The notes below the pieces were generated by a model. It saw only the letters and a list, made by a program, of their open reading frames with translations, was not told the origin of the DNA and searched no databases. 64,000 nucleotides of DNA from Naegleria gruberi. Taxonomy: Eukaryota. The position numbers were made by a program, and so were the translations under genes. Of this stretch, positions 1-64,000 are shown piece after piece. The stretch is from NCBI GenBank assembly GCA_000004985.1, contig GG738847.1; one strand, written 5' to 3'. Within the stretch, counting starts at the first letter, position 1; every line of letters starts with the position of its first letter.

Positions 1-1130
1 GGTGTGATATTCGGTTTCGTATCGAACGAATGTTTCCATGGAGGATTCTAACTTGGCCTTTGTCATTCTCTTGATGAGATAATCTTCATAGACAAATCTG
101 GAATTGAGTGGCTTTCTGATTGGATTATTGACCTTTCGTCTTGGTTTTGTTTCATGATAAGTTGAAACATTTCCTTGGAAATAAATCAAAGTTTCATCCT
201 CAAAGGACATGTCACCATATTTACAAACATGTGATGTTGAAGTTTCCTTCAAAACATGATCAAATTGTTCAGCAATAGTTTCCTTTCGAATATCACAAAA
301 ATCAGTATCATTCATCCAATTAATCGAATAGCAATCATTCAAATAAGCTCCAAATATATCACTATAATCACATGCATACGATGATTCAAAAGGAGTCGAA
401 GCAGTTTCTGCATAAACATTCAAATTAGCATTCAGTACAGAATTAAACATGCTTCCACTCTCACAAGCTTCCACATAAAACAACACTTGACTATACATTC
501 TCTTCTTATACATATACTGAAGTGTTTCTAATAAATCTTTCGAATGCAATACATTAAATCCAGGGAAAGCCAAAATATTGGTAGCTCCATGATCAGCAAA
601 ATAAATGAAAATCCTATCATTTGGTCCACTTTTCAATGTCTTTCCATTTCCTCTAGTGATATTCGAATCTCCTCTGAGAACTGAGAGGAAAACATCAGGT
701 GTAACATCTTCACCTCTATAATCAATAGCTTCCTTTCCAGGATAAACATTGGTGCCATTATATTCATTGATAATGACACCTTTTTGTGGGTTATCATGAT
801 TGAAGGCAATGTCATCGAACATGAAGGTGATAATATTTGAAGCAGGAATTCCTCTATCAGTTACAATTTTGTAAGCATGACAAATCTAGAGTTTACAAAA
901 ATTGTAAAGTGGCTTAATGAGAAATGAAAAGGTAGATTGAAACTTACATCGGCTTGATGTCTATAGTTAAAGTATCCATTCGAACCTGCTACGAGAATAA
1001 CCCAATTTTGACCTTTCGGATTTTGAACATTAAATGTTGGATTATTTTTGTTAATATTAAAAGAAGAAACTCTGGAGAGTAAACAGAGAAAGCCAACAAT
1101 CAACAACACTGAATGTAGTTTAGCTTGCAT
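1..1130 (-). CDS. Legumain / asparaginyl endopeptidase (peptidase family C13); 3' end runs off the window (no stop seen). Exon1 948..1130, intron 886..947 (GTAAGT..TAG), exon2 1..885
   Basis: N-terminal signal peptide (MQAKLHSVLLIVGFLCLL). Minus-strand translation gives WVILVAGSNGYFNYRHQAD|ICHAYKIVTDRGIP..FMFDDIAFNHDNP..IFIYFADHGA..YVEACESGSMF..YACDY, matching legumain blocks with catalytic His (ADHG) and Cys (EACESG). The intron position restores the HQADxCHAY block. Confidence 0.85.
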
Positions 1131-1661
1131 GATTGATGCTATTATTTTGAAGAATAAAAATCAATTGGAAAGACTATACGAATTCAATTTATAAAAAGAA
1201 ATGTATTAATCAGCATTCTTTCCAATCTAGGTGTTATTCCTTTTCAAAAATGTAGAATTCAATGAAACATTTTAGGACTATCCAAGTTATTCGAAACATT
1301 ATCATTTGGCTGATGGATAGTTAGGTTGAAAATAATTCTAAATACAATCATATGTTGCTGTTCTGTTTTGATAGATTGTCATACAAATAAGAACGCTTTT
1401 TATTTTGTAAAAGTGCTGATTACAATGCCAAGGGTGTAAGCAATGAAACCAATAATTCCATTTCTTGTTACCGTTATTAGAGAGGAGCATTATGATTAGA
1501 ATGTGTTAATAACAAAATTTTCAAAACCAATTCATTGGTATTATCAGCTAAAGAGTTAAACTTTGAAATAAATTCTATTAATTGTAGTATATTGCAATTA
1601 ACAAATGGTTTTCTTTATTCAAATACAAACCAATTATTCCTAGTCCAATTCTTTGAGTTTA

Positions 1662-3194
1662 TCATTCAGTGAATGATTTTCCTCTCCAAAATAGTAATCT
1701 TGGTTCTGTTGTACACGTTACCATATAATCCAAAGCATTAATATCCAAGGAAAGAACAGGATATACATCATCTGTTTCACTTGTATCCATTGAATCGTTG
1801 GAAGGGAGTGGTGAGTGTTCAAAATTCTTTGTGTTACAATTCAGTTTAGATACTATTGTCTCTGTTTGAATATCCCAAACATAAACATAACCATCTTCAC
1901 TACATGATAGAATTACATTTTCTTTTGGATGGAAGGTCAAGTTAACACTGAATCGATTATTTACATGTCCTGTATAATTTTTGATATTTCTCACACTAGG
2001 TCTTACTTGCCACAATCTTATAATGGCCGGTTCAGTTTCTTTAGACATTGTACTCACCAAGAGATAATTTCCATGTGGTGAGAGTTTAGCACACGAAAGA
2101 GGTGGAGCATCATGTGGGTCTTTAAGGATAGTTTTCAGACATTGACCAGTTGTTGTATCCCAAATTCTACAAAAACCATCATAGCTTGAGGTGACCAAAA
2201 GTGATCCATCACGTGAAAATGAAACTGATGTTACAGGATCTGAATGAGCTGGCAGCGTACGAAGACATTTTCCTGTCTTGACATCCCACAATCTAACAGT
2301 TTCATCATAACTTCCACTGGCAATAATATTACCACTTGGGCTGTAAGCCACACAATATGCAAATTGATTGTGTCCATGTAAAATCATTAATATTTCACCA
2401 GTTTCAGATGACCACAACCTTACAGAACCATCATCACTGGCCGAACAAATAAATAGCGAATCTGGACTCCAACAAACATCATTCACTCCTTTAATGTGTC
2501 CAACACATTTAACAGTAGGTTCTGGAACTTTAAACTTGTATGCAGTATTAATCACAATATTCGAACTTTTCTTTTCAGTAACATTTGAAAAGTCAACAGT
2601 TATACCATTCTTGGAACTGGTTGAAGTTGATGTTTTAGGATTATTATTATTATTATCAGGATTAAACACTCCTGGTGGTGTTTGCCTTGCTAATAATTCT
2701 CCACTCACATTTTCAATACTATTCTCATGATCCGATACTTTTGAAATTAAATCCCAAATTTGTATAGTTCCATCAGCCGATCCAGTAGCCAATAAACAGC
2801 TATTTGGTGATATTTTAGCTGTGCTAATAGGTTTTGAATGTACTTGTTTAATAACATCGGGAGAGAGGTCATATAAAATTTGAAACTCTACATTTCTAGG
2901 TTTAAAAGGCTTGTTATTAGTTGTTGTTCTATTATTATTTCTACTATTATTATTATTACTAGGCACATCTTCATCGTGAATTGTTTTAGAGTGTACGGAA
3001 TTTTTAATTATGCTTGGTGTTGAATTGCTCAAAACCGATGATGAAGAAGCATGATGTGATGGTGCATCAGCAGACTCTTCATCATCATCAATTATTTTAC
3101 TCTTTCTTGAAGGTGGAATGGAAGGAGAGGAACGAATGGTTGAGGAAGAACCAGTTTGGCTGCTGCTCATTTTTTTTTGGTTAATTTCCAGCAT
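1662..3194 (-). CDS. WD40-repeat protein, WDR5-like, with a ~200 aa Ser/Asn-rich N-terminal extension; alternative start at 3170 (aaaaaaaaATG)
   Basis: Single 510-aa ORF. Seven WD repeats with strong WDR5-like blocks (GHIKGVNDVCWSPDS..SASDDGSVRLW, YDETVRLWDVKTGKCLRTLPAHSDPVTSVSFSRDGSLLVTSSYDGFCRIWDTTTGQCLKT). Confidence 0.8.
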   Translation of the reverse strand: MLEINQKKMSSSQTGSSSTIRSSPSIPPSRKSKIIDDDEESADAPSHHASSSSVLSNSTPSIIKNSVHSKTIHDEDVPSNNNNSRNNNRTTTNNKPFKPRNVEFQILYDLSPDVIKQVHSKPISTAKISPNSCLLATGSADGTIQIWDLISKVSDHENSIENVSGELLARQTPPGVFNPDNNNNNPKTSTSTSSKNGITVDFSNVTEKKSSNIVINTAYKFKVPEPTVKCVGHIKGVNDVCWSPDSLFICSASDDGSVRLWSSETGEILMILHGHNQFAYCVAYSPSGNIIASGSYDETVRLWDVKTGKCLRTLPAHSDPVTSVSFSRDGSLLVTSSYDGFCRIWDTTTGQCLKTILKDPHDAPPLSCAKLSPHGNYLLVSTMSKETEPAIIRLWQVRPSVRNIKNYTGHVNNRFSVNLTFHPKENVILSCSEDGYVYVWDIQTETIVSKLNCNTKNFEHSPLPSNDSMDTSETDDVYPVLSLDINALDYMVTCTTEPRLLFWRGKSFTE

Positions 3195-3335
3195 TTCATT
3201 GATATTATATATTTAATAATACTAGTATTATAAACATTACAAAATTAGGAACTAAGCCAAAATCTATGATTGGGATAATTTTAGATTTCAACTCTATAAA
3301 AAAATTAATTGTTGAACTCCATCACTGCGCGCACC

Positions 3336-3761
3336 ATGATAGCAAATAATAGCACACACATGAATATCATCAAATCTGATCAATTCGCTCACAAAATTTG
3401 TGGTATGAATCAGAGAATGATTAACGTTTTCAGAGCTTCCCGTGATGATCCCACCAAACTCGAACAAAATTTCCTTCTCATGATTGCCAATATTAAGAGG
3501 AAAATACTTGGTGGATTAAAGTTGGAAGCATCGGAATCGATCAGTGTTGGCTTTACCTTTGGAAATGTGGCCCAAGTTTTAACGAGTCATAATTTAAATA
3601 TTCAAGAAAATGATATTGTTGTTTGTTTCCTTTTAGATACTTTGGATATTGATAGTAAGATGGTTACTGCTATTAGAAAATCATCAAAAGTAGTTGATGC
3701 AAGTGATAAATCAGCAGTTTGGAATTTACTTTACAAATTCGATGCAACTTCTTTCCAATAA
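3336..3761 (+). CDS. Hypothetical small cytosolic protein (141 aa); no confident family
   Basis: Open frame 3309..3761 begins with TTG; first ATG with context accATG is at 3336. Globular, no signal peptide or TM. Possibly an alpha/beta roadblock-like fold but no motif recognised. Confidence 0.4.
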   Translation: MIANNSTHMNIIKSDQFAHKICGMNQRMINVFRASRDDPTKLEQNFLLMIANIKRKILGGLKLEASESISVGFTFGNVAQVLTSHNLNIQENDIVVCFLLDTLDIDSKMVTAIRKSSKVVDASDKSAVWNLLYKFDATSFQ

Positions 3762-3834
3762 TAAAAACAAAAACAAGAATTAAACTAATATTAAACAACA
3801 AAATATTTCATTGTAAAATTTAGTGTCATGATAT

Positions 3835-4239
3835 TTAATTTTGTTCACCAACACATCCACATGTACGACATCCTCTCTCATCCAAAAGATAACCATTTTC
3901 ACAATGTCTAAAACAGTAAAGTTGAGCACAAGCAACTGCTGGTTTACAAGCACAAACTGGACAACCAAGTTCATTAACTTTGAAACCATTTGGACAGTAC
4001 ATTCTACACATTCTCTTATTACAAACACCAGTGACCAATTGTTGAGAAATATCACTCAATGCAACTTCTTCTTCGACACATGTACATGTTTGACAACCTT
4101 TAGCGTTTAATTCATAACCGTGACGACAGTAACGAGCACATTTGACCATTGGACAGTTTGCATTTCTTATTTCGTAGGACAAGTTGACCATCATGCTGAT
4201 GACAACGAGGAATAAACAAATGGCGAGAGTTGTTTTCAT
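3835..4239 (-). CDS. Secreted cysteine-rich mini-protein with three tandem antistasin-like domains (putative serine-protease inhibitor)
   Basis: Signal peptide MKTTLAICLFLVVISMMV. Three 26-aa units each C-x4-C-x3-C-x10-C-x2-C-x-C with a conserved G[YF]..[DN]..GC pattern (CPMVKCARYCRHGYELNAKGCQTCTC / CNKRMCRMYCPNGFKVNELGCPVCAC / CAQLYCFRHCENGYLLDERGCRTCGC). ATG at 4239 preceded by an A-run. Confidence 0.55.
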   Translation of the reverse strand: MKTTLAICLFLVVISMMVNLSYEIRNANCPMVKCARYCRHGYELNAKGCQTCTCVEEEVALSDISQQLVTGVCNKRMCRMYCPNGFKVNELGCPVCACKPAVACAQLYCFRHCENGYLLDERGCRTCGCVGEQN

Positions 4240-4482
4240 TTTTTTTTGATATTATTAGGATTCGTTGTTGAAAGGGAGAGGTCATTACTTATTCGAAATG
4301 GTGATGATTATCTTGATGATTATAATAAGTAGTATCTCATGAGATTTGGCATTATAATAATTTGAATGGGTTGTTTATAAAATCATTAGATTCCATTGTA
4401 CTTGAATCTCAACTTGCAATTTACTAGAAAAATAAATTGTAAACAAAATTGGACAAATCAAGTTGAGAAAATCAAAATGTAA

Positions 4483-4553
4483 GGGGGCGAGGGGGAATCG
4501 AACCCCCGGCCACAGCTTTGGAGGCTGCGATGTTACCATTACACCACCGCCCC
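4483..4553 (-). tRNA. tRNA-Trp (anticodon CCA)
   Basis: Minus-strand sequence GGGGCGGTGGTGTAATGGTAACATCGCAGCCTCCAAAGCTGTGGCCGGGGGTTCGATTCCCCCTCGCCCCC. Acceptor stem pairs with one G-U, anticodon loop CTCCAAA, T-arm GGGGG-TTCGATT-CCCCC. Confidence 0.85.
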
Positions 4554-4615
4554 TTACCTGTTTATTCTTATAAAATTTCGTTCTTATAATAAACATCCTT
4601 AAAGAGATAATTTTA

Positions 4616-5920
4616 TTAAAAATCAACTGATTCCATACTTAAAACTCCTCGACTAATGCAAACTGAGTAAATCTTTGAATTGGTTGAAGCAGCTATTGCA
4701 CAATCTTCAACACCCTCAATCTTTGATGAAATCTGCTTATTTACCTGCCCTGCACTATTAACCAACACATAATCTTGAATTCTGGAAACTGAAATTCCAT
4801 TTCCAAGAGCTGCCAATCCATATCCTCTTGTTGCAAAATTATAATTTTTCTGAATTTCAATATTTCCAATATTGTCTGCCTTTGAAGTAATGCCAATTAA
4901 ATTTGGAATAGCTTTTGCATCAGAGCACACAATTCGAATATCAAACACAAAGTTATTCGAATCTAGTTTGGTCACATTAGCTGTTGGACTTGCACAATTT
5001 CCATGTTGTGCCACCCAAGGATTGAACAATATAACAGATTGCTTTCCAAAACTCTTTTCAACATTGATAACACTCAAATAATCACCACCTGAAACTATTG
5101 TTTGAACACTTGCAGCTGCTATCCATCCTGGAATTCCCAAATAACTCATTGACACGATGGTATATTCCTGATTGGAAAATATTGGACTAGTTGGTTGACC
5201 TGTCAAAACTCTTAATCTAAAAACATAATTTTGACCTCCAATGTAGATCATATCATTTCCATCCCCATATTCATTTGGTACCAGAAGCATGCTACCTGTT
5301 TCCATCACTATTCTATTGTTAACTTGCCAAACAATTTCCAAGCTTGACAATTTCACACCAATAATTTGATCGGTTGAAATAATTACTAAAATGTCATGTC
5401 TTTCAGAGTATGCAGTATCCCAAACAGATCCATCTTGGAGCATTTTCAAAACTCTGAATTCAGCTTTGAAATTATTCAAAGTGTCAAACTTTACAATAAT
5501 TGGGAATGTGTAATTGAGTGTCAAAACATTGACATATACTTCAGAAGATGTCAAAATAGATTGTGTTAACTCTGATGCGGATACGGATGCAGGTAACCCT
5601 GGAAATTCAGTGATTCTAGTTGAAAGACCAGTTTGTAAATCAACCTGAACTATTTTAACAGCATTTTTCATATCAGAAACTAAACTAAAGGCCTTTCCTT
5701 GCTTGGAAGAAAACACAAGTGATTGCTTGAAATCGCCAAAATAAACATCACCACAACCAGCACAAATATTGGCATTCTCCCAATTTGCATGCGATTTGCG
5801 AAAATTAAATTTGTTTGTTCTGAACTCATCAAATTTTTGTTGTGGCCATTGGCAGTTGACAAGTGTCAACAAGAGATGGAGAATAACACAAAGCACTAGA
5901 GTGTTTTTACTTGCTGACAT
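4616..5920 (-). CDS. Secreted hypothetical protein (434 aa) with N-terminal signal peptide
   Basis: Single ORF with ATG at 5920 after an A-run. Signal peptide MSASKNTLVLCVILHLLLTLVNC, several N-glyco sequons, no TM. No recognisable catalytic motif. Confidence 0.55.
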   Translation of the reverse strand: MSASKNTLVLCVILHLLLTLVNCQWPQQKFDEFRTNKFNFRKSHANWENANICAGCGDVYFGDFKQSLVFSSKQGKAFSLVSDMKNAVKIVQVDLQTGLSTRITEFPGLPASVSASELTQSILTSSEVYVNVLTLNYTFPIIVKFDTLNNFKAEFRVLKMLQDGSVWDTAYSERHDILVIISTDQIIGVKLSSLEIVWQVNNRIVMETGSMLLVPNEYGDGNDMIYIGGQNYVFRLRVLTGQPTSPIFSNQEYTIVSMSYLGIPGWIAAASVQTIVSGGDYLSVINVEKSFGKQSVILFNPWVAQHGNCASPTANVTKLDSNNFVFDIRIVCSDAKAIPNLIGITSKADNIGNIEIQKNYNFATRGYGLAALGNGISVSRIQDYVLVNSAGQVNKQISSKIEGVEDCAIAASTNSKIYSVCISRGVLSMESVDF

Positions 5921-6092
5921 TTTTTTTCAAGATATTTCAATCTCCTCGCTCTAAATTTTTTGGTCAACTAACAATCAGTTATGAAATGATGGATTTCAAA
6001 CTCCTAGAACTCAATTTGTTCCACGATTTCTGATTCACTCAATGGAGATGATTAATTTTAATTTTCCATAGTGGAATACACATTGAGGAGTT

Positions 6093-6716
6093 TTGACGCA
6101 ATTAACAAGTTTGAATATTGGCTTTAATGGAATTGGATCTAAAGGGGCTGCCCATATAAGTGAGATGAAACTATTGACTGAATTAAATATTGAAACAAAT
6201 TATATCAAAGATGAGGGAGCTGAATCAATATCTAAATTGAAAAGCTTGACCAATCTTAAGGCAAGGGGAAACGGAATTACAGAAATAGGAGCGAATGCAA
6301 TCAGTACATTACAAAGATTGAATTGCCTTGATATAAAAGAAAATAGAATAAGATCAGAAGGAGTAATTTCCATTTCCAAGTTGACTCGTTTAACCAAACT
6401 TGATATAAGAAATAATGTTGTAACAAATGAAGGACTTGCTTCTATTGATAGGTTAGAACATTTAACAAAGTTAGTTATTACCAACAATAGGATATCTGAT
6501 GAAGGAGCATTATTTATTAGCAAGTTGAAGCATTTAAACTTTCTTGACATTAGCTCAAATAGTATTTCAGACATTGGTGCAGAATACCTCAGCAAAATGC
6601 GCACCCTAACAAGTATTAACGCAAATAGGAATGAAATTGGATCTGATGGGAAAAGATTGCTTTCTAATATGAAAATTTTAGTTTCTTATTCAAAACAAAG
6701 AGCAAGCTTATTATAA
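6093..6716 (+). CDS. Leucine-rich repeat protein (ribonuclease-inhibitor-type LRRs); 5' end unresolved, fragment or missing upstream exon
   Basis: Seven-plus ~24-aa repeats of the form L..L.L..N.I.DEGA..IS.L. Frame is closed by TGA at 6084 and the ORF-track start is TTG; first in-frame ATG is at ~6164. No clean upstream exon found in 5921..6092. Confidence 0.5.
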   Translation: MTQLTSLNIGFNGIGSKGAAHISEMKLLTELNIETNYIKDEGAESISKLKSLTNLKARGNGITEIGANAISTLQRLNCLDIKENRIRSEGVISISKLTRLTKLDIRNNVVTNEGLASIDRLEHLTKLVITNNRISDEGALFISKLKHLNFLDISSNSISDIGAEYLSKMRTLTSINANRNEIGSDGKRLLSNMKILVSYSKQRASLL

Positions 6717-6719
6717 ATT

Positions 6720-7744
6720 CTACTTTTCTCCAAAATAATTGTAATCCTTTAAATAATCAAAATCAAAATTGGTATTGAATAAAGGAGTCCTATCTCCATC
6801 ATCTATATGTTCACTTGAATCCGTTTGTTGTTGTCGCAATTCATCCTTACCAATAAACTGATTCAAGAGTTGGAGCAGAATCTTGCTTCTATCATCAAGA
6901 TTGCAAAAGTTCTGTAAATCATTCATTGTCTTGATTGATTTAATGTCCTTTCCTAACTTTCTCATAAATATTTCAAACTTTTTTGAATCATTTCCATCGC
7001 CTTCTTCATCTTGTGAGCCACTTTCATTGGTTGTTTTATTCTTTTTAGATGGTTGACCCACAATGAGTGGTAATTCACCAGATGGTGAGAATGGTGATTC
7101 ACACATTTCTCTTCTCTTCTTTTCATTATCAATCATTCGAGAAAAAACTGTCATGCCATTCAAAATATGCATCTTAGCATTCTTATCAGCACCACCACTA
7201 TTTGTGAGTACAATTATTCCAATCATGAAATTGCTGTACACTGATGAAATCTTCACCTTCTTGAATATGTCAAACTTGATGACATTTCTAGTTTTCTTTC
7301 CTTTCATACTTTCAGTGCTAAAGAGAGTCAACTTGTTAGGTTCATCTAATTGGAAAATGTAGGCAAATATCGAGTTTTGAGGCTCCTCCACACCATAAAA
7401 CAAATTGCTCAACAAGTCGACACTAATTCTATATCGAATAGTTTTTCGATGTTTAAGAATTTTGGTATCGAAAGTTTCCTCATCAATATCAGTCTCCACT
7501 GAGAATGCATCCTTTGAGTTGTGAGCAACGAATGGCCCTTCATGAAAGCTTCCTCCTCTCAATTCATTCAGTAAAACATCTCTGGCCAAGGGATGGACAG
7601 TAATCACATCTGTGGCCACAAGAGGAAGACCATAAGAAAACTTTTTAAATTGCATATTAATGGAGCACTCGACCTTTCTATTCCTCACAATAGGAGTGGT
7701 CAATACGCTTTGATGATTCAATAGACTTTCTAAATTTTTGCTCA
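6720..7744 (-). CDS. Hypothetical protein (341 aa), family not recognised
   Basis: Long minus ORF. ORF-track start at 7754 is GTG; ATG at 7744 (MSKNLESLL). Mixed charged/low-complexity C-terminal half. Confidence 0.5.
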
Positions 7745-8013
7745 TTGTGATCACAGAAATTGATTTGTTTTTGTTTTTTTTGTTTTTTTTTGTTTTTATT
7801 TCTTAATTTTTTGTATTGTTGCAGAGTTTATTGCATCACTTTGGTGTAACACTGAATCACACAACACTTTTCATGCAAGAGAAGTTGAGAATTCACCATT
7901 ACCACGGAGAGCAAATAATCATGTATTGGTGATGAGATGTTAAGGTTGCAGATACAAATAATTTCTATCTTGCTAATAATTGTTTTCTAATTTTTAATTA
8001 AAAATACAAAAAA

Positions 8014-8868
8014 ATGATAGAAAGTAAAGAAACAAAAAACATCCAACAAACAACAACAAAAACTCAAAAAGAAAACCTATCAAATTTCCTTCTCCTATTA
8101 AAACAGGGAGACATTGCCAGAGTTTCCGAAATATTTCATCATGATGATCAATTTAAAAAAAGCCTTGATGAAGATGATTTCAAAGAGTTTGGTAAAATTG
8201 CTGCCCAAAACAATTATTCAGACTTGGTTGAATTAATATTCAATGAATGGAGATTGTTGGAAACTACTGAAATTCGTCCAATCAAAGATATTGTTTTCCT
8301 TCTTGATGTTCTTATGGAGGCTTGTGAACATTCGAGTGTGGATGTGGTTAAATTCGTTCTCCCACGTATGGATACTCCCTATAGATCTCAAGTCGATTTG
8401 GTAAAGTTTATTTCTCCAATCTATTTGGGAATTACGAATTTGGATATTGTTAAATTGTATTATGAAAAGTTTGATGTGAATCAAAGTTGTTATGTCATGT
8501 CAGAAGATATGTTTAATACTGAATATGAGATTTTCCCATTGTCTCATGCAGTGGAAATGGATGCAGAGTTGAGTATTGTGAAATATTTACTTGATAAGGG
8601 AGCTAAGGTTAATGAATCGAGTGGCAGATTGTTTTATACAGCCCTATATTATGCATGTTTGGTGAGAAATGAGGAAACTACCAAGTTATTATTGAAATAT
8701 GGAGCTGATCCTCAATATGTCTTGGATACAAACAGTGAAAAGGTGATAGACTTTCTTTCGAATATTTTGGAAAATTTGAAAATAATAGAAGAAACGAAGG
8801 TGGAATTCCATGACAACCTGCAACAAAATATTTCATTAACAGATATTCAGATTTTATTTACAAATTAA
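8014..8868 (+). CDS. Ankyrin-repeat protein (284 aa)
   Basis: aaaaATG start. C-terminal ankyrin repeats (PLSHAVEMDAELSIVKYLLDKGAKVNE..TALYYACLVRNEETTKLLLKYGADP). Stop lies 12 bp from the convergent neighbour. Confidence 0.65.
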   Translation: MIESKETKNIQQTTTKTQKENLSNFLLLLKQGDIARVSEIFHHDDQFKKSLDEDDFKEFGKIAAQNNYSDLVELIFNEWRLLETTEIRPIKDIVFLLDVLMEACEHSSVDVVKFVLPRMDTPYRSQVDLVKFISPIYLGITNLDIVKLYYEKFDVNQSCYVMSEDMFNTEYEIFPLSHAVEMDAELSIVKYLLDKGAKVNESSGRLFYTALYYACLVRNEETTKLLLKYGADPQYVLDTNSEKVIDFLSNILENLKIIEETKVEFHDNLQQNISLTDIQILFTN

Positions 8869-8880
8869 AATAATTGACAT

Positions 8881-10302
8881 TTACCATTCCAAAGATCTTT
8901 TGGATAGAGATTTCAAAGTTGGACTATTTTCAGAGTAGAATTGCGAATACCATCTTCTAAATTGACCTATTGGTCCATCAGTTCTCACCAACACTGGCTT
9001 TGGAAGATAGGTTTTGGTATTCCAAATTGGAATGTCTTGTTCCACAAAGGAGGTCATCAAGATTAAAAACCACTTGGCAAAGAATCTAGGAATATACCAA
9101 GGAACATAGAGAACATGTTCAACATGTTGATGAAGAGGGCCAACTGGAGTTACGGTCTGAACGAGATCAAACTTTCCTAAAATTGTAGAAAACTCAAACA
9201 TGACCAAACCAGGTCCATATTGACCTCCCTTTACATCCACAACACTGAATGGAATTTTCAACCTATCATTCATGGCAGTTGAAACGTGTTGAACTTGAAA
9301 GTAAGCCACATGGGAATCTTCCTTCTTTTCACCTTTTTGCCACTTGGCTCCCCAAATATTCCACACAAATCCAAAAGTATTTCTCATTTCTCTATGGACA
9401 ACATTTAAATGATTGGCATCTGGTCCATTCTCTGGAATTTCCTGAATATGACAATAGATGTGATGAGCAATCTTTCCATGTGTGAAGAGATTTTGTCTTA
9501 CTGATGGTGGTTGCCAATGAGGTTCACGACCCTCTGCATCAAACCACAAATAGACGTTATCATTTCTTTCAATAATTGTATAACTCTTGGTGTGGGCTTG
9601 TGATGGAATGCCATCTCTATGTTCACACTCTTCCACTTGTTCACAAGATTCAGCCAATTTTCCACTCTTGTTTTTTGCAATATCAAGAGTTGAATCTTGA
9701 ACAGATAGCTCACTTTTGAATTGACCATTCTTTTTCAAAATTGGCATTGGAAGTGGAGAATCACCAACGGAAACACATTTTCCCTCTCCATTGAATGACC
9801 AATGATGAAATGGACATGTCAAACATTCACCATTGACACTTCCCAATGACAGATTAGCTCCCAAATGAGTACAGTAAGCATCGATAGCATGAACTGTTTT
9901 GGAATGTTGAGCTCTATAGACAGCTAGTTCTAGACCTAACATGCTCTTGTAGATTACTTGTCCAGGGGAAAGATCCCATGAATTGCAGATTTTGAACCAT
10001 CCATTTGGATAAACTGGTGGAAAGTCACCAATTCTCTTTCTACTCTTGGAAGCCAAGAAGGAAGTTCTGGTGGATGGTTTCATTTCGGAAAGTTTAGGTT
10101 CAAGATCAATGAATCTATCAAGAGGATGAAAGAATGAAGAGTAAACTTCCGAAATCAAACTCTTTAATAATTTCCATACAATTGCAAGCACAATAATTGA
10201 AACTCCCAATATGCAAATGTTATTAAAGCTTGTAATATTTTCCACATCAATTGATTGATAAATTTTGGAAAGTGACTGATGGAAGAGAGTTTCGTCTTGC
10301 AT
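8881..10302 (-). CDS. Rieske [2Fe-2S] non-heme-iron oxygenase, Neverland/DAF-36-like (cholesterol 7-desaturase family), N-terminal membrane anchor
   Basis: Rieske motif CTHLGANLSLG..x..CLTCPFHHWSF (CxH-x17-CxxH). Mononuclear iron motif DANHLNVVHREMRN (D-x2-H-x4-H). TM segment ILGVSIIVLAIVWKLL. Confidence 0.75.
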   Translation of the reverse strand: MQDETLFHQSLSKIYQSIDVENITSFNNICILGVSIIVLAIVWKLLKSLISEVYSSFFHPLDRFIDLEPKLSEMKPSTRTSFLASKSRKRIGDFPPVYPNGWFKICNSWDLSPGQVIYKSMLGLELAVYRAQHSKTVHAIDAYCTHLGANLSLGSVNGECLTCPFHHWSFNGEGKCVSVGDSPLPMPILKKNGQFKSELSVQDSTLDIAKNKSGKLAESCEQVEECEHRDGIPSQAHTKSYTIIERNDNVYLWFDAEGREPHWQPPSVRQNLFTHGKIAHHIYCHIQEIPENGPDANHLNVVHREMRNTFGFVWNIWGAKWQKGEKKEDSHVAYFQVQHVSTAMNDRLKIPFSVVDVKGGQYGPGLVMFEFSTILGKFDLVQTVTPVGPLHQHVEHVLYVPWYIPRFFAKWFLILMTSFVEQDIPIWNTKTYLPKPVLVRTDGPIGQFRRWYSQFYSENSPTLKSLSKRSLEW

Positions 10303-10558
10303 TTTGTTTTTTTAATGTTTTTGAAAGCTTATATCCCTTCACTCGGCCATTGCTTTACAACGATAGGAAGTCCTACTTTACAATGTGTTGAGGAGTTACG
10401 ATAAGATCTATAAAAGGAACAGTAAAATCCTGTACATTACAATGAAAAATAATTAACTTCTGACCCCTCTTCATTGTTCCTTGAAATTCAACTTGATATT
10501 GAACTTTAACACTTGACAATATCAACTTCCAACTTCCCAAGCAAGCTCTACAAAAAAA

Positions 10559-11161
10559 ATGTCTCAAAACCTTCTCACGGCTGCCACTACCATGAACAAT
10601 CACGAAGAAGAGCTTGAAGTTCCAGGCTTTTCATGGATTATAGAATCGGAATTGGCTGGTATGAAATTTCCATCCCTTCCCGAACATTACAAAAATTTAA
10701 ATCATCATCACATTGGTTTGGTGATTTGTGTGAATGAGAGGGTAGCTTCCTTTGTTGAACAATTACCTCATTCAGAATATTTTAATTTAATTTCTAAAAA
10801 ATTACAAAAAATAGAAAATTGTGAAGAATTTACTTATAATGTTGGAAAATTGAATATTGCTCATTTTCCTATTAATGATTATGGAGTTCCTAATATGGAA
10901 TTAATGAATGAAATGATAAAATTGGTAGAATATGTGAGAAAGGTGGATTCGAACAGGGGAATTGTTGTGCATTGCATGGCTGGACTTTCTAGGACTGGAA
11001 TGATTCTGGCATGTTTGTTGGTGAGAGTATGGAAAATGACATTTGAGGAGTCAATCAAGTTGGTCAATCAGAAGAGAGGAAGAAATGGTAGAGGAGTAAT
11101 GACTAGCAAGCAAGAAGCATTTGTGGAAGATTTTTCAAAGACTATTCCTAATATTCAATAA
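10559..11161 (+). CDS. Dual-specificity protein phosphatase, DUSP23/VH1-like low-molecular-weight type (200 aa)
   Basis: aaaaaaaATG start. Catalytic CX5R loop VVHCMAGLSRTGMILACLLV. N-terminal FSWIIESELAGMKFP resembles DUSP23 (NFSWVLPGRLAG). Confidence 0.85.
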   Translation: MSQNLLTAATTMNNHEEELEVPGFSWIIESELAGMKFPSLPEHYKNLNHHHIGLVICVNERVASFVEQLPHSEYFNLISKKLQKIENCEEFTYNVGKLNIAHFPINDYGVPNMELMNEMIKLVEYVRKVDSNRGIVVHCMAGLSRTGMILACLLVRVWKMTFEESIKLVNQKRGRNGRGVMTSKQEAFVEDFSKTIPNIQ

Positions 11162-11245
11162 GATTACTATTTTTAAATACTATTTCGAATCTTACTAATT
11201 AAGAGCTAAAAATTTACTTCTTGAATGCGTCGACCGGGAATTGAA

Positions 11246-12029
11246 ATTTCCTTTTTTGGAATTCATTTAACTTTTAATTTTATGATGAAATTATGAATGT
11301 TTTATTTTAATATTATTCATGATGTGAAACATCATGTTGAATTCTGTTCATAATATTTAATTCATGATGTGAAACATCATGTTGAATTATTAACAAATGT
11401 TGTTCTTCAATTTTTAATTGAATGTTGTTCTTTCATTGAATGTTGGAAATATTGGAAAGTTGGAAATAAAAGTTGGAAGTTAGGTAACGGGTTATGGAAT
11501 TACCTAATGTGGAAATTGAATTCAATTTTGAAATTGAATTAATACAATGTTTTTTAAATTATTATTATTTAAATGTATTTCACACATTAATTTTGATAAT
11601 GTAATATTAAAGATATTGATAATTGGGTATAGGGAAACGGAATTTCCTAATTGGGAGTCATCACACAATAAATTAAATTTATTATTTATTCATTGATGAT
11701 GTTCACAAACTTTGAATTAACATATTACATGATGAATCAATTACAAAATTAACATCACTATTATTCTGGGGGCAAAATGAACATTAACCATCGGGTAACG
11801 GAAATTGACACATATACCACTTAATTAACAAATTGAATATTAACCATCGGGTAACGGATTTTAATACATGTATTAGTATGTTGATAATTGGTCGACGCAC
11901 AGAAATTTAAATAAACAGAATTAACAAGAATAAAAGCAAAATCCTACATAAGAGTTGGAGAACGGGAAATGAAATTCCCAAATTGAGAAACACAACATGC
12001 ACAATCACAATAATTCATACTATCAAAAT
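11246..12029. mobile_element. 784-bp non-coding repetitive insertion inside the tRNA-Gly T-loop, flanked by 8-bp target-site duplication (gaattgaa at 11238..11245 and 12030..12037); non-autonomous, no ORF
   Basis: Flanks reconstitute an intact tRNA when the insert plus one octamer copy is removed. Interior contains degenerate ~50-70 bp units carrying near-palindromic cores (ccgggaattgaaatttcc, gaacgggaaatgaaattccc, ggaaacggaatttcc, ggtaacgggttatggaattacc). Also a 20-bp direct repeat attaaccatcgggtaacgga at 11784 and 11841. Termini are attt...aaat. Confidence 0.6.
11315..11388. repeat. Two copies of a 29-bp direct repeat attcatgatgtgaaacatcatgttgaatt (11315..11343 and 11360..11388), each containing the hairpin catgatg-tgaaa-catcatg
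   Basis: Exact direct repeat read from sequence, period 45 bp, inside the insertion element. Followed by short tandem motifs tgaatgttgttct x2 and gttggaa(a)t x3. Confidence 0.8.
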
Positions 12030-12139
12030 GAATTGAACCCGGGTCACGGCGATGGCAACGCCGTATTCTACCACTAAACCATCGACGCTTCTTATTAAGG
12101 TACTAAGGCTCATCAAATTTTATTCAAAATGATGTTTTA

Positions 12140-12838
12140 CTAACCAGATTTTTTACAGAAAATCCATTCCAATCCTTCATACAAATTACTCTCATTATCC
12201 GAATGTAGCACCACCATCGTATTCTCCTTCTCATATTCTTGCTCCATAAACTTCTCCACAAATTGTTTAGCCTCCAATGCACGTACTATATGGTCATTGG
12301 TTCTGTGATCCGAATAAATAACAAATAAAATAGGTCGAAAATTCTTCTTCTTTTCAGGAGGAATGAAAAAATAATCATTTTGCCTTTCCACACTATCATC
12401 ACATTTTGCACGTTTTATCATGTCTTTCAATGAAAACATATAGCCATCGAATACTTGTTCAACAGTTTGTGGCCACAATGAATGAATTCTAATCCAAATC
12501 ACAAGTGCATCTCCTCCTTTAATATAATTCGGATACAAGTATTTAATATGAGTATATTTGGAAACATCTCGATCTTCAATAAAGAAATTTTTAAATTCTG
12601 TTTTATAGATTCGAGATTCTTCTTTTATCGGAGAATGTTCATCTGTGATGTGATTTGATTCATAGAGCAGTTTAGCAATTTCCTTATATCCTTCTGCAGA
12701 TACTCCAGAAAAGGAAAAGACAAAAAACTTTTTCTGTGGTCGCCCTACATAATCATAGATTGAATATAAAAATCGATAGATACTTGATGAATAGAGCATC
12801 TGATCAAATTGTTCCAGCAGATCACTAAAATCCATCAT
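12140..12838 (-). CDS. Hypothetical protein (232 aa), family not recognised
   Basis: Minus ORF. ATG pair at 12838 (MMDFSDLLEQ) after a T/A-rich leader. No TM or signal peptide. Confidence 0.45.
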   Translation of the reverse strand: MMDFSDLLEQFDQMLYSSSIYRFLYSIYDYVGRPQKKFFVFSFSGVSAEGYKEIAKLLYESNHITDEHSPIKEESRIYKTEFKNFFIEDRDVSKYTHIKYLYPNYIKGGDALVIWIRIHSLWPQTVEQVFDGYMFSLKDMIKRAKCDDSVERQNDYFFIPPEKKKNFRPILFVIYSDHRTNDHIVRALEAKQFVEKFMEQEYEKENTMVVLHSDNESNLYEGLEWIFCKKSG

Positions 12839-13216
12839 TTTTTTAATATTTTTAATTTTAAATAAAATATTAATCAAATACTCTCATGCTCTACTTTGCT
12901 TTGGTTCTCTCTAAGTGTCATTCTATTTCTGATCATGAAAATTAAATGTTGAAAAATAGAGTTGATGGTAATGGTTGTAAAATCAGATTCAATTTTAAAA
13001 TGGCGCCTAAATTTTGAATATTTGTTACAATAAAACTGTGAGCCAATCAAAAAGTACCAATTCAGAAGTTCTGGGATAGTTGCTGATGGTTGTGCAACAC
13101 GCGCTAAAAATCCGTGCTCGACTGGAGATTTTGAAAAATGCCTCAACAAACATTTATAATGTCAAATGATAACAGTCAACTGTCCAGTATGTTAAAAAAA
13201 ACAACAACATTAAATA

Positions 13217-13540
13217 ATGAATAAGATTACTCTCTGTATTCTCTTTGCTTTGGTTGTCTTGGTTGCTCTCGTTAGTGCCCAACAACAAGAAGAACAATCC
13301 CCAGCTCAACTTTTGAGAAGTATTGCTCGTAGATTGTACCCAAATTCTTCTGATCGTCAAATTGCCAAGAAATTGTTCCCAGGTATTAGAAAGTTGAAGA
13401 AACCAAGCACTGATAAGTTGCTTAGTTTGATTTCTGCTTTGAGTGATTCCCAATCTTTCGATTGTGCTAGATATTGTGCTGGAAGTACTGGAGACTACAA
13501 GGTTTCTTGCTACCAACATTGTCAACGTTATAATTTGTAA
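13217..13540 (+). CDS. Small secreted Cys-containing peptide (107 aa)
   Basis: Signal peptide MNKITLCILFALVVLVALVSA then poly-Q. C-terminal four-Cys motif DCARYCAGSTGDYKVSCYQHCQRY. Confidence 0.5.
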   Translation: MNKITLCILFALVVLVALVSAQQQEEQSPAQLLRSIARRLYPNSSDRQIAKKLFPGIRKLKKPSTDKLLSLISALSDSQSFDCARYCAGSTGDYKVSCYQHCQRYNL

Positions 13541-13868
13541 TTTGGTCGTTGACAAAGTAGTATCAACATTTTGGCAAATTCATCATCATTCGAATAAAGT
13601 TTAGAATTTCGTCAACTACAAAACATCTATTGATAATTTCGGAACAGGGATTCACATGCACAATATTTTGAAATACAACATTACAAGCACTACTGAATTC
13701 AAATTCATACATGTATTTTAAGAATTGATTATTTATTGACACAACAATATTTAATGAAAACTTTCAATTCAAAGAGAAACTATCCATGGTTTAATAAGTA
13801 TAATATCACTACTTCAAATACTCTCATATAAAGTAGAACAAAAGCCACACAACTAACATGCAATTTCT

Positions 13869-15965
13869 TTAATATCTGCTAATAAAAAGCCATGCATTTG
13901 GTTCTTTACCAGTTATAACACAAACATCCCCAGACTCAATTTTAGGGAATCTATCCACAAGATGTTGGTTAGACAATTCTGAAAATTTTGAATATCCTCT
14001 AAATTCAGCATTTGTTTTCTTGTAAAAATCCTCTTCCACTTCATGAATCCTATCCCACAACTCTTCACTAATATGGATTGGAGCAACAACATGCCAGAAT
14101 GGCGAATTAGTAATTGTCTTGGCATTGTATTCCATTTGTTGCTTTTTTCTCATCTTTGGATCTGTGCTTTGTAAGTTTTGTTTGAATTTTTCGTTAAAGG
14201 TTGAAATTAATTCTTCCATAGATTGAGCTTTTACAATTTGCACTCTATTCAAAATTGATTCCTTCAAATGTGAATCTTCCTTATCTAGTAGAGAACTGAT
14301 CATTTCGAAATTGACTTCATTGGCAGGAATTGTAGATTTCTTCAAACTATTTCTTCCCTTGATTGTAATGGTACTTCCTTCCAACTCTTGTTTTCCAATT
14401 GATACTACAAGTGAAACTCCTTTACTCTCCCACTGATAGAACTTTTCCACATTCTTGGTTGCATATCTCATATCGGCATGAACTCTAAAACCAAATGATT
14501 TGAGTTTCTTCTCCATGCTCCTCACATTCTCATACAATATATTGGTATCACAAGATTTACTGAGCATTGGAACAATAACTATTTGATACTTGTTCATGGT
14601 AGAGTGCAGTCTCAACCCCTTGTCATCTGAGCATGAAGCTGCACAAGCTCCAAGAATTCTAGAAGATATATTGCCACAAGTTTGAAAAATTGGCTGAACA
14701 AATATTTGAGATCAATACATGTTGTGAAAAATGTGAATAACTTACAGAAGTGAAATTATCTTGTTTCAATCTATACACGATATTGTACACATCTGAAAAT
14801 ATCCTTCCATAATACTTTCATTAAATGAAACAAATTAAAGTAGAATTCACTTGAAACAACTTACATTAGTTCTTGCAATATTTACACTAGTATTTACAAA
14901 AGGTAGACTCACATCAAACACAATGGCTTGTTTACAATGTGAGAATGCCTTCCAAGGGAAGAGATGATAGCTAATACCATTCCACAAATTACAAACATTC
15001 AATAGAACTGGAAGGTAAACTCTATTCCACATTATGTCATTCATATAAGAAAGAGCATTCTCCTCTGATTCGTGACAGGTATGAATTTCATGCTGATATT
15101 GCTCCTTATTTCCATAAAACAATGGCAATTGAATTCCCTCATCACTCATTACTTGTTGAAAATTCTTTGTCTTACAAATCACCTTATATGGTAACTGAAT
15201 ATAACTCCTTATAATATTCTTAAGGTATGGGAAGATAGCCCACTCACTATTTGGTTTCAAATAAACATTTGGATAATTAAACTTCATTTCATAATCCTCA
15301 TAAATATATCCTCTACTAAGTGAAAACAATTTAGGATCCATCACATGTTGAAATGCATTGACATTGAATAATGAATTTGTTTCCTTAACCTCTTCCATTA
15401 TACTATCAACTTCAACTTGTGATGATTCATTCCACTCTGGTTCTTCATAATCATCAAATCTAACCAATGGATCAGCACCCAATTCCATCATGGCCGAATT
15501 ATTATTATTACTATTATTCATCAATTGTTGTTGATATTCTTCACCATCTTCCTGTTGTTGACTTCTTGGATTTGGATTACTATTTGATAAGGGTTGATCT
15601 CTCAAACTAACCAGCATGGGTAAATCAATCCTCTCCAATTTCTTCTCTTCTATGGCTCCGATCATTGTCTTTTGTGAGGAGGTTATTCCTTCATCCTTAT
15701 TAGAGGAGGAATCTTGATCGGAAGAGGTTTTCAGAATTTCATCAATTAATTTGGCCTTTTCCAAAGCTTCCTCCTCATCAAATCTTTCATCCACTTTGCC
15801 AAATAATTTATCCATCAATTCAAGTGCCTGTTCCTTCCAAATGATGTGTCCATCGAGTGAGTATCGTTCATCCACAAAATTCAAAATCATTGGAGAGGTA
15901 CTCCACTCCTGAAGCCAAGCTTGAAATTGTGTTAGCTCGACGGTGGTTATTCCTTGAGAAGACAT
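13869..15965 (-). CDS. Prolyl-tRNA synthetase-like protein, eukaryote/archaeal-type with C-terminal domain. Three exons: 14865..15965, 14746..14792, 13869..14693
   Basis: Class II aaRS blocks. Motif-1 region SYIQLPYKVICKTKNF ~ ProRS SYKQLP..Q.TKF. Motif-3 region PIFQTCGNISSRILGACAAS. Anticodon-binding domain YQIVIVPM..KKLKSFGFRVHADMRY..KGVSLVVSIGKQELE. C-terminal extension like eukaryotic ProRS. Introns 14793..14864 (GTAAGT..TTTTCAG) and 14694..14745 (GTAAGT..TTGTTCAG). The exon-1 donor and phase of the 47-nt micro-exon are uncertain. Confidence 0.6.
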
Positions 15966-16258
15966 TTTTTTTTAATTGATTTGAAAGTGAAGAATGCACT
16001 TGTGAAATTGATATTGTAAAGTTAGTTTGGATTGTGGTGATTATAGAGATTCATGACATGCACTTTCGAATAAATGCATTAGGTGTCTTATAGGGGATAT
16101 TTTGAAAAAATTACACCTTGAGTGAAAAGGATTATCAAGAATAAGCCTTCCTAAAACTTTCTTATAAAACCATTGTCGACAACTAATAAGAGAAATCATT
16201 TTGGCGATCAATTTTCACATGTCACCAAAATTTAAATCAAAAAAACAAATCAAAAAAA

Positions 16259-17158
16259 ATGTCATCAGCAATCCTCTCCCGTTTAGAAACCTGTGTAACT
16301 CGCTTGCAAAAAATCAATCCAAAATCATCTTCTGGTGGTAGTTCTTCATCATCAAGCGATGCTGCTCCTCAAGTTGTTGCCTATGAAGAATATTACAATG
16401 ATAATATTGTTCCATTGTTGGAAACCATGACAAAGATTGGAGGTGAAACTGCTCAAATGGTTAGTTTCTTCTTTTCAATGTTCAATATTTAATCTTCATC
16501 ACATTTTCATGTTATTATTCGAATGTTAATATACTATTGTATTATTATTTTGTAAATATTATAGAAAGATGCTGTTGAACAAGGATTCAAGGGATTAGGT
16601 AAAGTCATTGCTTTGGCTTCCACTCATCGTAAACCATCAAGTAATTATGACGAAACTATTGGTCAAATTCTTCAAAACAGTGGAATTGGACAAGCTTTGC
16701 AAACAACTGCTGATTTCCGTTTCAAGAATTTCAAATCAACTCAAGTTAATCATTTATATGCCATTGAAGAAGGTTTGAAGGTTGTTTTGTGGCCAACTAC
16801 CAATACTACTATTTCCTATGTTAAGGTATGTTTTAATTATTTTAACATCAAATATCTGATATTTGGTTTTCATTCATCACAAATTTACTTTTCACTTTGG
16901 TCTATTCTATCTATTTATGTGAATGATTTTGTTGAATATTGGATTTATATCTGAAAAATATATTAGGAAATGGTTAATGCAGTTTCATTCTATACAATGA
17001 AGGTTTTGACCTCAACAAAGACTAATAGTGATGCTGAAGTTCACAAGGCCTATGTCAACCAATGGAAAACATTGATTGAAGCCATGTCTGTTTATGTGAA
17101 GGAATTCCACATGACTGGATTGACTTTTAATCCAAAGGCTGCTCAAGAAGCTAAATAA
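16259..17158 (+). CDS. Cyclase-associated protein (CAP/Srv2) N-terminal helical-folded-domain homolog, short form (217 aa). Exons 16259..16459, 16565..16825, 16967..17158
   Basis: MSSAILSRLETCVTRL ~ CAP N-terminus (MADMQNLVERLERAVGRLE). AVSFYTMKVL..VHKAYVNQWKTLIEAMSVYVKEFHMTGLTFNP ~ CAP1 [39 protein letters not shown]. Introns 16460..16564 (GTTAGT..ATAG) and 16826..16966 (GTATGT..TTAG). In-frame TAA right after ..KAAQEAK. Confidence 0.7.
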
Positions 17159-17185
17159 ATTGTACATTATGTTGTTTTAATAAAG

Positions 17186-18067
17186 TCAATTATGACTTCC
17201 CCAAAAGAAAGTATTTCTCATCTTTTGTAATTTTTCTAATGCACCACTACATGTTCTTCCAATTTCTGTTTGTGTATCATTAATTCGTCTTAAAATAGAG
17301 TACATGTTTAGTATTTCCTCCGTTATATCACCAATAACTTTCATGTCTACATATAATTGATCGAACCACTTTCTGGCCTTTTCCTTGTTGATATTATTTT
17401 CTTCATCGTTCTTTAATATTGAAGTCATGTAAATGGATGTCAGGGACACCAGATAGGGTGGATATTTTAGAACCACCTCCGAATAGAAGCTATCATTCAC
17501 AATATTCCAACAAATCTGATACAGAGATTTATCAAGTTCTGCATCCTTTACATAGGTCATGAGGGAAGTATGAGAGTGAAAAACTGTTAAATTAAAATTC
17601 AATTGTTCCATTAAATATAATTCACATTCCAAAATTTGTTGTAGTGGGTAAGGAAAAAGTGTGGTAACATCCTTTGTATCATAATTTTGTGATGATGGTG
17701 TTTCCTTCCCCAAACATATTTGATGTATATTCTTAGCATTGAGTGGACATTCTTCGATTTTACTTGCCAACAACAATGCTGCAGCTCCCAGCAAGGCAGG
17801 ATCACAATCGGAAATACTATTCTGACAATAAAATCGTTTAAAATACACCATTGCTGTTGAAACTACTCTCAGATGGCCACCCACTTTCTTTCCAATATCT
17901 TTTAAATTTTTAATAGTACTCATCAAAATTAATTGTTTTTCCAAGGGAGAAAATTGTGCATCGGGATCGGATGTATCAAGCTGCTGAAGGGATGTTTGTG
18001 GTTGATTCGAAGAAGCTTGCTGCTGTTGTTTTTTAGATAATTGTGTTTGTATCCATTTGCTAATCAT
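17186..18067 (-). CDS. Cyclin C (CDK8/Mediator kinase-module cyclin)
   Basis: Cyclin box LRVVSTAMVYFKRFYCQNSISDCDPALLGAAALLLASKIEE. FPYPLQQILECELYLMEQLNFNLTVFH ~ human cyclin C FPYRMNHILECEFYLLELMDCCLIVYH. ATG at 18067 (MISKWIQTQ); ORF-track start upstream is non-ATG. Confidence 0.85.
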   Translation of the reverse strand: MISKWIQTQLSKKQQQQASSNQPQTSLQQLDTSDPDAQFSPLEKQLILMSTIKNLKDIGKKVGGHLRVVSTAMVYFKRFYCQNSISDCDPALLGAAALLLASKIEECPLNAKNIHQICLGKETPSSQNYDTKDVTTLFPYPLQQILECELYLMEQLNFNLTVFHSHTSLMTYVKDAELDKSLYQICWNIVNDSFYSEVVLKYPPYLVSLTSIYMTSILKNDEENNINKEKARKWFDQLYVDMKVIGDITEEILNMYSILRRINDTQTEIGRTCSGALEKLQKMRNTFFWGSHN

Positions 18068-18748
18068 GTCATTATTTCCAATAGTAATAATAATAATATT
18101 AATAATACAATAATGTTGTTTGTTATGACGATGATGGCCAACAAAATATTCAACACAATAGTAGAACATCAACAATACATCACACACGAGAAAATAAAAA
18201 CACTTCTCCTCCGATAATGTAATTTTTGATTTCTACTTACTATTGTGATGAAACCCAATAATTGTCCATTTTTTTGTATTTTTAGAATTATTAATAAATA
18301 GTATTATCATTTGTAAATTCTTATTGTTAACGTTAACAAGATTTGTTGTTATTGATCAATGATCATGAAATTGTTGATTTATTCCGAATACTACTACTCT
18401 ATCTTTTTGAATTTTTCATTATTGAATGGTCAAAAGTTAGGTGATAAAAACTTGAAATTAATGGTTAATGATGGTGATTATTTATTCTTACCTAAAGAAA
18501 ATGGTTTGATTTCCTGTGTTTCGGAAACAGCTGTAGAAAATTTGGCAGTCTTGGGCTTGATCATATATCCTCTTAATGATTCCCTTAATGAATTTTTGGT
18601 TAATTTCTACAATTTTTTCTATGAGATTTGCAAATTGTATGAATGCTAATTCAATTGGAGTTTGTTCTCTAACGAAGAAATTGACCTTCTTATGATTACC
18701 ATACATATCTATTAATGTTTGATTCTTCAAAAGCATTTGAAAAAAAAA

Positions 18749-20086
18749 ATGAAGAGAAAATATGAAGAAGATTTGCCACAAGAACAACATGATGAAGAAG
18801 TTTCCGTGTTGGCAACCCAAGAGGAGGAAGGAGTAATTTCATTACAAACACAATCATTGGAATCGACGTCGGAAGAGTTTCCAATTGTTGCCACTCAAGA
18901 GTTTGAGCAAAGTGCTCAACAACAATCTTTGAATACTCAGGATAGTTCGAGCCAAGTAGGAGATGTTATTAGTGGATTACAAACACAATCGGAAGTCGTT
19001 GAGAAGACTAGTAAGAAGTGGAAGTTTGAAAATAATTCAACAAGCAAGGATTCTAGCTTTGGAAATTATAAGAATTATTATTCATACAGGTACAATGATG
19101 TGAATGCTGCCAAACCAAAGGAAGATAGGCACTTGATTGATCCAAGATTGGAAATAATTTCAAATTGTTTAACGAATTACTTCAAAAATTCCACGGAGTC
19201 ACCAATTAACCTCAATTGTTTAGATATTGGATGTAATCAAGGGTTATTTTCAATGCAAATGGCTGACTTTTATGAATCCCAACTTGGTGTAAAGGCTGAG
19301 AAAGAAATTTCCTTGAAAAATATGAATGCAATCGATATTGATTCAGTACTAATTAGAAAAGCAAAGGATCATTTAATTAATTTGAAGAGATTCAATGCTA
19401 CAGAGAAGGATCAAGATGAGGACGACAAACTTGGCATGAGTGTTCATACTTATGTGGCTTTACATCGAGCAGAGACTCCAGAGGAAAAGGAAGAGAAAAT
19501 TTTCATCTGGAGAAATAATAGAAAATTATTGAAAGAACATTTGGACAATTCTGTGAATATTTGCCACAAATCCTACATGAATACTCTAATCGATAAGGTA
19601 CATTTCAAGGTGCAGAATTTCGTAGAAGAAATTGTAGAAACAAAGATTTCTGACTTAACAATTGAAAAGATGCAGGAAATTATTTCAAAATCAACAAACA
19701 AGACTCAGGCCACATTTAATATCATTTCTTGCTTGAGTGTAACAAAATGGGTTCACCTTAATTATGGAGATAATTCTGTAAAATTCCTATTCCACAAAAT
19801 TCACAAGCTACTCAAGCCTGGAGGAATATTCATTTTAGAACCTCAACACTGGAAAAGCTACACAAAAAAGAGAGAACTCAACTCTAAAATTCAGGAAAAC
19901 TTTAAACACATCAAATTCAGACCAACAAGCTTTCACGATTATTTGTTGAAGGAAGTTGGCTTTACTTCTAGTGAAACCTTTTTCATTGATGAAAATTCCA
20001 CTGAGACACCAACAGGAAACAAGGAAAATGAAAAAAAGAAGAAGAAGGGATTTAAGAAACGTCCAATAGTTTTTTACTATCGTTGA
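18749..20086 (+). CDS. Bin3-type SAM-dependent RNA methyltransferase (MePCE/BCDIN3 family)
   Basis: SAM-binding motif LDIGCNQGLFSMQMA. Bin3 C-terminal block IISCLSVTKWVHLNYGDNSVKFLFHKIHKLLKPGGIFILEPQHWKSY. ATG at 18749 after a 9-A run; ORF-track start 18719 is TTG. Confidence 0.8.
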   Translation: MKRKYEEDLPQEQHDEEVSVLATQEEEGVISLQTQSLESTSEEFPIVATQEFEQSAQQQSLNTQDSSSQVGDVISGLQTQSEVVEKTSKKWKFENNSTSKDSSFGNYKNYYSYRYNDVNAAKPKEDRHLIDPRLEIISNCLTNYFKNSTESPINLNCLDIGCNQGLFSMQMADFYESQLGVKAEKEISLKNMNAIDIDSVLIRKAKDHLINLKRFNATEKDQDEDDKLGMSVHTYVALHRAETPEEKEEKIFIWRNNRKLLKEHLDNSVNICHKSYMNTLIDKVHFKVQNFVEEIVETKISDLTIEKMQEIISKSTNKTQATFNIISCLSVTKWVHLNYGDNSVKFLFHKIHKLLKPGGIFILEPQHWKSYTKKRELNSKIQENFKHIKFRPTSFHDYLLKEVGFTSSETFFIDENSTETPTGNKENEKKKKKGFKKRPIVFYYR

Positions 20087-20349
20087 GATCAATAGATAGT
20101 TCTGCAGTTTCATTTCACGGATGAATGTTAGTAAAGATGATAATCAAGATGAAGAAATGAATTAAAATTAGGAAATGGTTAATTTTTTTCTTCTAGAAGG
20201 AAGAATTATTGAGAGAATTGAATCAAATCTTTAGAAATTAAAGTGTGACACTACTCAAAGAGTTGCTGCTTTATTGAAATAAGTGACCAATATAAGACAT
20301 GAAACTTTCATACTTAATACCATGAGCAAATTTTCAATATGAATGTGAA

Positions 20350-20422
20350 GGGGATGTAGCTCACATGGTAGAGCGCTTCTTTAGCATGGAAGAGGTACGG
20401 GGATCGATACCCCGCATCTCCA
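20350..20422 (+). tRNA. tRNA-Ala (anticodon AGC)
   Basis: GGGGATGTAGCTCACATGGTAGAGCGCTTCTTTAGCATGGAAGAGGTACGGGGATCGATACCCCGCATCTCCA. G3-U70 pair in acceptor stem, anticodon loop TTAGCAT. Confidence 0.85.
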
Positions 20423-20439
20423 CTCAGTATTTTTAAAGT

Positions 20440-21333
20440 TTGGAGTTTTTTGAATTCTCCAGCAAAAAGAAGAAACTTCCTAGATCTCCTTCTTTACTTT
20501 CTGAAAATAATTCCTCAGAAAGAATAGCACGAATAAATCCACTCAAATACAAAGAATGGACCAGGGAAGCAATTTACTTAATATTATGCTCTAAAGATGA
20601 GAATGGAGGTGCTGGTTTAACTGAAGATGAAGCAAAACAATTATTTAATGCTGGTTTTACAGCTACTGCAATTAGAGCAATTGTCAACAGACTTTTAGAA
20701 TCACATGATAAATCATTTGGTATTAGTTATGTGATTGATAATGCCTTAAAGTACTTTCCAAATATTTCACGTAATTTAATTGGCAAAGTTGTTGATTGGG
20801 TAGAAAGGGTTATAGTGAAACCAATGGAAAGACCTAAAACTCTCCTCCAATTAATCATAAAATCACAACAAAAACAGATCTCTGACGGTTCAGAGGAGGA
20901 CATGAAGAAATGTGTCGATCAATACGGAGAAGCAAATTCAACTCTCTTGAAAGAAAACCCAACTAAAAACTTAAAGTTTGAAGATTGGCCAAATTTTAAA
21001 CAAGAATTACTGAATGCAACAACTATTCCTTCTTCAGGTGTTAAATTTGGACACCCTGCTTTTGGTAAAAACTTTAGATCATGTGAATTACCTTTAAACG
21101 GTGACAAATTTGCCAAACAAGAGCTACCTTACTTTTCTCAATTCCATTACAAAATGGAAAAAGATGATGAATTATTTAAAAAACTTGAAGAAAAACATAG
21201 AAGTTCCATAATGTTTTTGGGTCCATCTGGTTGTGGAAAGACAACCATTAGATTACTATCTAAAAATCCAGGAATGATTTTAACTTGCACTAGTCATGCT
21301 GAATCATCAAGTGGTTTAACAACTGAATATTGA
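20440..21333 (+). CDS. Exon block of a P-loop NTPase gene, Rad17/Rad24 (RFC-like checkpoint clamp loader)-like; gene model incomplete. Downstream coding blocks 21358..21549 and 21793..22491 probably belong to the same multi-exon gene
   Basis: Walker A HRSSIMFLGPSGCGKTTIRLLSKNPGMIL ~ human RAD17 GSILLITGPPGCGKTTTLKILSKEHGIQV. Walker-B-like IAVIDEAN encoded around 21598..21621. Open frame starts with TTG immediately 3' of tRNA-Ala; no ATG at the frame start, so 5' exon or true start unresolved. Confidence 0.4.
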   Translation: MEFFEFSSKKKKLPRSPSLLSENNSSERIARINPLKYKEWTREAIYLILCSKDENGGAGLTEDEAKQLFNAGFTATAIRAIVNRLLESHDKSFGISYVIDNALKYFPNISRNLIGKVVDWVERVIVKPMERPKTLLQLIIKSQQKQISDGSEEDMKKCVDQYGEANSTLLKENPTKNLKFEDWPNFKQELLNATTIPSSGVKFGHPAFGKNFRSCELPLNGDKFAKQELPYFSQFHYKMEKDDELFKKLEEKHRSSIMFLGPSGCGKTTIRLLSKNPGMILTCTSHAESSSGLTTEY

Positions 21334-21792
21334 TTTATATTTTAAAATTAATTCAAAATGCAAGAGAAAATCCATTTGTTTTACTTTATTTGGGGAATAC
21401 TTCCATATTTGGCAAACATGCAATTAAATGGTAATACTGGGGCAAGTGGTGAAGCGTTTACCAAGTTTTATGTTCAATACACATTCACGCCTTCTAGTAT
21501 TTTAATTAAAATTTCTCAAGTATTAATTGGAGAAATTATTCAAACCTAAAATAATAATTCTACCTTATTTGGAATTCAAAATCCAATTGAAAAATTCATA
21601 GCTGTCATTGATGAAGCAAATGTTTATTCACTGTATGTATTAATTTTCAAATTTCTCTAGAATATCTCTCTAACAACAAACAGTTCACTCACAGATTCGT
21701 CCAATCTTTCACATTTAATAGGATTAAATGGTACGAAAGGAGGTCTATTAACAATCCTAACACAAGCTATTGTAAACAATAATTTCTTTCAC

Positions 21793-22491
21793 ATGTCTTT
21801 ATTCTGTGGAACCAATTTTTCGGCAGAATTTGGCAACACTTTTATTCAATCAGCACGTGTTGATAAAACAAAAGCAAAGATTGAAAATTATTATGACTTT
21901 GGAGTAATTGCCGATAGAGATTTATTTTCATTCCTTCAAAAACACATTAGAATGAACAAGAAGGAACAACGAAATTTAGAACAATTCATTTATGAAAATG
22001 ATTTTAAATATTTTAGAAGAAGATTATTTACATTGGCTTTGGAAGAATTGGAAAAAATCAAAGATGAAAGAAGTAACAATGATAAAAAATTGGTCATTGC
22101 ATTCAAGAAATCAATTGAGACATGTTTACAATATGTTTGTAATGTTATGGTAAAGAAATATTTTGGCAATTACACAACCGTAACACCAACAGAACCAGAA
22201 CCTTTCAATACACTTCAAGAAGGTATTAAGGAAGCTCTTGTTAATTATATTGCACACTATAAGTTTCCTTTTTTAGGATCAACCTTTAAGATTGAGAATA
22301 ATGCTGTTGCTGATGCCTTATTATATTCTGCATTCTCTGGTCCAGAAAATTATGAAGATAAGTGTTATTCGTTCTCTGCAAAAGACTTTTTGGGCGTTGA
22401 GTGTGCTTTTGTTCTCGATATGATTATTAATACTAAACTTTATAACAAGGAGTGTCAAATATGTAACAAGGAGAAGGAAATATGTTATTAG
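21793..22491 (+). CDS. Hypothetical coding block (232 aa), probably a C-terminal exon of the preceding Rad17-like gene
   Basis: Long open frame with good coding composition, no family motif recognised. Stop at 22491, 230 bp from the convergent flippase gene. Confidence 0.35.
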   Translation: MSLFCGTNFSAEFGNTFIQSARVDKTKAKIENYYDFGVIADRDLFSFLQKHIRMNKKEQRNLEQFIYENDFKYFRRRLFTLALEELEKIKDERSNNDKKLVIAFKKSIETCLQYVCNVMVKKYFGNYTTVTPTEPEPFNTLQEGIKEALVNYIAHYKFPFLGSTFKIENNAVADALLYSAFSGPENYEDKCYSFSAKDFLGVECAFVLDMIINTKLYNKECQICNKEKEICY

Positions 22492-22721
22492 TTCAAAGAT
22501 TGAACTGATTAAGCGAACAGATTCTTATATCAATATGGAACATATTATGATCAGTAGATTGGTAAAAAAATGGAATGAACAATAAACAATATTTGATTAC
22601 ACATCTGAGAAGTATTACAAACTTTGAACAAGTTGTTTTTGTAAACTAGCAAATAACAATTGAAATAGAATTGATTTGGATTCAAATCTTATTGAAGATG
22701 GAATTTATTAATTGGTTTTTA

Positions 22722-25700
22722 TTAAAGCTCTGATAAGCCCATCGATAATCGCACCAACTTTCTCAATTTTCCATAAAATTGGTCTAATTTTTCAGAATCA
22801 ATACTGTTGGCATCTGTTGCTGAATAGAATTGTTCTTCTCGCTGTCTGATATATGCAGATACATTATATCTAAGGAGAAGTCTGTCAGATTCATCAAGTG
22901 ACTCTTCTTCATCTGAGTCAGAGGTTGAAAGTGTTGAATATGTTGAACAACCATTACCAATTAAATGTTTGAGGTTTTTCAATAATAAAAAGAAAGATGC
23001 ATCTCTAACTCCCCATATGACCAATAAACTTGGTAAGATACATAATGAAATAGCAATTAGAGCTACCAAATAAAACAATGAATAATCTCCCAATACTAGG
23101 AAAACTCTCCACAATCTTCCTTCCAAATGTCCCAAATTTCCTCCCAAAAACGACATGCTATTAACAATAAGGAATACACAAATACTTAATCCCATTATAA
23201 CAGTTGATAATCTCAGATTTAGTAAAGAAGGGGATGGTTTTTGAGTGATACCAGGATGGAATTTTACATGATTACACCTTTCCATTATCATAACTGTTAG
23301 ATATTGTACAGAAACAATAATAAAAATCATCAAACTATTAATATGCTCCAAATCATTTTTAAATTTCCCAAATCTAGATATTTCAATATTTAGAGAATTT
23401 TCATGAAAATTTTGAGGTCTACTCAAAATATTGGCTCCATAATAACCAATTCCAAAGCAAGTGAATAATACAATAATAAAACCTTGATAGGCAGCATTCA
23501 AAAACCATAAAAATAAGCTGGTTTGTGTTAAGGTTTCTCCTCTTCTGGAGGATCTGTATAGCTCTGGAATCTTTTCTAGAGCCATATCAGAAACTTCAAA
23601 TGAATGTCCATTATTAGCACTTCCCAATTTAAGTGAAGCTGGAGTAATGTACCGTATTAAATCTCCAATTCTCACATCCCCCATAGAAAATGCAAATGGC
23701 ACAACACTAGTATAAAGGATGTTATAAAAAACCAGAGAATGGGATTGTAAAATAGTATTTCCACTGAAATAGGTGAAAAGTAAATTATAAACAAGCTGGC
23801 ATGCAGCCAAAACAACTGATTTGTACATGGTGTACTGTGAAATGAGAGCCAATCTCTTGTAACTGTTTCTTCCATGCACAAGTAAGAGACGTTTCAACAT
23901 ACTAAATCTTGGAATGCCAAAATCAGCTGCTCTAACAGCCTGTAAATGTTCTGACTCTGTATTGACCTCTTGATGAGTTTCTTGATCTATTTTGGCACTC
24001 GAACTGATACCAATACCAACATCTGCCTCTAGAATCATGTTACAATCATTTCCACCATCTCCAATAGCCAAACAAATTGGAGAGGAGAGCGATTGAAGTC
24101 TATTGTTGGAATCTTCTGAGGAGAGCGGATATTTAATGAGTCTGACAATCTTTCCTTTCAATTTGGGAGTCATTCTGCAGCTAACACATGCATTCACTGA
24201 TTTGCAAAGCTTTAAAAAAGTTGAAACATTCTCCAAATCTGTTGACTCTTGTTCATCCAATATGAAATTCAATACTCTTCCTTCAAATACTAAACATTTG
24301 AAAATATTAGATTCCAATTCATCGTATTTTTCTGAAATTATTCTCAGAGAATCTCTAACAGAGGAGAAGGAATTTCCTTTCAGATGGGATATATCGATTA
24401 AATCTTGATGTAATGAAGGAACCAGATGACAGGCATGAGCAATTTGTACAGCTGTTTCCATCTTGTCACCTGTGAGCATCCAAATAGAGATTCCAGCCTC
24501 TCTCAAGCTATCAATACACTCACCAACTCCTTCTTGAAGTTTATCTTCCATAGCAGTGGCTCCATGTAACAGAAACTCCTTCTCTATTGAATCGACAATT
24601 GGTTGTTGTTCTCCTTCTTCCATTTGTGAAATTGTTTCCAGGAAAGTGGTGACTTCCTCCATAGCAAGCTCTTTACCAGCCATAAGCATTACTCTAAGTC
24701 CTTCTTTCGAGGCAAGATTCTGAATGTGACTCAAGGTTTCTTGTAGTATTTCAGCATTTGCTTGATTGTTCATCCTCTCACAAATAACATCATCTGCTCC
24801 CTTACAGAAAATATAATATTTACACTGGTTTGGATCGTCAGATATTCTTTTTACAATTATGGACATTCTTCTTCTATCTGAAGTGAAGTGAATTACTTTC
24901 AATATATTATATTCCTCCAAAGTAAAATTATTAGCATCTGAATGGATTCTCAAAATCATTCTTTCCTCATCTCTGTAATTTAAAACAACTCCTTGATATG
25001 CTGCATATTTGACAAAGGCATCCTCTTCGGGCGAGCTCGATCTGTAATGTGGCAAGAAGGATCCACTTGTTGAATTGTCGCAATAAACTGTATGGCAAAG
25101 GGCCAAATTTCTCAGGAAGGACAATGTGCTCTCTGTAAAATTACATTGCTCATTGAGGAAACCAATTTTGTGAGTATTTATGCTGGTAGGATGATGAGAA
25201 ACTGAGGCATCAACAACCTTTCCATCAACAATAACTCTAGAGAGTGTCAATAAATTCTCTGTTAGGGTACCTGTCTTGTCACTGAAAATGTAATCTATTT
25301 GACCCAAGTCCTCTGCTACAGAAGTATTGGATGCACTAGTTCTATTCCCCTGAGCATCACATAAAAGGTCATCTTTTGGTATGAAAAACATTGAGATAAT
25401 GTACTTGGCTACATCTGACGTGATTTTCAAAGATTGTGGAATCATTAGAGAGCATAACATGGTAAATCTCAGAGGTATGATTAGGTAAGGCAATATCTTT
25501 TCAGCAAAATATTCAAGCACATCAAGAATGTAGTAACCAGTGACAAGCTTGGAATGTTGAAAATCTACGGCCGTATTAAGATAAAACATATTCTTTCCAT
25601 TATTAAAATAGAGATAATTGCCAATTAATCCAAAGGCCAATCCAATAGAAAACTGGACAATAAAAATTCCAACTACTACATGGTTGATAAAGTTATCCAT

Positions 25701-27456
25701 CTTGGTCCATTTCATTTCAACTTCCTTTCTATTCATTCCAATTTTTGTTTCATTTCCAGTATAAATTACTACAGCCAAAGCAGATGCGGTACTTTTCAAT
25801 GTTGTGCCTTGTAATAGTAAATTATTAGATGTGACTGAAAACCTGTCCATTCTATTCTTGTAGGGTACGATTATTTCACCTTTGAAATGATCCAAATCTG
25901 CATTAGGAGCATTACATTCAATAATACATGAAAAGTCATTTACCATTGATACTTCACTTTCACCACTGGAGGTAGTTAAAAGTTTCTGGATTGCACCAAT
26001 AGATTTCTTCTCCTTGTAGTGAGATTCTCCATCGAGAGCACTTGTTTCCACCCAGGCAATACCACCTGTTACTGTGGAAAAGCCTTCTTTTTTCAGGACA
26101 TTGCTTGAATGAATGAGAACCATATCAGCTCTAATCTGTTCATCATCTTGCAGATAGACAATATCTCCTGCTTGTAGTTGATAGGAAGGAATTGTTTCAG
26201 TTTTTCCATGTCTGATAATTGTCACTAATTTGCTATTAATTTCAGAGTCCTTCTGATATCTAAACAAATCATCCACTAGCTCCTTAGCTACTCCGACTGT
26301 CACGACCAATATTAAGGGAATCCACGTCGTACTTTAAAATTATGTTAAGAATGTTTCTAACTTTTTGAACTCTTATACTCACATTGGATTAGTTGGACTG
26401 GCAGCTTTCCAAAACTGAAGACAGGCCAATGCCAAAAAGTACTGATTCATTCTTAATGAAAATTGAGCACTAATACTCTTCCACAAGAAGTTGTACCATC
26501 TATACTTAGTATTACTAATTGTATTGTCAGAATATCTGGGATAATTAAAATTTCGTTCTCTTGAAAATTCTTTCCTTATTTGAATGGCTTCAGTCAATTC
26601 CTGTAAAGAATGGTATTGTTCAGAAAAGATAAATTTCCAAAAGTAATCAATTAATTCTTGCCAAAACCTTTCGAACATGGCTCTACTTTGAAACATTCCC
26701 AGTGCTGTTCTATATACAGATGCTGTTGCATGACCAGTGCTGGAATTTGCTGATGAAGTCGAAGACCTATCGTCCAATAATACAATTTGTGAATATTCAT
26801 TACATGAACAACTCGAATAAATTAAAGATCCAACTATATAAATTACATTCTTTACACAAATATTAACCAAAATATTTGTGACTTGATAAATTATTAAACA
26901 TATTAAACTTGTTATATACATTAACATTGTTTTTTGCTTGGCAAATGATTTTGCAAAATTTACAATTCTTCTTCTACCATTATTTACAGAGGGAGCAATT
27001 ACCTGATCATGATAATGTTCATGTATCAGCTGTTCCCTCTCAAAACAATGTGATTCTACATTTCCATAAATTATTCTTCGTTTTCCTTTTTGTTCCGAAT
27101 CAAATTCCTCCATAACAAGTACTGACGATGGTTGTATTTGTTCATAATCATCAGAATAATTAATATTTGACTCATCGCCATTGTTAGAAATTTCCTCTTC
27201 CTGATAATAGGCAATCTCTCCTCCTGATAATGATGAAGATGGACTTGACACCTCTTTCATAGTAGATGAACGATCTTTTCCATCATCCCGATCATCTTCC
27301 AATGTTTTACTATTATTTATTGTTGATGATGTTAATGTTGATGGATAACTATTCTCATCATCGTCATTGTTGGATGATTTCCATCCTCCTTTACTGGCTG
27401 CCACTGATGTTCGAGAGAGAATGGTTCCTCCACCATTTGTATTCATTTTTTTTAAT
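22722..27456 (-). CDS. P4-type ATPase (phospholipid flippase). Exons 26376..27456 and 22722..26324, intron 26325..26375; possible additional unrecognised intron around 26764..26937
   Basis: P-type motifs IFSDKTGTLTEN, MLTGDKMETA, AIGDGGNDCNMI. P4 N-terminal block NYPRYSDNTISNTKYRWYNFLWKSISAQFSLRMNQYFLALACLQ..SPTNP|ITTWIPLILVVTVGVAKELVDD split by a 51-nt GTGAGT..AAAG intron. Real ATG at 27456 (aaaaaaaATG). Confidence 0.85.
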
Positions 27457-27701
27457 TTCACTTCTAAAATTGGGTATTAATGGGTTGTGCTTGGAATTAA
27501 TAATTTAATGTATAATTTAATATTAAATTAAATTGTATTATTTATTGGTTGATTTGAGTGAAACTAATTTTTGAAAATTAATTTTCAATTAATATTAATG
27601 TTGTGTTCGAATATTTATATCACTAAGTTTATAATCTGGATATGTAGTTTCCACATCGAGGACTTGATTTTTTAATCTTTCCTTAAAAAGCTATTCAATA
27701 A

Positions 27702-28520
27702 TTAAATTAATTTTCCAAAAATAGAAATTTTAAAAACACGTACAGCAATGTTTCCCATAAACTTATCAAGCAATATCAAGACATCATCATGCCCATGAAA
27801 ATAAGCTCTTCTCCTAGGTGTGTGGCCTTCCTTATTTTTCACATCAACCTTAATCTTTGGATGATACAATAACAAGGCAACAATATTGAAATATCCCTCA
27901 CCACAACAATAGTGAAGTGGTGTATTTCCGAGTGAGTCCTTTACATTTACTGGTACACCTCTTGATATTCCATATTTTACAGTCTCTATATTTCCCCATT
28001 GACAAGCATGATGCAAGATATTTCTATTCATCTATATTTTCCGATCATATTAATTAATAATTATTAAAATAATAATCAATTTCCATTATCACAATTATCA
28101 CAATATATATAAACCAATCCACTCCAAAAAAGAGTTCAGAATACATACATGATCCTTTACATTAGCCTTCTCCTTCTTATCCAAAATTTCCTTCACATAT
28201 TCAGGTTTTCCCAACAACCCTGCACAATGAAAAAAGTATTCATCAATAGCCATTCCTAAATTATTTTCTAAACTACTACCACTACCACTACTAACATTAC
28301 TCCCGTTAACGTTCTTATTTTTGTTGCTTTTTGGTGACGAAGATGATGAAGAGTTATCATTGTTCCCGCCAGCAGTGTTGTTGTTCGTTGTGGATAACCA
28401 TAAATTTTGGCGGGAAGAATCAGAGAGGGAATTGTGACTTGAGGAAGAAGTAGTGTTGTTGTTGTTATTGGTCTTGTCCTTCTTTCGGAGGGAATCTAAT
28501 AATTTTCGAAATAATGTCAT
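27702..28520 (-). CDS. Small ankyrin-repeat protein (~234 aa). Exons 28149..28520 and 27702..28031, intron 28032..28148
   Basis: Exon 1 ends ..KEKANVKDH|GTATGT, exon 2 begins aaatatag|MNRNILHHACQWGNIETVKYGISRGVPVNVKDSLGNTPLHYCCGEGYFNIVALLL (ankyrin repeats). N-terminus is poly-N/S low complexity. Confidence 0.65.
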
Positions 28521-28847
28521 GTTAACGATGAAAGGTTTCTTTTTTTTTTGCTTTTACATTTGACATGTGGCAAAAGTTGGTGTCAACAGTTCACCAAACC
28601 TTACATTTCAAATAATTAATGGTCATACCAGATTTGAATAGAGTTTTGTAACTTTTTCGATTAATCTCTTACACTTTAAGGGAGGAGACATATCTATAAC
28701 AAAAATATTCGAAAGTTAACGAAACCTTGTAAATTTATTACCTGGGTTGACAAGCAGACATGCAATGAAGTGTTGCAATATCCAGCTGTCTCAATCCTCA
28801 AAAAAATAAATGTTTACTGTGAGTGAGGGTAATCGTCAACTAATAGA

Positions 28848-30743
28848 ATGAAAGAATTTGGAGACGGAATTAATTTCTCTTTGTTGGAAACTAGAAACGA
28901 AACTTTACCTTCATCAAATAGCTCTGTTTATTGTTATGAAATATTATTCGAATTGGGATCTTTGAGTAGGGATAATTCGGAATATCAGTATGGCCTCTGT
29001 CCAGATACTTGGGTAACTTTAGGAGTTTCGTCTAGTTTACTACTACTTTATTTGATTATCTTGCTTACAAGCATTGTAGGAATTGCAAAATTTTGGAACG
29101 AGGGACATATTCGAGCAAGAAGTCCAATACAAATGATCTTGACTCTAACTGCAACCACTATTTGTGTTGTATTGGCATGTTCTAGAATGATTGCTGGCAG
29201 GAGATTATTTCCATGCGGTTTATACTTGTTGGGATGTTTAATATTCCCTCAATTAACGATTATTCCATCATGCATTCGATGTATAAGAATGTATCTCTTG
29301 TATATCTTAAATTTGAAAAAGACGAAACTGGTCGAACTCAAACGAACTGCATCCATGTATCTAGGTTCTCGACCCAAAGATCATGAATTCTCAGAACCAA
29401 ACTCACCAACCTCTCCAGTTCCTCCAACTTTTAGTCCTGATTTTCAAACCCTCAATTCGTTAAATTCCGTTACAACGACCATTGATGAGGTATTTGTTGT
29501 GAATATTGAGAATGAAGATGCTGATTCAAAGATTGAGGATGGTGATATGTTTTCTAGTCCAAGATCAGATGATAAAATGATATCGAGTTATTCCTTGGCA
29601 TCACATCTCACTTCTACAGAAGGTTTTACAATGGAAGATAATGTTATACGAAAGGTTGATTCTCCACCTAGGAAAGATTCCAAGAAGGTAGATTTTGAGG
29701 CTTTCACCATTGAGTCAACCACAATCGATTGTAAGCAAATGGACAAGATTGAAAATCAACTCGAGGAGCAACACTCTGGAGTTTTCGTTCGAAAATATCA
29801 GAAACACATCAACATCCTCTCCTTCATGGTCAGCTACAAGATGTCCATTCCAATTTACATTTTCTTTCTTGGAATGCATATTGTCTTGTATTTCATTCTG
29901 GGTGGAGTTGAAAGCTATTTCCAATCAACACAGAATCAAGAAATATTCCTTCGACCTGGTGGAGATTTTTTCCTGTTCAGTCATGGGTGTGGAATGTCCT
30001 TGAATTATTCCATTATTTTGGTCTCACTCATGGCAATCTACATATTCGCAGAGATTTGTTGCTTAATTTTGAGTTTTTTCGGTGATAAGGACACATGGAA
30101 TATCAAGAGAGAAACCATTGCCTTAATTATTGTTCAAATATTGTGTGCCACGTATTTTATTATTGGAATGTCAGTGCCAATACTGATTGGAATGGTCGAG
30201 TTTTTTGTTCCATCCTCAATGGCTTTTGTGGTCATGTCCATATGTGAAGTATTCATTACGGTGTTTCTTCCGGTTGTGTACAGTTTCTTACAACATATCC
30301 GAAAGAAAAAGAGTAGTATGGAAAATAATTCATCTGATTTGTGTTTTATTCTGGCGAGAAAGAGAAGTTTTAAAATATTTCTCGACTTTGCACGGAGGAG
30401 TTTTTGTCCAGAAGCTGTCATTTGCTATGAACACATTCAACATTATAAGAAATGTTCGAAAAGAAATCGAAAGAAAGTTGCGAATAAGATATTAGAAACT
30501 TATTTAAGGTTGGGAAGTCCACTCGAGCTCAATTATCCCAATTTACAACGACTTTATGATGATTTGGAGATTAAAATCAATTCGAATGAAATACCAGAAA
30601 GTAATTTATTTGATCAAGTGGTATTTCATTGCCTTCAAGATATGAAAGAGTTATTCGAAAGGTTTAAGAATCAAAGTAAGGAAGCAAGAGATATTCTCGC
30701 TGCAAGAAAAAAGACAGAAACTAACAGCAATTCAATCACATAA
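28848..30743 (+). CDS. Seven-transmembrane protein with C-terminal RGS (regulator of G-protein signalling) domain (631 aa)
   Basis: Seven hydrophobic helices (three N-terminal, long Ser/Pro-rich loop, four more). C-terminal RGS-like block SFKIFLDFARRSFCPEAVICYEHIQHYKK..KVANKILETYLRLGSPLELNYP..LFDQVVFHCLQDMKELFERFK. Confidence 0.65.
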   Translation: MKEFGDGINFSLLETRNETLPSSNSSVYCYEILFELGSLSRDNSEYQYGLCPDTWVTLGVSSSLLLLYLIILLTSIVGIAKFWNEGHIRARSPIQMILTLTATTICVVLACSRMIAGRRLFPCGLYLLGCLIFPQLTIIPSCIRCIRMYLLYILNLKKTKLVELKRTASMYLGSRPKDHEFSEPNSPTSPVPPTFSPDFQTLNSLNSVTTTIDEVFVVNIENEDADSKIEDGDMFSSPRSDDKMISSYSLASHLTSTEGFTMEDNVIRKVDSPPRKDSKKVDFEAFTIESTTIDCKQMDKIENQLEEQHSGVFVRKYQKHINILSFMVSYKMSIPIYIFFLGMHIVLYFILGGVESYFQSTQNQEIFLRPGGDFFLFSHGCGMSLNYSIILVSLMAIYIFAEICCLILSFFGDKDTWNIKRETIALIIVQILCATYFIIGMSVPILIGMVEFFVPSSMAFVVMSICEVFITVFLPVVYSFLQHIRKKKSSMENNSSDLCFILARKRSFKIFLDFARRSFCPEAVICYEHIQHYKKCSKRNRKKVANKILETYLRLGSPLELNYPNLQRLYDDLEIKINSNEIPESNLFDQVVFHCLQDMKELFERFKNQSKEARDILAARKKTETNSNSIT

Positions 30744-31018
30744 CCTCTTCATTATCTTGTGAATATTTCAAAACACTCAATTTGGATTTTCATTGATGAA
30801 ACATTCAACGCTCCCTCCAATTCACTAAACTTTTCATTTTACAACAATTTTACAAAACTGTTCACAATTATTTCGAATATTCGAAACTCACAAAAAAACT
30901 CAATTTACTTTTTTGAGCAGCCAAAGGTCATCGCCCCTTGTCTCATTGGAACGTCTCATTCAATAACATCCTAATTAAAATTCGTTAAAAAAATTGAGTT
31001 CATTGCTTTTGTGATAAC

Positions 31019-32206
31019 ATGAAGAATAGCACCAAGTTGTTAATTTGTCAAATAATAACGTCATCCATAGTGGCCTTTGTCATGTTTGTTGTTTGGATTG
31101 GTGTTTTCTTTGGTGAAACCTATCGTAAGTTTTAATGTTATGATGATGATATTGACCTTTCGTATAAACAAATAGCCGAAATTAGAGTGAAAGAAACTTT
31201 CCTTGCCTCTACTTGTAATGTTGTAGGTAGATCAGTCGTATCATCTAAATGTTGTACCAAAGACTGTTCCTATTGTAGCTATTGCCAAAGTGGTGATAGT
31301 TGCTCATCCTTGGCTGTAACCTTGGCCATCAATTCGACATCAGGTTGTTGTGATGGTTACAAGTGTTGTGATACATGTTGCGATAAATGTCAGACATGTA
31401 CTGGTTCTGGCTCTTCAAAATCATGTTATTATCGTGATTGTAATTGTAGATGTTGCAGTAGTGTGCAGAATTTGCAATGTACTTTGACATGTAAGGAATG
31501 TTGGACACCAACTGTTACTATGGAATATCAAACAATAACCAATAGCACTGTACAAGCCAAGATCTCTAAGAGCTGTAACACTGATTACACTTGTGTTGAT
31601 AATTATTTGTCACTTTATCAACTCAATCAAACTTCACAATGTTTTTACAATCCACAAAATACTCAAGAATTGGCAACTTCGAATGAATATACTCCACACA
31701 AATTTGGAATAATGTATACATTCGCTGCATTGACTATTATTTCAGTTATTTGGTTGTTGATTGTCTTGTTTATTTCATTGGGTTTATGTTTACATAAGAA
31801 TGGTTTCATCAAGATTGAATTTACTAGAAATGGAAGTTCAGGAAGCACTAGTGCTTATCATGATGCCACTGCCACTACTACCACAATTGAAACAACGACA
31901 ACTAAACCAGTTGAAAAATCTTATGCAACTTCCACACAATCCATAACTTTAGACCAAGCAAAAGATGATTCTCATAATAATGAAGTTTATCAACCACCTG
32001 TTGTTGCTCAACCAGTTGCTGCTACTGTTGGAGGAAATGGTTTCTATGAACCAACTGGAAATGAACCAGTCAGTCAACCAGGTGTTAGTACTTTGCCATA
32101 TCCACCAACTAATGATTTCAATCCTTATCAACCATTCAATCCTAATGCTAATTACAATCCAAATGCAGACAATAATCAATATATTTCTTATGGACCTACT
32201 AATTAA
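31019..32206 (+). CDS. Type I membrane protein with Cys-rich ectodomain and Pro/Asn-rich cytoplasmic tail. Exons 31019..31124 and 31176..32206
   Basis: Exon 1 encodes a signal/anchor (MKNSTKLLICQIITSSIVAFVMFVVWIGVFFG) ending at a GTAAGT donor; 51-nt intron to aaatag. Ectodomain has dense CC/CxC clusters. TM segment FAALTIISVIWLLIVLFISLGLCL. Tail is rich in NPxY-like/PPxN motifs. Confidence 0.6.
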
Positions 32207-32493
32207 CAAGTTATCAAATAGGAATTTATACAACTCAACTTTAGAAACTAGGTTTTTATCTATTGGTTAAACGGCCAATTGAATATCATCAAATTACAAT
32301 ATTACTGGTAATTAAAAATAAATTAAATCTCTCAAATTATCTAAATATCATCTGATTCATACTAAAATCAAGAGATTTCTAAAATAGTCGTTTGTTCAAG
32401 TCAACTTTTACATTGGGTGTACTGATGAACTTGCAACTTTAGTTGTACGAATTATCAAAAAGTATAATATTAAAGTTCACAAATCAAAAAAAA

Positions 32494-33666
32494 ATGTCAC
32501 CTCCTATAGTCGTGATTGACTGTGGATCAACAATGTGCAAGGCAGGTTTTGCCGGAGAAGAAGCACCTATATCAACATTCCCTTCCGTTGTTGAATATCG
32601 AAAGACGAAATCAATCATGCTCAACCAAAGGGAGAGAGTTGGGGATAGAGTATTCTCCCAGATTGGTGTAACTTGGGCCAAGCTTCCCATCGAACGTGGC
32701 ACAATTGTGGATTGGGATGGCATGGAGAAGGTGTGGTATTACACATTTCATGATGAATTGAGAGTTGATCCTGAGAGCAATGGTGTGCTATTGACAGAGA
32801 GTGTGTTGAATGACGATACAGCTCGTGAAAAGACAACACAGATCATGTTTGAAAAGTTTAATGTGCCCTCGTTGAATCTTGAAAATCAGGCAGTCTTGTC
32901 ATTGGTTGCTTGTGATTGCCAAACTGGTGTTGTGTTGGAGAGTGGAGGTGGAATTACACAATCTGTTCCAATTTATGAAGGACGTGCCATTAAAGATGCA
33001 GTTTCTAGATTGGAATTGGGTGGAGAGGATTTGTCTGATTTGTTACATCAGATTCTAAACGAAAAGGGTAAAGTGACAAGGTATTTTGAAGAGATGTACT
33101 ATGGGGCAGAAACTAGAAGTGGACGTTGTATTTTGGAGAGTAATGGTAAGAAGGTAAATACGAATGAGAGACAGATGTCTGCAGAAATTAAGAAAAGTTG
33201 TTACGTTGCTTTGGATTTTGAAGAGGAGCTTAAACAATTCGATTCGAAAGATTATGAATTACCAGATGGAAACATGATCACGATTGAAAGTGAAAGATTC
33301 AGATGTCCAGAAGTATTGTTTCATCCAGAATCAATAGGAATGGATGTTGGTGGAATTCATGAAATGATATTCAACTCAATTGGAATGTGTAACCTTGAAT
33401 TAAGACCAGATCTTTTCAACAATGTTGTGCTTAGTGGTGGAAATACCATGTTTGAAGGTATTGGAAAAAGATTGCAAAAGGAATTATGTAGTTTAGCCCC
33501 TGTTTCCATGAATATCAAGGTTACTGCCCCACCAGAAAGACATTGCCTCAGTTGGATTGGTGGTTCAATAATGATGGCATCTTCTGCAAGCCAACAGCAG
33601 AATTTTATTTCAAAGCAAGAGTATGACGATATTGGTGCATCAATTGTTCACAGAAATTATTGTTGA
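32494..33666 (+). CDS. Actin-like / actin-related protein (390 aa, divergent actin fold)
   Basis: Collinear with actin over the full length: IVVIDCGSTMCKAGFAGEEAP, LTESVLNDDTAREKTTQIMFEKFNVP, CYVALDFEEE, YELPDGNMITIESERFRCPEVLFHP, VLSGGNTMFEGIGKRLQKEL, ISKQEYDDIGASIVHR. About half the positions differ from conventional actin. Confidence 0.8.
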   Translation: MSPPIVVIDCGSTMCKAGFAGEEAPISTFPSVVEYRKTKSIMLNQRERVGDRVFSQIGVTWAKLPIERGTIVDWDGMEKVWYYTFHDELRVDPESNGVLLTESVLNDDTAREKTTQIMFEKFNVPSLNLENQAVLSLVACDCQTGVVLESGGGITQSVPIYEGRAIKDAVSRLELGGEDLSDLLHQILNEKGKVTRYFEEMYYGAETRSGRCILESNGKKVNTNERQMSAEIKKSCYVALDFEEELKQFDSKDYELPDGNMITIESERFRCPEVLFHPESIGMDVGGIHEMIFNSIGMCNLELRPDLFNNVVLSGGNTMFEGIGKRLQKELCSLAPVSMNIKVTAPPERHCLSWIGGSIMMASSASQQQNFISKQEYDDIGASIVHRNYC

Positions 33667-33880
33667 ACCAAATGAAAAAGAATACATGTAATACATTCAT
33701 TGCCACAATTTGTGATATTTTCATTAGCCGATTTACTATTCAATATATTAATCAATCAAAATGTAATTAAGGATTTTTTATATTAAGCACTCAATAACCC
33801 GAGATTTAAAAAGGCAGCATCTTGGAACTCTATTAAAATTGTCGGTTGGAATTGAACGCAAGTTCCTTAACAAAAACAAA

Positions 33881-34396
33881 ATGCCAACACATTCAACAAG
33901 CAATCAACACAATAACGCTCAAAAAAGCAATCAGTATCTTCATTCTCATCACGAATTAACCAAAGCCGACTCTAAAAGTTCAGATCTATCCAATGTCACT
34001 GTAGAAGTTATTGGTACGCATAAGGATATTCAATTGGATGATGATTCATTGGAGATTAAGGGAAATTTAAAGATTAAGAGAATTACACAGTCGATTGTCG
34101 AGTGGGATATTCCAATCTATGATGATATTATTATTGAGAGAATATACGGAGAGGGGAAATTGTATTATCATGATGATTATCAGACTAGTCATCATCATCA
34201 ACACGTACAAAATCCTCAACTCTTGAAACATCAACAATTAATTTATGATAGTCGTTCCTCTGATAGAATTCTATGCTCCAATACAAAATATATTCGCTTA
34301 CATAGTGGTCATGCCTATCTGTTCAAACTTGCAAAATATGAAGACTCGGATGAAATTGTGGTGCATTATAGAAATAAGTACTCTTTGGATCTGTAG
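33881..34396 (+). CDS. Hypothetical His/Gln-rich protein (171 aa)
   Basis: ATG at 33881 (aaaATGccaaca); frame start upstream is TTG. No family motif recognised. Confidence 0.4.
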   Translation: MPTHSTSNQHNNAQKSNQYLHSHHELTKADSKSSDLSNVTVEVIGTHKDIQLDDDSLEIKGNLKIKRITQSIVEWDIPIYDDIIIERIYGEGKLYYHDDYQTSHHHQHVQNPQLLKHQQLIYDSRSSDRILCSNTKYIRLHSGHAYLFKLAKYEDSDEIVVHYRNKYSLDL

Positions 34397-34559
34397 CTTA
34401 ATTCTTTTTAACAAACAGCTATACTTCTTTAACATCAATATATTAGCTTAATCATTACCATCACCACTCTCCAACAACAATTCTCCACCAAATAAAAATT
34501 AAAGCCCAAATGAAATTATTCCGGTAATGATTGGCCTTTTTCGAGAATGAATATTCGCG

Positions 34560-36260
34560 ATGAATCTCCAATACAAAAAAAATATCTGTTATCCTCACAG
34601 CACAGGAGAGATGGTCAATGAAAAACAAACGGATAATCATCACGATTCCGAAAAAGATCACAAGCTTATTTATCAGCACCATCATCACGTAGCATTTAAT
34701 ATTAATCCTCCTACTGAAGATGAGAAGAATAATCAAGCCAATTCCACTACAATAGATGATCATTCATCAGAGAATAATTTATTACCCAAGATGTTATTAT
34801 TGCAACACAATCATCATCATCTTCACCATCACTTGGAAGAACACATGAGCACTGATGCTACTGATGTTACCTCTACTGATGATTTCACAGAGAGTACTGT
34901 CAATGGACATTCTCATGATGAGAGTGCTCAAGATGTTGCCATGCACAGGATTGAACAAGTTGCTGAACGTTTTGCAAATGTCACAAAAAAGAAGAGTAAG
35001 AAGGCTCTTAAATTACTGACAGAGAGTCCTTTCAATATTTTCAAAGAGATTATGGATGAAGAGGAGGAACAATCCTCTGGTGAGGAAGATTTGGAAAATA
35101 ACATACCAAAAACTGTTTCTCACTCGAGAACACAATCCATAGAATCACTTCCAAAAGAAGAAATAATTGAGGAAAATGGTGTAACAATTAATCAAACTAT
35201 TCCGAATGCTGTTGGTGACAGCAAGGAACAAAACCCTGAATCGAAGGCATTGGATGAATCCACTCACTTGGTTCAAGACACTGAATTCACTCCAAAGAAT
35301 ATTTATAATCAAGAAGATACAGGAAAGCCAATCAAATTCCACACCCACTTTTGTCTGTGCTCTTTTGATGAGACTCCTGATTTTTTGAGAAACAATCCAT
35401 TCATTAGAAATCACTATAGAAAATACTTTTCTTTCAAATTATGTCTCCAAAGTATCTTTAGATTACACAATGAAACTGTCAATATCTGGACACACATGCT
35501 TCCAATATTTGGATACGTTGCTCTCATATTCTATACCATTTACTTTATGGTTGCAGAGCATAATACTGGCTCATTCAGTGCACAAAACGTTTTGGACATG
35601 ATCATTGTTATCATTTATCTTGGATTTGCAATTAATTGCTTTTTCTGTTCATCAATGTATCACACCCTTAACTGTCACTCAAAGAAAATTTGGGGTATTT
35701 CGTACAGATGTGATGTGAGTGCCATTTCTGGACTTATTGGAAGTAGCATCATTCCAGCTCTGTACTTTAACTTGTATTGTTATGTTGGTTGGCAAATAGT
35801 TTACATTTCATCAATTGGTTTGTTTGCAGTTGTTGGAATGATTTTCCCATGCCTGCCATTCAAGAGTCCGCGTGCTCTCAAAATTTTTGGTATTGTGAGA
35901 ACTGTTTTATTCATTTCTATGGTTTTGAGTGCTATTATTCCAATTTCACACTTTTTACTTTTCATTCTTCCATTGAAACAAGAGTATACAGGTAGTTTCT
36001 ATTCGGATTACAATCAAGATTTCATGATTGGAATTATCATTGTGGTTTCATTGTATGGTCTTGGATTAGTTTTCTGGCTCACCAAATTCCCTGAAAGAGC
36101 CTTCCCTGGCAAATTTGACTTGTTCTTTTCATCACACAATATTTGGCATGCTTTCATTGTTGCTGCCAGCTCCTTATGGTATTATTATTGTCTGACTCTG
36201 TATGTTGTCAAGGTTGAAAAACTGAAACTTGGCCTCTCTTGTCCAAGTGATGCATTTTAA
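34560..36260 (+). CDS. PAQR / haemolysin-III family seven-TM receptor (adiponectin-receptor-like) with ~290 aa acidic/His-rich N-terminal extension
   Basis: PAQR motifs NETVNIWTHMLPIF, SSMYHTLNCHS, and C-terminal FSSHNIWHAFIVAAS. Seven predicted TM helices in the C-terminal 270 aa. Confidence 0.75.
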   Translation: MNLQYKKNICYPHSTGEMVNEKQTDNHHDSEKDHKLIYQHHHHVAFNINPPTEDEKNNQANSTTIDDHSSENNLLPKMLLLQHNHHHLHHHLEEHMSTDATDVTSTDDFTESTVNGHSHDESAQDVAMHRIEQVAERFANVTKKKSKKALKLLTESPFNIFKEIMDEEEEQSSGEEDLENNIPKTVSHSRTQSIESLPKEEIIEENGVTINQTIPNAVGDSKEQNPESKALDESTHLVQDTEFTPKNIYNQEDTGKPIKFHTHFCLCSFDETPDFLRNNPFIRNHYRKYFSFKLCLQSIFRLHNETVNIWTHMLPIFGYVALIFYTIYFMVAEHNTGSFSAQNVLDMIIVIIYLGFAINCFFCSSMYHTLNCHSKKIWGISYRCDVSAISGLIGSSIIPALYFNLYCYVGWQIVYISSIGLFAVVGMIFPCLPFKSPRALKIFGIVRTVLFISMVLSAIIPISHFLLFILPLKQEYTGSFYSDYNQDFMIGIIIVVSLYGLGLVFWLTKFPERAFPGKFDLFFSSHNIWHAFIVAASSLWYYYCLTLYVVKVEKLKLGLSCPSDAF

Positions 36261-36308
36261 TAAGGCAAAAAGAAATACTAACGAACTAATGTAAATAGTT
36301 AAAATAAT

Positions 36309-39300
36309 TTATTGTGAATATTTTTCAATAGCCAAATTTTGTACAAGTGAACCAAGTTCAAAGACTGATTTGATTGCTATCAGTTCATCCTTTGGTTGAA
36401 CAAAAAGAGTATTAGCATCTCTTCCATTCTTTGAAAATGCTTCATCCAGTGAGTGATTCACAAATGGTGTGCATTTAGAAGTGAGAAGAGAATGTCTGCA
36501 TAAAACAAAGAGAGCTTTTCTAGCTGCAGACAAGGCAACAGATAATCTGTGAGGATCATTCAAGTGACCAGGATGGGTAGTTCTAACAGTTGAAAGAATG
36601 ACAATGTCATTAACTTGACCTTGATATCTATCAATGGTTGTTACCACTGGATAACCCAAAGATTCACATCTTTGTTTGAGAATATCCCTAATGAGAGTCT
36701 TCTGACCTTGGTATGAAGCAAGAATGGTAATAGAGTCAGAGGAGTGACCAATTAGACGCAAATACATGTACAGTGCTACAGCATATTCAGCCTCTCCTTG
36801 ATTTTGGTACATGTGAGAGGAGAGCAATGTTTCACCTCTTCCATTCAAATCTTCCACATTTACAAGTTGATAATTAAATTTGAATCCTTTCAATTTCTCT
36901 TCAGAATATGTTACATGATCATAAGTGTTTGGATAATTCCATTTGAATAGAGGTAGTAAGGATGAAGAAATTTGAGTTGAATCGAAAGGAAGTTTGATAA
37001 TATTCTCCTCATCAATGAATCTTCCAAAACGAGCAAATAAAGATTGACTCAAGTTGGAGAATGGCTCTATTTGTTTGTTATATACCACAGGTTTCATTTG
37101 ATTTAAATCTCCAATCAAGATTATTTTCTTAATTCTCTTAGATACTGTCATTGGGATGAAAGATTCAATTTCTGAAATTCTGCCAGCATCTTCAATGATT
37201 AATGTGTCAAAATTAAAATTGAGTTCTTGGAATTCCTTTCTCTTTACAGCCGCATGAGTGGAAGTCATGGCAACTACTCTTGATTGTTGAGTAAGAACGT
37301 GGTTACATCTCGATTGGTAGGCTCTGATATTCTCCAATACCTTACATTCGTTGATGAGTTCGAATAATAATTTCAATTCGGAATATAATTCGTGAGCCAT
37401 GTCTAAATTTTCATTAAATGACTCAGACGAGAACAAATGCTCTTCATTCATAACTTCTCTAAAGTAATTTTGGAATGGGAAGTTGGTCTCAAAGAATGAA
37501 AGACTTTCATTTTCCAATTCCTTATCCTTTGAACCACACAACTCCAGGAATGACTTCCAAAGAGAGTGAATATTACCAATAAAGAAATGAGAAGCTGTTT
37601 CACATGAAATATTAGTGAATTGAGGATAGCCAAGAGAAGTAGCCAACTGTTCTAGAGTTTTCAAAACTTCAATTCTTTTTTGAATGAGGTAATTGACTCT
37701 ACCGAATTTGCTATACTCATTCTTTTCACCGCCTAGTCTAAGTAAATGTCTTTCGTGTACTTTAGAATTCTCTAATTGTTCAAATACGCTATTCAAAGCT
37801 AAATTTGACCTAGCAATAATCACTGTTCTTTGATTTGGATTTGTAACATAAATATTCTCAATAATCTTTGTTAAAACGTTATGCTTTCCGCACCCTGGAG
37901 GAGCTTGAATATAGGTGAGTCCCTTTTCTGGGCTGGTTGCTGATCGAATGGCTCTTATTTGCTCCTTACTGAATCTATAACCAGTATCGGTTGCATTAGG
38001 TGATTTCAACTCTCTAGGAATGTATGATGAGTAGGCTGTAACATTCTTCTCCAAACCAAAGGTAACAGTGAAGTAATTAGAATTGGTTGGACTAGAAGCT
38101 TTCAAATTGCTTGGAACATCTAGAGATTCCCTAATATGGTCTTCATCTTGGAAAGAATTTCTAAAATCAACTGTACTCTCAGAAGAATCGAAAGAAGGTT
38201 CATAACCAAGAATATAATCTGATAACCAACTAACAAGGTTGTTTGTTCCATTATTCATTAAATTTCTCATGCTTTCGAGAACAGCTTTGAAATTATTATC
38301 TTTTGGTTTCTGTCTTACTACCAAGTTAAAGTGAGAATAAATGTCTACTCGTGACTTTTCTTGTTCCTTTCTATCAGCAAGATATTGAATCGGATCCAAT
38401 AAGACAACCAATCTACGTTCTGGTGTTGAAAGCTCAAATTCAAGGGTTTCGTCTTGCTCGGCAACCTTTGTTTGGTTGTTAATGACATTTCCATCCGCAT
38501 CCTCTTGCCTCAACAACTCACATCCTCTAATAGAGACAATGCCAAACTTTTCATCGAATTTGGCATTTTCATTGCTGTGCATTTTGGCCTTAATTTGAAC
38601 TAGGAAAAGAATATCATTCTTTCTAATATTTTCCCATTCCTCACGAATACTTTGTGATTCAATAGAGGAAAGATTAATCGTAATGGCTCCTTCAACCTTG
38701 GATGGTGAGGTTTCTCCGATACTTGGGGGAGCAACCTCAACAAGTTCAAAAGGAGAAGTCATCGGAAGGGCCATTCTAAATCCAGAATGAAATTGTGTCT
38801 TGCCAGTTGCAGGATTCTTAGAGTATTCCAAATTAGAAATAGTATTTTCAAGAGATTGTCTCAAGCTGTATGTCTTTTCAAGTTTGAAAAGCTCATAATT
38901 TCTGAGCAAATAGTCAAACAAGGAGAGATATTGAATTCCAAGTTTTGGAATAATATTTGGTAATCCTTTGTAAGCTAAATTGGTTTGAATAGATTCATCG
39001 GTAAGACCTTCAGCCCAAATGGTCTTTTCTGTTGGATAAAGAGAAGTGGTATTGATCTTTTCTATTGGGGATGGTTTTCTTTCGTGATTGGATACTATTA
39101 ATTCAATGAGAAGCTCCTCAGAAAAATCCTCTCCAGTTTCATACTTTCCCACTAAATCTAAATGTCTACACAAATCTACTAGCTCTTCCTTTTTAATTGA
39201 AGCGAGGATCTTTTCGAGGTAATCCCTAGATTGAACTGTAGCAACTGTCTGGACGGAAAGATCCTTTAAACTTTCAGTAAAATGTTGGAATGATATTAAT

Positions 39301-40351
39301 TGCAAATTTGCAACCTTTTCAGCATAAATACCTGCATATTCTGTTGCTGACAAGACTTCTCCTGTATCGTCATTAATATCGAAATGTAAATAGAACTCGT
39401 ATTTCTCTACCAAATCAAAAAACTTTGAAGACTGTGCGCCTGTTCTTAAAAACAATCTACAATGCTCCAAAACATGAGCATCTAACAAGTATAGACGTGA
39501 AAATTTTCTTGTTGGTATTTGAGAAAGTAAATCTATTAAAAATTCTAAAAATCTTTCACAGTATGTCATTAATTCATTATTATCACCTTCTACCAAACTC
39601 TTGAGAGATTCTAAAAAGTGAGTGACAAGAGATGGAACAAAGTTTGACTTGGAATCAGAATTGTTTTTCTTTGCAGAAAATTTTTTCCAATATTTTGTTA
39701 ATCCTCTCTTTGCTATTTCATTGTTTCTTCTAGAAGGATTAACATGAGTCCACAAAGGTAGTGACACATAATCCAAACACAATCTATTTATCAAATCAAT
39801 ATGAGAGAAACAATTAATCAGAAATACGATTAATATCAGTCTTTCCTTTGTATTCCTATATTCCAAATTAATTGCCAAATTATGTAATTGTTCGAATTTA
39901 CTATCAGTAGCAATATCCTTGAAATTAGTTTGATGACATTTTTCATTAATCATTACTATTAAAGATAATATAAATTCTCTAGAGTTTTTTCCATTATCAA
40001 AATTATTCCACAATACACTATTCATGTGTTAATCAATTCATTTCCTAAGAAAACTTACTGTTCAAAATAATTCGATGAAAATAATTGTGCAAATACTCCG
40101 CTAGATTCATTCAACAAATCCATACAAATAACATCAAATACTTGATTAATTAATTGTTCATCAAGAGCAATACACTTTTCCCATCGGGTTGATAAAACTC
40201 TAATTTGTTCATCATTGGCTTGATCCACCTTCATTTTCTTACTAGAGGCCTCTGAAGATCCTTCTTCCACAGTTGTTTGTTGATGATCATCACCATTCAT
40301 ACCATCACCATTATCAGGTAACACATTTTCCTCTGGATTTTTTCTCTTCAT
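36309..40351 (-). CDS. Aquarius (AQR/IBP160/EMB-4) intron-binding spliceosomal SF1 helicase homolog. Exons 40059..40351 and 36309..40017, with a 41-nt intron 40018..40058
   Basis: Long collinear similarity to AQR. RTVIIARSNLALNSVFEQLENSKVHERHLLRLGGEKNEYSKFGRVNYLIQKRIEVL ~ AQR RTLIVTHSNQALNQLFEKI..ERHLLRLGHGEE..SRYGRVNYVLARRIELL. Helicase motifs IQAPPGCGKHNV (I), LIIEDAGRISEIE (II), ILIGDLNQMKPVV, LASYQGQ, TIDRYQGQ. N-terminal exon block YFEH|VLWNNF..LSLIVMINEKC matches the AQR N-terminus. Confidence 0.8.
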
Positions 40352-40552
40352 TTTTTTAATGCTGGAAAACAAGGTAAGAATAATGTGCTTGCTTGAAGGT
40401 GAATTGTTTTTCTTCATGTATTATCATCATTAGTGTTTATTATTATTTACAATTTTAATTATTATTATTATTCTAATAGGTTGAGAGGAAGTAAAACCAC
40501 ACGTTTTTCTTCTTCATAATAAATTATATAATGGCCATCATCCTGGTGTGAA

Positions 40553-41371
40553 TTAATCATCTAATCCCATCTTATCCAGCAAGGCATCCAAGTCTGGTGT
40601 TGGGGAGAGTAGGCAATTGTCAGCATTTCCATTGTTGTTATTACGTTTCAATGGTGAAGTAAAACATGAGAAATCATCTTCATCAGAGGAATTTGTTGTT
40701 CTCTTCTCAACAACCTTTTCAGCATCCAATTTAACAGATAAACTATTGTTGGAGGCTCCTAGTACGGTGGATGCTACTGAATTCCACATGACATTATCAG
40801 AGGAGGTCCTTTCTGCCAATTCATCATACTGGTGCTTGAGTTTGTTGTATCTTTCCTTGGCAAACATCTTTTGTTCATGCATTTCTCTCACCTTCTCTTC
40901 TAATTGTTTAATGTATTCATCTTTGAGGTCATTGTCTCTTTGCAAGTCTTTAATTCTTTCCTTTTGTTGAAAGAGGAGGAGGGAAATGTCCTTGACAGCG
41001 TTGGCAGAGGTGTTTGAAGATGATTCTGGTGACAAATCTTGCAAATGCATGGTATGCTCAACTTGGTATGGAGAGGAAATTTCATGTTGTTTTGGTGTGG
41101 TTGTTTCAGGTGTTGGAGGTGAGTCTGGAATGTGAGGTTTAGTAGTGATAGAATACCATGAAAACCAGTTCAACCACGAATTGGATCTATTGTGTCTAGT
41201 TGGTGTTTCCTTCTTTGGAGTTACTTGTTCTTCAGATTCTGTTTCACTATCTGAATCATCGGAAGGAGCCAATAATTGAAGACGTTTCTGAAGGAGAGTA
41301 GAGTTTGAAACAACGTTATTCTTGTTGGATTCCTCTTCGGCAAGAGTTTTAACTGATTGGACAAGTGACAT
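40553..41371 (-). CDS. Hypothetical Ser/Thr-rich coiled-coil protein (272 aa)
   Basis: ATG at 41371. Central heptad-rich segment KERIKDLQRDNDLKDEYIKQLEEKVREMHEQKMFAKERYNKLKHQYDEL. Confidence 0.45.
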   Translation of the reverse strand: MSLVQSVKTLAEEESNKNNVVSNSTLLQKRLQLLAPSDDSDSETESEEQVTPKKETPTRHNRSNSWLNWFSWYSITTKPHIPDSPPTPETTTPKQHEISSPYQVEHTMHLQDLSPESSSNTSANAVKDISLLLFQQKERIKDLQRDNDLKDEYIKQLEEKVREMHEQKMFAKERYNKLKHQYDELAERTSSDNVMWNSVASTVLGASNNSLSVKLDAEKVVEKRTTNSSDEDDFSCFTSPLKRNNNNGNADNCLLSPTPDLDALLDKMGLDD

Positions 41372-41437
41372 TTTTTTTAAATTTTAAATGTAACGGTAAG
41401 TTTATCAACTTTTGGTGGTTAAATTGCATTCCATGAA

Positions 41438-42367
41438 TTACTCCACAGATACATCAGAAAATACTGGTCCATCTGAATCATCGTCTCCACTGTAGTAATC
41501 GGAATTTCTTCTCATTATCTCAGCAAAATCTTGTAATCCCATTCTTCCTCCAGCAGATGCGTTCATTCTACCCAAATTCATGAATGGATTATTTGCAGCG
41601 TTTCCTCCCATAAAACTATTCATGAAAATGCTTGGGTCAATATTTGGTTGAGCTCCATTTGAGCCAGGCGTTCCAGAAGCTTGATTGAACATTGAATCAA
41701 ATGAAAAGAATGAAGAGAAATAACCAGACAATCCTAAATTCCAAGAACGGTCAATAGCAGTAAAAACTCCTTTCACAATTGTCCAATAGTCTTGAATTGA
41801 GGAGAATGGACCTCCAGGATTACTCGATTCCACATCAGATAATCCATGTTTACAATCTCTAAATACACGAATAATAATGAGTGTCACCAATAAATAATAA
41901 AACAAATTTTCAAAAAGAGTAGTCAATCCCAAATGCTTTCCTGTTGAAATAAAGTCATAAATGAAAAAGTATTCAAAAGGAACAATACTCAAAAGGAATG
42001 GGAATGAAAAGGATGTTGTGAAATAATTCTTCATCCACAATGCGAAATATCCCAAAGTAAAAACATTAAACCAATCCAACATTGAGTAGGGTTTTGCGTA
42101 ATCCTCCATTGTTAGCTGCAAACTATGTTCTGGCATTCTAACTAAATTATCAAAAAAGGGTTTGTGCACAAGATGAATTCTTCGGAACAGAGTTGTATCA
42201 TCACCGAATTCTTCTCCCAAGTAATCATGATTTTTAAACCATCCCAAGTAGATACTCGATATTAACAAGGCTGCACACACTCGAATTATACTACTCTTTC
42301 TAGATAACATTGAATTTACATTATTCACAGCAGAGAGTACTGAAAATACTCGATTGATTGTTGCCAT
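41438..42367 (-). CDS. Multi-pass membrane protein (309 aa) with Gly/Asn/Met-rich C-terminal tail; family not recognised
   Basis: ATG at 42367. About four or five hydrophobic helices (IIRVCAALLISSIYLGW, FNVFTLGYFALWM, FPFLLSIVPFEYFFIY, LFYYLLVTLIIIRVF). Acidic C-terminus. Confidence 0.45.
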   Translation of the reverse strand: MATINRVFSVLSAVNNVNSMLSRKSSIIRVCAALLISSIYLGWFKNHDYLGEEFGDDTTLFRRIHLVHKPFFDNLVRMPEHSLQLTMEDYAKPYSMLDWFNVFTLGYFALWMKNYFTTSFSFPFLLSIVPFEYFFIYDFISTGKHLGLTTLFENLFYYLLVTLIIIRVFRDCKHGLSDVESSNPGGPFSSIQDYWTIVKGVFTAIDRSWNLGLSGYFSSFFSFDSMFNQASGTPGSNGAQPNIDPSIFMNSFMGGNAANNPFMNLGRMNASAGGRMGLQDFAEIMRRNSDYYSGDDDSDGPVFSDVSVE

Positions 42368-42663
42368 TAATTTTGATGAGAATTATTCCAAAATTATTGA
42401 TGAATAGAGAGTGGATGACGATATTTTTTATGAGAGTTCTTTTGTATGGAAAGAATCTTTCCTTTACAATTATTTTGCAACAATGATATCTTACTACACA
42501 AAGAATAATGAAATTTCACAATAATGATCTAATTGTCATTGTTGTTTTTGAAAATGTTTAAAATATCACCTTCACAGTTGAAGTACTCAACTTGAAATTG
42601 GCGCAAAGATTACTGTAAAAAACTAGCGGTTTCTCATTTTACATTAATAAAAAACTGAAAAAA

Positions 42664-45569
42664 ATGAGCCTTAATAATTTTGATGAGGCTTTACTTTCCT
42701 CCTCCGAAGAGGAAAGAATGTTGATGGAGAATGGAGAGGATGATTTAGATGTTCCAAAGGAATTATCGATCGATAATATCAGAGGGATGAAAGCTAGTAT
42801 TGAGAAGAATGTTAAAGACCTTGAGGAAGCTCTTGCGGAAGTAACCACATCAAACGAAGAACCAAATCATGAATTGATCAACGAGTTGAATTTAGCCTTA
42901 GTGCAAAGTAACTTGCTCCTGGAAAAAATAGTAATCATTGAAGATGGATACAAAAAGGCTATCAAAACCGATACTCTTCTCTCACAGGAAATAACTGATC
43001 TTGCCGAACAACTAGGCTTTATTGTACCTCTACACTTAACAAAGACAATAGAAGAAATTTCGGAAAGCGTATCACCCAATACACATCTCAACAATGAAGA
43101 AGAAGAAAATGGCTTAGAAGTTAGGGAGGGTGATTACAAGTTTGTTTCATTCGATGAGTTGGAGAAGTATTTGAACGAGCCGTTACTGCCAGAAGATAGG
43201 AATCAAACTCCAAAAGATAACACTCCCCAAAGGGCAGCAGTTTCAAGTACTTCCACACCAAGTACCAATATAGTCCCAATGCAATCACCAAAAATCACTA
43301 AATCATCACCACCACAATCTTCACAACATTCACCAGCAGATTCTTTAGAAGGTGAACCTGTAACACCAATTACATCAAGAGAAAAGGAATTAAGAAAGGA
43401 ATATTTGAAGAACAGTATTAATATGAGTAAGGTTTCCTTCTCCTCCCCAACCTCAACAGCATCAATCTTTTCCACACCAGCTGTTGAGAGGAGTGACAGG
43501 AAAAATTTAGAGGGAGATGAGTATATTGAGATTACACCAATTGTGGAGGAGGAAAATCCAACTCTAACTGAGGAACAGCAACAATTGATTGAAGAACAGG
43601 ATGTTAACAACCTGTTGGAGCAACTAATGATTTACACAAACGGATTGGATGAAGCAAAGAACTCACCTCGAAATAGACCACTTGGTGATTTGATAAAGGA
43701 TATCAAGGAAGAAGAAGGCACTCCTCAGGAGAACATCTCTTCTCCTAGCATCTTTTTGAGACAAGAAGGAAATGCATCCCCTCATTACACTAGAATTACA
43801 CCTAGAGAAACACCAAGAGAACTCCCAAAAGAAATACAAAGAGAACTTCAAAAGGAAGTTGTCAGAGAAATACCAAGAGAAACTCAAAGAGTGGTCGAGA
43901 GTCCACCTAAACTTTCTGCAACCAATTTGGAAAACGAATTCATGAAGAGAGATTTGGAAGATGCAAAGAGTCAAATAAGCGTATTGAAACAGCAAGTTGA
44001 ATTCCTTCAATCCAAGGTGGCTTCAACGGAAGCTGAAAATTCGGATCTTAAAATGACAATTGAAACTCTATACGAAGCAAAGAATCAGTTCGATGCTGAT
44101 ATGCAATCTATCAAAGAAAAAGAGTAAGTTTATCTGGGTTTACAGTTCACTAACTTTTTCATTTCAAAAGAGAAAAGATTAATTTAATTGCCTCTTCTTT
44201 AGGAGACCATATTGAATTTTTGCAAGGAATGGTTGATAAACTGAAAAATGAAAGAGACAATAAGGTAATCAAACAATCAGAACAATTAACAACCATAATA
44301 GAAACACTCATAAGAAAAGAAAACACTCTTCTCGAAACAGTAGTAAACCAAATGGAAAGTGAAATGAATAATAGAAAAGTAGTGTTGGACGAAGAAATGT
44401 TAAAACTTAAAAAGATTGTTGTTGAGTGTCTGGGCGATGAAGACGAAAGTTCTTCCAAAGAAATTAGCAATGAAACTCTTCATGCTCTTCAATCTGAACT
44501 TCAGACAGTTGCTGATGAACTGAGTGAAATCAACTACTTCCCTTCTGACCCTGATGATGATATCGATAATGCTGTGACCAGAACTTTGGAGTCTCTCGAG
44601 TGCCCTGTAACAATAGAGATTGAAAGAATTGGGTATGGAGAATATTACCTTGACAGAAAATTGTATATCAAACTTGGACCTAAGGGAGAACCTCTTGTAA
44701 AGAATGGAAATGGTTTTATCACATTAACATCGTACGTGAAGAGATTGTATGCTCCTTTCTTCACAACTGAAAAGTATATCAAAGAAGAAGAGCAATTAGA
44801 AATAGAGTCACAAGCTCTTCAATCATCCAAATTTGAATCTCTTCTCCAAAAACTTTCCAAGACCAGGGATTACATTAATAACTTACAAACAACCTCAAGA
44901 TCTGGATCTAACTCACCTCCAGCTTCACCTCCAAGAAGATCATCCCCTCTCAGAAACAATACTACTCTAAATCTTTCTCAATTAAATAACAGCAATGAGA
45001 GCCCTAAAGACTCCTCTTCAAAACTCAGCCCAAGAGATGGACCAAAGTTGATTCAAAAGAAAGAGAGGCAAGAGGATGACAACAAGGAAGGAAGACCAAG
45101 CTCTGCTCCTCCAAATACTAGGTACATTAATATTCTCCAAAGAGCAGAAAAGAATAAGAAGCTTTTGCCAATCAAGCCAACCCCACAAGTAAGAAGACCA
45201 CCTCCAAACAGCATGACCTTTGATAGAAGAAATAGTCCACTTCCACCAAATTATGTCATGCATAACAACAACCTCCTTTTTGTAAAACAACCAGCAACCT
45301 ATGAAAAACAACTCTCAAACTATGAGCAAGTTTTGGCTGCTCACCAATCTGTCAAGAAACCAATTGTTCCTCAAAAGTCTGCCTCAACAAATAACAGTAG
45401 AGCATCTTCACCAAGAAATCATCCATCACAGCAGCAACAACAGCCACAAACCATCAAGTCAACAATGTTTGGTTCTATTGATTTGGGTGATCCAAAGCAA
45501 TTGGAAAAATTGAAGAAACAAGCCCTAAGAATGCAAATCCAACAATTTAGTCAAAAACCAATTCATTAA
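42664..45569 (+). CDS. Long coiled-coil protein with a GAR (Gas2-related) microtubule-binding-like domain. Two open blocks 42664..44127 and 44220..45569, probably joined by an intron starting GTAAGT at ~44126
   Basis: Block 1 is acidic and coiled-coil, ends ..QSIKEKE immediately before GTAAGT. Block 2 continues coiled-coil, then CPVTIEIERIGYGEYYLDRKLYIKLGPKGEPLVKNGNGFITLTSYVKR resembles the GAR consensus (ERIG.G.Y......V.VRVGGGW.TLEEYL.K). Then a Ser/Pro/Gln-rich tail. Acceptor position unresolved. Confidence 0.5.
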
Positions 45570-45576
45570 AATTCAT

Positions 45577-46164
45577 TTATTTCATATGTTCATCCATCAA
45601 TTGTCTAATGTCCTTCAATTCATTATGTAAAATTCTAAACTTGTCAGCAGACATTTCAAATCTTTCGTGAGTTGTAATTGATCCATCCTCTTCAGAGTGA
45701 AGAATTTTCAAGTTGAGTTGAACTGTTGGTTCATTCATTGTTTTTAAGGTTGATGATGATAAGACTAAATCTACTCTCCATTTTAATTCCTCAATTTTAG
45801 GCACTGTTAATATTTGGTAAGTTGCATGATAAAATCCAACCACTTACATCTCAAAGTTTTAGTTTTAAAATGCTGTATCAGTTTTTCCTTATAATTTTTA
45901 TATGATCTACACAAAGATTCACTGCTTTCTTTTGGTAAACCGATTTGTTGCAATTCGAGTGACAATTGTTGTTCTTCAACATTGAATCTGGCAGAATTAG
46001 AAATAATATATAAAATAGAAGCAATAGCACTCTTGACTTCCTTAATATCTTTACAAGATCCTTCAGTTCTCTTCAATGCTTTATCATACTATTCCACAAT
46101 CAACAAAATAATTTCGGAAATTAATACATACATCAAATTCTTCTGATTCAATAATTTCCTTCAT
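45577..46164 (-). CDS. COMM-domain protein (COMMD family), ~166 aa. Exons 46132..46164, 45848..46088, 45577..45803
   Basis: C-terminal COMM domain KIEELKWRVDLVLSSSTLKTMNEPTVQLNLKI..FEMSADKFRILHNELKDIRQLMDEH. Introns 46089..46131 (GTATGT..AATAG) and 45804..45847 (GTAAGT..AACAG) keep the reading frame (phase 0 / phase 1). Confidence 0.65.
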
Positions 46165-46672
46165 TACAGCAATTGATAAGAATTTCAATTGAACTGATGA
46201 CTAATAAAAATCCAATTTAATATTCCAATTTAACTGTAAAAACCTACAATATTTGCTAAAATAGCCATATTGGCCAAAAGCCAATCAGGGGCATCCAAAC
46301 CTCCACAAAAGTGAAATCTCTAAGATCGGAATTAATTCTCTCATCAATATTATTTCCAAAGATCAAAACATACCATCCTTCTTTAAATAATTTAATATGG
46401 TACACAAAAGATTTTTTCAACTATCCACACAGTGATGATGGCAAGATTTTAAATCTATTCGTTTTTTTTAAAAAAGAATTATTGAATTTTTAATAATATT
46501 CATAAAATATGAATCATAGCCAAGATACAAGTCAATCCATCGGATCTGATGACAATTACACTATTCACCATCATGGTGGTCATTAACTCTTTCCTATCAT
46601 CACATCATTAGCTATTTCTTAGTTGAAGCACAAAATTTGAAATTTATTGCTTTAAAAAAATATTTTAGAAAA

Positions 46673-47470
46673 ATGTTGCGTGCTGCTCTCACTTCTTCAA
46701 CAAAGGCCCGTCTTTGTTCAAAGAATGTTATTCATTCCTCTCAATTAGTATCATCATCAATTTCCTATACATTCATGAAGAGTTCTAATAACTCTCTTTT
46801 GCTCACGCTGCCATCTAAACAAATAAGGTTCTACGCCGAAGCACAAAGAGAAAAATCACCAAAGAGTAAACATGGAAAGGAATCAAGCTTTAAACGTTTG
46901 TGTAAGTATTAAAATTGTAGCGGAATATGTGATTGTAACAATTTTACCTTCATCACACACATTGGAATTGTCAAAATTATTTCAAATTAATTTTCATACT
47001 ATTATTTACTATCTTTAACAACAACAGCCCACGAGGAATGTGTTCAAGTTTATGACTTTTGGAAGAGCCAAGGAAAACAAATTAATTTTACATTCTATAG
47101 ACAATTCTTGCAACATTGTAATACACTCTGTTGGGACCACCCACAATATGTTGAAAAGGCCCTCTCAATTGCTGAAGACATGAAAAAGGACGGTATTGCT
47201 TGGAATCTTGAAGTTTACTTTATTTTGATCCAATGTTGCATCCGTAGTAAATCACCACAAAATTTAGACAAGGCTTTTGCTCTCCAATCTGAAATGGAAA
47301 AGTCTGGTATTCAATCAACTCAACTTATCTACAATTCACTCATTCGTGGTTGTGCTCTTTTGGATCAAGTGGAAAGAGCCAAGCCAGTTTTTACTGAAAT
47401 GATGAAGTTAAAGGATATTCCACAAGGAATCAAATTTGATGATGTCTATAAGCATCTTAAGGAATTGTAA
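46673..47470 (+). CDS. Pentatricopeptide-repeat (PPR) protein, probably mitochondrial (224 aa). Exons 46673..46901 and 47028..47470
   Basis: N-terminal presequence-like MLRAALTSSTKARL. Exon 2 has PPR-like helical repeats (VYFILIQCCIRSKSPQNLDKAFALQSEMEKSGIQSTQLIYNSLIRGCALLDQVERAKPVFTEMMK). Intron GTAAGT..AACAG with phase-1 join. Confidence 0.55.
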
Positions 47471-47723
47471 ATTGGAATATTTGACAACCAGTATAACTCC
47501 TACTCTAAATTTTTCAAACTAGAAAATGATAAAAAAACTTTATTTAAATTCAATTTATTGGCTATTATCAATTCTTCCCTTAATTGTTGGAAATTTAAAA
47601 TAAAATTCAATCAATTTTAGTAATTTTTAACCTCTCACTTTAGAAAGTCGTTTTTTTATGTTTATTTATTCAAATTGAAAATTAGGTAACAAATCCTCCT
47701 CGAAATATTTAATTTTCTAATAA

Positions 47724-48233
47724 TTATATGTTTTGCGATGATGCAAGTTTAGAAGTTTCTTCGTTCAAAATACTTTGGATGAGCAATTCATCTTCATGAA
47801 CGTTATTGCTCATTATCGTTTGAGATGTAATAGTCTTAGATTCGAGTGTAGCATTATTTTGTGGTGTAAGAAGCATATCTTCTCCTTGGTACATATCCTC
47901 ATGAATTGTTTGTTCTTCGTAAACTTGTCTGAATTGATCCTTTTGTTTGTAGCAAGCCCAACGGAATATTTGTTGGTCCTTTCTCATTTGTTCATTGAGT
48001 TCTTTAACACAAGTTGGTGAGGCATCGAACAACATCATGACCCATCTTCCCTTGAAATGTTTTTCTCTGTGTCTATACATCGGATAGGCAAGAGGTAAAA
48101 TACCCATATTATCAAGACGACGGATTACTCCCTTATTTTCAAAAACAACTTGAGCATTTCTCTTCATGACTTGGGCGACTGTTGGTAGAGCAGCCTTTGG
48201 ATTCACGAGGTACACCAATTCGTACAATGGCAT
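47724..48233 (-). CDS. Mitochondrial ribosomal protein S6 (bS6m) homolog with C-terminal extension
   Basis: MPLYELVYLVNPKA..VIRRLDNMGILPLAYPMYRHREKHFKGRWVMMLFDASPTCVKEL resembles bS6 (MPLYEL.. N-terminus and overall layout). Confidence 0.6.
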   Translation of the reverse strand: MPLYELVYLVNPKAALPTVAQVMKRNAQVVFENKGVIRRLDNMGILPLAYPMYRHREKHFKGRWVMMLFDASPTCVKELNEQMRKDQQIFRWACYKQKDQFRQVYEEQTIHEDMYQGEDMLLTPQNNATLESKTITSQTIMSNNVHEDELLIQSILNEETSKLASSQNI

Positions 48234-48456
48234 GATGTTGTTGGTGATGATGATGAAATATTTTTTTGAATTTAGAAAATAAATAAAAATAAATCATTTT
48301 AAATTAAATTTCAGGCTTCTCTAATAACCTTTCAAATATTAGAAATGAATGACCAAGAAGATGACTGTTTACTTGTTGAAATGAAGTACTTAACATGCTT
48401 ACCGCGGACGAGGATATAAATATTTAAGTAAGTTATTTTAGAAATCTTAATGTAAA

Positions 48457-48528
48457 TCGGGTGTGGTATAGTGGTAGCATTCCAGACTGTCACTCTGGCG
48501 ACCCGGGTTCAATTCCCGGCACTCGAGT
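48457..48528 (+). tRNA. tRNA-Asp (anticodon GTC)
   Basis: TCGGGTGTGGTATAGTGGTAGCATTCCAGACTGTCACTCTGGCGACCCGGGTTCAATTCCCGGCACTCGAG. Anticodon arm CCAGA-CTGTCAC-TCTGG, T-arm CCGGG-TTCAATT-CCCGG. Close to canonical eukaryotic tRNA-Asp. Confidence 0.85.
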
Positions 48529-48743
48529 AGAATTTTTTGTTAAACAATTCAATTATCATTATCATATTACTGGTTTTCATAATTTTGTAATAAACACTAG
48601 TTTATAGATATTTGTGTTTTTATTTTTGATTAAAATTGAGTATTACCTTTTTTAGAAGCCTCTGATTTCTCATGCCAAATGTTGCTCAATAAAAAATATG
48701 TGGTACTGAAAAAGTTTAGCACTGTTTTATAATTTTATTAAAT

Positions 48744-49982
48744 TTACAACAAGTTACAAATAATCAAGGAAATCAAAACAAGCAAGAAGCTAATCAATGA
48801 TTGAGAGCTAGCACCGCTAGTGGCAGCCAAATAATTTGAATTTTCACTAGAACCACTTGAAGGATCCCAAATTACATTTTCAACTCTTTCAGTCAATGAA
48901 ACCCAGAAACGAGCAACAACAGCATTGGAAGCTTCAGACTTATCCTTGATAAATTGTTCATCAGAATTCAAACTACCTTCAATATTTCTGAATGGAGTGT
49001 AAATTAACTTGCCACGAGTAACAACAGTTGGTGAACTAGAAGAATATTTGGAAATAAACTTTTGGAAACTGAAGAATGGTTTTGGAAGAATTGCTTGATT
49101 GCCATCTAATTGAGTATTCAAATCATTATCAAATTGAGAAACAGCTTGATCATCATTGGCATCATCTGGCTTTTCAACAGCTGATGATTCTCTTGTTCCA
49201 GAGCTTGGCTTTAAGGTTTCATTTTCACCTGATGATTTTTCACGTCTTGAACCACGGAATGCAACAATTGTACCCAAAGCAATCAATGAATTAGATTGAG
49301 AATATTGAATATTAGCCAATTCGAAAGAAACCTTCAATGAGGATGGATTCAATACTTGAACAACACCAGCACGAGAGGCAAACTTTGAGCTATCAATTTG
49401 AACAGTGGCAGTTGAAATGACAGCACTCATTCTAACAGTACAGAAATTGGTAATATTAGTTTCAACCAAAGCATGATAAATATATGAATTATCACTGTCG
49501 TTGAGAAGCTTCTTTGATAAATCAACAATCTTCCATGTTTGTTCACGTAAATTGTAAATCTTTACAACAGTGTCATTACCTGGTTGATAACCTTCAACTC
49601 CACTTGTCTCTTGATATTCAATAATTCTATCGACACCAAATGCAGATCCAACTACAATGGCCAACTCACGTTCAATCTTGGTAATTGGTGTGACAATCTT
49701 GATAGCAGTCTTGGCCTTCATGGCAATGAGTGGAAATCTTTCGAGTGAGGCCAGAAATTCCATCTCTGAGAAGGAACCAACAGCAGTGGCATTGAGTCTG
49801 TCCAATGTACACAAGGCCTTGCTGGTAAACTTGATGGTCTTTTCGTTTCTGTCGACTTCAATCTTTCTACGGCAGAATTTGTTGGTTGGGAAGAGTTTTG
49901 GTGTAATGTCGAAGGAGGTTGATTGAGCTGAGAGGAGAGTGGCCAAACAGCTGAGAATTACAATGAGGAATAAGAGTTTCAT
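48744..49982 (-). CDS. Probable GPI-anchored cell-surface protein (412 aa)
   Basis: Signal peptide MKLLFLIVILSCLATLLSA. Ser-rich stalk. C-terminal hydrophobic GPI-signal-like tail ATSGASSQSLISFLLVLISLIICNLL. Multiple N-glyco sequons. Confidence 0.55.
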   Translation of the reverse strand: MKLLFLIVILSCLATLLSAQSTSFDITPKLFPTNKFCRRKIEVDRNEKTIKFTSKALCTLDRLNATAVGSFSEMEFLASLERFPLIAMKAKTAIKIVTPITKIERELAIVVGSAFGVDRIIEYQETSGVEGYQPGNDTVVKIYNLREQTWKIVDLSKKLLNDSDNSYIYHALVETNITNFCTVRMSAVISTATVQIDSSKFASRAGVVQVLNPSSLKVSFELANIQYSQSNSLIALGTIVAFRGSRREKSSGENETLKPSSGTRESSAVEKPDDANDDQAVSQFDNDLNTQLDGNQAILPKPFFSFQKFISKYSSSSPTVVTRGKLIYTPFRNIEGSLNSDEQFIKDKSEASNAVVARFWVSLTERVENVIWDPSSGSSENSNYLAATSGASSQSLISFLLVLISLIICNLL

Positions 49983-50249
49983 ATTGTTTTTTTTTGTTGT
50001 GGAATATTTGTTGTATTGCTGAACATTTTAAAGGATTGTAATGGAGGGCACCTGTCGTTTGTCAATGAGTGAGTTCATGTCATGAACAAGTTGGTTGTTC
50101 TGCAACGATGAACTGCATTGTTGAAACTGGAAGTTAGAATATTCAACACTTAGAGTTCGTGGAAGGAAGAAAGAGTTCACAAGTTTGTTATTTACAATGA
50201 TTACTGTAGTTGATTGACAGGTGTATTAATTTCTTTTGCTTTCTGAATC

Positions 50250-51269
50250 TTAGCACAACATGCATTTTTCCTTTTTGTTTAGAACTGGAGCTTTGATAAG
50301 TTTCGAATAGATAAACGTCTTGACAATCAAATCTTCCAATTCTTCCAGTCCAACAAACTCTCTTGAAGATGTTGTCACATAGCTCACAGCACCCATCCGC
50401 TGAGATAGTTTCTTTCCATACGAATCATACTTTTTACACAAATAACTATTCCAATATTTTCCCAAATGAAAATCTCCTGGTTTTGAATAATCACAAATAT
50501 CAGATTTTGTTCCAACGACCAATACTGATCTGTTGTAATCCAAAAATGGTTGAATTTCTGGAAGAAATCTATCAGAAAAATCCTTCAAACACTTATTCAT
50601 CATTACTGGATTTGATATTGAATAGCACATTATAAAAATGTGACACTTGGATGGTGTATCATAAGAATAAGGAGTGTCTACTAATTGTAAACAATAACCT
50701 TCAATCCTCTTAATATCACACGAATTATAGTAACGGGGAACAGAAAAACCCTCTTCCGAATCATTGTATCTTTCATACCTAAGGTGAAGATAGTAACACA
50801 GAGTGGTCTTTCCAATACCATGTGGCCCAATGAAGCAACATCGAATTGGCTCTGATTCTTTCAGTAAATTTGCATATTCCTCCAATTTGAAATTCTCACA
50901 AAATGTCTCAAAGTTTTCAATTTCTTCCGAATATGAACTCCAAGTGTTTTTGAGTTTTTTAATTTTCTTACATTCTTTCAATTTATATGTTCGATCGACC
51001 GATTCCTTGGTTTCTCTATAAATTTTCATTAGAATTTCTCTAATATTCGTACTTTCTGCACGGAGTTTAATGGGTTCTTCTCTATTGAGCAACTTGCCAT
51101 GAATCGAAAGTTGACAGTCGAGTTGTGTTATTCTTCCTCGCCACATCCAATCACTATTTAAAAGATTGAACCAAATGGTATTGACCAACATAAGTTGGAG
51201 ATGTTCGGAAAATGAAAGAAATTTATCAACGATCGTGATGGTATCCAGTGGCAAGAGATTTAATGACAT
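50250..51269 (-). CDS. F-box-like N-terminus fused to a divergent Ras-superfamily small GTPase domain with C-terminal CaaX-like CMLC
   Basis: aaaaATG start. N-terminal LPLDTITIVDKFLSFSEHLQLMLVNTIWFNLL (F-box-like). P-loop CFIGPHGIGKTTL (G1), LQLVDTPYS (G3-like DTxY, missing GQ), VVGTKSDI (G4 [NT]KxD), TTSSRE (G5-like). Ends ..KEKCMLC. Confidence 0.5.
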   Translation of the reverse strand: MSLNLLPLDTITIVDKFLSFSEHLQLMLVNTIWFNLLNSDWMWRGRITQLDCQLSIHGKLLNREEPIKLRAESTNIREILMKIYRETKESVDRTYKLKECKKIKKLKNTWSSYSEEIENFETFCENFKLEEYANLLKESEPIRCCFIGPHGIGKTTLCYYLHLRYERYNDSEEGFSVPRYYNSCDIKRIEGYCLQLVDTPYSYDTPSKCHIFIMCYSISNPVMMNKCLKDFSDRFLPEIQPFLDYNRSVLVVGTKSDICDYSKPGDFHLGKYWNSYLCKKYDSYGKKLSQRMGAVSYVTTSSREFVGLEELEDLIVKTFIYSKLIKAPVLNKKEKCMLC

Positions 51270-51312
51270 TTTTTGATATTATTGAAGAAAATAAAGATGG
51301 TTAAAAAACAGT

Positions 51313-51366
51313 CCGATGAGACGGAATCGAACCGCCGACCACAGGATGACAGTTGTTCTTGCTACA
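51313..51366 (-). pseudogene. tRNA-Tyr(GTA)-like 3' fragment (anticodon loop to 3' end), followed by an oligo-T Pol III terminator; no 5' half found
   Basis: Minus strand GGACTGTAG-caagaacaactgtc-ATCCTGTGGTCGGCGGTTCGATTCCGTCTCATCGGA matches eukaryotic tRNA-Tyr from the anticodon loop onward (GGACTGTAGATCCTTAGGTCGCTGGTTCGATTCCGGCTCGAAGGA), with a 14-nt intron-like insert after position 37 and TTTTTT downstream. The complementary 5' acceptor CCGATGA and D-arm are absent upstream. Confidence 0.4.
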
Positions 51367-51471
51367 GTCCACTTTTATTGTCAAGAAATCTGTAGGTAGA
51401 GAAGGAAGCCAGGTAAAAAAATAATGAAATGGAATAACAAGAACCCTTCAAAATATGCAACAAACACAATA

Positions 51472-51521
51472 NNNNNNNNNNNNNNNNNNNNNNNNNNNNN
51501 NNNNNNNNNNNNNNNNNNNNN
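51472..51521. other. 50-N scaffold gap
   Basis: Exactly 50 n characters. Confidence 0.99.
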
Positions 51522-52806
51522 GACAGTAAAATCCTGTACATTACAATGAAAAATAATTAACTTCTGACCCCTCTTCATTGTTCCTTGAAATTCAACTTGA
51601 TATTGAACTTTAACACTTGACAATATCAACTTCCAACTTCCCAAGCAAGCTCTACAAAAAAAATGTCTCAAAACCTTCTCACGGCTGCCACTACCATGAA
51701 CAATCACGAAGAAGAGCTTGAAGTTCCAGGCTTTTCATGGATTATAGAATCGGAATTGGCTGGTATGAAATTTCCATCCCTTCCCGAACATTACAAAAAT
51801 TTAAATCATCATCACATTGGTTTGGTGATTTGTGTGAATGAGAGGGTAGCTTCCTTTGTTGAACAATTACCTCATTCAGAATATTTTAATTTAATTTCTA
51901 AAAAATTACAAAAAATAGAAAATTGTGAAGAATTTACTTATAATGTTGGAAAATTGAATATTGCTCATTTTCCTATTAATGATTATGGAGTTCCTAATAT
52001 GGAATTAATGAATGAAATGATAAAATTGGTAGAATATGTGAGAAAGGTGGATTCGAACAGGGGAATTGTTGTGCATTGCATGGCTGGACTTTCTAGGACT
52101 GGAATGATTCTGGCATGTTTGTTGGTGAGAGTATGGAAAATGACATTTGAGGAGTCAATCAAGTTGGTCAATCAGAAGAGAGGAAGAAATGGTAGAGGAG
52201 TAATGACTAGCAAGCAAGAAGCATTTGTGGAAGATTTTTCAAAGACTATTCCTAATATTCAATAAGATTACTATTTTTAAATACTATTTCGAATCTTACT
52301 AATTAAGAGCTAAAAATTTACTTCTTGAATGCGTCGACCGGGAATTGAAATTTCCTTTTTTGGAATTCATTTAACTTTTAATTTTATGATGAAATTATGA
52401 ATGTTTTATTTTAATATTATTCATGATGTGAAACATCATGTTGAATTCTGTTCATAATATTTAATTCATGATGTGAAACATCATGTTGAATTATTAACAA
52501 ATGTTGTTCTTCAATTTTTAATTGAATGTTGTTCTTTCATTGAATGTTGGAAATATTGGAAAGTTGGAAATAAAAGTTGGAAGTTAGGTAACGGGTTATG
52601 GAATTACCTAATGTGGAAATTGAATTCAATTTTGAAATTGAATTAATACAATGTTTTTTAAATTATTATTATTTAAATGTATTTCACACATTAATTTTGA
52701 TAATGTAATATTAAAGATATTGATAATTGGGTATAGGGAAACGGAATTTCCTAATTGGGAGTCATCACACAATAAATTAAATTTATTATTTATTCATTGA
52801 TGATGT
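51522..52806. repeat. Exact duplicate of 10418..11706 (offset 41104), bounded by N gaps
   Basis: Includes the DUSP23-like CDS and the left junction of the insertion element. Identity appears 100% over 1285 bp. The ORF track shows identical proteins at 10559..11161 and 51663..52265. Confidence 0.9.
51663..52265 (+). CDS. Second copy of the DUSP23-like phosphatase CDS (identical to 10559..11161)
   Basis: Identical 200-aa translation; lies within the gap-bounded duplicate block. Confidence 0.6.
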   Translation: MSQNLLTAATTMNNHEEELEVPGFSWIIESELAGMKFPSLPEHYKNLNHHHIGLVICVNERVASFVEQLPHSEYFNLISKKLQKIENCEEFTYNVGKLNIAHFPINDYGVPNMELMNEMIKLVEYVRKVDSNRGIVVHCMAGLSRTGMILACLLVRVWKMTFEESIKLVNQKRGRNGRGVMTSKQEAFVEDFSKTIPNIQ

Positions 52807-55800
52807 NNNNNNNNNNNNNNNNNNNNNNNNNNNNNNNNNNNNNNNNNNNNNNNNNNNNNNNNNNNNNNNNNNNNNNNNNNNNNNNNNNNNNNNNNNNNNN
52901 NNNNNNNNNNNNNNNNNNNNNNNNNNNNNNNNNNNNNNNNNNNNNNNNNNNNNNNNNNNNNNNNNNNNNNNNNNNNNNNNNNNNNNNNNNNNNNNNNNNN
53001 NNNNNNNNNNNNNNNNNNNNNNNNNNNNNNNNNNNNNNNNNNNNNNNNNNNNNNNNNNNNNNNNNNNNNNNNNNNNNNNNNNNNNNNNNNNNNNNNNNNN
53101 NNNNNNNNNNNNNNNNNNNNNNNNNNNNNNNNNNNNNNNNNNNNNNNNNNNNNNNNNNNNNNNNNNNNNNNNNNNNNNNNNNNNNNNNNNNNNNNNNNNN
53201 NNNNNNNNNNNNNNNNNNNNNNNNNNNNNNNNNNNNNNNNNNNNNNNNNNNNNNNNNNNNNNNNNNNNNNNNNNNNNNNNNNNNNNNNNNNNNNNNNNNN
53301 NNNNNNNNNNNNNNNNNNNNNNNNNNNNNNNNNNNNNNNNNNNNNNNNNNNNNNNNNNNNNNNNNNNNNNNNNNNNNNNNNNNNNNNNNNNNNNNNNNNN
53401 NNNNNNNNNNNNNNNNNNNNNNNNNNNNNNNNNNNNNNNNNNNNNNNNNNNNNNNNNNNNNNNNNNNNNNNNNNNNNNNNNNNNNNNNNNNNNNNNNNNN
53501 NNNNNNNNNNNNNNNNNNNNNNNNNNNNNNNNNNNNNNNNNNNNNNNNNNNNNNNNNNNNNNNNNNNNNNNNNNNNNNNNNNNNNNNNNNNNNNNNNNNN
53601 NNNNNNNNNNNNNNNNNNNNNNNNNNNNNNNNNNNNNNNNNNNNNNNNNNNNNNNNNNNNNNNNNNNNNNNNNNNNNNNNNNNNNNNNNNNNNNNNNNNN
53701 NNNNNNNNNNNNNNNNNNNNNNNNNNNNNNNNNNNNNNNNNNNNNNNNNNNNNNNNNNNNNNNNNNNNNNNNNNNNNNNNNNNNNNNNNNNNNNNNNNNN
53801 NNNNNNNNNNNNNNNNNNNNNNNNNNNNNNNNNNNNNNNNNNNNNNNNNNNNNNNNNNNNNNNNNNNNNNNNNNNNNNNNNNNNNNNNNNNNNNNNNNNN
53901 NNNNNNNNNNNNNNNNNNNNNNNNNNNNNNNNNNNNNNNNNNNNNNNNNNNNNNNNNNNNNNNNNNNNNNNNNNNNNNNNNNNNNNNNNNNNNNNNNNNN
54001 NNNNNNNNNNNNNNNNNNNNNNNNNNNNNNNNNNNNNNNNNNNNNNNNNNNNNNNNNNNNNNNNNNNNNNNNNNNNNNNNNNNNNNNNNNNNNNNNNNNN
54101 NNNNNNNNNNNNNNNNNNNNNNNNNNNNNNNNNNNNNNNNNNNNNNNNNNNNNNNNNNNNNNNNNNNNNNNNNNNNNNNNNNNNNNNNNNNNNNNNNNNN
54201 NNNNNNNNNNNNNNNNNNNNNNNNNNNNNNNNNNNNNNNNNNNNNNNNNNNNNNNNNNNNNNNNNNNNNNNNNNNNNNNNNNNNNNNNNNNNNNNNNNNN
54301 NNNNNNNNNNNNNNNNNNNNNNNNNNNNNNNNNNNNNNNNNNNNNNNNNNNNNNNNNNNNNNNNNNNNNNNNNNNNNNNNNNNNNNNNNNNNNNNNNNNN
54401 NNNNNNNNNNNNNNNNNNNNNNNNNNNNNNNNNNNNNNNNNNNNNNNNNNNNNNNNNNNNNNNNNNNNNNNNNNNNNNNNNNNNNNNNNNNNNNNNNNNN
54501 NNNNNNNNNNNNNNNNNNNNNNNNNNNNNNNNNNNNNNNNNNNNNNNNNNNNNNNNNNNNNNNNNNNNNNNNNNNNNNNNNNNNNNNNNNNNNNNNNNNN
54601 NNNNNNNNNNNNNNNNNNNNNNNNNNNNNNNNNNNNNNNNNNNNNNNNNNNNNNNNNNNNNNNNNNNNNNNNNNNNNNNNNNNNNNNNNNNNNNNNNNNN
54701 NNNNNNNNNNNNNNNNNNNNNNNNNNNNNNNNNNNNNNNNNNNNNNNNNNNNNNNNNNNNNNNNNNNNNNNNNNNNNNNNNNNNNNNNNNNNNNNNNNNN
54801 NNNNNNNNNNNNNNNNNNNNNNNNNNNNNNNNNNNNNNNNNNNNNNNNNNNNNNNNNNNNNNNNNNNNNNNNNNNNNNNNNNNNNNNNNNNNNNNNNNNN
54901 NNNNNNNNNNNNNNNNNNNNNNNNNNNNNNNNNNNNNNNNNNNNNNNNNNNNNNNNNNNNNNNNNNNNNNNNNNNNNNNNNNNNNNNNNNNNNNNNNNNN
55001 NNNNNNNNNNNNNNNNNNNNNNNNNNNNNNNNNNNNNNNNNNNNNNNNNNNNNNNNNNNNNNNNNNNNNNNNNNNNNNNNNNNNNNNNNNNNNNNNNNNN
55101 NNNNNNNNNNNNNNNNNNNNNNNNNNNNNNNNNNNNNNNNNNNNNNNNNNNNNNNNNNNNNNNNNNNNNNNNNNNNNNNNNNNNNNNNNNNNNNNNNNNN
55201 NNNNNNNNNNNNNNNNNNNNNNNNNNNNNNNNNNNNNNNNNNNNNNNNNNNNNNNNNNNNNNNNNNNNNNNNNNNNNNNNNNNNNNNNNNNNNNNNNNNN
55301 NNNNNNNNNNNNNNNNNNNNNNNNNNNNNNNNNNNNNNNNNNNNNNNNNNNNNNNNNNNNNNNNNNNNNNNNNNNNNNNNNNNNNNNNNNNNNNNNNNNN
55401 NNNNNNNNNNNNNNNNNNNNNNNNNNNNNNNNNNNNNNNNNNNNNNNNNNNNNNNNNNNNNNNNNNNNNNNNNNNNNNNNNNNNNNNNNNNNNNNNNNNN
55501 NNNNNNNNNNNNNNNNNNNNNNNNNNNNNNNNNNNNNNNNNNNNNNNNNNNNNNNNNNNNNNNNNNNNNNNNNNNNNNNNNNNNNNNNNNNNNNNNNNNN
55601 NNNNNNNNNNNNNNNNNNNNNNNNNNNNNNNNNNNNNNNNNNNNNNNNNNNNNNNNNNNNNNNNNNNNNNNNNNNNNNNNNNNNNNNNNNNNNNNNNNNN
55701 NNNNNNNNNNNNNNNNNNNNNNNNNNNNNNNNNNNNNNNNNNNNNNNNNNNNNNNNNNNNNNNNNNNNNNNNNNNNNNNNNNNNNNNNNNNNNNNNNNNN

Positions 55801-58800
55801 NNNNNNNNNNNNNNNNNNNNNNNNNNNNNNNNNNNNNNNNNNNNNNNNNNNNNNNNNNNNNNNNNNNNNNNNNNNNNNNNNNNNNNNNNNNNNNNNNNNN
55901 NNNNNNNNNNNNNNNNNNNNNNNNNNNNNNNNNNNNNNNNNNNNNNNNNNNNNNNNNNNNNNNNNNNNNNNNNNNNNNNNNNNNNNNNNNNNNNNNNNNN
56001 NNNNNNNNNNNNNNNNNNNNNNNNNNNNNNNNNNNNNNNNNNNNNNNNNNNNNNNNNNNNNNNNNNNNNNNNNNNNNNNNNNNNNNNNNNNNNNNNNNNN
56101 NNNNNNNNNNNNNNNNNNNNNNNNNNNNNNNNNNNNNNNNNNNNNNNNNNNNNNNNNNNNNNNNNNNNNNNNNNNNNNNNNNNNNNNNNNNNNNNNNNNN
56201 NNNNNNNNNNNNNNNNNNNNNNNNNNNNNNNNNNNNNNNNNNNNNNNNNNNNNNNNNNNNNNNNNNNNNNNNNNNNNNNNNNNNNNNNNNNNNNNNNNNN
56301 NNNNNNNNNNNNNNNNNNNNNNNNNNNNNNNNNNNNNNNNNNNNNNNNNNNNNNNNNNNNNNNNNNNNNNNNNNNNNNNNNNNNNNNNNNNNNNNNNNNN
56401 NNNNNNNNNNNNNNNNNNNNNNNNNNNNNNNNNNNNNNNNNNNNNNNNNNNNNNNNNNNNNNNNNNNNNNNNNNNNNNNNNNNNNNNNNNNNNNNNNNNN
56501 NNNNNNNNNNNNNNNNNNNNNNNNNNNNNNNNNNNNNNNNNNNNNNNNNNNNNNNNNNNNNNNNNNNNNNNNNNNNNNNNNNNNNNNNNNNNNNNNNNNN
56601 NNNNNNNNNNNNNNNNNNNNNNNNNNNNNNNNNNNNNNNNNNNNNNNNNNNNNNNNNNNNNNNNNNNNNNNNNNNNNNNNNNNNNNNNNNNNNNNNNNNN
56701 NNNNNNNNNNNNNNNNNNNNNNNNNNNNNNNNNNNNNNNNNNNNNNNNNNNNNNNNNNNNNNNNNNNNNNNNNNNNNNNNNNNNNNNNNNNNNNNNNNNN
56801 NNNNNNNNNNNNNNNNNNNNNNNNNNNNNNNNNNNNNNNNNNNNNNNNNNNNNNNNNNNNNNNNNNNNNNNNNNNNNNNNNNNNNNNNNNNNNNNNNNNN
56901 NNNNNNNNNNNNNNNNNNNNNNNNNNNNNNNNNNNNNNNNNNNNNNNNNNNNNNNNNNNNNNNNNNNNNNNNNNNNNNNNNNNNNNNNNNNNNNNNNNNN
57001 NNNNNNNNNNNNNNNNNNNNNNNNNNNNNNNNNNNNNNNNNNNNNNNNNNNNNNNNNNNNNNNNNNNNNNNNNNNNNNNNNNNNNNNNNNNNNNNNNNNN
57101 NNNNNNNNNNNNNNNNNNNNNNNNNNNNNNNNNNNNNNNNNNNNNNNNNNNNNNNNNNNNNNNNNNNNNNNNNNNNNNNNNNNNNNNNNNNNNNNNNNNN
57201 NNNNNNNNNNNNNNNNNNNNNNNNNNNNNNNNNNNNNNNNNNNNNNNNNNNNNNNNNNNNNNNNNNNNNNNNNNNNNNNNNNNNNNNNNNNNNNNNNNNN
57301 NNNNNNNNNNNNNNNNNNNNNNNNNNNNNNNNNNNNNNNNNNNNNNNNNNNNNNNNNNNNNNNNNNNNNNNNNNNNNNNNNNNNNNNNNNNNNNNNNNNN
57401 NNNNNNNNNNNNNNNNNNNNNNNNNNNNNNNNNNNNNNNNNNNNNNNNNNNNNNNNNNNNNNNNNNNNNNNNNNNNNNNNNNNNNNNNNNNNNNNNNNNN
57501 NNNNNNNNNNNNNNNNNNNNNNNNNNNNNNNNNNNNNNNNNNNNNNNNNNNNNNNNNNNNNNNNNNNNNNNNNNNNNNNNNNNNNNNNNNNNNNNNNNNN
57601 NNNNNNNNNNNNNNNNNNNNNNNNNNNNNNNNNNNNNNNNNNNNNNNNNNNNNNNNNNNNNNNNNNNNNNNNNNNNNNNNNNNNNNNNNNNNNNNNNNNN
57701 NNNNNNNNNNNNNNNNNNNNNNNNNNNNNNNNNNNNNNNNNNNNNNNNNNNNNNNNNNNNNNNNNNNNNNNNNNNNNNNNNNNNNNNNNNNNNNNNNNNN
57801 NNNNNNNNNNNNNNNNNNNNNNNNNNNNNNNNNNNNNNNNNNNNNNNNNNNNNNNNNNNNNNNNNNNNNNNNNNNNNNNNNNNNNNNNNNNNNNNNNNNN
57901 NNNNNNNNNNNNNNNNNNNNNNNNNNNNNNNNNNNNNNNNNNNNNNNNNNNNNNNNNNNNNNNNNNNNNNNNNNNNNNNNNNNNNNNNNNNNNNNNNNNN
58001 NNNNNNNNNNNNNNNNNNNNNNNNNNNNNNNNNNNNNNNNNNNNNNNNNNNNNNNNNNNNNNNNNNNNNNNNNNNNNNNNNNNNNNNNNNNNNNNNNNNN
58101 NNNNNNNNNNNNNNNNNNNNNNNNNNNNNNNNNNNNNNNNNNNNNNNNNNNNNNNNNNNNNNNNNNNNNNNNNNNNNNNNNNNNNNNNNNNNNNNNNNNN
58201 NNNNNNNNNNNNNNNNNNNNNNNNNNNNNNNNNNNNNNNNNNNNNNNNNNNNNNNNNNNNNNNNNNNNNNNNNNNNNNNNNNNNNNNNNNNNNNNNNNNN
58301 NNNNNNNNNNNNNNNNNNNNNNNNNNNNNNNNNNNNNNNNNNNNNNNNNNNNNNNNNNNNNNNNNNNNNNNNNNNNNNNNNNNNNNNNNNNNNNNNNNNN
58401 NNNNNNNNNNNNNNNNNNNNNNNNNNNNNNNNNNNNNNNNNNNNNNNNNNNNNNNNNNNNNNNNNNNNNNNNNNNNNNNNNNNNNNNNNNNNNNNNNNNN
58501 NNNNNNNNNNNNNNNNNNNNNNNNNNNNNNNNNNNNNNNNNNNNNNNNNNNNNNNNNNNNNNNNNNNNNNNNNNNNNNNNNNNNNNNNNNNNNNNNNNNN
58601 NNNNNNNNNNNNNNNNNNNNNNNNNNNNNNNNNNNNNNNNNNNNNNNNNNNNNNNNNNNNNNNNNNNNNNNNNNNNNNNNNNNNNNNNNNNNNNNNNNNN
58701 NNNNNNNNNNNNNNNNNNNNNNNNNNNNNNNNNNNNNNNNNNNNNNNNNNNNNNNNNNNNNNNNNNNNNNNNNNNNNNNNNNNNNNNNNNNNNNNNNNNN

Positions 58801-61800
58801 NNNNNNNNNNNNNNNNNNNNNNNNNNNNNNNNNNNNNNNNNNNNNNNNNNNNNNNNNNNNNNNNNNNNNNNNNNNNNNNNNNNNNNNNNNNNNNNNNNNN
58901 NNNNNNNNNNNNNNNNNNNNNNNNNNNNNNNNNNNNNNNNNNNNNNNNNNNNNNNNNNNNNNNNNNNNNNNNNNNNNNNNNNNNNNNNNNNNNNNNNNNN
59001 NNNNNNNNNNNNNNNNNNNNNNNNNNNNNNNNNNNNNNNNNNNNNNNNNNNNNNNNNNNNNNNNNNNNNNNNNNNNNNNNNNNNNNNNNNNNNNNNNNNN
59101 NNNNNNNNNNNNNNNNNNNNNNNNNNNNNNNNNNNNNNNNNNNNNNNNNNNNNNNNNNNNNNNNNNNNNNNNNNNNNNNNNNNNNNNNNNNNNNNNNNNN
59201 NNNNNNNNNNNNNNNNNNNNNNNNNNNNNNNNNNNNNNNNNNNNNNNNNNNNNNNNNNNNNNNNNNNNNNNNNNNNNNNNNNNNNNNNNNNNNNNNNNNN
59301 NNNNNNNNNNNNNNNNNNNNNNNNNNNNNNNNNNNNNNNNNNNNNNNNNNNNNNNNNNNNNNNNNNNNNNNNNNNNNNNNNNNNNNNNNNNNNNNNNNNN
59401 NNNNNNNNNNNNNNNNNNNNNNNNNNNNNNNNNNNNNNNNNNNNNNNNNNNNNNNNNNNNNNNNNNNNNNNNNNNNNNNNNNNNNNNNNNNNNNNNNNNN
59501 NNNNNNNNNNNNNNNNNNNNNNNNNNNNNNNNNNNNNNNNNNNNNNNNNNNNNNNNNNNNNNNNNNNNNNNNNNNNNNNNNNNNNNNNNNNNNNNNNNNN
59601 NNNNNNNNNNNNNNNNNNNNNNNNNNNNNNNNNNNNNNNNNNNNNNNNNNNNNNNNNNNNNNNNNNNNNNNNNNNNNNNNNNNNNNNNNNNNNNNNNNNN
59701 NNNNNNNNNNNNNNNNNNNNNNNNNNNNNNNNNNNNNNNNNNNNNNNNNNNNNNNNNNNNNNNNNNNNNNNNNNNNNNNNNNNNNNNNNNNNNNNNNNNN
59801 NNNNNNNNNNNNNNNNNNNNNNNNNNNNNNNNNNNNNNNNNNNNNNNNNNNNNNNNNNNNNNNNNNNNNNNNNNNNNNNNNNNNNNNNNNNNNNNNNNNN
59901 NNNNNNNNNNNNNNNNNNNNNNNNNNNNNNNNNNNNNNNNNNNNNNNNNNNNNNNNNNNNNNNNNNNNNNNNNNNNNNNNNNNNNNNNNNNNNNNNNNNN
60001 NNNNNNNNNNNNNNNNNNNNNNNNNNNNNNNNNNNNNNNNNNNNNNNNNNNNNNNNNNNNNNNNNNNNNNNNNNNNNNNNNNNNNNNNNNNNNNNNNNNN
60101 NNNNNNNNNNNNNNNNNNNNNNNNNNNNNNNNNNNNNNNNNNNNNNNNNNNNNNNNNNNNNNNNNNNNNNNNNNNNNNNNNNNNNNNNNNNNNNNNNNNN
60201 NNNNNNNNNNNNNNNNNNNNNNNNNNNNNNNNNNNNNNNNNNNNNNNNNNNNNNNNNNNNNNNNNNNNNNNNNNNNNNNNNNNNNNNNNNNNNNNNNNNN
60301 NNNNNNNNNNNNNNNNNNNNNNNNNNNNNNNNNNNNNNNNNNNNNNNNNNNNNNNNNNNNNNNNNNNNNNNNNNNNNNNNNNNNNNNNNNNNNNNNNNNN
60401 NNNNNNNNNNNNNNNNNNNNNNNNNNNNNNNNNNNNNNNNNNNNNNNNNNNNNNNNNNNNNNNNNNNNNNNNNNNNNNNNNNNNNNNNNNNNNNNNNNNN
60501 NNNNNNNNNNNNNNNNNNNNNNNNNNNNNNNNNNNNNNNNNNNNNNNNNNNNNNNNNNNNNNNNNNNNNNNNNNNNNNNNNNNNNNNNNNNNNNNNNNNN
60601 NNNNNNNNNNNNNNNNNNNNNNNNNNNNNNNNNNNNNNNNNNNNNNNNNNNNNNNNNNNNNNNNNNNNNNNNNNNNNNNNNNNNNNNNNNNNNNNNNNNN
60701 NNNNNNNNNNNNNNNNNNNNNNNNNNNNNNNNNNNNNNNNNNNNNNNNNNNNNNNNNNNNNNNNNNNNNNNNNNNNNNNNNNNNNNNNNNNNNNNNNNNN
60801 NNNNNNNNNNNNNNNNNNNNNNNNNNNNNNNNNNNNNNNNNNNNNNNNNNNNNNNNNNNNNNNNNNNNNNNNNNNNNNNNNNNNNNNNNNNNNNNNNNNN
60901 NNNNNNNNNNNNNNNNNNNNNNNNNNNNNNNNNNNNNNNNNNNNNNNNNNNNNNNNNNNNNNNNNNNNNNNNNNNNNNNNNNNNNNNNNNNNNNNNNNNN
61001 NNNNNNNNNNNNNNNNNNNNNNNNNNNNNNNNNNNNNNNNNNNNNNNNNNNNNNNNNNNNNNNNNNNNNNNNNNNNNNNNNNNNNNNNNNNNNNNNNNNN
61101 NNNNNNNNNNNNNNNNNNNNNNNNNNNNNNNNNNNNNNNNNNNNNNNNNNNNNNNNNNNNNNNNNNNNNNNNNNNNNNNNNNNNNNNNNNNNNNNNNNNN
61201 NNNNNNNNNNNNNNNNNNNNNNNNNNNNNNNNNNNNNNNNNNNNNNNNNNNNNNNNNNNNNNNNNNNNNNNNNNNNNNNNNNNNNNNNNNNNNNNNNNNN
61301 NNNNNNNNNNNNNNNNNNNNNNNNNNNNNNNNNNNNNNNNNNNNNNNNNNNNNNNNNNNNNNNNNNNNNNNNNNNNNNNNNNNNNNNNNNNNNNNNNNNN
61401 NNNNNNNNNNNNNNNNNNNNNNNNNNNNNNNNNNNNNNNNNNNNNNNNNNNNNNNNNNNNNNNNNNNNNNNNNNNNNNNNNNNNNNNNNNNNNNNNNNNN
61501 NNNNNNNNNNNNNNNNNNNNNNNNNNNNNNNNNNNNNNNNNNNNNNNNNNNNNNNNNNNNNNNNNNNNNNNNNNNNNNNNNNNNNNNNNNNNNNNNNNNN
61601 NNNNNNNNNNNNNNNNNNNNNNNNNNNNNNNNNNNNNNNNNNNNNNNNNNNNNNNNNNNNNNNNNNNNNNNNNNNNNNNNNNNNNNNNNNNNNNNNNNNN
61701 NNNNNNNNNNNNNNNNNNNNNNNNNNNNNNNNNNNNNNNNNNNNNNNNNNNNNNNNNNNNNNNNNNNNNNNNNNNNNNNNNNNNNNNNNNNNNNNNNNNN

Positions 61801-64000
61801 NNNNNNNNNNNNNNNNNNNNNNNNNNNNNNNNNNNNNNNNNNNNNNNNNNNNNNNNNNNNNNNNNNNNNNNNNNNNNNNNNNNNNNNNNNNNNNNNNNNN
61901 NNNNNNNNNNNNNNNNNNNNNNNNNNNNNNNNNNNNNNNNNNNNNNNNNNNNNNNNNNNNNNNNNNNNNNNNNNNNNNNNNNNNNNNNNNNNNNNNNNNN
62001 NNNNNNNNNNNNNNNNNNNNNNNNNNNNNNNNNNNNNNNNNNNNNNNNNNNNNNNNNNNNNNNNNNNNNNNNNNNNNNNNNNNNNNNNNNNNNNNNNNNN
62101 NNNNNNNNNNNNNNNNNNNNNNNNNNNNNNNNNNNNNNNNNNNNNNNNNNNNNNNNNNNNNNNNNNNNNNNNNNNNNNNNNNNNNNNNNNNNNNNNNNNN
62201 NNNNNNNNNNNNNNNNNNNNNNNNNNNNNNNNNNNNNNNNNNNNNNNNNNNNNNNNNNNNNNNNNNNNNNNNNNNNNNNNNNNNNNNNNNNNNNNNNNNN
62301 NNNNNNNNNNNNNNNNNNNNNNNNNNNNNNNNNNNNNNNNNNNNNNNNNNNNNNNNNNNNNNNNNNNNNNNNNNNNNNNNNNNNNNNNNNNNNNNNNNNN
62401 NNNNNNNNNNNNNNNNNNNNNNNNNNNNNNNNNNNNNNNNNNNNNNNNNNNNNNNNNNNNNNNNNNNNNNNNNNNNNNNNNNNNNNNNNNNNNNNNNNNN
62501 NNNNNNNNNNNNNNNNNNNNNNNNNNNNNNNNNNNNNNNNNNNNNNNNNNNNNNNNNNNNNNNNNNNNNNNNNNNNNNNNNNNNNNNNNNNNNNNNNNNN
62601 NNNNNNNNNNNNNNNNNNNNNNNNNNNNNNNNNNNNNNNNNNNNNNNNNNNNNNNNNNNNNNNNNNNNNNNNNNNNNNNNNNNNNNNNNNNNNNNNNNNN
62701 NNNNNNNNNNNNNNNNNNNNNNNNNNNNNNNNNNNNNNNNNNNNNNNNNNNNNNNNNNNNNNNNNNNNNNNNNNNNNNNNNNNNNNNNNNNNNNNNNNNN
62801 NNNNNNNNNNNNNNNNNNNNNNNNNNNNNNNNNNNNNNNNNNNNNNNNNNNNNNNNNNNNNNNNNNNNNNNNNNNNNNNNNNNNNNNNNNNNNNNNNNNN
62901 NNNNNNNNNNNNNNNNNNNNNNNNNNNNNNNNNNNNNNNNNNNNNNNNNNNNNNNNNNNNNNNNNNNNNNNNNNNNNNNNNNNNNNNNNNNNNNNNNNNN
63001 NNNNNNNNNNNNNNNNNNNNNNNNNNNNNNNNNNNNNNNNNNNNNNNNNNNNNNNNNNNNNNNNNNNNNNNNNNNNNNNNNNNNNNNNNNNNNNNNNNNN
63101 NNNNNNNNNNNNNNNNNNNNNNNNNNNNNNNNNNNNNNNNNNNNNNNNNNNNNNNNNNNNNNNNNNNNNNNNNNNNNNNNNNNNNNNNNNNNNNNNNNNN
63201 NNNNNNNNNNNNNNNNNNNNNNNNNNNNNNNNNNNNNNNNNNNNNNNNNNNNNNNNNNNNNNNNNNNNNNNNNNNNNNNNNNNNNNNNNNNNNNNNNNNN
63301 NNNNNNNNNNNNNNNNNNNNNNNNNNNNNNNNNNNNNNNNNNNNNNNNNNNNNNNNNNNNNNNNNNNNNNNNNNNNNNNNNNNNNNNNNNNNNNNNNNNN
63401 NNNNNNNNNNNNNNNNNNNNNNNNNNNNNNNNNNNNNNNNNNNNNNNNNNNNNNNNNNNNNNNNNNNNNNNNNNNNNNNNNNNNNNNNNNNNNNNNNNNN
63501 NNNNNNNNNNNNNNNNNNNNNNNNNNNNNNNNNNNNNNNNNNNNNNNNNNNNNNNNNNNNNNNNNNNNNNNNNNNNNNNNNNNNNNNNNNNNNNNNNNNN
63601 NNNNNNNNNNNNNNNNNNNNNNNNNNNNNNNNNNNNNNNNNNNNNNNNNNNNNNNNNNNNNNNNNNNNNNNNNNNNNNNNNNNNNNNNNNNNNNNNNNNN
63701 NNNNNNNNNNNNNNNNNNNNNNNNNNNNNNNNNNNNNNNNNNNNNNNNNNNNNNNNNNNNNNNNNNNNNNNNNNNNNNNNNNNNNNNNNNNNNNNNNNNN
63801 NNNNNNNNNNNNNNNNNNNNNNNNNNNNNNNNNNNNNNNNNNNNNNNNNNNNNNNNNNNNNNNNNNNNNNNNNNNNNNNNNNNNNNNNNNNNNNNNNNNN
63901 NNNNNNNNNNNNNNNNNNNNNNNNNNNNNNNNNNNNNNNNNNNNNNNNNNNNNNNNNNNNNNNNNNNNNNNNNNNNNNNNNNNNNNNNNNNNNNNNNNNN
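52807..64000. other. Assembly gap (11,194 N)
   Basis: Uninterrupted n run to the end of the window. Confidence 0.99.

Follow-up and report, generated by a model that had tools for sequence, protein, structure and literature searches.

Strictly target-specific DNA transposons are rare, and the main example is Dada. Target-specific elements are of interest both for the way they persist where genes are densely packed and as models of site-directed integration. Dada elements insert inside the genes for tRNAs and for U1, U6 and 5S RNA (PMC3706591, PMC8869645), and their tRNA sites lie at nt 8-13, in the A box, or in the anticodon stem, with TGCGC/TAGCTC-type sequences (PMC8869645). They have no terminal inverted repeats (TIRs), and their sub-terminal repeats recur in the target genes (PMC3706591). 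The family is defined by a DDE transposase with a DxxH motif and with both N- and C-terminal zinc fingers, and it includes internally deleted, non-autonomous derivatives. The apparent 8-bp repeats of Dada-U1 and Dada-tIA were read by the authors as 6 bp plus 2 coincident bases (PMC3706591). Naegleria is absent from the table of Dada hosts (PMC3706591, Table 1), and the family is not reported from Heterolobosea.

Another means of exploiting tRNA genes is seen in retrotransposons, including TRE5, TRE3 and DGLT-A of Dictyostelium and Ty1 and Ty3 of yeast (PMC5006619). For these elements, tRNA genes offer safe havens in protist and yeast genomes that are compact and dense in genes, and integration at a fixed distance upstream or downstream spares the gene. 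A third arrangement is that of the prokaryotic integrative elements found in tRNA loops, where the repeat corresponds to a 7-nt loop between symmetric stem arms and the element brings its own replacement for the tRNA 3′ end together with an encoded integrase. Finally, 8-bp target-site duplications are made by the hAT, P, Merlin and Zisupton superfamilies (PMC8101967, PMC12730594), whose MITEs are small, non-coding, non-autonomous and moved in trans.

The locus described here lies in a 64,000-nucleotide stretch of Naegleria gruberi DNA (contig GG738847.1 of assembly GCA_000004985.1; hereafter the window), where a tRNA-Gly(GCC) gene is divided in its T-loop by non-coding, TIR-less DNA between two copies of an octamer. 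By analogy, Dada is the closest functional analogue of this insert, and it is plausible that the insert works like Dada: both interrupt the body of a multicopy small RNA gene (the Dada targets include tRNA-Gly of Perkinsus and medaka), and both lack TIRs. The likeness to the Dada sub-terminal repeats is loose, in that the T-arm-like motif copies of the insert are direct and do not lie at matching distances from its ends. Moreover, the repeat observed is 8 bp long, whereas the duplications of Dada are 6-7 bp, if with an apparent 8 bp in some families, and the target is the T-loop rather than the A box or the anticodon stem. With this precedent (PMC3706591, PMC8869645), even at other sites and with shorter duplications, the initial annotation went too far in calling an insertion within a tRNA body unusual. 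A T-loop-specific family, if real, would be either a very divergent relative of Dada or a new superfamily.

The comparison with the other systems is less close. The insert shares with MITEs of the hAT, P, Merlin and Zisupton type the 8-bp duplication and the small, non-coding, non-autonomous build, but it has no recognizable terminal signature, and its repeated motifs are direct, not inverted. Its termini are ATTTTG/ATTTCC, as opposed to YARNG in hAT and GG in Merlin, and the octamer fits the hAT consensus nTnnnnAn at 1 of the 2 diagnostic positions on either strand. The lack of TIRs argues against a classical MITE of any of these superfamilies. In contrast to the TRE and Ty elements, the insert lies within the gene and destroys it. 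Like the prokaryotic integrative elements, it is flanked by a repeat that corresponds to the 7-nt loop between symmetric stem arms; unlike them, it has neither a replacement 3′ end nor an integrase, and its host is a eukaryote. It also has no 5′ tRNA head or poly(A) tail of the kind expected of tRNA-derived SINEs or non-LTR elements, and it does not fit a tRNA intron (canonical 37/38, bulge-helix-bulge or group I). A full-text search of the literature found no report of tRNA-interrupting elements in Naegleria.

A tRNA-Gly(GCC) gene divided at its T-loop

The window holds real sequence up to position 52806, with a 50-N gap at 51472..51521 and N padding at 52807..64000, and is N. gruberi nuclear DNA, apparently from the end of a scaffold. 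Its DNA has about 33% G+C, is dense in long ORFs, and encodes typically eukaryotic proteins, including an Aquarius helicase, a P4-ATPase, an RGS protein, actin and a WD40 protein; from end to end, the ORF at 8881..10302 matches the Naegleria gruberi Rieske-type cholesterol 7-desaturase in NCBI with 100% identity. In addition to the split tRNA-Gly gene, the window carries genes for tRNA-Trp, tRNA-Ala and tRNA-Asp. The split gene has close neighbors, namely a gene for a dual-specificity phosphatase (10559..11161) and an ORF ending at 12140, and the intergenic space minus the insert measures about 190 bp. Coordinates of the features are collected in Table 1.

Table 1. Features of the interrupted tRNA-Gly locus, in window numbering
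Feature	Position	Strand	Description
tRNA-Gly(GCC) 5′ part, nt 1-59	12030..12088	minus	Reads GCGTCGATGGTTTAGTGGTAGAATACGGCGTTGCCATCGCCGTGACCCGGGTTCAATTC (59 nt); nhmmer E = 6e-15; acceptor 5′ strand, D-arm, anticodon arm, variable loop, 5′ T-stem strand, T-loop
tRNA-Gly 3′ part, nt 52-71	11226..11245	minus	Reads TTCAATTCCCGGTCGACGCA (20 nt); T-loop, 3′ T-stem strand, acceptor 3′ strand, discriminator A
Octamer, left copy	12030..12037	minus	TTCAATTC
Octamer, right copy	11238..11245	minus	TTCAATTC
T5 run, original Pol III terminator	11208..11212	minus	14 nt downstream of tRNA 3′ end
Insert	11246..12029	minus	784 bp
TTTT at insert nt 2-5	12025..12028	minus	
25-nt motif, right-junction copy	11236..11260	minus	Sense strand TCCAAAAAAGGAAAT followed by TTCAATTCCC; 15 nt of insert end and 10 nt of tRNA T-arm
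25-nt motif, internal copy M1	11964..11988	minus	TCTCAATTTGGGAATTTCATTTCCC; about 41 nt from left end; 14/16 against junction core
25-nt motif, internal copy M2	11632..11656	minus	TCCCAATTAGGAAATTCCGTTTCCC; 13/16 against junction core
56-bp-period unit, two copies	11773..11872	minus	CCGTTACCCGATGGTTAAT, then TTCAATT or TTCATTT
Perfect hairpin unit, two copies 45 bp apart	11310..11388	+	CATGATG-TGAAA-CATCATG; 65-140 nt from insert right end
Exact inverted copy of last 10 nt of tRNA	11890..11899	+	GGTCGACGCA; within insert
Redundant terminal contig	51523..52806	+	1284 bp; 100% identical to 10419..11702; follows the 50-N gap

The two parts of the gene overlap by the octamer, which is made up of the 7-nt T-loop and the first base of the 3′ T-stem strand, or nt 54-61 in standard tRNA numbering (nt 52-59 of the 71-nt gene). 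Integration fell between nt 53 and 54, precisely where the T-loop begins on its 5′ side. When the 784 bp are deleted together with one octamer, the remaining 71 nt fold into a flawless tRNA-Gly(GCC) cloverleaf in ARAGORN. An exact 8-nt overlap arising by chance, with no duplication, would have a probability of ~4^-8, and therefore the overlap is not a chance feature. The layout put forward in the initial annotation is confirmed on the minus strand: a tRNA-Gly split in its T-loop by 784 bp, an 8-bp target-site-type duplication (8/8, exactly at the junctions), and a perfect 71-nt tRNA upon excision with one octamer.

Both tRNA halves are unmutated. Of the Pol III promoter, the 5′ part retains the A box and 10 of the 11 bases of the B box (GGTTCAATTCa), and the 3′ half is followed by a T5 terminator, so the gene was formerly a normal Pol III gene. 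As found, the split locus scores 21.2 bits against the Rfam tRNA model, where the gathering score is 29, and ARAGORN calls no tRNA in it. An “intact” tRNA-Gly that ARAGORN called at 12018..12089 in the whole window was rejected; its false 3′ end is taken from insert sequence, and it scores the same 21.2 bits in Rfam, below 29. The T-arm GACCCGGGTTCAATTCCCGG is common to tRNA-Gly(GCC) and tRNA-Asp(GTC). The tRNA-Asp gene of the window (48457..48527) has a 20-nt T-arm identical to that of tRNA-Gly and uninterrupted, which means only that not every potential target is occupied.

The insert and its junction-like motifs

The insert has a G+C content of 25.4%, as compared with 30% in the ORF-free DNA of the window and 35% in its ORFs. 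None of its reading frames holds an ORF, whether read in code 1 or in code 4, with 19-28 stop codons per reading frame in the standard code and a longest stop-free stretch of 62 codons (standard code) or 81 codons (code 4). This agrees with the initial annotation, as does what follows from it, for a non-coding insert must presumably have been mobilized in trans. An organelle-derived insert (NUMT) appears unlikely on the same lack of coding potential in every frame under either code. The termini read ATTTTG...GGAAAT, and the attt..aaat boundary proposed earlier is statistically empty: aligned in inverted orientation from their tips, the ends agree at 11/20 (p ~0.05), and when 60 nt of each end are taken, the best local inverted alignment does not surpass shuffles (p = 0.6), so that no significant TIRs are present. 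The right end, in tRNA sense, is mildly A-rich (CCAAAAAAGGAAAT) and carries no poly(A) or simple-repeat tail. A Helitron was rejected: wherever the boundary is placed cyclically in the octamer, TC...CTRR ends between a host A and T are not obtained, and more than 65 nt separate the hairpins from the end. A solo LTR was rejected as well, given the lack of TG...CA ends and the 8-bp duplication.

Internally, the insert is a patchwork of short local duplications, comprising a 56-bp unit and a 45-bp hairpin unit, each present twice, and several units of 17-25 bp. Many transposons have non-coding parts made up of short sub-repeats of this sort. The conspicuous motifs are all in direct orientation, and the element is therefore asymmetric. 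On the tRNA-sense strand there are at least six runs of T4 or longer. The fold z-score is -3.9 for the sense strand and 0.1 for the antisense strand (20 shuffles only), and no Rfam family, including group I introns, matched the insert at E <= 5.

The 16-mer across the right junction, which joins GGAAAT of the insert to TTCAATTCCC of the tRNA, has two near-copies within the insert in the same orientation, one at 11964..11979 with 2 mismatches and one at 11632..11647 with 3, and the likeness runs to 25 nt. Two matches with <=3 mismatches compare with 0.028 expected (p ~0.001, dinucleotide shuffles); in the other 49 kb of the window, no such match occurs on either strand. The insert also holds 11 tRNA-Gly-like 10-mers (<=1 mismatch) as against 1.5 in shuffles, and this number was reached by 0 of 300 shuffles and by 4 of 285 random genomic windows, these 4 being assumed to overlap other tRNA genes of the window. 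The 10-mers include the exact inverted copy of the tRNA 3′ end listed in Table 1. Among the other words, CCGTTACCCG occurs twice and matches tRNA nt 40-49 at 9/10, while CGATGGTT, also present twice, equals tRNA nt 5-12. Collinear tRNA-like words are found at insert positions 132-260, namely GCGTCGA, CCGTTACCCG and TTCAATT, and CGATGGTT, AGTGGTA and TCAATTTCCG.

The pooled signal from these words is real but modest. No tRNA-like segment was detected within the insert by nhmmer (E <= 100), for which words of 7-10 nt are too short, or by Rfam, and the best single local alignment between insert and tRNA is not significant. A decayed full tRNA copy was rejected, as only the pooled word count and the junction motif reach significance. 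The gene halves are unmutated but the internal words are degenerate, so the words came with the insert rather than forming in place. The insert thus seems either to share a past with tRNA sequence of this kind or to be drawn to it, and the junction-like motif within it hints at a link between element and target.

The window outside the locus holds no other copy of the insert except for the part repeated in the redundant contig. Scans of metagenome and viral collections returned chance matches in coding DNA only: the 19-mer CCGTTACCCGATGGTTAAT had one match, in coding sequence of a 60%-G+C bacterial contig, which is a chance match; the 18-mer of the right junction had one, in coding sequence of a viral contig without a tRNA; and the hairpin unit had none. 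Pfam revealed no transposase in the window among 30 of the 31 ORFs of >=150 aa, and neither an ORF check nor Pfam revealed a recombinase gene, be it in the insert or elsewhere in the window. When Dada-tG_PMar, the Dada transposase specific for Perkinsus tRNA-Gly (PMC3706591, Dataset S1), was used in a word-indexed search, three Perkinsus proteins only were recovered, which says nothing on Naegleria. Homologues of the Rieske gene in N. lovaniensis and in a Naegleria-like metagenome contig lie in non-syntenic neighborhoods with no tRNA genes.

Origin of the insert

The tRNA-Gly gene was probably made a pseudogene by the insertion of a mobile element at a staggered cut. We infer the mobility of the insert from the duplication, one copy being known. 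In such an event, an enzyme supplied in trans would cut the tRNA-sense strand between G53 and T54 and the opposite strand after C61, a stagger of 8 bp; the element would be joined to the overhangs; and repair of the gaps would duplicate TTCAATTC. As for the target, the element has two internal copies of a 16-25-nt motif, and its right end together with the adjoining T-arm (GGAAAT followed by TTCAATTCCC) makes a third, from which one may suppose that a protein binding the element also recognizes T-arm-like sequence.

Of course, one random insertion into one of the ~924 tDNAs of N. gruberi is not improbable. The junction-like motif is the sole evidence tying the insert to its target, and it is the one feature that raises the locus above the routine. 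It is possible, if doubtful, that insertion is biased to, or specific for, tRNA T-arms. More tentative still, and somewhat unlikely, is an undescribed family of elements in Heterolobosea, TIR-less and non-autonomous, that integrates specifically in tRNA T-loops because the target mimics a binding motif repeated in the element. If this is true, the strategy of target specificity would reach a new site and, in a discoban protist, a distant eukaryotic lineage, and the T-arm-specific element would be the first DNA element specific for small RNA genes with a T-loop target and an 8-bp duplication.

Another way that the insert could conceivably have arrived is by retroposition of a non-autonomous element, SINE-like or a 5′-truncated non-LTR element, through target-primed reverse transcription with nicks 8 bp apart. 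This process gives variable duplications, 8 bp included, and elements with no TIRs, and target-specific non-LTR elements are known from tRNA arrays (Dewa, of the Tx1 clade). The mildly A-rich right end would suit such an origin, and the collinear tRNA-like words could be what is left of a tRNA-derived head. However, those words start 130 nt from the left end rather than at the end itself, and the A-box-like and B-box-like words are just ~7 nt apart. In addition, the right end has no tail of poly(A) or simple repeats, 784 bp is long for a SINE, and Pol III would be stopped within the element by its many T4 runs. Retroposition is accordingly judged distinctly unlikely.

A third possibility, quite improbable in our judgment, is site-specific integration by a tyrosine or serine recombinase (Crypton-like), in which a circular element with the core TTCAATTC recombined with the identical T-loop. 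The 8-bp repeat would then be the crossover region, present in attL and attR, and not a repair duplication. The T-loop is flanked by the inverted T-stem arms CCGGG/CCCGG, and the 7-nt loop that they enclose is exactly where the repeat lies, the same geometry that prokaryotic integrases use at T-loops and anticodon loops of tRNA genes. The lack of TIRs fits such an origin, a shared 8-bp core is compatible with it, and core-type sites would be expected to look like the right junction, as the internal motifs do. The motifs, though, continue with CCCG and look like attR, where attP would be expected. Moreover, the insert fails to restore the tRNA 3′ end as prokaryotic integrative elements do, a recombinase gene is absent from both insert and window, and tRNA T-loops are not a known target of any eukaryotic recombinase element.

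A fourth explanation dispenses with a mobile element and invokes a one-off event, in which a double-strand break in the T-loop with 8-nt staggered ends was filled in and filler DNA was captured or copied by template switching. The insert is single-copy as far as visible and has neither TIRs nor an ORF. It also repeats short pieces of the flanking tRNA exactly, some direct and some inverted (the inverted GGTCGACGCA and the two copies of CGATGGTT), and such pieces, like its several local tandem duplications, are typical of templated repair. Against this, most of the 784 bp is unmatched in the flanks or in the 52-kb window, and the length is far above that of usual templated insertions. The degenerate motif copies imply an age before insertion, and an 8/8 duplication as clean as this one is what characterizes staggered cleavage of the transposase type. 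The probability of a one-off repair event is therefore put low.

It is also conceivable that two loci were joined through a repeat during assembly, such that the split gene is not as drawn; the initial annotation had named such a misassembly as a result that would undo its reading. The redundant contig gives some reason for the idea. It runs from the phosphatase gene through the tRNA 3′ half and the right junction into the insert, where it ends after 457 bp, as an unresolved repeat path can; the contig is either an artefact or a path left unresolved in the assembly. Positions 10001..13000 are nevertheless without gaps, each junction is a short contiguous sequence within read length, the right junction is seen again in the separate contig, and the halves complete each other exactly with an 8-bp overlap. 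For a mis-join, moreover, two loci would be needed in which one element sits at one and the same tRNA position, and this would strengthen the mobile-element reading. Misassembly is thus very improbable.

Finally, a functional interrupted gene, with a non-canonical intron in the T-loop or with halves joined as RNA, as non-canonical introns and split or permuted tRNA genes occur in archaea and some algae, is hardly credible: the sense strand does fold better than shuffles, but the value is probably due to local palindromes against a weakly folding background, as the antisense strand shows no such excess, and Pol III could not read through the ATTTTG start and the T4 runs, Rfam offers no family including group I introns, an 8-nt direct repeat is foreign to bulge-helix-bulge introns, and 784 nt is far above known tRNA intron sizes.

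Fate of the interrupted gene

The locus as found is most likely a tRNA pseudogene that arose by a TE-type insertion, with one redundant gene lost. TFIIIC and Pol III might still load on the remaining A box and the 10/11 B box. Since bases 2-5 of the insert are TTTT, whatever Pol III transcribed from the 5′ half would break off there, giving a 3′-truncated RNA of ~60 nt with no acceptor stem; this predicted fate follows from established Pol III terminator biology. With ~924 tDNAs in its 41-Mb genome (PMC2888827), N. gruberi should tolerate the loss of a single copy, which is expected to be neutral. The locus also bears on gene counts: tRNA finders can miscall a split locus as intact, as ARAGORN did here, and the tDNA count of N. 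gruberi also includes dead copies.

Automated calling of the split tRNA-Gly

In the whole-window ARAGORN search, the split tRNA-Gly(GCC) was called at 12018..12089 (minus strand) as a normal 72-nt tRNA-Gly(GCC), with its 5′ acceptor strand paired with sequence from the 784-bp insert. Automated annotation would therefore probably count this pseudogene as a functional gene.

Redundant contig and other tRNA sequences

The 1284-bp contig that forms the end of the scaffold carries second copies of the phosphatase gene, of the 3′ half of the tRNA and of 457 bp of insert sequence, and breaks off mid-insert (see table). It probably represents a redundant contig or a haplotype contig; it could also reflect an assembly path left unresolved within a repeat, or alleles that differ in structure.

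Features located in the window and in other collections
Feature	Location	Strand	Size	Remarks
Terminal contig	within 51472..52806, after 50-N gap		1284 bp	100% identity to 10419..11702
tRNA-like 3′ fragment	about 51307..51371	minus		...GGTCGGCGGTTCGATTCCGTCTCATCGGA, then T6
tRNA-Asp(GTC)	48457..48527	+		intact
Exact match to insert or junction sequence	L003 4686..4704		19-mer	60%-G+C bacterial metagenome contig
Exact match to insert or junction sequence	L004 1135..1152		18-mer	viral contig

A tRNA-like 3′ fragment, 100 bp from the contig end, has a terminator and a B box that is perfect, and lies between direct copies of the 7-nt sequence GGACTGT. No call was made for this fragment by ARAGORN at default settings or by Rfam, and relaxed ARAGORN suggested a poor tRNA-Asp-like fold; the sequence may represent another damaged or partial tRNA gene. 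The intact tRNA-Asp(GTC) has in common with the split tRNA-Gly an identical 20-nt stretch comprising the variable loop and T-arm (GACCCGGGTTCAATTCCCGG), making it a potential second type of target for any element with specificity for the T-arm.

Matches to the insert and its folding

The short exact matches on the bacterial metagenome contig and the viral contig both lie within coding sequence and have no relation to the element. Within the window, the 19 nt directly upstream of the tRNA (12122..12140), overlapping the neighboring ORF at its stop codon, are complementary at 17 of 19 positions to the two hairpin repeat units of the insert (11324..11342 and 11369..11387). With a BLAST E-value of about 0.5, this complementarity is probably due to chance in AT-rich DNA.

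When the insert (11246..12029) was folded as tRNA-sense RNA, the structure was 3.9 sd better than shuffled sequences, as judged from only 20 shuffles; the antisense RNA, compared with equally few (20), was no better than its shuffles (z = 0.1). The excess on the sense strand probably derives from local palindromes set in a weakly folding, C/A-rich background.

What the first reader, a model, noticed from the sequence alone, without database searches (positions are those of the whole stretch)
11246..12029. Insert interior is built from near-palindromic kappaB-like units that resemble the tRNA T-arm it landed in
The insert carries at least six degenerate units with cores such as gaacgggaaatgaaattccc, ggaaacggaatttcc, ggtaacgggttatggaattacc and ggtaacggaaattgac. 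The left junction itself reads gaccgggaattgaaatttcc, which is tRNA T-arm plus the element end, the same pattern as the internal units. The cores are imperfect palindromes of the GGGAAWTTCC type and could form hairpins or bind dimeric proteins. There is a 20-bp direct repeat attaaccatcgggtaacgga at 11784 and 11841, and a 29-bp hairpin-containing direct repeat at 11315..11388. The interior string ggtcgacgca at 11900 matches the tRNA acceptor end, and aaccatcg matches the tRNA 5' end as read on the plus strand. The element may be partly derived from tRNA sequence, for example a tRNA-related SINE-like or satellite-like array, or it may target by homology.
Basis: partly seen in the sequence, partly recalled or inferred. 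Interest (0 to 1): 0.55.

Follow-up and report, generated by a model that had tools for sequence, protein, structure and literature searches.

The report
Mobile element splitting a tRNA-Gly gene
A 784-base non-coding mobile element sits in the T-loop of a Naegleria gruberi glycine tRNA gene, and its interior is largely worn copies of its own junctions with that tRNA, which suggests (from a single copy) a family that repeatedly inserts at this one spot.

Summary
The window is Naegleria gruberi. A 784-bp, 25% GC, ORF-less insert (11246-12029) splits a tRNA-Gly(GCC) gene in its T-loop and is flanked by an exact 8-bp duplication (GAATTGAA). Removing the insert plus one repeat restores a perfect 71-nt cloverleaf.

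The internal units are far above chance. AACGG occurs 5 times against 0.16 expected. Three of the six GGxAA..TTx'CC dyads in 51.5 kb lie in the insert.

They are not kappaB sites: no strict consensus match exists. They are decayed copies of the element's own two junctions with the tRNA:
- three left-junction or mini-element copies (M1, M2, M3);
- two right-junction copies (R1, R2). R2 carries a decayed copy of the whole 5' part of tRNA-Gly, down to TCGACGC at the correct spacing.

All lie in one orientation. There are no terminal inverted repeats.

Best reading: a composite, non-autonomous element, most likely a cut-and-paste DNA transposon, built by earlier insertions at the same T-loop site. 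This is Dada-like behaviour at a different site and with a different duplication length.

Only one copy could be examined, because the rest of the genome was not searchable. The mobilising enzyme and the true copy number are therefore unknown. The SINE, solo-LTR, intron and hAT labels each fail at least one tested feature.

The parts
11226..11245 (-). 3' part of the split tRNA-Gly(GCC) gene: T-loop, 3' T-stem strand, acceptor strand and discriminator A (TTCAATTCCCGGTCGACGCA in tRNA sense)
   Evidence: Joining it to 12038-12088 gives a perfect 71-nt cloverleaf in ARAGORN.
11238..11245 (.). Left copy of the 8-bp direct duplication GAATTGAA. In tRNA sense this is TTCAATTC, the T-loop plus the first base of the 3' T-stem strand.
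   Evidence: The duplication is exactly 8 bp; the neighbouring bases differ on both sides.
11246..12029 (+). The insert: 784 bp, 25.4% GC, no ORF longer than 57 codons, no terminal inverted repeats. Ends are 5'-ATTTCC...CAAAAT-3'.
11310..11388 (+). Two 34-nt direct repeats (11310-11343 and 11355-11388, 94% identical), each holding the hairpin CATGATGT-GAA-ACATCATG. Role unknown.
   Evidence: -6.5 kcal/mol, z about -2.5 to -2.7.
11396..11478 (+). Short degenerate repeats: AATGTTGTTCTT(C)ATT twice, and four copies of GTTGGAA or TTGGAAA.
11470..11548 (+). M1, a worn 'left junction + mini-element + TSD-like' unit. It contains dyad U2 (GGTAA-N12-TTACC, 11483-11504).
   Evidence: score 21.8 against shuffles 15.5 +/- 1.9; p = 0.0005; p = 0.001; alignment.
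11618..11724 (+). M2, a second such unit. It contains U3 (GGGAAACGGAATTTCCTAATTGGGA, 11632-11656), then right-end-like ATCACACAATAAATT...CAAACTT and TGAATTAAC.
   Evidence: score 22.7, reached by 0 of 400 shuffles; global score 12.5 against -4.2 +/- 3.7, 0 of 2000; alignment.
11755..11824 (+). R1, a worn copy of the right junction: element right end (TCACTATTATTC..CAAAAT), a TSD-like stretch, then tRNA T-stem, variable region and D-loop (TACCACTTAA).
   Evidence: 24.4 against 16.1 +/- 1.9; 46 of 80 columns identical, p = 0.0005.
11826..11898 (+). R2, a second right-junction copy and tandem duplicate of R1 (56-nt period). It continues through a decayed copy of the whole 5' part of tRNA-Gly to the acceptor strand TCGACGC (11892-11898).
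   Evidence: score 24.8, 0 of 400 shuffles; 49 of 84 columns identical, 0 of 2000; spacing 34 nt against 32 nt, and TCGACGC occurs only here and in the real tRNA in 51.5 kb.
11951..12029 (+). M3. U6 (GAACGGGAAATGAAATTCCC, 11960-11979) matches the real left junction at 17 of 20 positions. It is followed by a 56-bp mini-element (11974-12029) that supplies the real right end.
   Evidence: 0.00 expected matches; score 24.9..
12030..12037 (.). Right copy of the 8-bp duplication GAATTGAA.
12038..12088 (-). 5' part of the split tRNA-Gly(GCC): acceptor, D-arm, anticodon arm, variable region and 5' T-stem strand. Together with 12030-12037 it keeps the A box and 10 of 11 bases of the B box, and it runs into ATTTTG in the insert.
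   Evidence: (the tRNA model scores only 21.2 bits, below the gathering score, while the gene is interrupted).
51522..52806 (+). Redundant contig at the scaffold end, identical to 10418-11702. It holds the left junction and the first 457 bp of the insert, and stops inside the insert. It is not an independent copy.

Best explanation
A non-autonomous mobile element inserted into the T-loop of a functional tRNA-Gly(GCC) gene of Naegleria gruberi. The insertion duplicated 8 bp of target and inactivated that gene copy.

The interior of the element is a record of earlier events of the same kind. It holds decayed copies of 'tRNA 3' T-stem + octamer + element left end' (M1, M2, M3) and of 'element right end + octamer + tRNA 5' part' (R1, R2), all in one orientation.

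The simplest history has three steps:
1. Members of this family inserted repeatedly at the same T-loop site, in the same orientation.
2. Tandem or nested insertions, internal deletions and aberrant gap repair fused element ends with pieces of tRNA-Gly into a composite.
3. That composite later moved as one unit into the present, still perfect, tRNA gene.

This implies site- and orientation-specific integration into a multicopy RNA gene, as in Dada DNA transposons. The enzyme would be supplied in trans by an autonomous relative that was not seen here.

Shown: the insertion, the 8-bp duplication, the lack of TIRs and ORFs, and the homology of the internal units to both junctions and to tRNA-Gly.

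Inferred: mobility of a family, site specificity, the cut-and-paste mechanism, and the order of events.
For: - Excision restores a perfect tRNA, and the duplication is exactly 8 bp.
- The interrupted gene fails the Rfam tRNA threshold.
- The organism is N. gruberi: a neighbouring protein is 100% identical to an N. gruberi predicted protein.
- Junction probes match the interior far above shuffles and above all non-tRNA real sequence in the window.
- R1 and R2 align globally with the right junction plus the tRNA 5' part.
- TCGACGC sits at the right spacing and is unique to the relic and the real tRNA.
- M1, M2 and M3 align as whole mini-units.
- The three best tRNA-to-insert local alignments are all on the gene strand. 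Their summed score is 33, against 23.8 +/- 1.9 in shuffles (0 of 400).
- The relic junctions lie at the same position as the real ones (alignments A1 and A2).
- Both element ends are precise in the relics, and M3 looks like an internally deleted copy. This is typical of DNA-transposon derivatives rather than 5'-truncated retroposons.
- No TIRs were found. This is also true of Dada, which inserts inside tRNA and snRNA genes, forms tandem copies separated by the TSD, and carries target-derived sequence with it (PMC3706591, PMC8869645).
Against: - Only one copy could be examined. The second occurrence in the window is a redundant contig.
- Two metagenome scans found nothing, and the source genome could not be searched. 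Multiplicity, site specificity and mobility of a family are therefore inferred from relics inside a single element.
- The 8-bp duplication and the T-loop site differ from published Dada families, which give 6-7 bp duplications at nt 8-13 or the anticodon stem.
- No transposase was found in the window.
- No Naegleria Dada homologue could be identified.
- Simple tandem insertion does not explain why M1-M3 each carry a new copy of the CGGG flank. Upstream of CGGG they resemble each other more than they resemble the tRNA acceptor.
- tRNA-Asp, with the same 20-nt T-arm, is uninterrupted in this window.
Confidence: 0.5

Rival explanations
1. The internal units are not relics. They are selected binding sites (sub-terminal repeats) for the transposase or recombinase that moves the element. 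The core is GG(T/A)AACGG and CGGG(A/T)A, with dyads GGxAA..TTx'CC. The tRNA T-arm is chosen as a target because it resembles these sites (target mimicry). This is compatible with the main explanation and could hold alongside it.
For: - AACGG and GNWAACGG are strongly enriched and strictly oriented.
- The real tRNA carries GGTCACGG 4 nt from the duplicated octamer.
- The dyads keep their pairing through different middle bases (G:C, A:T, T:A) and fold better than shuffles (z = -2.5 to -3).
- Upstream of CGGG the units resemble each other more than the tRNA.
- Ac/Ds elements (8-bp TSD) use AAACGG sub-terminal hexamers as transposase sites (PMC3260210).
- In Dada, a sub-terminal repeat recurs in the target gene.
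Against: - R1 and R2 similarity runs 45-50 nt into the tRNA, through the D-loop and the 5' acceptor, at the correct spacing. That is far beyond what a binding site needs.
- All sites are in one orientation, whereas sub-terminal transposase sites normally occur inverted at the two ends.
- Dyad spacers vary (5, 6 and 12 nt).
- No sub-terminal repeat sits at equal distance from the duplication in element and target, as described for Dada.
Confidence: 0.25
2. Integration was by a site-specific (tyrosine or serine) recombinase acting on a circular intermediate. In that case the 8 bp GAATTGAA is a shared crossover core and not a target-site duplication, as with Cryptons or with prokaryotic elements that integrate in tRNA T-arms.
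For: - 8 bp is the size of a typical tyrosine-recombinase overlap region.
- The target is the dyad-symmetric T-arm (CCGGG-AATTGAA-CCCGG).
- The element has no TIRs.
- Insertion is strictly oriented.
- Repeated integration at the hybrid sites would also give arrays of junction-like sequences.
Against: - The reconstructed element-side site (..CAAAAT GAATTGAA ATTTCC..) has AT-rich arms unlike the GC-rich arms of the tRNA site, so there is no shared core-binding repeat.
- There is no recombinase gene here.
- No eukaryotic Crypton is known to me to target tRNA genes (my own knowledge).
- One copy cannot separate a shared core from a TSD.
Confidence: 0.12
3. The insert is a tRNA-derived SINE or another retroposon, inserted by target-primed reverse transcription. 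The internal tRNA-like pieces would descend from its tRNA-derived promoter region.
For: - Part of the interior is tRNA-Gly-like.
- An 8-bp duplication is within the range for LINE-mediated insertion.
- Both ends are A/T-rich.
Against: - The tRNA-like pieces are internal, 130-280 bp from either end, and not at a 5' head.
- Their A-box and B-box equivalents are destroyed.
- They are joined to copies of the element's own ends, which is what junctions look like, not promoters.
- There is no poly(A) or simple-repeat tail.
- The relics keep both ends precise, rather than being 5'-truncated.
- Rfam finds no tRNA or other RNA family inside the insert.
Confidence: 0.07
4. Nothing is mobile. The structure would be a local rearrangement or decayed tandem array of tRNA-Gly genes, or an assembly artefact.
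For: - The assembly is imperfect here: there is a redundant contig and a 50-N gap at the scaffold end.
- The internal units form a loose array.
Against: - The outer tRNA halves are perfect and fit together exactly with an exact 8-bp duplication, whereas the inner tRNA-like pieces are only about 57% identical. Decay in place should have hit all pieces alike.
- The left junction was assembled twice with identical sequence.
Confidence: 0.04

Closest known systems
Dada superfamily of DNA transposons (Kojima & Jurka 2013, PMC3706591; Kojima 2022, PMC8869645)
   Same: - They insert at a fixed position and in a fixed orientation inside multicopy small RNA genes. These include tRNA genes of a protist (Perkinsus) and tRNA-Gly-GCC in fish.
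- They have no terminal inverted repeats.
- They give short target duplications.
- Tandem copies separated by the duplication are known.
- Target-derived sequence can travel with the element.
- Sequence near the ends recurs in the target gene.
   Different: - Published sites are tRNA nt 8-13 (A box) or the anticodon stem, not the T-loop.
- Published duplications are 6-7 bp and G/C-rich (TGGCGC type). Here the duplication is 8 bp and A/T-rich.
- No Dada transposase could be linked to this element.
- Dada has not been reported from Naegleria in the papers I could search.
- Internal arrays of junction relics are not described for Dada.
hAT superfamily non-autonomous elements (Ac/Ds; PMC3260210)
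   Same: - 8-bp target-site duplication.
- Short non-coding derivatives.
- Repeated (A/T)AACGG words, like the AAACGG transposase-binding hexamers of Ac.
- Internal 'filler' and rearrangements arising from aberrant gap repair.
   Different: - No terminal inverted repeats, and no YARNG termini.
- All AACGG words are in one orientation and are spread over the right two-thirds of the insert rather than near both ends.
- hAT elements are not site-specific.
Site-specific non-LTR retrotransposons of multicopy RNA genes (R1/R2 and relatives; cited in PMC3706591)
   Same: Precise insertion site inside a conserved multicopy RNA gene. The strategy is the same: hit a redundant, conserved target.
   Different: - Here there is no reverse-transcriptase remnant, no 3' tail and no 5' truncation pattern.
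- Both ends are precise, and an internally deleted mini-copy is present.
Prokaryotic integrative elements and eukaryotic Cryptons (tyrosine recombinases)
   Same: Integration into the dyad-symmetric T-arm of a tRNA gene, with a short repeat on both sides and no TIRs.
   Different: - Prokaryotic elements carry a copy of the tRNA 3' end and so restore the gene. This element destroys the gene.
- There is no recombinase gene.
- The arms of the inferred element-side site do not resemble the tRNA arms.

Membership tests
Dada DNA transposons | Insertion at a specific site inside a multicopy small RNA gene (tRNA, snRNA, 5S) | tested here: met
   The insert lies inside tRNA-Gly(GCC). Internal relics show the same junction position. 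Family-wide specificity remains unproven because only one copy was seen.
Dada DNA transposons | No terminal inverted repeats | tested here: met
   Alignment of one end against the reverse complement of the other is not above shuffles at 30-150 nt.
Dada DNA transposons | 6-7 bp target-site duplication | tested here: not met
   The duplication is exactly 8 bp. The authors note apparent 8-bp cases that they reinterpret as 6 bp. One copy cannot settle this.
Dada DNA transposons | [quoted passage not shown] | tested here: inconclusive
   No equidistant pair was found. Target-like and junction-like sequences do occur inside the element, but at other distances and in direct orientation.
Dada DNA transposons | Dada-type DDE transposase (autonomous partner in the same genome) | not testable with these tools
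   The insert has no ORF and the window has no transposase. A Dada-tG_PMar query found only Perkinsus proteins. A profile search gave 125 unnamed hits. The N. gruberi genome was not searchable.
hAT superfamily (non-autonomous) | 8-bp target-site duplication | tested here: met
hAT superfamily (non-autonomous) | Short terminal inverted repeats, typically starting YARNG | tested here: not met
   The ends are ATTTCC... and ...CAAAAT, with no TIR above chance.
hAT superfamily (non-autonomous) | Sub-terminal transposase-binding repeats at both ends | tested here: inconclusive
   Five AACGG words are present, all on the + strand, at 11486-11961. They are also explained as parts of junction relics.
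tRNA-derived SINE | tRNA-related head with A and B boxes at the 5' end of the element | tested here: not met
   The tRNA-like segments are internal (11755-11898) and degenerate. There is no Rfam tRNA hit inside the insert.
tRNA-derived SINE | A-rich or simple-repeat 3' tail | tested here: not met
   The ends read ...CTATCAAAAT on the + strand and ...AAAAAAGGAAAT on the - strand. There is no tail or terminal tandem repeat.
Solo LTR | TG...CA termini and a 4-6 bp TSD | tested here: not met
   The termini are AT...AT and the duplication is 8 bp.
tRNA intron | No duplication of exon sequence; canonical 37/38 position or bulge-helix-bulge context | tested here: not met
   8 bp of the T-loop are present on both sides of the insert, which lies in the T-loop. 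No Rfam intron or ribozyme family was found.
Crypton / tyrosine-recombinase element | A constant short core shared by the element and every target; a recombinase gene in autonomous copies | not testable with these tools
   This needs several independent copies. The inferred element-side arms do not resemble the tRNA arms (read directly from the sequence).
NF-kappaB binding sites | Match to GGGRNWYYCC | tested here: not met
   There is one match in the whole window, at 34104, and none in the insert.

The most novel reading that the evidence does not exclude
Naegleria harbours a previously undescribed family of mobile elements that integrate specifically, and in one orientation, into the T-loop of tRNA-Gly (possibly of all tRNAs sharing the GGGTTCAATTCCCGG T-arm). 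Its integration machinery recognises the composite 'element end + T-arm' sequence. The element therefore accumulates internal target mimics and can re-insert into itself. This would be either a new lineage or superfamily of target-specific transposons, or a targeting mode guided by element-borne copies of the target.
Probability: 0.15. Interest if true: 0.75.

Novelty: new variant of a known kind. Interest (0 to 1): 0.5.

Why it matters
Strictly site-specific DNA transposons are rare. Dada is the only described eukaryotic superfamily, and such elements are of interest both as 'safe-harbour' parasites of multicopy RNA genes and as leads for targeted DNA integration.

A T-loop-specific element in a heterolobosean would add a new target site and a deep-branching host. 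The fossil junctions inside the element would give a built-in record of repeated homing.

On the practical side:
- This tRNA-Gly gene copy is a pseudogene that tRNA finders half-call. ARAGORN reports a 72-nt tRNA-Gly at 12018-12089 by borrowing insert sequence.
- The element is the sort of repeat that can break assemblies, and a redundant contig here stops inside it.

If a genome-wide search shows it to be a single-copy oddity, the finding reduces to one ordinary transposon insertion.

Tried and rejected
- **Other copies in the window.** blastn of the insert against the window found only itself and the redundant contig 51522-52806.
- **Other copies elsewhere.** Exact scans of metagenome contigs with the left junction (24-mer) and the internal 20-mer found nothing.
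- **Source genome.** Look-ups of window proteins, including the 100% identical N. gruberi entry P0113, are 'not on record'. Genomic copies could not be fetched.
- **Empty site in relatives.**
  - Phosphatase orthologues in a Logan Naegleria sp., N. lovaniensis and N. fowleri (loci L001-L004) are not syntenic.
  - Those loci carry no tRNA and no similarity to the insert.
- **Terminal inverted repeats.** None above chance.
- **RNA families.** Nothing in the insert at the gathering or E-value thresholds, apart from the broken tRNA.
- **Global fold.** Not better than shuffles.
- **kappaB consensus.** Absent from the insert.
- **Inverted 3' acceptor reading of GGTCGACGCA.** A plain local alignment is not significant; 21% of shuffles reach the score. 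I replaced it with the direct 5' acceptor relic reading.
- **Dada transposase in Naegleria.**
  - The Perkinsus Dada-tG core, taken from the paper's dataset, found only Perkinsus proteins.
  - It has no Pfam family. The zebrafish Dada-tL core matches DUF6729.
  - A profile search of 1.84 billion representatives gave 125 hits, but none carries an organism name. This was a dead end.
- **Transposase in the window.** None among 31 ORFs.
- **Literature.** No paper links Naegleria with tRNA-targeting elements. The N. gruberi genome paper is not held.
- **P-element resemblance.** CATGATG... and CCACTTAA resemble P-element sequences that I recall from memory. I rejected this because both are internal and the second is explained by the D-loop relic.
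- **NUMT or rDNA-plasmid fragment.** Considered and set aside. Such insertions are not expected to give an exact 8-bp duplication (my own knowledge), there is no coding remnant, and the interior is homologous to the junctions. This was not tested against those sequences.
Full report
**What the window is**

The sequence is about 33% G+C and gene-dense, with long uninterrupted ORFs for eukaryotic proteins: Aquarius, a P4-ATPase, actin and WDR5. The Aquarius ORF is 59% identical to N. fowleri and 58% to N. lovaniensis. The phosphatase ORF next to the finding (10559-11161) is 100% identical to a 'predicted protein [Naegleria gruberi]'. The window is therefore N. gruberi nuclear DNA at the end of a scaffold. 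Positions 52807-64000 are N. After a 50-N gap, 51522-52806 repeats 10418-11702 exactly. That stretch is a redundant contig that stops inside the insert, not an independent copy.

**The insertion**

ARAGORN calls a tRNA-Gly(GCC) at 12018-12089 on the minus strand, but Rfam's tRNA model does not reach its threshold there. Reading the sequence shows why. The last 20 nt of the tRNA lie 800 bp away, at 11226-11245.

The gene is split in its T-loop by 784 bp (11246-12029), flanked by an exact 8-bp direct duplication. The duplication is GAATTGAA, at 11238-11245 and 12030-12037. In tRNA sense it reads TTCAATTC, which is the T-loop plus the first base of the 3' T-stem strand. Deleting the insert and one repeat gives a perfect 71-nt cloverleaf.

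The insert is 25.4% G+C and has no ORF above 57 codons. It matches no Rfam family. It has no terminal inverted repeats above chance, and as a whole it folds no better than shuffles. Its ends read 5'-ATTTCC...CAAAAT-3'.

All the quoted strings are present, within 1-10 bases of the stated coordinates.

They are not chance:
- AACGG occurs 5 times against 0.16 expected, all on the + strand. ATTAAC occurs 7 times against 0.32 expected.
- GNWAACGG occurs 6 times in 51.5 kb, and 4 of those are in the insert. Of six dyads of the form GGxAA-N3-14-TTx'CC with a complementary middle base, three are in the insert.
- The 20-mer at the left junction, allowing 3 mismatches, has 0.00 expected matches in shuffles of the whole window. 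It nevertheless recurs at 11960-11979 with 17 of 20 identical.

The hairpins these dyads could form are weak, at -3 to -4 kcal/mol. No strict kappaB consensus occurs in the insert. 'kappaB-like' is therefore only a visual impression.

**What the units are**

The key result came from using the two real junctions as probes against the interior. I used a scoring scheme that gives G/C matches more weight, because in this A/T-rich DNA plain scoring is swamped by A/T matches.

The left-junction probe finds three interior matches:
- 11488-11514, score 21.8;
- 11632-11656, score 22.7;
- 11960-11979, score 24.9.

Shuffles give 15.5 +/- 1.9, with a maximum of 22.6. Each match spans both the tRNA-derived half and the element-derived half: CGGG plus an octamer-like stretch, then ATTYCC-WAATTGRGA.

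The right-junction probe finds two matches, at 11755-11811 (24.4) and 11826-11857 (24.8). Shuffles give 16.1 +/- 1.9, with a maximum of 22.1. These also span both halves: TCACxATxATTC..CAAAAT from the element, then an octamer-like stretch and CC(AT)CGGGT(A)ACGG from the tRNA.

As a control on real sequence, I scored 131 tiles of the window outside this region. Only the tiles holding the true tRNA-Trp and tRNA-Asp genes reach the right-junction scores. None reaches the left-junction scores.

Global alignments extend the picture:
- The R2 region (11822-11902) aligns with the element's right end, the octamer and the entire 5' part of tRNA-Gly. 49 of 84 columns are identical, and 0 of 2000 shuffles reach the score.
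- R1 gives 46 of 80 identical columns (p = 0.0005), including the D-loop TACCACT(T)AA.
- In R2 the acceptor strand TCGACGC lies 34 nt after ACGG, against 32 nt in the real gene. That heptamer occurs nowhere else on this strand in 51.5 kb. The chance of finding it within +/- 5 nt of the expected position is about 4e-5.
- The three left-junction-like units extend into whole mini-units: flank-like piece, octamer-like stretch, a short body with left-end-like and right-end-like sequence, then an octamer-like stretch. They align with one another. M2 against M3 scores 12.5 against -4.2 +/- 3.7 (0 of 2000). M1 against M3 gives p = 0.001.

The last mini-unit, M3, ends in the real right end of the insert. 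Read along the + strand, the order is:
1. real left junction;
2. a 220-bp stretch with hairpin repeats and short repeats;
3. M1;
4. M2;
5. R1 and R2, which are a 56-nt tandem pair;
6. a 50-60 nt spacer;
7. M3;
8. real right junction.

All units lie in the same orientation as the real junctions.

**Interpretation**

The outer tRNA halves are perfect and fit exactly. The inner tRNA-like pieces are only about 57% identical to the tRNA. Decay in place would have affected all pieces alike. The 784 bp therefore arrived as a unit, relatively recently, in an intact gene, and it already carried old junction relics.

The most economical source of those relics is earlier insertion of related elements at the same T-loop position and in the same orientation. 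Tandem or nested insertion, internal deletion or aberrant gap repair would then have fused element ends with bits of tRNA-Gly.

That makes the family site- and orientation-specific for a multicopy RNA gene. Three features point towards a cut-and-paste DNA transposon moved in trans rather than a retroposon:
- both ends are precise in the relics;
- an internally deleted mini-copy (M3) is present;
- there is no 3' tail.

These last steps are inference from a single element.

**Comparison with known systems**

- **Dada.** Dada transposons are the closest in behaviour. They insert at fixed sites inside tRNA, snRNA and 5S genes, lack TIRs, occur as tandem copies separated by the duplication, sometimes carry target-derived sequence, and have end-proximal motifs that recur in the target (PMC3706591, PMC8869645). 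However, their duplications are 6-7 bp and G/C-rich. Their tRNA sites are nt 8-13 or the anticodon stem. No Dada transposase could be tied to Naegleria. Membership is therefore untested on the defining protein and not met on duplication length.
- **hAT.** hAT shares the 8-bp duplication, and, loosely, AAACGG-type words (PMC3260210). It fails on TIRs.
- **SINE, solo LTR, tRNA intron and kappaB-site readings.** Each fails at least one tested feature.
- **Recombinase.** A tyrosine- or serine-recombinase mechanism with an 8-bp core cannot be excluded from one copy.

**What remains unexplained**

- Each of M1-M3 carries its own CGGG flank-like piece. Upstream of that piece the units resemble each other (TTGGGTAACGGG) more than the tRNA acceptor. 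This leaves room for the rival view that some units are selected protein-binding sites that mimic the target.
- The left third of the insert, with two 34-nt hairpin repeats, has no assigned role.
- tRNA-Asp(GTC) at 48457-48527 shares the identical 20-nt T-arm and is intact.

**Limits**

No other genomic copy could be retrieved:
- the window holds none;
- two metagenome scans were empty;
- the source genome is closed to the look-up tools;
- related Naegleria loci are not syntenic.

Copy number, target range, the enzyme, and whether Repbase already lists this repeat are all open.

**Verdict**

Interest is moderate. It would rise if a genome-wide search confirms a family confined to this site.

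Noticed in passing
window 51472-52806 and 52807-64000: After a 50-N gap, 51522-52806 is an exact second copy of 10418-11702 (phosphatase gene, tRNA 3' part and the first 457 bp of the insert). It stops inside the insert. The rest of the window is N padding. It is probably a redundant or allelic contig placed at the scaffold end.
   Followed up: partly
window 48457-48527 (+): tRNA-Asp(GTC) shares the identical 20-nt T-arm GACCCGGGTTCAATTCCCGG with the split tRNA-Gly, including the duplicated octamer, and is not interrupted. It is a potential alternative target.
   Followed up: partly
window 12018-12089 (-): ARAGORN reports a complete 72-nt tRNA-Gly here by borrowing insert sequence for the 3' T-stem and acceptor. 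Rfam scores it at 21.2 bits, below the threshold of 29. This is a false 'intact' tRNA call.
   Followed up: yes
window 12020-12037 (-): On the tRNA strand, the truncated 5' part keeps the A box and 10 of 11 bases of the B box, and is followed at once by ATTTTG from the insert. This could act as an RNA polymerase III stop. Inference only.
   Followed up: no
window 11318-11336, 11363-11381 and 11815-11824: CATGATGTGAAACATCATG hairpins and TACCACTTAA recall, from memory, the start of the P-element inverted repeat and the P transposase binding site. P elements also make 8-bp duplications. Both sequences are internal, and the second fits the tRNA D-loop relic. I judged this a coincidence.
   Followed up: partly
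window 4616-5920 (-) and 4784-4804: A 434-codon ORF without any Pfam match lies directly beside tRNA-Trp (4483-4553). It contains one of the three GGxAA..TTx'CC dyads found outside the insert (GGAAACTGAAATTCCATTTCC).
   Followed up: no
L001 (Logan SRR25266747 contig, 21.6 kb): This contig comes from an unnamed organism. Its phosphatase is 73% identical to the N. gruberi one, closer than N. fowleri or N. lovaniensis. Its gene neighbours differ and it has no tRNA nearby. It is probably another Naegleria species.
   Followed up: partly

What the first reader, a model, noticed from the sequence alone, without database searches (positions are those of the whole stretch)
13869..15965. Eukaryote-type ProRS-like protein with apparently degenerate motif 2 and a low-complexity N-terminal extension
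The anticodon-binding domain, motif-3 region (GNISSRILGA) and C-terminal domain are clearly ProRS-like, and the motif-1 region aligns (SYIQLPYKVICKTKNF). Where class II motif 2 normally has its invariant arginines (fRxE..R.REF), the translation reads KNFQQVMSDEGIQLPLFYGNKEQYQHEIHTCH, with no Arg. This suggests a non-catalytic ProRS paralog or pseudoenzyme. Frame-shifting micro-introns may also have been missed: a 47-nt micro-exon at 14746..14792 already complicates the model.
Basis: inference. Interest (0 to 1): 0.5.

Follow-up and report, generated by a model that had tools for sequence, protein, structure and literature searches.

The report
Catalytically dead prolyl-tRNA synthetase paralog
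This is an intact, evolutionarily conserved Naegleria gene for a protein that keeps the whole shape of the enzyme that loads proline onto tRNA but has lost the residues needed for that chemistry, so it is a repurposed "pseudo-synthetase" whose function has not been determined.

Summary
The gene is real: minus strand, 15965..13869, three exons, 664 aa. It encodes a full-length archaeal/eukaryal-type ProRS homologue (PDB ProRS E=1.6e-23; ortholog model matches ProRS 1nj1, TM 0.89). The class II motif 2 arginines are absent. There is no Arg anywhere in aa 256-300, and the other two frames there are full of stops. Only about 40 of 118 positions that are ≥95% conserved in 105 true ProRS are kept, and Pfam no longer detects the catalytic core. 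[quoted passage not shown]

Orthologs with the same degenerate motif exist in N. fowleri, N. lovaniensis and an environmental relative. They are under purifying selection (dN/dS 0.15 overall, 0.10 in the dead core). N. fowleri also has a separate canonical ProRS (PDB 6NAB). An exhaustive search of 1.84 billion proteins found the paralog only in this lineage.

- Exon 2 is 69 nt (14746..14814), not 47.
- "SYIQLPYK…" is the motif 2 strand, not motif 1.
- The N-terminus is ProRS-homologous with two internal insertions, not an extension.

Function is inferred, not shown: a non-catalytic dimer that binds tRNA or a partner protein.

The parts
13869..15965 (-). Whole gene: ATG 15965, TAA stop 13869-13871; 664-aa ProRS-like protein
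   Evidence: phmmer against PDB ProRS chains 1.6e-23. Orthologs P0002 and P0003 are 51% and 49% identical over 99-100% of the length.
14865..15965 (-). Exon 1 (1101 nt, aa 1-367), ends …ARTN before donor GTAAGT
   Evidence: The same exon boundary (…AHTN / …AHSN before GTAAGT or GTAGGT) is found in L001, L003 and L007.
14815..14864 (-). Intron 1, 50 nt, GTAAGT…AAAG
   Evidence: Required for the frame and for a gap-free alignment to ProRS.
14746..14814 (-). Exon 2, 69 nt (aa 368-390, YYGRIFSDVYNIVYRLKQDNFTS).
   Evidence: A 69-nt exon 2 is present in N. fowleri (L001 11199-11267), N. lovaniensis (L003 11204-11272) and L007.
14694..14745 (-). Intron 2, 52 nt, GTAAGT…TTCAG
13869..14693 (-). Exon 3 (aa 391-664 plus stop): motif 3, anticodon-binding domain, C-terminal domain
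15801..15965 (-). aa 1-55: segment homologous to the ProRS N-terminus (LTQFQAWL…DERYSLDG…), not an extension
   Evidence: alignment (W17, D32, G39 invariant with true ProRS). domain 1 alignment of the ortholog to 1nj1.
15651..15800 (-). aa 56-105: insertion 1, charged. In the ortholog model it prolongs the motif 1 helix
   Evidence: Gap in all canonical ProRS. Helices H42-77 and H88-99 have pLDDT about 85-95 in the P0002 model.
15582..15650 (-). aa 106-128: motif-1-like segment EEKKLERIDLPMLVSLRDQPLSN (P116 = motif 1 proline). It is the most conserved stretch of the paralogs
   Evidence: P116 invariant; 83% identity between the window protein and N. fowleri, 100% between N. fowleri and N. lovaniensis, dN = 0.
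15351..15581 (-). aa 129-205: insertion 2, acidic and low-complexity, predicted disordered. It replaces the canonical EKxHxEGF active-site lid region
   Evidence: pLDDT below 50 for ortholog residues 120-219; 27-29% identity, dN/dS 0.4-0.6.
15438..15473 (-). aa 165-176 DPLVRFDDYEEP: short acidic-aromatic motif DP[LF]xxFDD[YF]x[ED]P, conserved in all four paralogs inside the disordered insert
   Evidence: paralog alignment. Its role as a docking motif is inference only.
15072..15194 (-). aa 258-298: degenerate motif 2 (LPYKVICKTKNFQQVMSDEGIQLPLFYGNKEQYQHEIHTCH). fRxE becomes FQQV. The loop is acidic and 3-4 residues longer. RxRE(F) becomes GNKE(Q). E293 and H295 are retained
14646..14684 (-). 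aa 394-406 QTCGNISSRILGA: motif 3 with the invariant Arg (R402) retained
   Evidence: (R402 invariant).
14313..14585 (-). aa 427-517: class IIa anticodon-binding domain (HGTP_anticodon)
   Evidence: Pfam 3.9e-11, 43.4 bits against a cutoff of 21. 9 of 15 near-invariant ProRS positions are kept. pLDDT is above 90 in the ortholog model.
13872..14288 (-). aa 526-664: linker helix plus ProRS C-terminal domain, ending in the conserved terminal Tyr (…ISRY). Zn-cysteines are mostly lost and there are lineage-specific insertions
   Evidence: ProRS-C_1 14.3 bits, below the 31.5 cutoff. Y664 and C648 are invariant. The fold is matched end to end.

Best explanation
The locus encodes a ProRS-derived pseudoenzyme specific to the Naegleria lineage.

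Shown:
- It keeps the complete E-type ProRS architecture: class II catalytic fold, class IIa anticodon-binding domain, and a C-terminal domain ending in Tyr.
- It has lost the motif 2 arginines, the adenine-stacking Phe, and most ATP- and proline-contacting residues. The basic motif 2 loop that approaches the tRNA acceptor end is replaced by a longer, acidic one.
- It is kept intact under purifying selection in at least four taxa.
- A normal ProRS exists in the same genus.

Inferred:
- It cannot form prolyl-adenylate or charge tRNA.
- The motif 1 dimer-interface segment is its most conserved part, and the anticodon-binding domain keeps its signature residues and a normal positive charge. It therefore most likely acts as a dimeric, non-catalytic binder of tRNA (probably tRNAPro-like anticodon arms) and/or of a protein partner.
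- The two lineage-specific insertions, especially the conserved DP[LF]xxFDD[YF]x[ED]P motif in the disordered acidic insert, may serve as the docking or output element.
- The remodelled but highly conserved former active site (E241, E293, H295 and R402 retained) may still hold a small ligand.
For: Architecture and homology:
- phmmer against PDB ProRS chains gives 1.6e-23.
- The AF2 model of ortholog P0002, built with a 109-sequence alignment, has pLDDT 79 and pTM 0.80.
- Foldseek's top hits are all ProRS: 1nj1 with target-normalised TM 0.89, and the N. fowleri enzyme 6NAB/6UYH at 0.78-0.80.

Active-site loss:
- Pfam finds HGTP_anticodon only. There is no tRNA-synt_2b hit in the window protein or in P0002, whereas canonical N. 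fowleri ProRS P0165 hits all three ProRS domains.
- Of 118 columns that are ≥95% conserved in 105 canonical ProRS, 38 are kept, plus 3 more in exon 2.
- In N. fowleri ProRS numbering, R139 becomes K, T141 N, R172 is lost, R183 G, R185 K, F187 Q, W189 Q, Q257 N, T260 R and H262 N. E143, E191, H193 and motif 3 R296 are kept.
- No alternative frame or intron can restore motif 2.

Conservation:
- Orthologs in N. fowleri, N. lovaniensis and environmental contig L007 share FQQV/FTQV…LPLFYGxKE.
- The three-exon structure with a 69-nt exon 2 is the same in all of them.
- Between N. fowleri and N. lovaniensis, dN/dS is 0.15 overall, 0.10 in the dead core and 0 in motif 1.
- A contig 98.7% identical at the DNA level has no frameshift. 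Its dN/dS is 0.26 overall and 0.035 in exon 3.

A canonical enzyme is present elsewhere:
- P0165 = 6NAB/6UYH binds proline, AMP and halofuginone as an α2 homodimer.
- JGI sample 3300002220 carries both a canonical ProRS contig (L004) and a paralog contig (L007).

Other:
- The net charge of the anticodon-binding domain (+1 to +6) is within the range of true ProRS, whose mean is +2.5.
- E-type ProRS recognise tRNAPro mainly through the anticodon, that is, through this domain (PMC12152171).
Against: - There is no expression, localisation, binding or activity data of any kind. tRNA binding, dimerisation and the docking-motif role are inferences from conserved residues.
- The structural model is of the 51%-identical N. 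fowleri ortholog, not of the window protein.
- Its alignment is dominated by true ProRS, which biases the model toward the ProRS fold.
- Between the two near-identical strains, the N-terminal two-thirds show fairly relaxed evolution (11 nonsynonymous to 4 synonymous changes, dN/dS 0.63). The counts are small.
- The canonical ProRS of the window's own genome could not be inspected.
Confidence: 0.72

Rival explanations
1. SLIMP-like obligate partner. The dead paralog heterodimerises with the canonical ProRS through the conserved motif 1 interface and modulates or stabilises it, as SLIMP does with insect mitochondrial SerRS2. This is a specific sub-mechanism of the pseudoenzyme reading.
For: - The motif-1-like segment is the most conserved part of the protein.
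- There is precedent for active-site ablation plus heterodimerisation in SLIMP/SerRS2 (PMC10570016, PMC9437257).
Against: - Canonical N. fowleri ProRS has all its domains. It crystallises as a self-sufficient α2 homodimer with proline/AMP bound (PMC7990177; Pfam), so nothing is visibly missing for a partner to supply.
- The paralog is only about 17-25% identical to it and does not branch with it, so interface compatibility is doubtful.
Confidence: 0.1
2. Neofunctionalised pocket. The remodelled but strongly conserved former active site binds a new small ligand, or catalyses a chemistry that does not need adenylation. The protein would then be a sensor or enzyme rather than an RNA-binding scaffold.
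For: - The dead core is the most constrained large region between N. fowleri and N. lovaniensis (dN/dS 0.10).
- Many paralog-specific residues are invariant (SRGYIYExYEMK, LKPNSEW, GIQLPLFYG, EIHTCHxSE).
- E241, E293, H295 and R402 of the original pocket are retained.
Against: - No ligand can be proposed from sequence.
- High conservation is equally expected for a protein-protein or RNA interface.
- In the N. gruberi-type strain pair, this half of the protein is the less constrained one.
Confidence: 0.12
3. It is still a working prolyl-tRNA synthetase that uses non-canonical residues, for example for an organelle.
For: [quoted passage not shown]
Against: - The class II motif 2 Arg, essential for adenylate formation (established knowledge of class II aaRS), is absent in all four taxa. 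So are the second loop Arg and the adenine-stacking Phe.
- About 70% of near-invariant catalytic-domain positions are changed.
- Pfam cannot detect the core domain.
- The N-terminus has no basic presequence (direct reading).
Confidence: 0.03
4. It is a decaying pseudogene, or an artefact of gene modelling in which missed exons would restore motif 2.
For: - Extreme divergence from ProRS, on a long branch.
- dN/dS is 0.63 in exons 1-2 between near-identical strains.
Against: - The ORFs are intact and the intron positions identical in four taxa and a fifth strain.
- dN/dS is 0.15 between species.
- Indels between the strains fall only in non-coding sequence.
- The frame is continuous and collinear with ProRS through motif 2, and the other frames are closed.
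Confidence: 0.03

Closest known systems
Canonical E-type (archaeal/eukaryal) prolyl-tRNA synthetase, e.g. M. thermautotrophicus 1NJ1, Giardia 3IAL, N. fowleri 6NAB/6UYH
   Same: Same three-domain architecture and fold: class II core, HGTP anticodon-binding domain, and a C-terminal domain ending in Tyr. The motif 1 Pro, the motif 3 Arg and several pocket residues are retained.
   Different: - The motif 2 arginines and most ATP- and proline-contacting residues are lost.
- The motif 2 loop is acidic and longer.
- There are two large insertions around motif 1.
- The Zn-cysteines are mostly lost.
- The Pfam core domain is undetectable.
- Identity is only 17-30%.
[quoted passage not shown]
   Same: A full-length paralog of a class II aaRS with an ablated active site, retained under selection alongside an active enzyme. 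It keeps its tRNA-binding module (PMC9437257, PMC10570016).
   Different: - It derives from SerRS, not ProRS.
- It is mitochondrial and an obligate heterodimer partner of a SerRS2 that has itself lost a domain.
- Here the canonical ProRS is complete and homodimeric, no targeting peptide is visible, and no partner is known.
HisRS-like domain of GCN2; HisZ
   Same: Class IIa synthetase-derived modules that no longer aminoacylate and act by binding: GCN2 binds uncharged tRNA, HisZ binds histidine and HisG. The GCN2 description is my own knowledge; HisZ is described in PMC9437257.
   Different: - GCN2's module is fused to a kinase, and HisZ lacks the anticodon-binding domain.
- The Naegleria protein stands alone, keeps the anticodon-binding and C-terminal domains, and derives from ProRS.
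Duplicated but active ProRS paralogs (ProRSx of Streptomyces; BtProRS2 of Bacillus thuringiensis)
   Same: Second ProRS-family genes that coexist with a housekeeping ProRS (PMC9437257; PMC11229370, abstract).
   Different: Those are catalytically active with an intact motif 2. They are the only ProRS paralogs listed in the 2022 review. No dead ProRS paralog is listed there.

Membership tests
Prolyl-tRNA synthetase (class IIa aaRS, E-type architecture) | Class II catalytic fold, then anticodon-binding domain, then C-terminal domain, in ProRS order | tested here: met
   The AF2 model of ortholog P0002 has pTM 0.80. Foldseek's top 50 hits are all ProRS, with target-normalised TM up to 0.90. phmmer gives 1.6e-23. 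The model is of the ortholog, not of the window protein itself.
Prolyl-tRNA synthetase (class IIa aaRS, E-type architecture) | Sequence signature of the class II core (Pfam tRNA-synt_2b) | tested here: not met
   No hit at E≤1 for the window protein or at E≤0.01 for P0002. Canonical N. fowleri P0165 scores 82.6 bits.
Prolyl-tRNA synthetase (class IIa aaRS, E-type architecture) | Motif 2: invariant Arg of fRxE and the loop-closing RxRE(F), with the adenine-stacking Phe | tested here: not met
   FQQV…GNKEQ. There is no Arg anywhere in aa 256-300. This holds in all four paralogs and in both the phmmer and the MAFFT registers.
Prolyl-tRNA synthetase (class IIa aaRS, E-type architecture) | Motif 3 with invariant Arg | tested here: met
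   QTCGNISSRILGA: R402 and G405 are retained.
Prolyl-tRNA synthetase (class IIa aaRS, E-type architecture) | Proline- and ATP-pocket residues (RPTSE, WxEGH, QggTSHxLG) | tested here: not met
   These become KPNSE, QHEIH and NIARTNYYG. Only E241, E293 and H295 are kept. About 30% of near-invariant catalytic-domain columns are retained. The functional assignment of these residues is from my knowledge of human ProRS structures (4HVC).
Prolyl-tRNA synthetase (class IIa aaRS, E-type architecture) | HGTP anticodon-binding domain | tested here: met
   Pfam PF03129, 3.9e-11, 43.4 bits against a cutoff of 21.
Prolyl-tRNA synthetase (class IIa aaRS, E-type architecture) | ProRS C-terminal domain with conserved terminal Tyr | tested here: inconclusive
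   PF09180 scores 14.3 bits, below the 31.5 cutoff. The terminal Tyr and one Cys are invariant, and the domain is modelled and matched structurally.
Prolyl-tRNA synthetase (class IIa aaRS, E-type architecture) | Prolyl-adenylate formation and tRNAPro charging | not testable with these tools
   Needs a biochemical assay.
aaRS-derived pseudoenzyme (SLIMP / HisZ / GCN2-HisRS-like kind) | Descends from an aaRS, and the catalytic residues are ablated | tested here: met
aaRS-derived pseudoenzyme (SLIMP / HisZ / GCN2-HisRS-like kind) | Maintained by purifying selection alongside an active enzyme | tested here: met
   dN/dS is 0.15, and 0.10 in the core. The gene is intact in five sequences. Canonical ProRS P0165 is present in N. 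fowleri. The canonical gene of the window's own genome was not examined.
aaRS-derived pseudoenzyme (SLIMP / HisZ / GCN2-HisRS-like kind) | Acts by binding (tRNA, ligand or partner protein) without aminoacylation | not testable with these tools
   Only indirect evidence: the anticodon-binding-domain signature residues and charge are retained.
SLIMP specifically | Mitochondrial, and an obligate heterodimer with a domain-depleted active paralog | tested here: inconclusive
   The N-terminus (MSSQGITTVELTQFQAWLQEW) has no basic presequence (direct reading). Canonical N. fowleri ProRS is domain-complete and homodimeric. Heterodimerisation itself was not tested.
GCN2 HisRS-like domain | The pseudo-synthetase module is fused to a protein kinase | tested here: not met
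   This is a stand-alone 664-aa protein, and Pfam finds no kinase domain.

The most novel reading that the evidence does not exclude
Naegleria has turned a ProRS into a dedicated non-catalytic regulator. It could be a sensor or sequestering factor for uncharged tRNAPro (or proline) whose output runs through the conserved acidic DP[LF]xxFDD[YF]x[ED]P docking motif. That would make it the first described regulatory pseudo-synthetase derived from ProRS. It apparently descends from an archaeal-like ProRS lineage rather than from the host's own cytosolic enzyme.
Probability: 0.25. Interest if true: 0.55.

Novelty: new member of a known kind. Interest (0 to 1): 0.4.

Why it matters
Dead paralogs of aminoacyl-tRNA synthetases (SLIMP, HisZ, the HisRS-like domain of GCN2) have repeatedly turned out to be regulators that reuse tRNA or amino-acid recognition. 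The review I consulted lists only an active ProRS paralog and no catalytically dead one. Full-text searches for ProRS-like or ProRS-paralog terms found nothing relevant.

This protein is conserved across Naegleria, including the pathogen N. fowleri, and was found nowhere else among 1.84 billion representative proteins. It is therefore a lineage-specific protein with a well-defined fold and a testable hypothesis: it binds tRNA but does not charge it.

It also matters practically. ProRS is being pursued as a drug target in N. fowleri, and annotation pipelines should not count this gene as a second ProRS. At present it is labelled only 'hypothetical / anticodon-binding domain-containing protein'.

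Tried and rejected
I rejected it because it shifts the frame into a TGA. An alternative GTTGTT donor (my model B) was also rejected in favour of the AAAG acceptor at 14815-14816, because only that model aligns gap-free to ProRS and matches the orthologs.
- Hidden micro-introns restoring motif 2. Rejected.
- A second ProRS in the window. tblastn with canonical N. fowleri and archaeal ProRS finds only this gene.
- Spliced window protein as input. I worked around this with ortholog P0002 plus the exon translations.
- First AF2 run. With an 8-sequence alignment it gave an unusable core (pLDDT 55), so I repeated it with 109 sequences.
- Exact-sequence look-up of the exon 3 ORF. Nothing on record, so the source genome was not identified by a tool. 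'N. gruberi-type' is inferred from 33% GC and about 52% identity to the N. fowleri and N. lovaniensis orthologs.
- Giant-virus origin. I considered it because Naegleria hosts klosneuviruses that encode aaRS. Hokovirus ProRS is a fold match at only 13% identity, no closer than cellular ProRS, so the idea has no support.
- Recent duplication of the host cytosolic ProRS. Not supported. In the NJ tree the paralogs form a 100%-supported long branch away from the Naegleria/Willaertia canonical clade and nearest to archaeal-like ProRS (P0011, P0014, P0017, Barthelona, Paramoeba). P0002 scores 108 bits against 1nj1 but 81 bits against 6nab. Long-branch artefacts make the placement unreliable.
- Synteny. 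The neighbours differ between the window, N. fowleri and N. lovaniensis, so they give no functional clue.
- AFDB fold search. The library was unavailable.
Full report
**The sequence and the gene model.** The window is AT-rich eukaryotic DNA, about 33% GC. Exon 1 (15965..14865) ends …ARTN in front of a consensus GTAAGT donor.

Using the acceptor AG at 14815-14816 gives a 50-nt intron and a 69-nt exon 2 (14814..14746). A 52-nt intron follows, and exon 3 starts at 14693. The resulting 664-aa protein aligns to M. jannaschii ProRS without a gap across the exon junctions (…TNYYGRIFSDVYNIVYRLKQDNFTSPIFQTCGNISSRILGA… against …[40 protein letters not shown]…). The annotated orthologs in N. fowleri and N. 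lovaniensis have exactly the same three-exon structure with a 69-nt exon 2. So does an environmental relative that I spliced by hand.

**What the protein is.** phmmer against all PDB chains returns only prolyl-tRNA synthetases, from 1.6e-23 for M. jannaschii 1NJ8 to 2e-8 for human EPRS. The match covers aa 234-560. Pfam sees the class IIa anticodon-binding domain (3.9e-11) and a sub-threshold ProRS C-terminal domain. It does not see the class II core domain, although canonical N. fowleri ProRS hits all three.

With a 109-sequence alignment the model reaches pLDDT 79 and pTM 0.80. Foldseek against the PDB returns ProRS structures end to end: 1NJ1/1NJ2 with target-normalised TM 0.89-0.90, and Giardia, Plasmodium, Toxoplasma and N. 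fowleri ProRS at 0.78-0.85. The fold and domain order of an E-type ProRS are therefore retained.

**The N-terminus.** It is not an appended extension. Residues 1-55 (LTQFQAWL…DERYSLDG…) align with the ProRS N-terminus (FxxWY…DxRYPxxG). The extra length comes from two insertions:
- aa 56-105, modelled as a prolongation of the motif 1 helix.
- aa 129-205, acidic, low-complexity and predicted disordered. It sits where true ProRS have the EKxHxEGF lid over the active site.

Between them lies a motif-1-like segment, KKLERIDLPMLVSLRDQPL, which contains the invariant motif 1 proline (P116).

**The active site.** I aligned the paralogs with 105 canonical ProRS. Of the 118 columns that are at least 95% conserved in the canonical enzymes, the window protein keeps 38, plus three that fall in exon 2. 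By domain the retention is roughly 30% in the catalytic domain, 60% in the anticodon-binding domain and 36% in the C-terminal part.

In N. fowleri ProRS numbering the changes are:
- RPTSE becomes KPNSE.
- The motif 2 R172 and E174 of VVRWE are replaced (FQQV in the phmmer register, MSDE in the MAFFT register).
- R183, R185 and F187 of FIRSREF become G, K and Q.
- W189 becomes Q.
- Q257, T260 and H262 of QGGTSHHLG become N, R and N.

E143, E191, H193 and the motif 3 arginine (R402 of the window protein) are retained. The segment aa 256-300 contains no arginine at all, so no change of register can rescue motif 2. The motif 2 loop is three to four residues longer and acidic (SDEGIQL) where eukaryotic ProRS have KHPQ-type basic loops (PMC12152171). 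The coding frame is open and collinear with ProRS across 14990..15320, and the other two frames carry 9 and 16 stops. From established knowledge of class II synthetases, loss of the motif 2 arginine and the adenine-stacking phenylalanine is incompatible with aminoacyl-adenylate formation.

**Is it a live gene?** A homology search found full-length orthologs in N. fowleri (FDP41_012020, 51% identity) and N. lovaniensis (C9374_012015, 49%). Both are annotated only as hypothetical or 'anticodon-binding domain-containing' proteins. It also found a metagenomic contig carrying the gene at 97% protein identity.

That contig is 98.7% identical at the DNA level, and its only two indels lie outside the coding sequence. 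There are 11 synonymous and 12 nonsynonymous differences (dN/dS 0.26). Constraint is much stronger on exon 3 (0.035) than on exons 1-2 (0.63; Fisher p=0.009, small counts).

Between N. fowleri and N. lovaniensis, dN/dS is 0.15 overall. It is 0.10 for the degenerate core, 0.14 for the anticodon-binding domain, 0 for the motif-1-like segment and 0.3-0.4 for the insertions. The degenerate motif 2 itself is nearly invariant among the four paralogs (NFQQV[ML]xD[ED]GIQLPLFYG[NS]KE…EIHTCH[ED]SE; HFTQV in L007). This is a protein under selection, not a decaying copy.

**Distribution and the canonical enzyme.** I ran an exhaustive HMMER search of 1.84 billion cluster representatives with a paralog profile. 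It found only five paralog clusters: N. fowleri, the near-identical strain, and three ORF fragments from metagenomes. Scores then drop to ordinary ProRS at 139 bits and below.

Two of the fragments lie on one 7.7-kb contig (L007) from JGI sample 3300002220. The same sample also yields a contig with a canonical ProRS that is 85% identical to the N. fowleri enzyme (L004).

Using the part of PDB 6NAB recovered from an alignment, I retrieved the canonical N. fowleri ProRS (P0165, FDP41_002698, 100% identity), an environmental Naegleria-like one (P0166) and Willaertia magna's (P0167). All have the full Pfam domain set. The N. fowleri enzyme has been crystallised as an α2 homodimer with proline/AMP and with halofuginone/AMPPNP (PMC7990177).

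So the genus has a normal ProRS in addition to this paralog. I could not inspect the rest of the window's own genome, and the window holds no second ProRS. No Willaertia paralog appeared as a representative. This suggests, but does not prove, a Naegleria-restricted family.

**Origin.** In a bootstrapped NJ tree the four paralogs form a 100%-supported clade on a very long branch. That branch does not attach to the Naegleria/Willaertia canonical ProRS. Its nearest neighbours are archaeal-like ProRS, including sequences from Barthelona and Paramoeba.

Two further observations point the same way. The ortholog scores higher against M. thermautotrophicus ProRS (108 bits) than against N. fowleri ProRS (81 bits). 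And the paralogs share the C-terminal AE[FV]RG[YW] motif with that archaeal-like group. Long-branch attraction cannot be excluded, so the donor lineage is unresolved. A giant-virus source is not supported, because Hokovirus ProRS is only 13% identical.

**How it most likely works.** Shown: the ProRS fold is kept, the chemistry is lost, and the gene is conserved. The rest is inference.
- The motif 1 segment forms the dimer interface in class II synthetases. It is the best-conserved part of the protein, which suggests a dimer.
- The anticodon-binding domain keeps its signature residues (R460, D464, K474, W478, E479, G482, R504) and a net charge in the normal range.
- E-type ProRS recognise tRNAPro chiefly through the anticodon (PMC12152171).
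- A dimer that binds tRNAPro-like anticodon arms without charging them is therefore the most economical model.
- The acidic, lengthened motif 2 loop would keep the acceptor end out of the former active site.
- The disordered acidic insert carries one short motif conserved in all four taxa, DP[LF]xxFDD[YF]x[ED]P (window aa 165-176). This is the kind of element that docks a partner protein.

A SLIMP-like obligate heterodimer with canonical ProRS is possible. It is made less likely by the completeness and homodimeric crystal form of the canonical enzyme. A new ligand-binding role for the conserved remodelled pocket cannot be excluded.

**Comparison with what is known.** The closest functional analogues are aaRS-derived pseudoenzymes: SLIMP (SerRS-derived, active site ablated, tRNA-binding, heterodimeric; PMC10570016, PMC9437257), HisZ, and the HisRS-like domain of GCN2. 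The 2022 review of aaRS duplications lists only the active ProRSx as a ProRS paralog. Full-text searches for ProRS-like or ProRS-paralog terms found nothing relevant. I therefore class this as a new, uncharacterised member of a known kind. It is of moderate interest: it is not surprising in principle, but it is cleanly defined, lineage-specific, present in a human pathogen, and directly testable.

Noticed in passing
window 51523..52806 and 10419..11702 (N gap 51472..51521): The last 1284 real bases of the window, directly after a 50-N gap, are 100% identical to 10419..11702. That stretch holds the dual-specificity phosphatase gene and a 26-nt tandem repeat. It looks like a redundant small contig scaffolded on, meaning an assembly artefact, or else a very recent duplication.
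   Followed up: partly
window 4483..4553(-), 12018..12089(-), 20350..20423(+), 48457..48527(+): There are four dispersed tRNA genes: Trp-CCA, Gly-GCC, Ala-AGC and Asp-GTC. The tRNA-Gly was called by ARAGORN only and did not reach Rfam's gathering score. None is a tRNAPro.
   Followed up: no
window 15438..15473 (aa 165-176 of the ProRS-like protein): A short acidic-aromatic motif, DP[LF]xxFDD[YF]x[ED]P, is conserved in all four paralogs inside an otherwise unconserved, predicted-disordered insert. It is a candidate docking motif, with no known match tested.
   Followed up: partly
window 16259..~17160 (+): A cyclase-associated protein (CAP) gene lies head-to-head with the ProRS-like gene, about 290 bp between the start codons. 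It has a CAP_N hit of 5.6e-10 on the 16970..17155 exon. This neighbourhood is not shared by N. fowleri or N. lovaniensis.
   Followed up: partly
window 8881..10302(-), 10559..11161(+), 17186..18187(-), 18719..20086(+): The neighbouring genes are a Rieske/KshA_C-type oxygenase, a dual-specificity phosphatase, a cyclin, and a Bin3/MePCE-type RNA methyltransferase. None has an evident link to the ProRS-like gene.
   Followed up: no
P0024 (Logan contig; not in the window): This is another AT-rich ProRS-like protein from an unidentified organism. RPTSE is replaced by KTNNDIS, but the motif 2 Arg is kept, and the tRNA-synt_2b domain is still detectable. It may be an independent case of ProRS degeneration.
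   Followed up: no
L007 (JGI 3300002220, 7741 nt) and L001 (N. fowleri): In both the environmental relative and N. fowleri, the gene immediately downstream of the paralog, tail to tail, gives faint PPR-repeat hits. This is not seen in N. lovaniensis or in the window, so it is probably coincidental.
   Followed up: no

What the first reader, a model, noticed from the sequence alone, without database searches (positions are those of the whole stretch)
16259..17158. CAP/Srv2 homolog consisting only of the N-terminal helical folded domain
The three-exon gene encodes 217 aa that align to the CAP N-terminal dimerisation/HFD region: the start matches the CAP N-terminal helix, and the end matches the KEFHTTGL block. 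An in-frame TAA follows immediately, and cyclin C converges only 28 bp away. The WH2, poly-Pro and C-terminal beta-helix (CARP) domains that bind actin monomers are absent. This may be a naturally short CAP-N paralog, which would act on cofilin-actin filament ends only, or the 3' exons may be missing.
Basis: partly seen in the sequence, partly recalled or inferred. Interest (0 to 1): 0.5.

Follow-up and report, generated by a model that had tools for sequence, protein, structure and literature searches.

The report
Stand-alone N-terminal CAP paralogue in Naegleria
This is a real, conserved amoeba gene encoding only the front half of the actin regulator CAP (an oligomerisation helix plus the filament-end-binding helical domain); related species also carry a normal full-length CAP, so it is a natural "half-CAP" paralogue, a small and apparently undescribed variation on a well-known protein.

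Summary
Exons 16259-16459, 16565-16825 and 16967-17158 (+) splice in frame (GT..AG, phase 0) into a 217-aa protein. It matches Pfam CAP_N end to end (E=9e-33) and human CAP1 residues 7-208 (E=1e-17). It stops 9 residues after that CAP1 match ends (11 after CAP_N), 27 nt from the stop of a convergent cyclin C gene. No sequence resembling the CAP C-terminal half occurs in the 52.8 kb of real sequence. The window comes from a Naegleria-lineage amoeba. Equally short orthologues exist in N. lovaniensis (221 aa, 62% identical) and a fowleri-like Naegleria (223 aa). They end at the same point despite different downstream neighbours and are under purifying selection (dN/dS 0.13). N. lovaniensis, N. 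fowleri and Willaertia magna each also have a full-length CAP (CAP_N+CAP_C, about 490-500 aa). Short and full-length genes share one intron at the same position and phase, which points to a DNA-level partial duplication. Willaertia has its own, younger CAP_N-only copy. The actin-contact residues Arg119, Phe162 and Tyr163 and the N-terminal helix are retained. The "naturally short paralogue" reading is therefore supported, and the "missing 3' exons" reading is rejected. The function, an autonomous N-CAP that speeds cofilin-dependent pointed-end depolymerisation and may co-oligomerise with full-length CAP, is inferred and untested. I rate it a new variant of a known kind, of moderate interest.

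The parts
15966..16258 (.). 293-bp divergent intergenic region between the CAP-N start and the start of the minus-strand ORF 14847-15965. It is the presumed shared promoter and 5'UTR.
   Evidence: ORF list and sequence. No promoter test was done.
16259..16459 (+). Exon 1, codons 1-67. It holds the ATG, the N-terminal oligomerisation-type helix (about residues 4-20, nt 16268-16318), a Ser/Gly-rich linker, and the first HFD helix (the HFD starts at residue 42, nt 16382).
   Evidence: The AF2 model of the orthologue has a helix at 2-20, a disordered stretch at 23-34 and the bundle from residue 39.
16460..16564 (+). Intron 1 (105 nt, GTTAGT..TATAG, phase 0), located after IGGETAQM. Position and phase are shared with the short genes of N. 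lovaniensis, the fowleri-like Naegleria and Willaertia, and with the full-length CAP genes of N. lovaniensis and Willaertia.
16565..16825 (+). Exon 2, codons 68-154: the central HFD helices, including Arg119, His130 and Trp143.
16826..16966 (+). Intron 2 (141 nt, GTATGT..TTAG, phase 0), between SYVK and EMVN. It is absent from all compared homologous genes, so it is specific to this lineage.
16967..17158 (+). Exon 3, codons 155-217 plus the TAA stop (17156-17158): the last HFD helices with Phe162/Tyr163, the KEFHMTGL block (HFD ends at residue 206, nt 17122) and an 11-residue tail.
17179..17184 (+). AATAAA hexamer 20 nt after the stop codon, abutting the cyclin C stop. It is a consensus match only.
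   Evidence: Read directly from the sequence. Not tested.
17186..18067 (-). Context only: the convergent cyclin C homologue. Its stop codon (17186-17188) lies 27 nt from the CAP-N stop, leaving no room for further CAP exons before the next gene.
   Evidence: Cyclin_N, E=1.2e-13; cyclin C, E=1.4e-32.

Best explanation
The locus is an intact, selectively maintained gene for a stand-alone 'N-CAP': the N-terminal oligomerisation helix plus the helical folded domain (HFD) of cyclase-associated protein. It naturally lacks the poly-Pro/WH2/CARP half. It is a paralogue of the ordinary full-length CAP found in Naegleria-lineage amoebae. It arose by DNA-level duplication of the 5' half of that gene, as shown by the shared intron. 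The following is inferred and not shown here. The protein forms oligomers through its N-terminal helix. Its HFDs bind the pointed-end face (subdomains 2 and 4) of cofilin-bound ADP-actin and so accelerate cofilin-dependent pointed-end depolymerisation or severing. Nucleotide exchange and monomer recharging are left to the full-length CAP. Because the oligomerisation helix is very similar in the two paralogues, mixed oligomers that raise the N:C domain ratio are also possible.
For: Shown here. (1) Gene model and domain: CAP_N matched over its full length at E=9e-33, and CAP1 in the PDB at E=1e-17. (2) The AF2 model of the N. lovaniensis orthologue (pLDDT 91.8) superposes on the CAP1 HFD bound to the pointed end (9y9j, 6rsw) with target TM 0.92-0.93 and rmsd 1.7 A. 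(3) Short orthologues of 221 aa (N. lovaniensis) and 223 aa (fowleri-like) have homologous stops and different 3' neighbours. (4) dN/dS is 0.13 at dS 0.54 between those two, and 0.18-0.20 against the window gene, where dS is saturated. The window protein is 62% identical to N. lovaniensis, no lower than the aquarius helicase of the same window (58-59%). (5) Full-length CAPs (CAP_N+CAP_C) occur in N. lovaniensis (497 aa), N. fowleri (501 aa) and Willaertia (491 aa). (6) All Naegleria and Willaertia CAP-N sequences form one clade (99% bootstrap), and the Naegleria short genes form a 100% clade. (7) The intron position and phase are identical in short and full-length genes. (8) No C-half homology occurs in the window: tblastn with five heterolobosean CAPs and an HMM built from 110 C-halves give a best E of 2.7, against 297 bits for the positive control. 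None occurs in the flanks of the orthologous loci either. (9) Arg119, Phe162 and Tyr163 are retained, corresponding to mouse R118, F162 and Y163. In PMC6876575 the aromatic pair is essential for binding cofilin/actin. The window protein keeps 18 of 32 ultra-conserved N-half positions, against 23 of 32 for Naegleria full-length CAP. From the literature: N-CAP (OD+HFD) works autonomously and needs oligomerisation (PMC7543520, PMC6876575).
Against: There is no transcript, protein or biochemical evidence for this gene. The presence of a full-length CAP in the window's own genome is inferred from three bracketing relatives and was not observed. The CAP_N-CM motif falls below the Pfam threshold (E=0.055). 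The window protein has the lowest CAP_N score of the set (114 bits, against 140-225 for other CAPs) and has several substitutions at otherwise conserved sites (P107G, P149T, N165M, W208F). The Glu that salt-bridges actin Lys50 in mouse is Phe here, although this change is also present in the full-length heterolobosean CAPs. Binding to actin/cofilin is therefore plausible but unproven.
Confidence: 0.8

Rival explanations
1. The gene model is truncated: further 3' exons encoding poly-Pro/WH2/CARP exist, and the TAA is skipped by splicing.
For: Naegleria-lineage genes do contain introns, and no RNA evidence is available here.
Against: A convergent cyclin C coding sequence starts 27 nt downstream. 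No C-half homology exists in any frame of the 52.8 kb: the HMM gives a best E of 2.7 and the positive control gives 297 bits. Orthologues in two other Naegleria, and the Willaertia copy, stop at the homologous point with unrelated downstream genes and no CARP remnants. Similarity to full-length CAP (WNAKASQ against FNPKAAQ) runs right up to the stop codon.
Confidence: 0.03
2. It is a decaying partial duplicate, that is, a pseudogene or non-functional relic of CAP.
For: It is a truncated copy. It has the lowest CAP_N score of the set and several substitutions at conserved sites.
Against: The ORF is intact and the splice sites are canonical in at least three species, with saturated synonymous divergence between the window and the other two (dS 1.6-1.8). 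dN/dS is 0.13-0.20. Divergence between species matches that of a core spliceosomal helicase. Key interface residues are kept.
Confidence: 0.05
3. It is a gene fission: this species has no full-length CAP, and the N and C halves are encoded by two separate genes that work in trans.
For: The halves of CAP are known to function separately (PMC7543520). The rest of this genome could not be searched. Apicomplexa show that one half can exist alone (PMC6785269).
Against: N. lovaniensis, N. fowleri and Willaertia, which bracket the window species (aquarius 59/58/47% identity), all have a full-length CAP in addition to a short copy, or to no annotated short copy. The short clade is a distinct long-branched paralogue group and not the orthologue of the N-half of full-length CAP.
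Confidence: 0.03
4. It is a real gene with a changed role. One option is a regulator that co-assembles with full-length CAP through the shared N-terminal helix, tuning or inhibiting it. Another is an adaptor using the N-terminal helix for non-actin partners such as nucleotide cyclases, the original yeast function of that helix.
For: The N-terminal RLE..RLEKI helix is very similar in the short and full-length paralogues. The short clade has its own fixed differences: a 2-residue insertion, G107 and T/A149. N-only copies arose or were homogenised separately in Willaertia, which suggests that dosage of this half matters.
Against: The actin-contact residues R119, F162 and Y163 and the HFD fold are conserved under purifying selection. 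That would not be needed for a pure oligomerisation or cyclase adaptor. No data address partners.
Confidence: 0.25

Closest known systems
N-CAP / N-Srv2, the N-terminal half of cyclase-associated protein (CAP1, Srv2), studied as a recombinant fragment
   Same: The composition is the same: an N-terminal coiled-coil-type helix, a flexible linker and a six-helix HFD. It matches CAP_N over the full length. The model superposes on the CAP1 HFD at rmsd 1.7 A. R118, F162 and Y163 equivalents are kept.
   Different: Here the N-half is a separate gene with its own stop codon. It is conserved across Naegleria species and coexists with a full-length CAP. In the literature read, N-CAP is an engineered fragment (PMC7543520, PMC6876575). 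The Glu that pairs with actin Lys50 is Phe.
Full-length CAP of the same lineage (N. lovaniensis XP_044553151.1, 497 aa; N. fowleri 501 aa; Willaertia magna ABK040_005120, 491 aa)
   Same: It is 47-53% identical over the N-half, shares the intron position and phase, and shares lineage-specific substitutions.
   Different: The full-length proteins continue into a Ser-rich linker, poly-Pro, a WH2-like region and CAP_C (E=2.4e-58). The window protein stops 11 residues after the HFD.
Apicomplexan truncated CAP (Plasmodium, Cryptosporidium, Toxoplasma)
   Same: This is the precedent for a natural CAP reduced to one half (PMC6785269, citing Hliscs et al. 2010).
   Different: It is the mirror image. 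Apicomplexan CAP keeps only the C-terminal CARP domain and is the sole CAP. Here only the N-half is kept, and it is an extra paralogue.
Willaertia magna CAP_N-only protein (ABK040_015433, 226 aa) and the Pharyngomonas kirbyi 215-aa CAP_N-only transcript
   Same: The architecture is the same (helix plus HFD, with a stop 10-20 residues after GLxW).
   Different: The Willaertia copy groups with Willaertia's own full-length CAP (100% bootstrap, 72% identical, dS 0.62) and lacks the signature changes of the Naegleria short clade. It is therefore an independent duplication or has been gene-converted. The Pharyngomonas sequence is transcriptome-only and unverified.

Membership tests
CAP/Srv2 (full-length cyclase-associated protein) | Helical folded domain (Pfam CAP_N, PF21938) | tested here: met
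   E=9e-33, 114 bits against a cut-off of 27, model positions 1-159 of 159. PDB CAP1 HFD at E=1e-17. The orthologue model has target TM 0.92-0.93 to 6rsw and 9y9j.
CAP/Srv2 (full-length cyclase-associated protein) | N-terminal oligomerisation / CAP_N-CM motif (PF01213) | tested here: inconclusive
   E=0.055, 14.3 bits, below the cut-off of 19. phmmer nevertheless aligns residues 5-20 to CAP1 residues 7-22. The orthologue model has a helix at 2-20 with pLDDT of about 70-76. Oligomerisation itself is not testable here.
CAP/Srv2 (full-length cyclase-associated protein) | Poly-proline (P1/P2) and WH2 regions | tested here: not met
   The protein ends 11 residues after the HFD and has no proline run. 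The four conserved P1 proline columns of 105 CAPs are gaps in all short proteins.
CAP/Srv2 (full-length cyclase-associated protein) | C-terminal CARP beta-helix (Pfam CAP_C, PF08603) | tested here: not met
   There is no CAP_C hit in the protein. There is no C-half homology in the six-frame translation of the window: tblastn with Naegleria and Willaertia CAPs found only the N-half gene, and the custom HMM gave a best E of 2.7 against 297 bits for the control.
Functional N-CAP (pointed-end depolymerisation cofactor of cofilin) | Actin-binding interface 1 residues (mouse R118, E119, F162, Y163; PMC6876575) | tested here: met
   R119, F162 and Y163 are conserved. The E119 equivalent is Phe, as it is in the full-length heterolobosean CAPs. 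Three of the four residues are kept.
Functional N-CAP (pointed-end depolymerisation cofactor of cofilin) | Binding to cofilin/ADP-actin and acceleration of pointed-end depolymerisation; higher-order oligomer | not testable with these tools
   This requires biochemistry.
Apicomplexan-type truncated CAP | Consists of the CARP domain only and is the sole CAP in the genome | tested here: not met
   The opposite half is retained, and relatives also carry a full-length CAP.

The most novel reading that the evidence does not exclude
Heterolobosean amoebae have repeatedly evolved (Naegleria, Willaertia, possibly Pharyngomonas) a dedicated stand-alone N-CAP. This uncouples the filament-depolymerising half of CAP from the monomer-recharging half. 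It lets the cell set the ratio of the two activities, either as a separate oligomer or by mixing into full-length CAP oligomers, possibly as an adaptation to very fast actin turnover. It would be the natural mirror image of the C-only CAP of Apicomplexa.
Probability: 0.35. Interest if true: 0.55.

Novelty: new variant of a known kind. Interest (0 to 1): 0.4.

Why it matters
CAP is one of the few actin regulators regarded as universal, and it is described as a two-halved machine. The N-half strips cofilin-bound subunits from pointed ends, and the C-half recharges the monomers. Work on separated halves has used engineered fragments, and the only natural half-CAP in the papers read is the C-only form of Apicomplexa. 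A conserved, selected N-only paralogue that coexists with full-length CAP would be a natural experiment in uncoupling the two activities. It could be tested directly with recombinant protein and Naegleria actin and cofilin. The searched literature has nothing on it. It also warns annotators not to "repair" such short CAP genes. The domain and its likely chemistry are well known, so the advance is modest.

Tried and rejected

(2) The first word-indexed search found only 3 relatives. That tool is too insensitive for distant CAPs, and the full-length Naegleria CAP appeared only in the exhaustive search.

It was replaced by database-derived heterolobosean CAPs and an HMM.

(4) Most other short CAP_N-only hits turned out to be fragments. 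They were labelled 'partial' (Limulus, Quaeritorhiza, Linderina) or sat on contigs under 1-3 kb, so they were not counted as natural N-only proteins.

(5) I looked for synteny as an orthology test. Nothing is shared between the window and the N. lovaniensis, fowleri-like or Willaertia loci apart from the CAP-N gene itself. The beta-helix genes near the gene in two species are not homologous at E<1e-5.

(6) A first bootstrap tree with Biopython timed out. It was redone with my own neighbour-joining code. No maximum-likelihood tree was possible, and the position of the Naegleria short clade relative to the Naegleria-full and Willaertia groups stays unresolved (39% against 44%).

(7) An exact-sequence look-up of a neighbouring window ORF found nothing, so the species could not be named.

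(8) Literature searches for Naegleria or Heterolobosea together with CAP/Srv2, and for CAP HFD paralogues, returned nothing relevant.

Full report
**1. What is in the sequence**

The window is AT-rich eukaryotic DNA (31-36% GC). Real sequence runs from 1 to 52806, and the rest is N.

They are 16259-16459, 16565-16825 and 16967-17158. Both introns have GT..AG boundaries and all junctions are phase 0. The 654-nt CDS encodes 217 aa and ends in TAA at 17156-17158. The ATG at 16259 is the first start codon after the upstream in-frame stop.

Left unspliced, the reading frame hits a stop 11 codons into intron 1 (ORF end 16492) and 43 codons into intron 2 (ORF end 16954).

**2. Is it CAP-N, and beyond chance?**

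- Pfam CAP_N (PF21938) matches residues 42-206 across the whole model (1-159 of 159) with E=9e-33.
- PDB chains of human and mouse CAP1 and of Dictyostelium CAP match at E=1e-17 to 3e-11. Human CAP1 aligns from residue 7 to 208 with query residues 5-209. The alignment includes the N-terminal helix (ILSRLETCVTRLQKI against LVERLERAVGRLEAV) and the terminal KEFH(M/T)TGL block.
- The separate Pfam model for the N-terminal motif is sub-threshold (E=0.055).
- An AlphaFold model of the N. lovaniensis orthologue has mean pLDDT 91.8. It shows a helix at 2-20, a disordered linker at 23-34 and a helical bundle.
- In Foldseek its only significant PDB matches are CAP HFDs. These include CAP1 on the pointed end of cofilin-F-actin (9y9j) and on G-actin (6rsw), with target TM 0.92-0.93 and rmsd 1.6-1.7 A.

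**3. Is the short end real?**

- The convergent ORF 17186-18187 (-) is a cyclin C homologue. Pfam Cyclin_N gives E=1.2e-13, and the best PDB hits are cyclin C at E=1.4e-32 against cyclin K at 7e-22.
- Its stop codon lies 27 nt from the CAP-N stop. An AATAAA hexamer (17179-17184) sits between them.
- tblastn with five full-length heterolobosean CAPs hits only the N-half gene. An HMM that I built from the C-terminal halves of 110 full-length CAPs finds nothing in any stop-to-stop segment of 15 aa or more on either strand. Its best E is 2.7, and the positive control scores 297 bits.
- The other large ORFs are unrelated genes. They include a Bin3 methyltransferase, a P4-ATPase, an RGS protein, a Rieske oxygenase, a DSP phosphatase, a WD40 protein, aquarius, HlyIII and a Ras-like protein.

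**4. Relatives**

The closest database protein is Naegleria lovaniensis C9374_013770. It is 221 aa, 62% identical and contains CAP_N only. A second Naegleria, 88% identical to N. lovaniensis and here called fowleri-like, carries the same gene on Logan and ENA contigs. A prokaryote-style gene caller had split it at its intron, and re-splicing gives 223 aa.

Both orthologues end 14 residues after GLNW. Their downstream neighbours are RRM and pyruvate carboxylase genes, not cyclin C. No CARP remnant lies in their flanks.

N. lovaniensis has an intron exactly where the window has intron 1. It reads straight through SYVKEMVNAV where the window has intron 2. Both window splice junctions are therefore validated, and intron 2 is specific to this lineage.

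The window's aquarius helicase is 59% identical to that of N. fowleri, 58% to N. lovaniensis and 47% to Willaertia. No exact match exists for a neighbouring ORF. The source is therefore a Naegleria-lineage amoeba that is absent from the protein collection. By these two proteins it lies closer to N. fowleri and N. lovaniensis than Willaertia does.

**5. Paralogue, not sole CAP**

An exhaustive phmmer search with the N. lovaniensis short protein recovered several informative hits.

- A 497-aa N. lovaniensis protein (XP_044553151.1) has CAP_N-CM, CAP_N and CAP_C (E=2.4e-58). It is 51% identical to the short protein over the N-half.
- Searching with that protein found full-length CAPs in N. fowleri (501 aa) and Willaertia magna (491 aa). 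It also found two unnamed proteins from environmental contigs (ENA, JGI, Logan) that are 71-75% identical to the N. lovaniensis CAP.
- Willaertia has a 226-aa CAP_N-only gene as well, lying inside 259-kb and 313-kb contigs.
- Pharyngomonas has a 215-aa CAP_N-only transcript.
- Other short hits are annotated as partial or sit on tiny contigs, and I discounted them.

**6. Origin**

I built a neighbour-joining tree from 210 columns with 300 bootstraps.

| Grouping | Bootstrap support |
|---|---|
| All Naegleria and Willaertia CAP-N sequences, short and full | 99% |
| The three Naegleria short proteins | 100% |
| Willaertia short with Willaertia full-length | 100% |
| Naegleria short with Naegleria full-length | 39% |
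| Naegleria full-length with both Willaertia sequences | 44% |

The branching order among the three groups is therefore unresolved.

The full-length N. lovaniensis and Willaertia genes each have a single phase-0 intron after IGG+5 residues. This is the same position as intron 1 of all the short genes. The duplication was therefore at the DNA level and not a retrocopy.

Willaertia short against Willaertia full-length gives dS of 0.62, compared with about 2 between the genera. The Willaertia short copy also lacks the signatures of the Naegleria short clade, namely a 2-residue insertion, G107 and T/A149. It is either an independent, younger duplication or has been gene-converted. Either way, an N-only copy has been kept in both genera.

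**7. Selection and functional residues**

| Comparison | dN/dS | dS |
|---|---|---|
| N. lovaniensis vs fowleri-like short gene | 0.13 | 0.54 |
| Window vs either of those | 0.18-0.20 | saturated (1.6-1.8) |

I examined the 32 N-half positions that are at least 85% conserved in 105 non-heterolobosean CAPs. The window protein keeps 18, the other Naegleria short proteins keep 21, and the Naegleria full-length CAPs keep 23. W143, H130, N129, E136, E155, K199 and H202 are retained.

PMC6876575 identifies mouse R118 and E119 as forming salt bridges to actin E57 and K50. It identifies F162 and Y163 as essential for binding cofilin/actin. The window protein has R119, F162 and Y163. The Glu equivalent is Phe, but that is also true of the full-length heterolobosean CAPs.

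**8. Mechanism (inferred)**

According to PMC7543520 and PMC6876575, N-CAP (the oligomerisation domain plus the HFD) acts autonomously. [quoted passage not shown] It needs oligomerisation for efficiency. The C-half displaces cofilin and exchanges nucleotide.

The window protein has every sequence element of N-CAP and none of C-CAP. The most likely function is therefore a stand-alone depolymerisation or severing cofactor for cofilin. The close similarity of the N-terminal helix to that of full-length CAP makes mixed oligomers possible. None of this was tested.

**9. Comparison and novelty**

The nearest known entities are:
- the engineered N-CAP/N-Srv2 fragment;
- the lineage's own full-length CAP;
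- the C-only CAP of Apicomplexa, which is the mirror image (PMC6785269).

The protein fails membership of full-length CAP, because poly-Pro, WH2 and CARP were tested and are absent. It is a clear member of the CAP_N domain family. Orthologues sit in public databases as 'hypothetical' or 'CAP N-terminal domain-containing' proteins. The searchable literature held nothing on an N-only CAP paralogue or on CAP in Heterolobosea.

**Verdict**

The gene is real and its short form is natural. It is a new variant of a known kind, of moderate interest.

Noticed in passing
window 16826-16966: Intron 2 of the CAP-N gene (between SYVK and EMVN) is absent from the short genes of N. lovaniensis, the fowleri-like Naegleria and Willaertia. 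It is also absent from the full-length CAP genes of N. lovaniensis and Willaertia. It is a lineage-specific intron, either gained here or lost in the others.
   Followed up: partly
proteins P0004, P0006-P0008, P0010-P0013, P0015 and others: Many protist and algal CAPs carry 2-5 tandem HFD (CAP_N) repeats. Examples are Porphyridium purpureum KAA8499829.1 (960 aa), Compsopogon, the tubulinean amoebae Nolandella and Rhizamoeba, and the diplonemid Namystynia (4 x CAP_N plus CAP_C). Pygsuia has 2 x CAP_N and no CAP_C. The number of HFDs per chain is evolutionarily plastic, and none of the papers I read mentions this.
   Followed up: partly
L005:3001-3735 and L006:3001-3735 (Willaertia magna JBEGDK010000058.1 / 077.1); L007:1501-3017: Willaertia has its own CAP_N-only gene, with an identical protein on two contigs. 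It is 72% identical to Willaertia's full-length CAP (dS 0.62). Nucleotide identity is uneven: 56-62% in the first 60 codons and 77-89% afterwards. This fits a younger independent duplication or partial gene conversion.
   Followed up: partly
window codons 120 and 123 of the CAP-N gene (about nt 16721-16732); same columns in P0005, P0156, P0159: All Naegleria and Willaertia CAP HFDs, short and full-length, have Phe in place of the Glu that salt-bridges actin Lys50 in mouse CAP1. They have Phe or Asn in place of a 96%-conserved Arg three residues later. This may reflect co-evolution with the lineage's actin D-loop region, which was not examined.
   Followed up: no
window 36312-40028 (-) and 14847-15965 (-): The aquarius helicase ORF is only 59%, 58% and 47% identical to N. 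fowleri, N. lovaniensis and Willaertia respectively. A neighbouring 372-aa ORF has no exact match and no Pfam domain. The source genome is a Naegleria-lineage species not represented in the protein collection.
   Followed up: partly
L001:1117-7955 (N. lovaniensis PYSW02000076.1): The annotated 1503-aa gene combines an RRM_1 domain with a complete pyruvate carboxylase. In the fowleri-like contig the same region is called as several separate ORFs. It is possibly a merged gene model.
   Followed up: no
window 51472-51521 and 52807-64000: There is a 50-N assembly gap. The last 11.2 kb of the window are all N, so only 52.8 kb of sequence could be examined.
   Followed up: yes
window 17159-17188: The CAP-N and cyclin C coding regions converge with 27 nt between their stop codons, and an AATAAA abuts the cyclin C stop. 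The two 3'UTRs must overlap the opposite gene.
   Followed up: no
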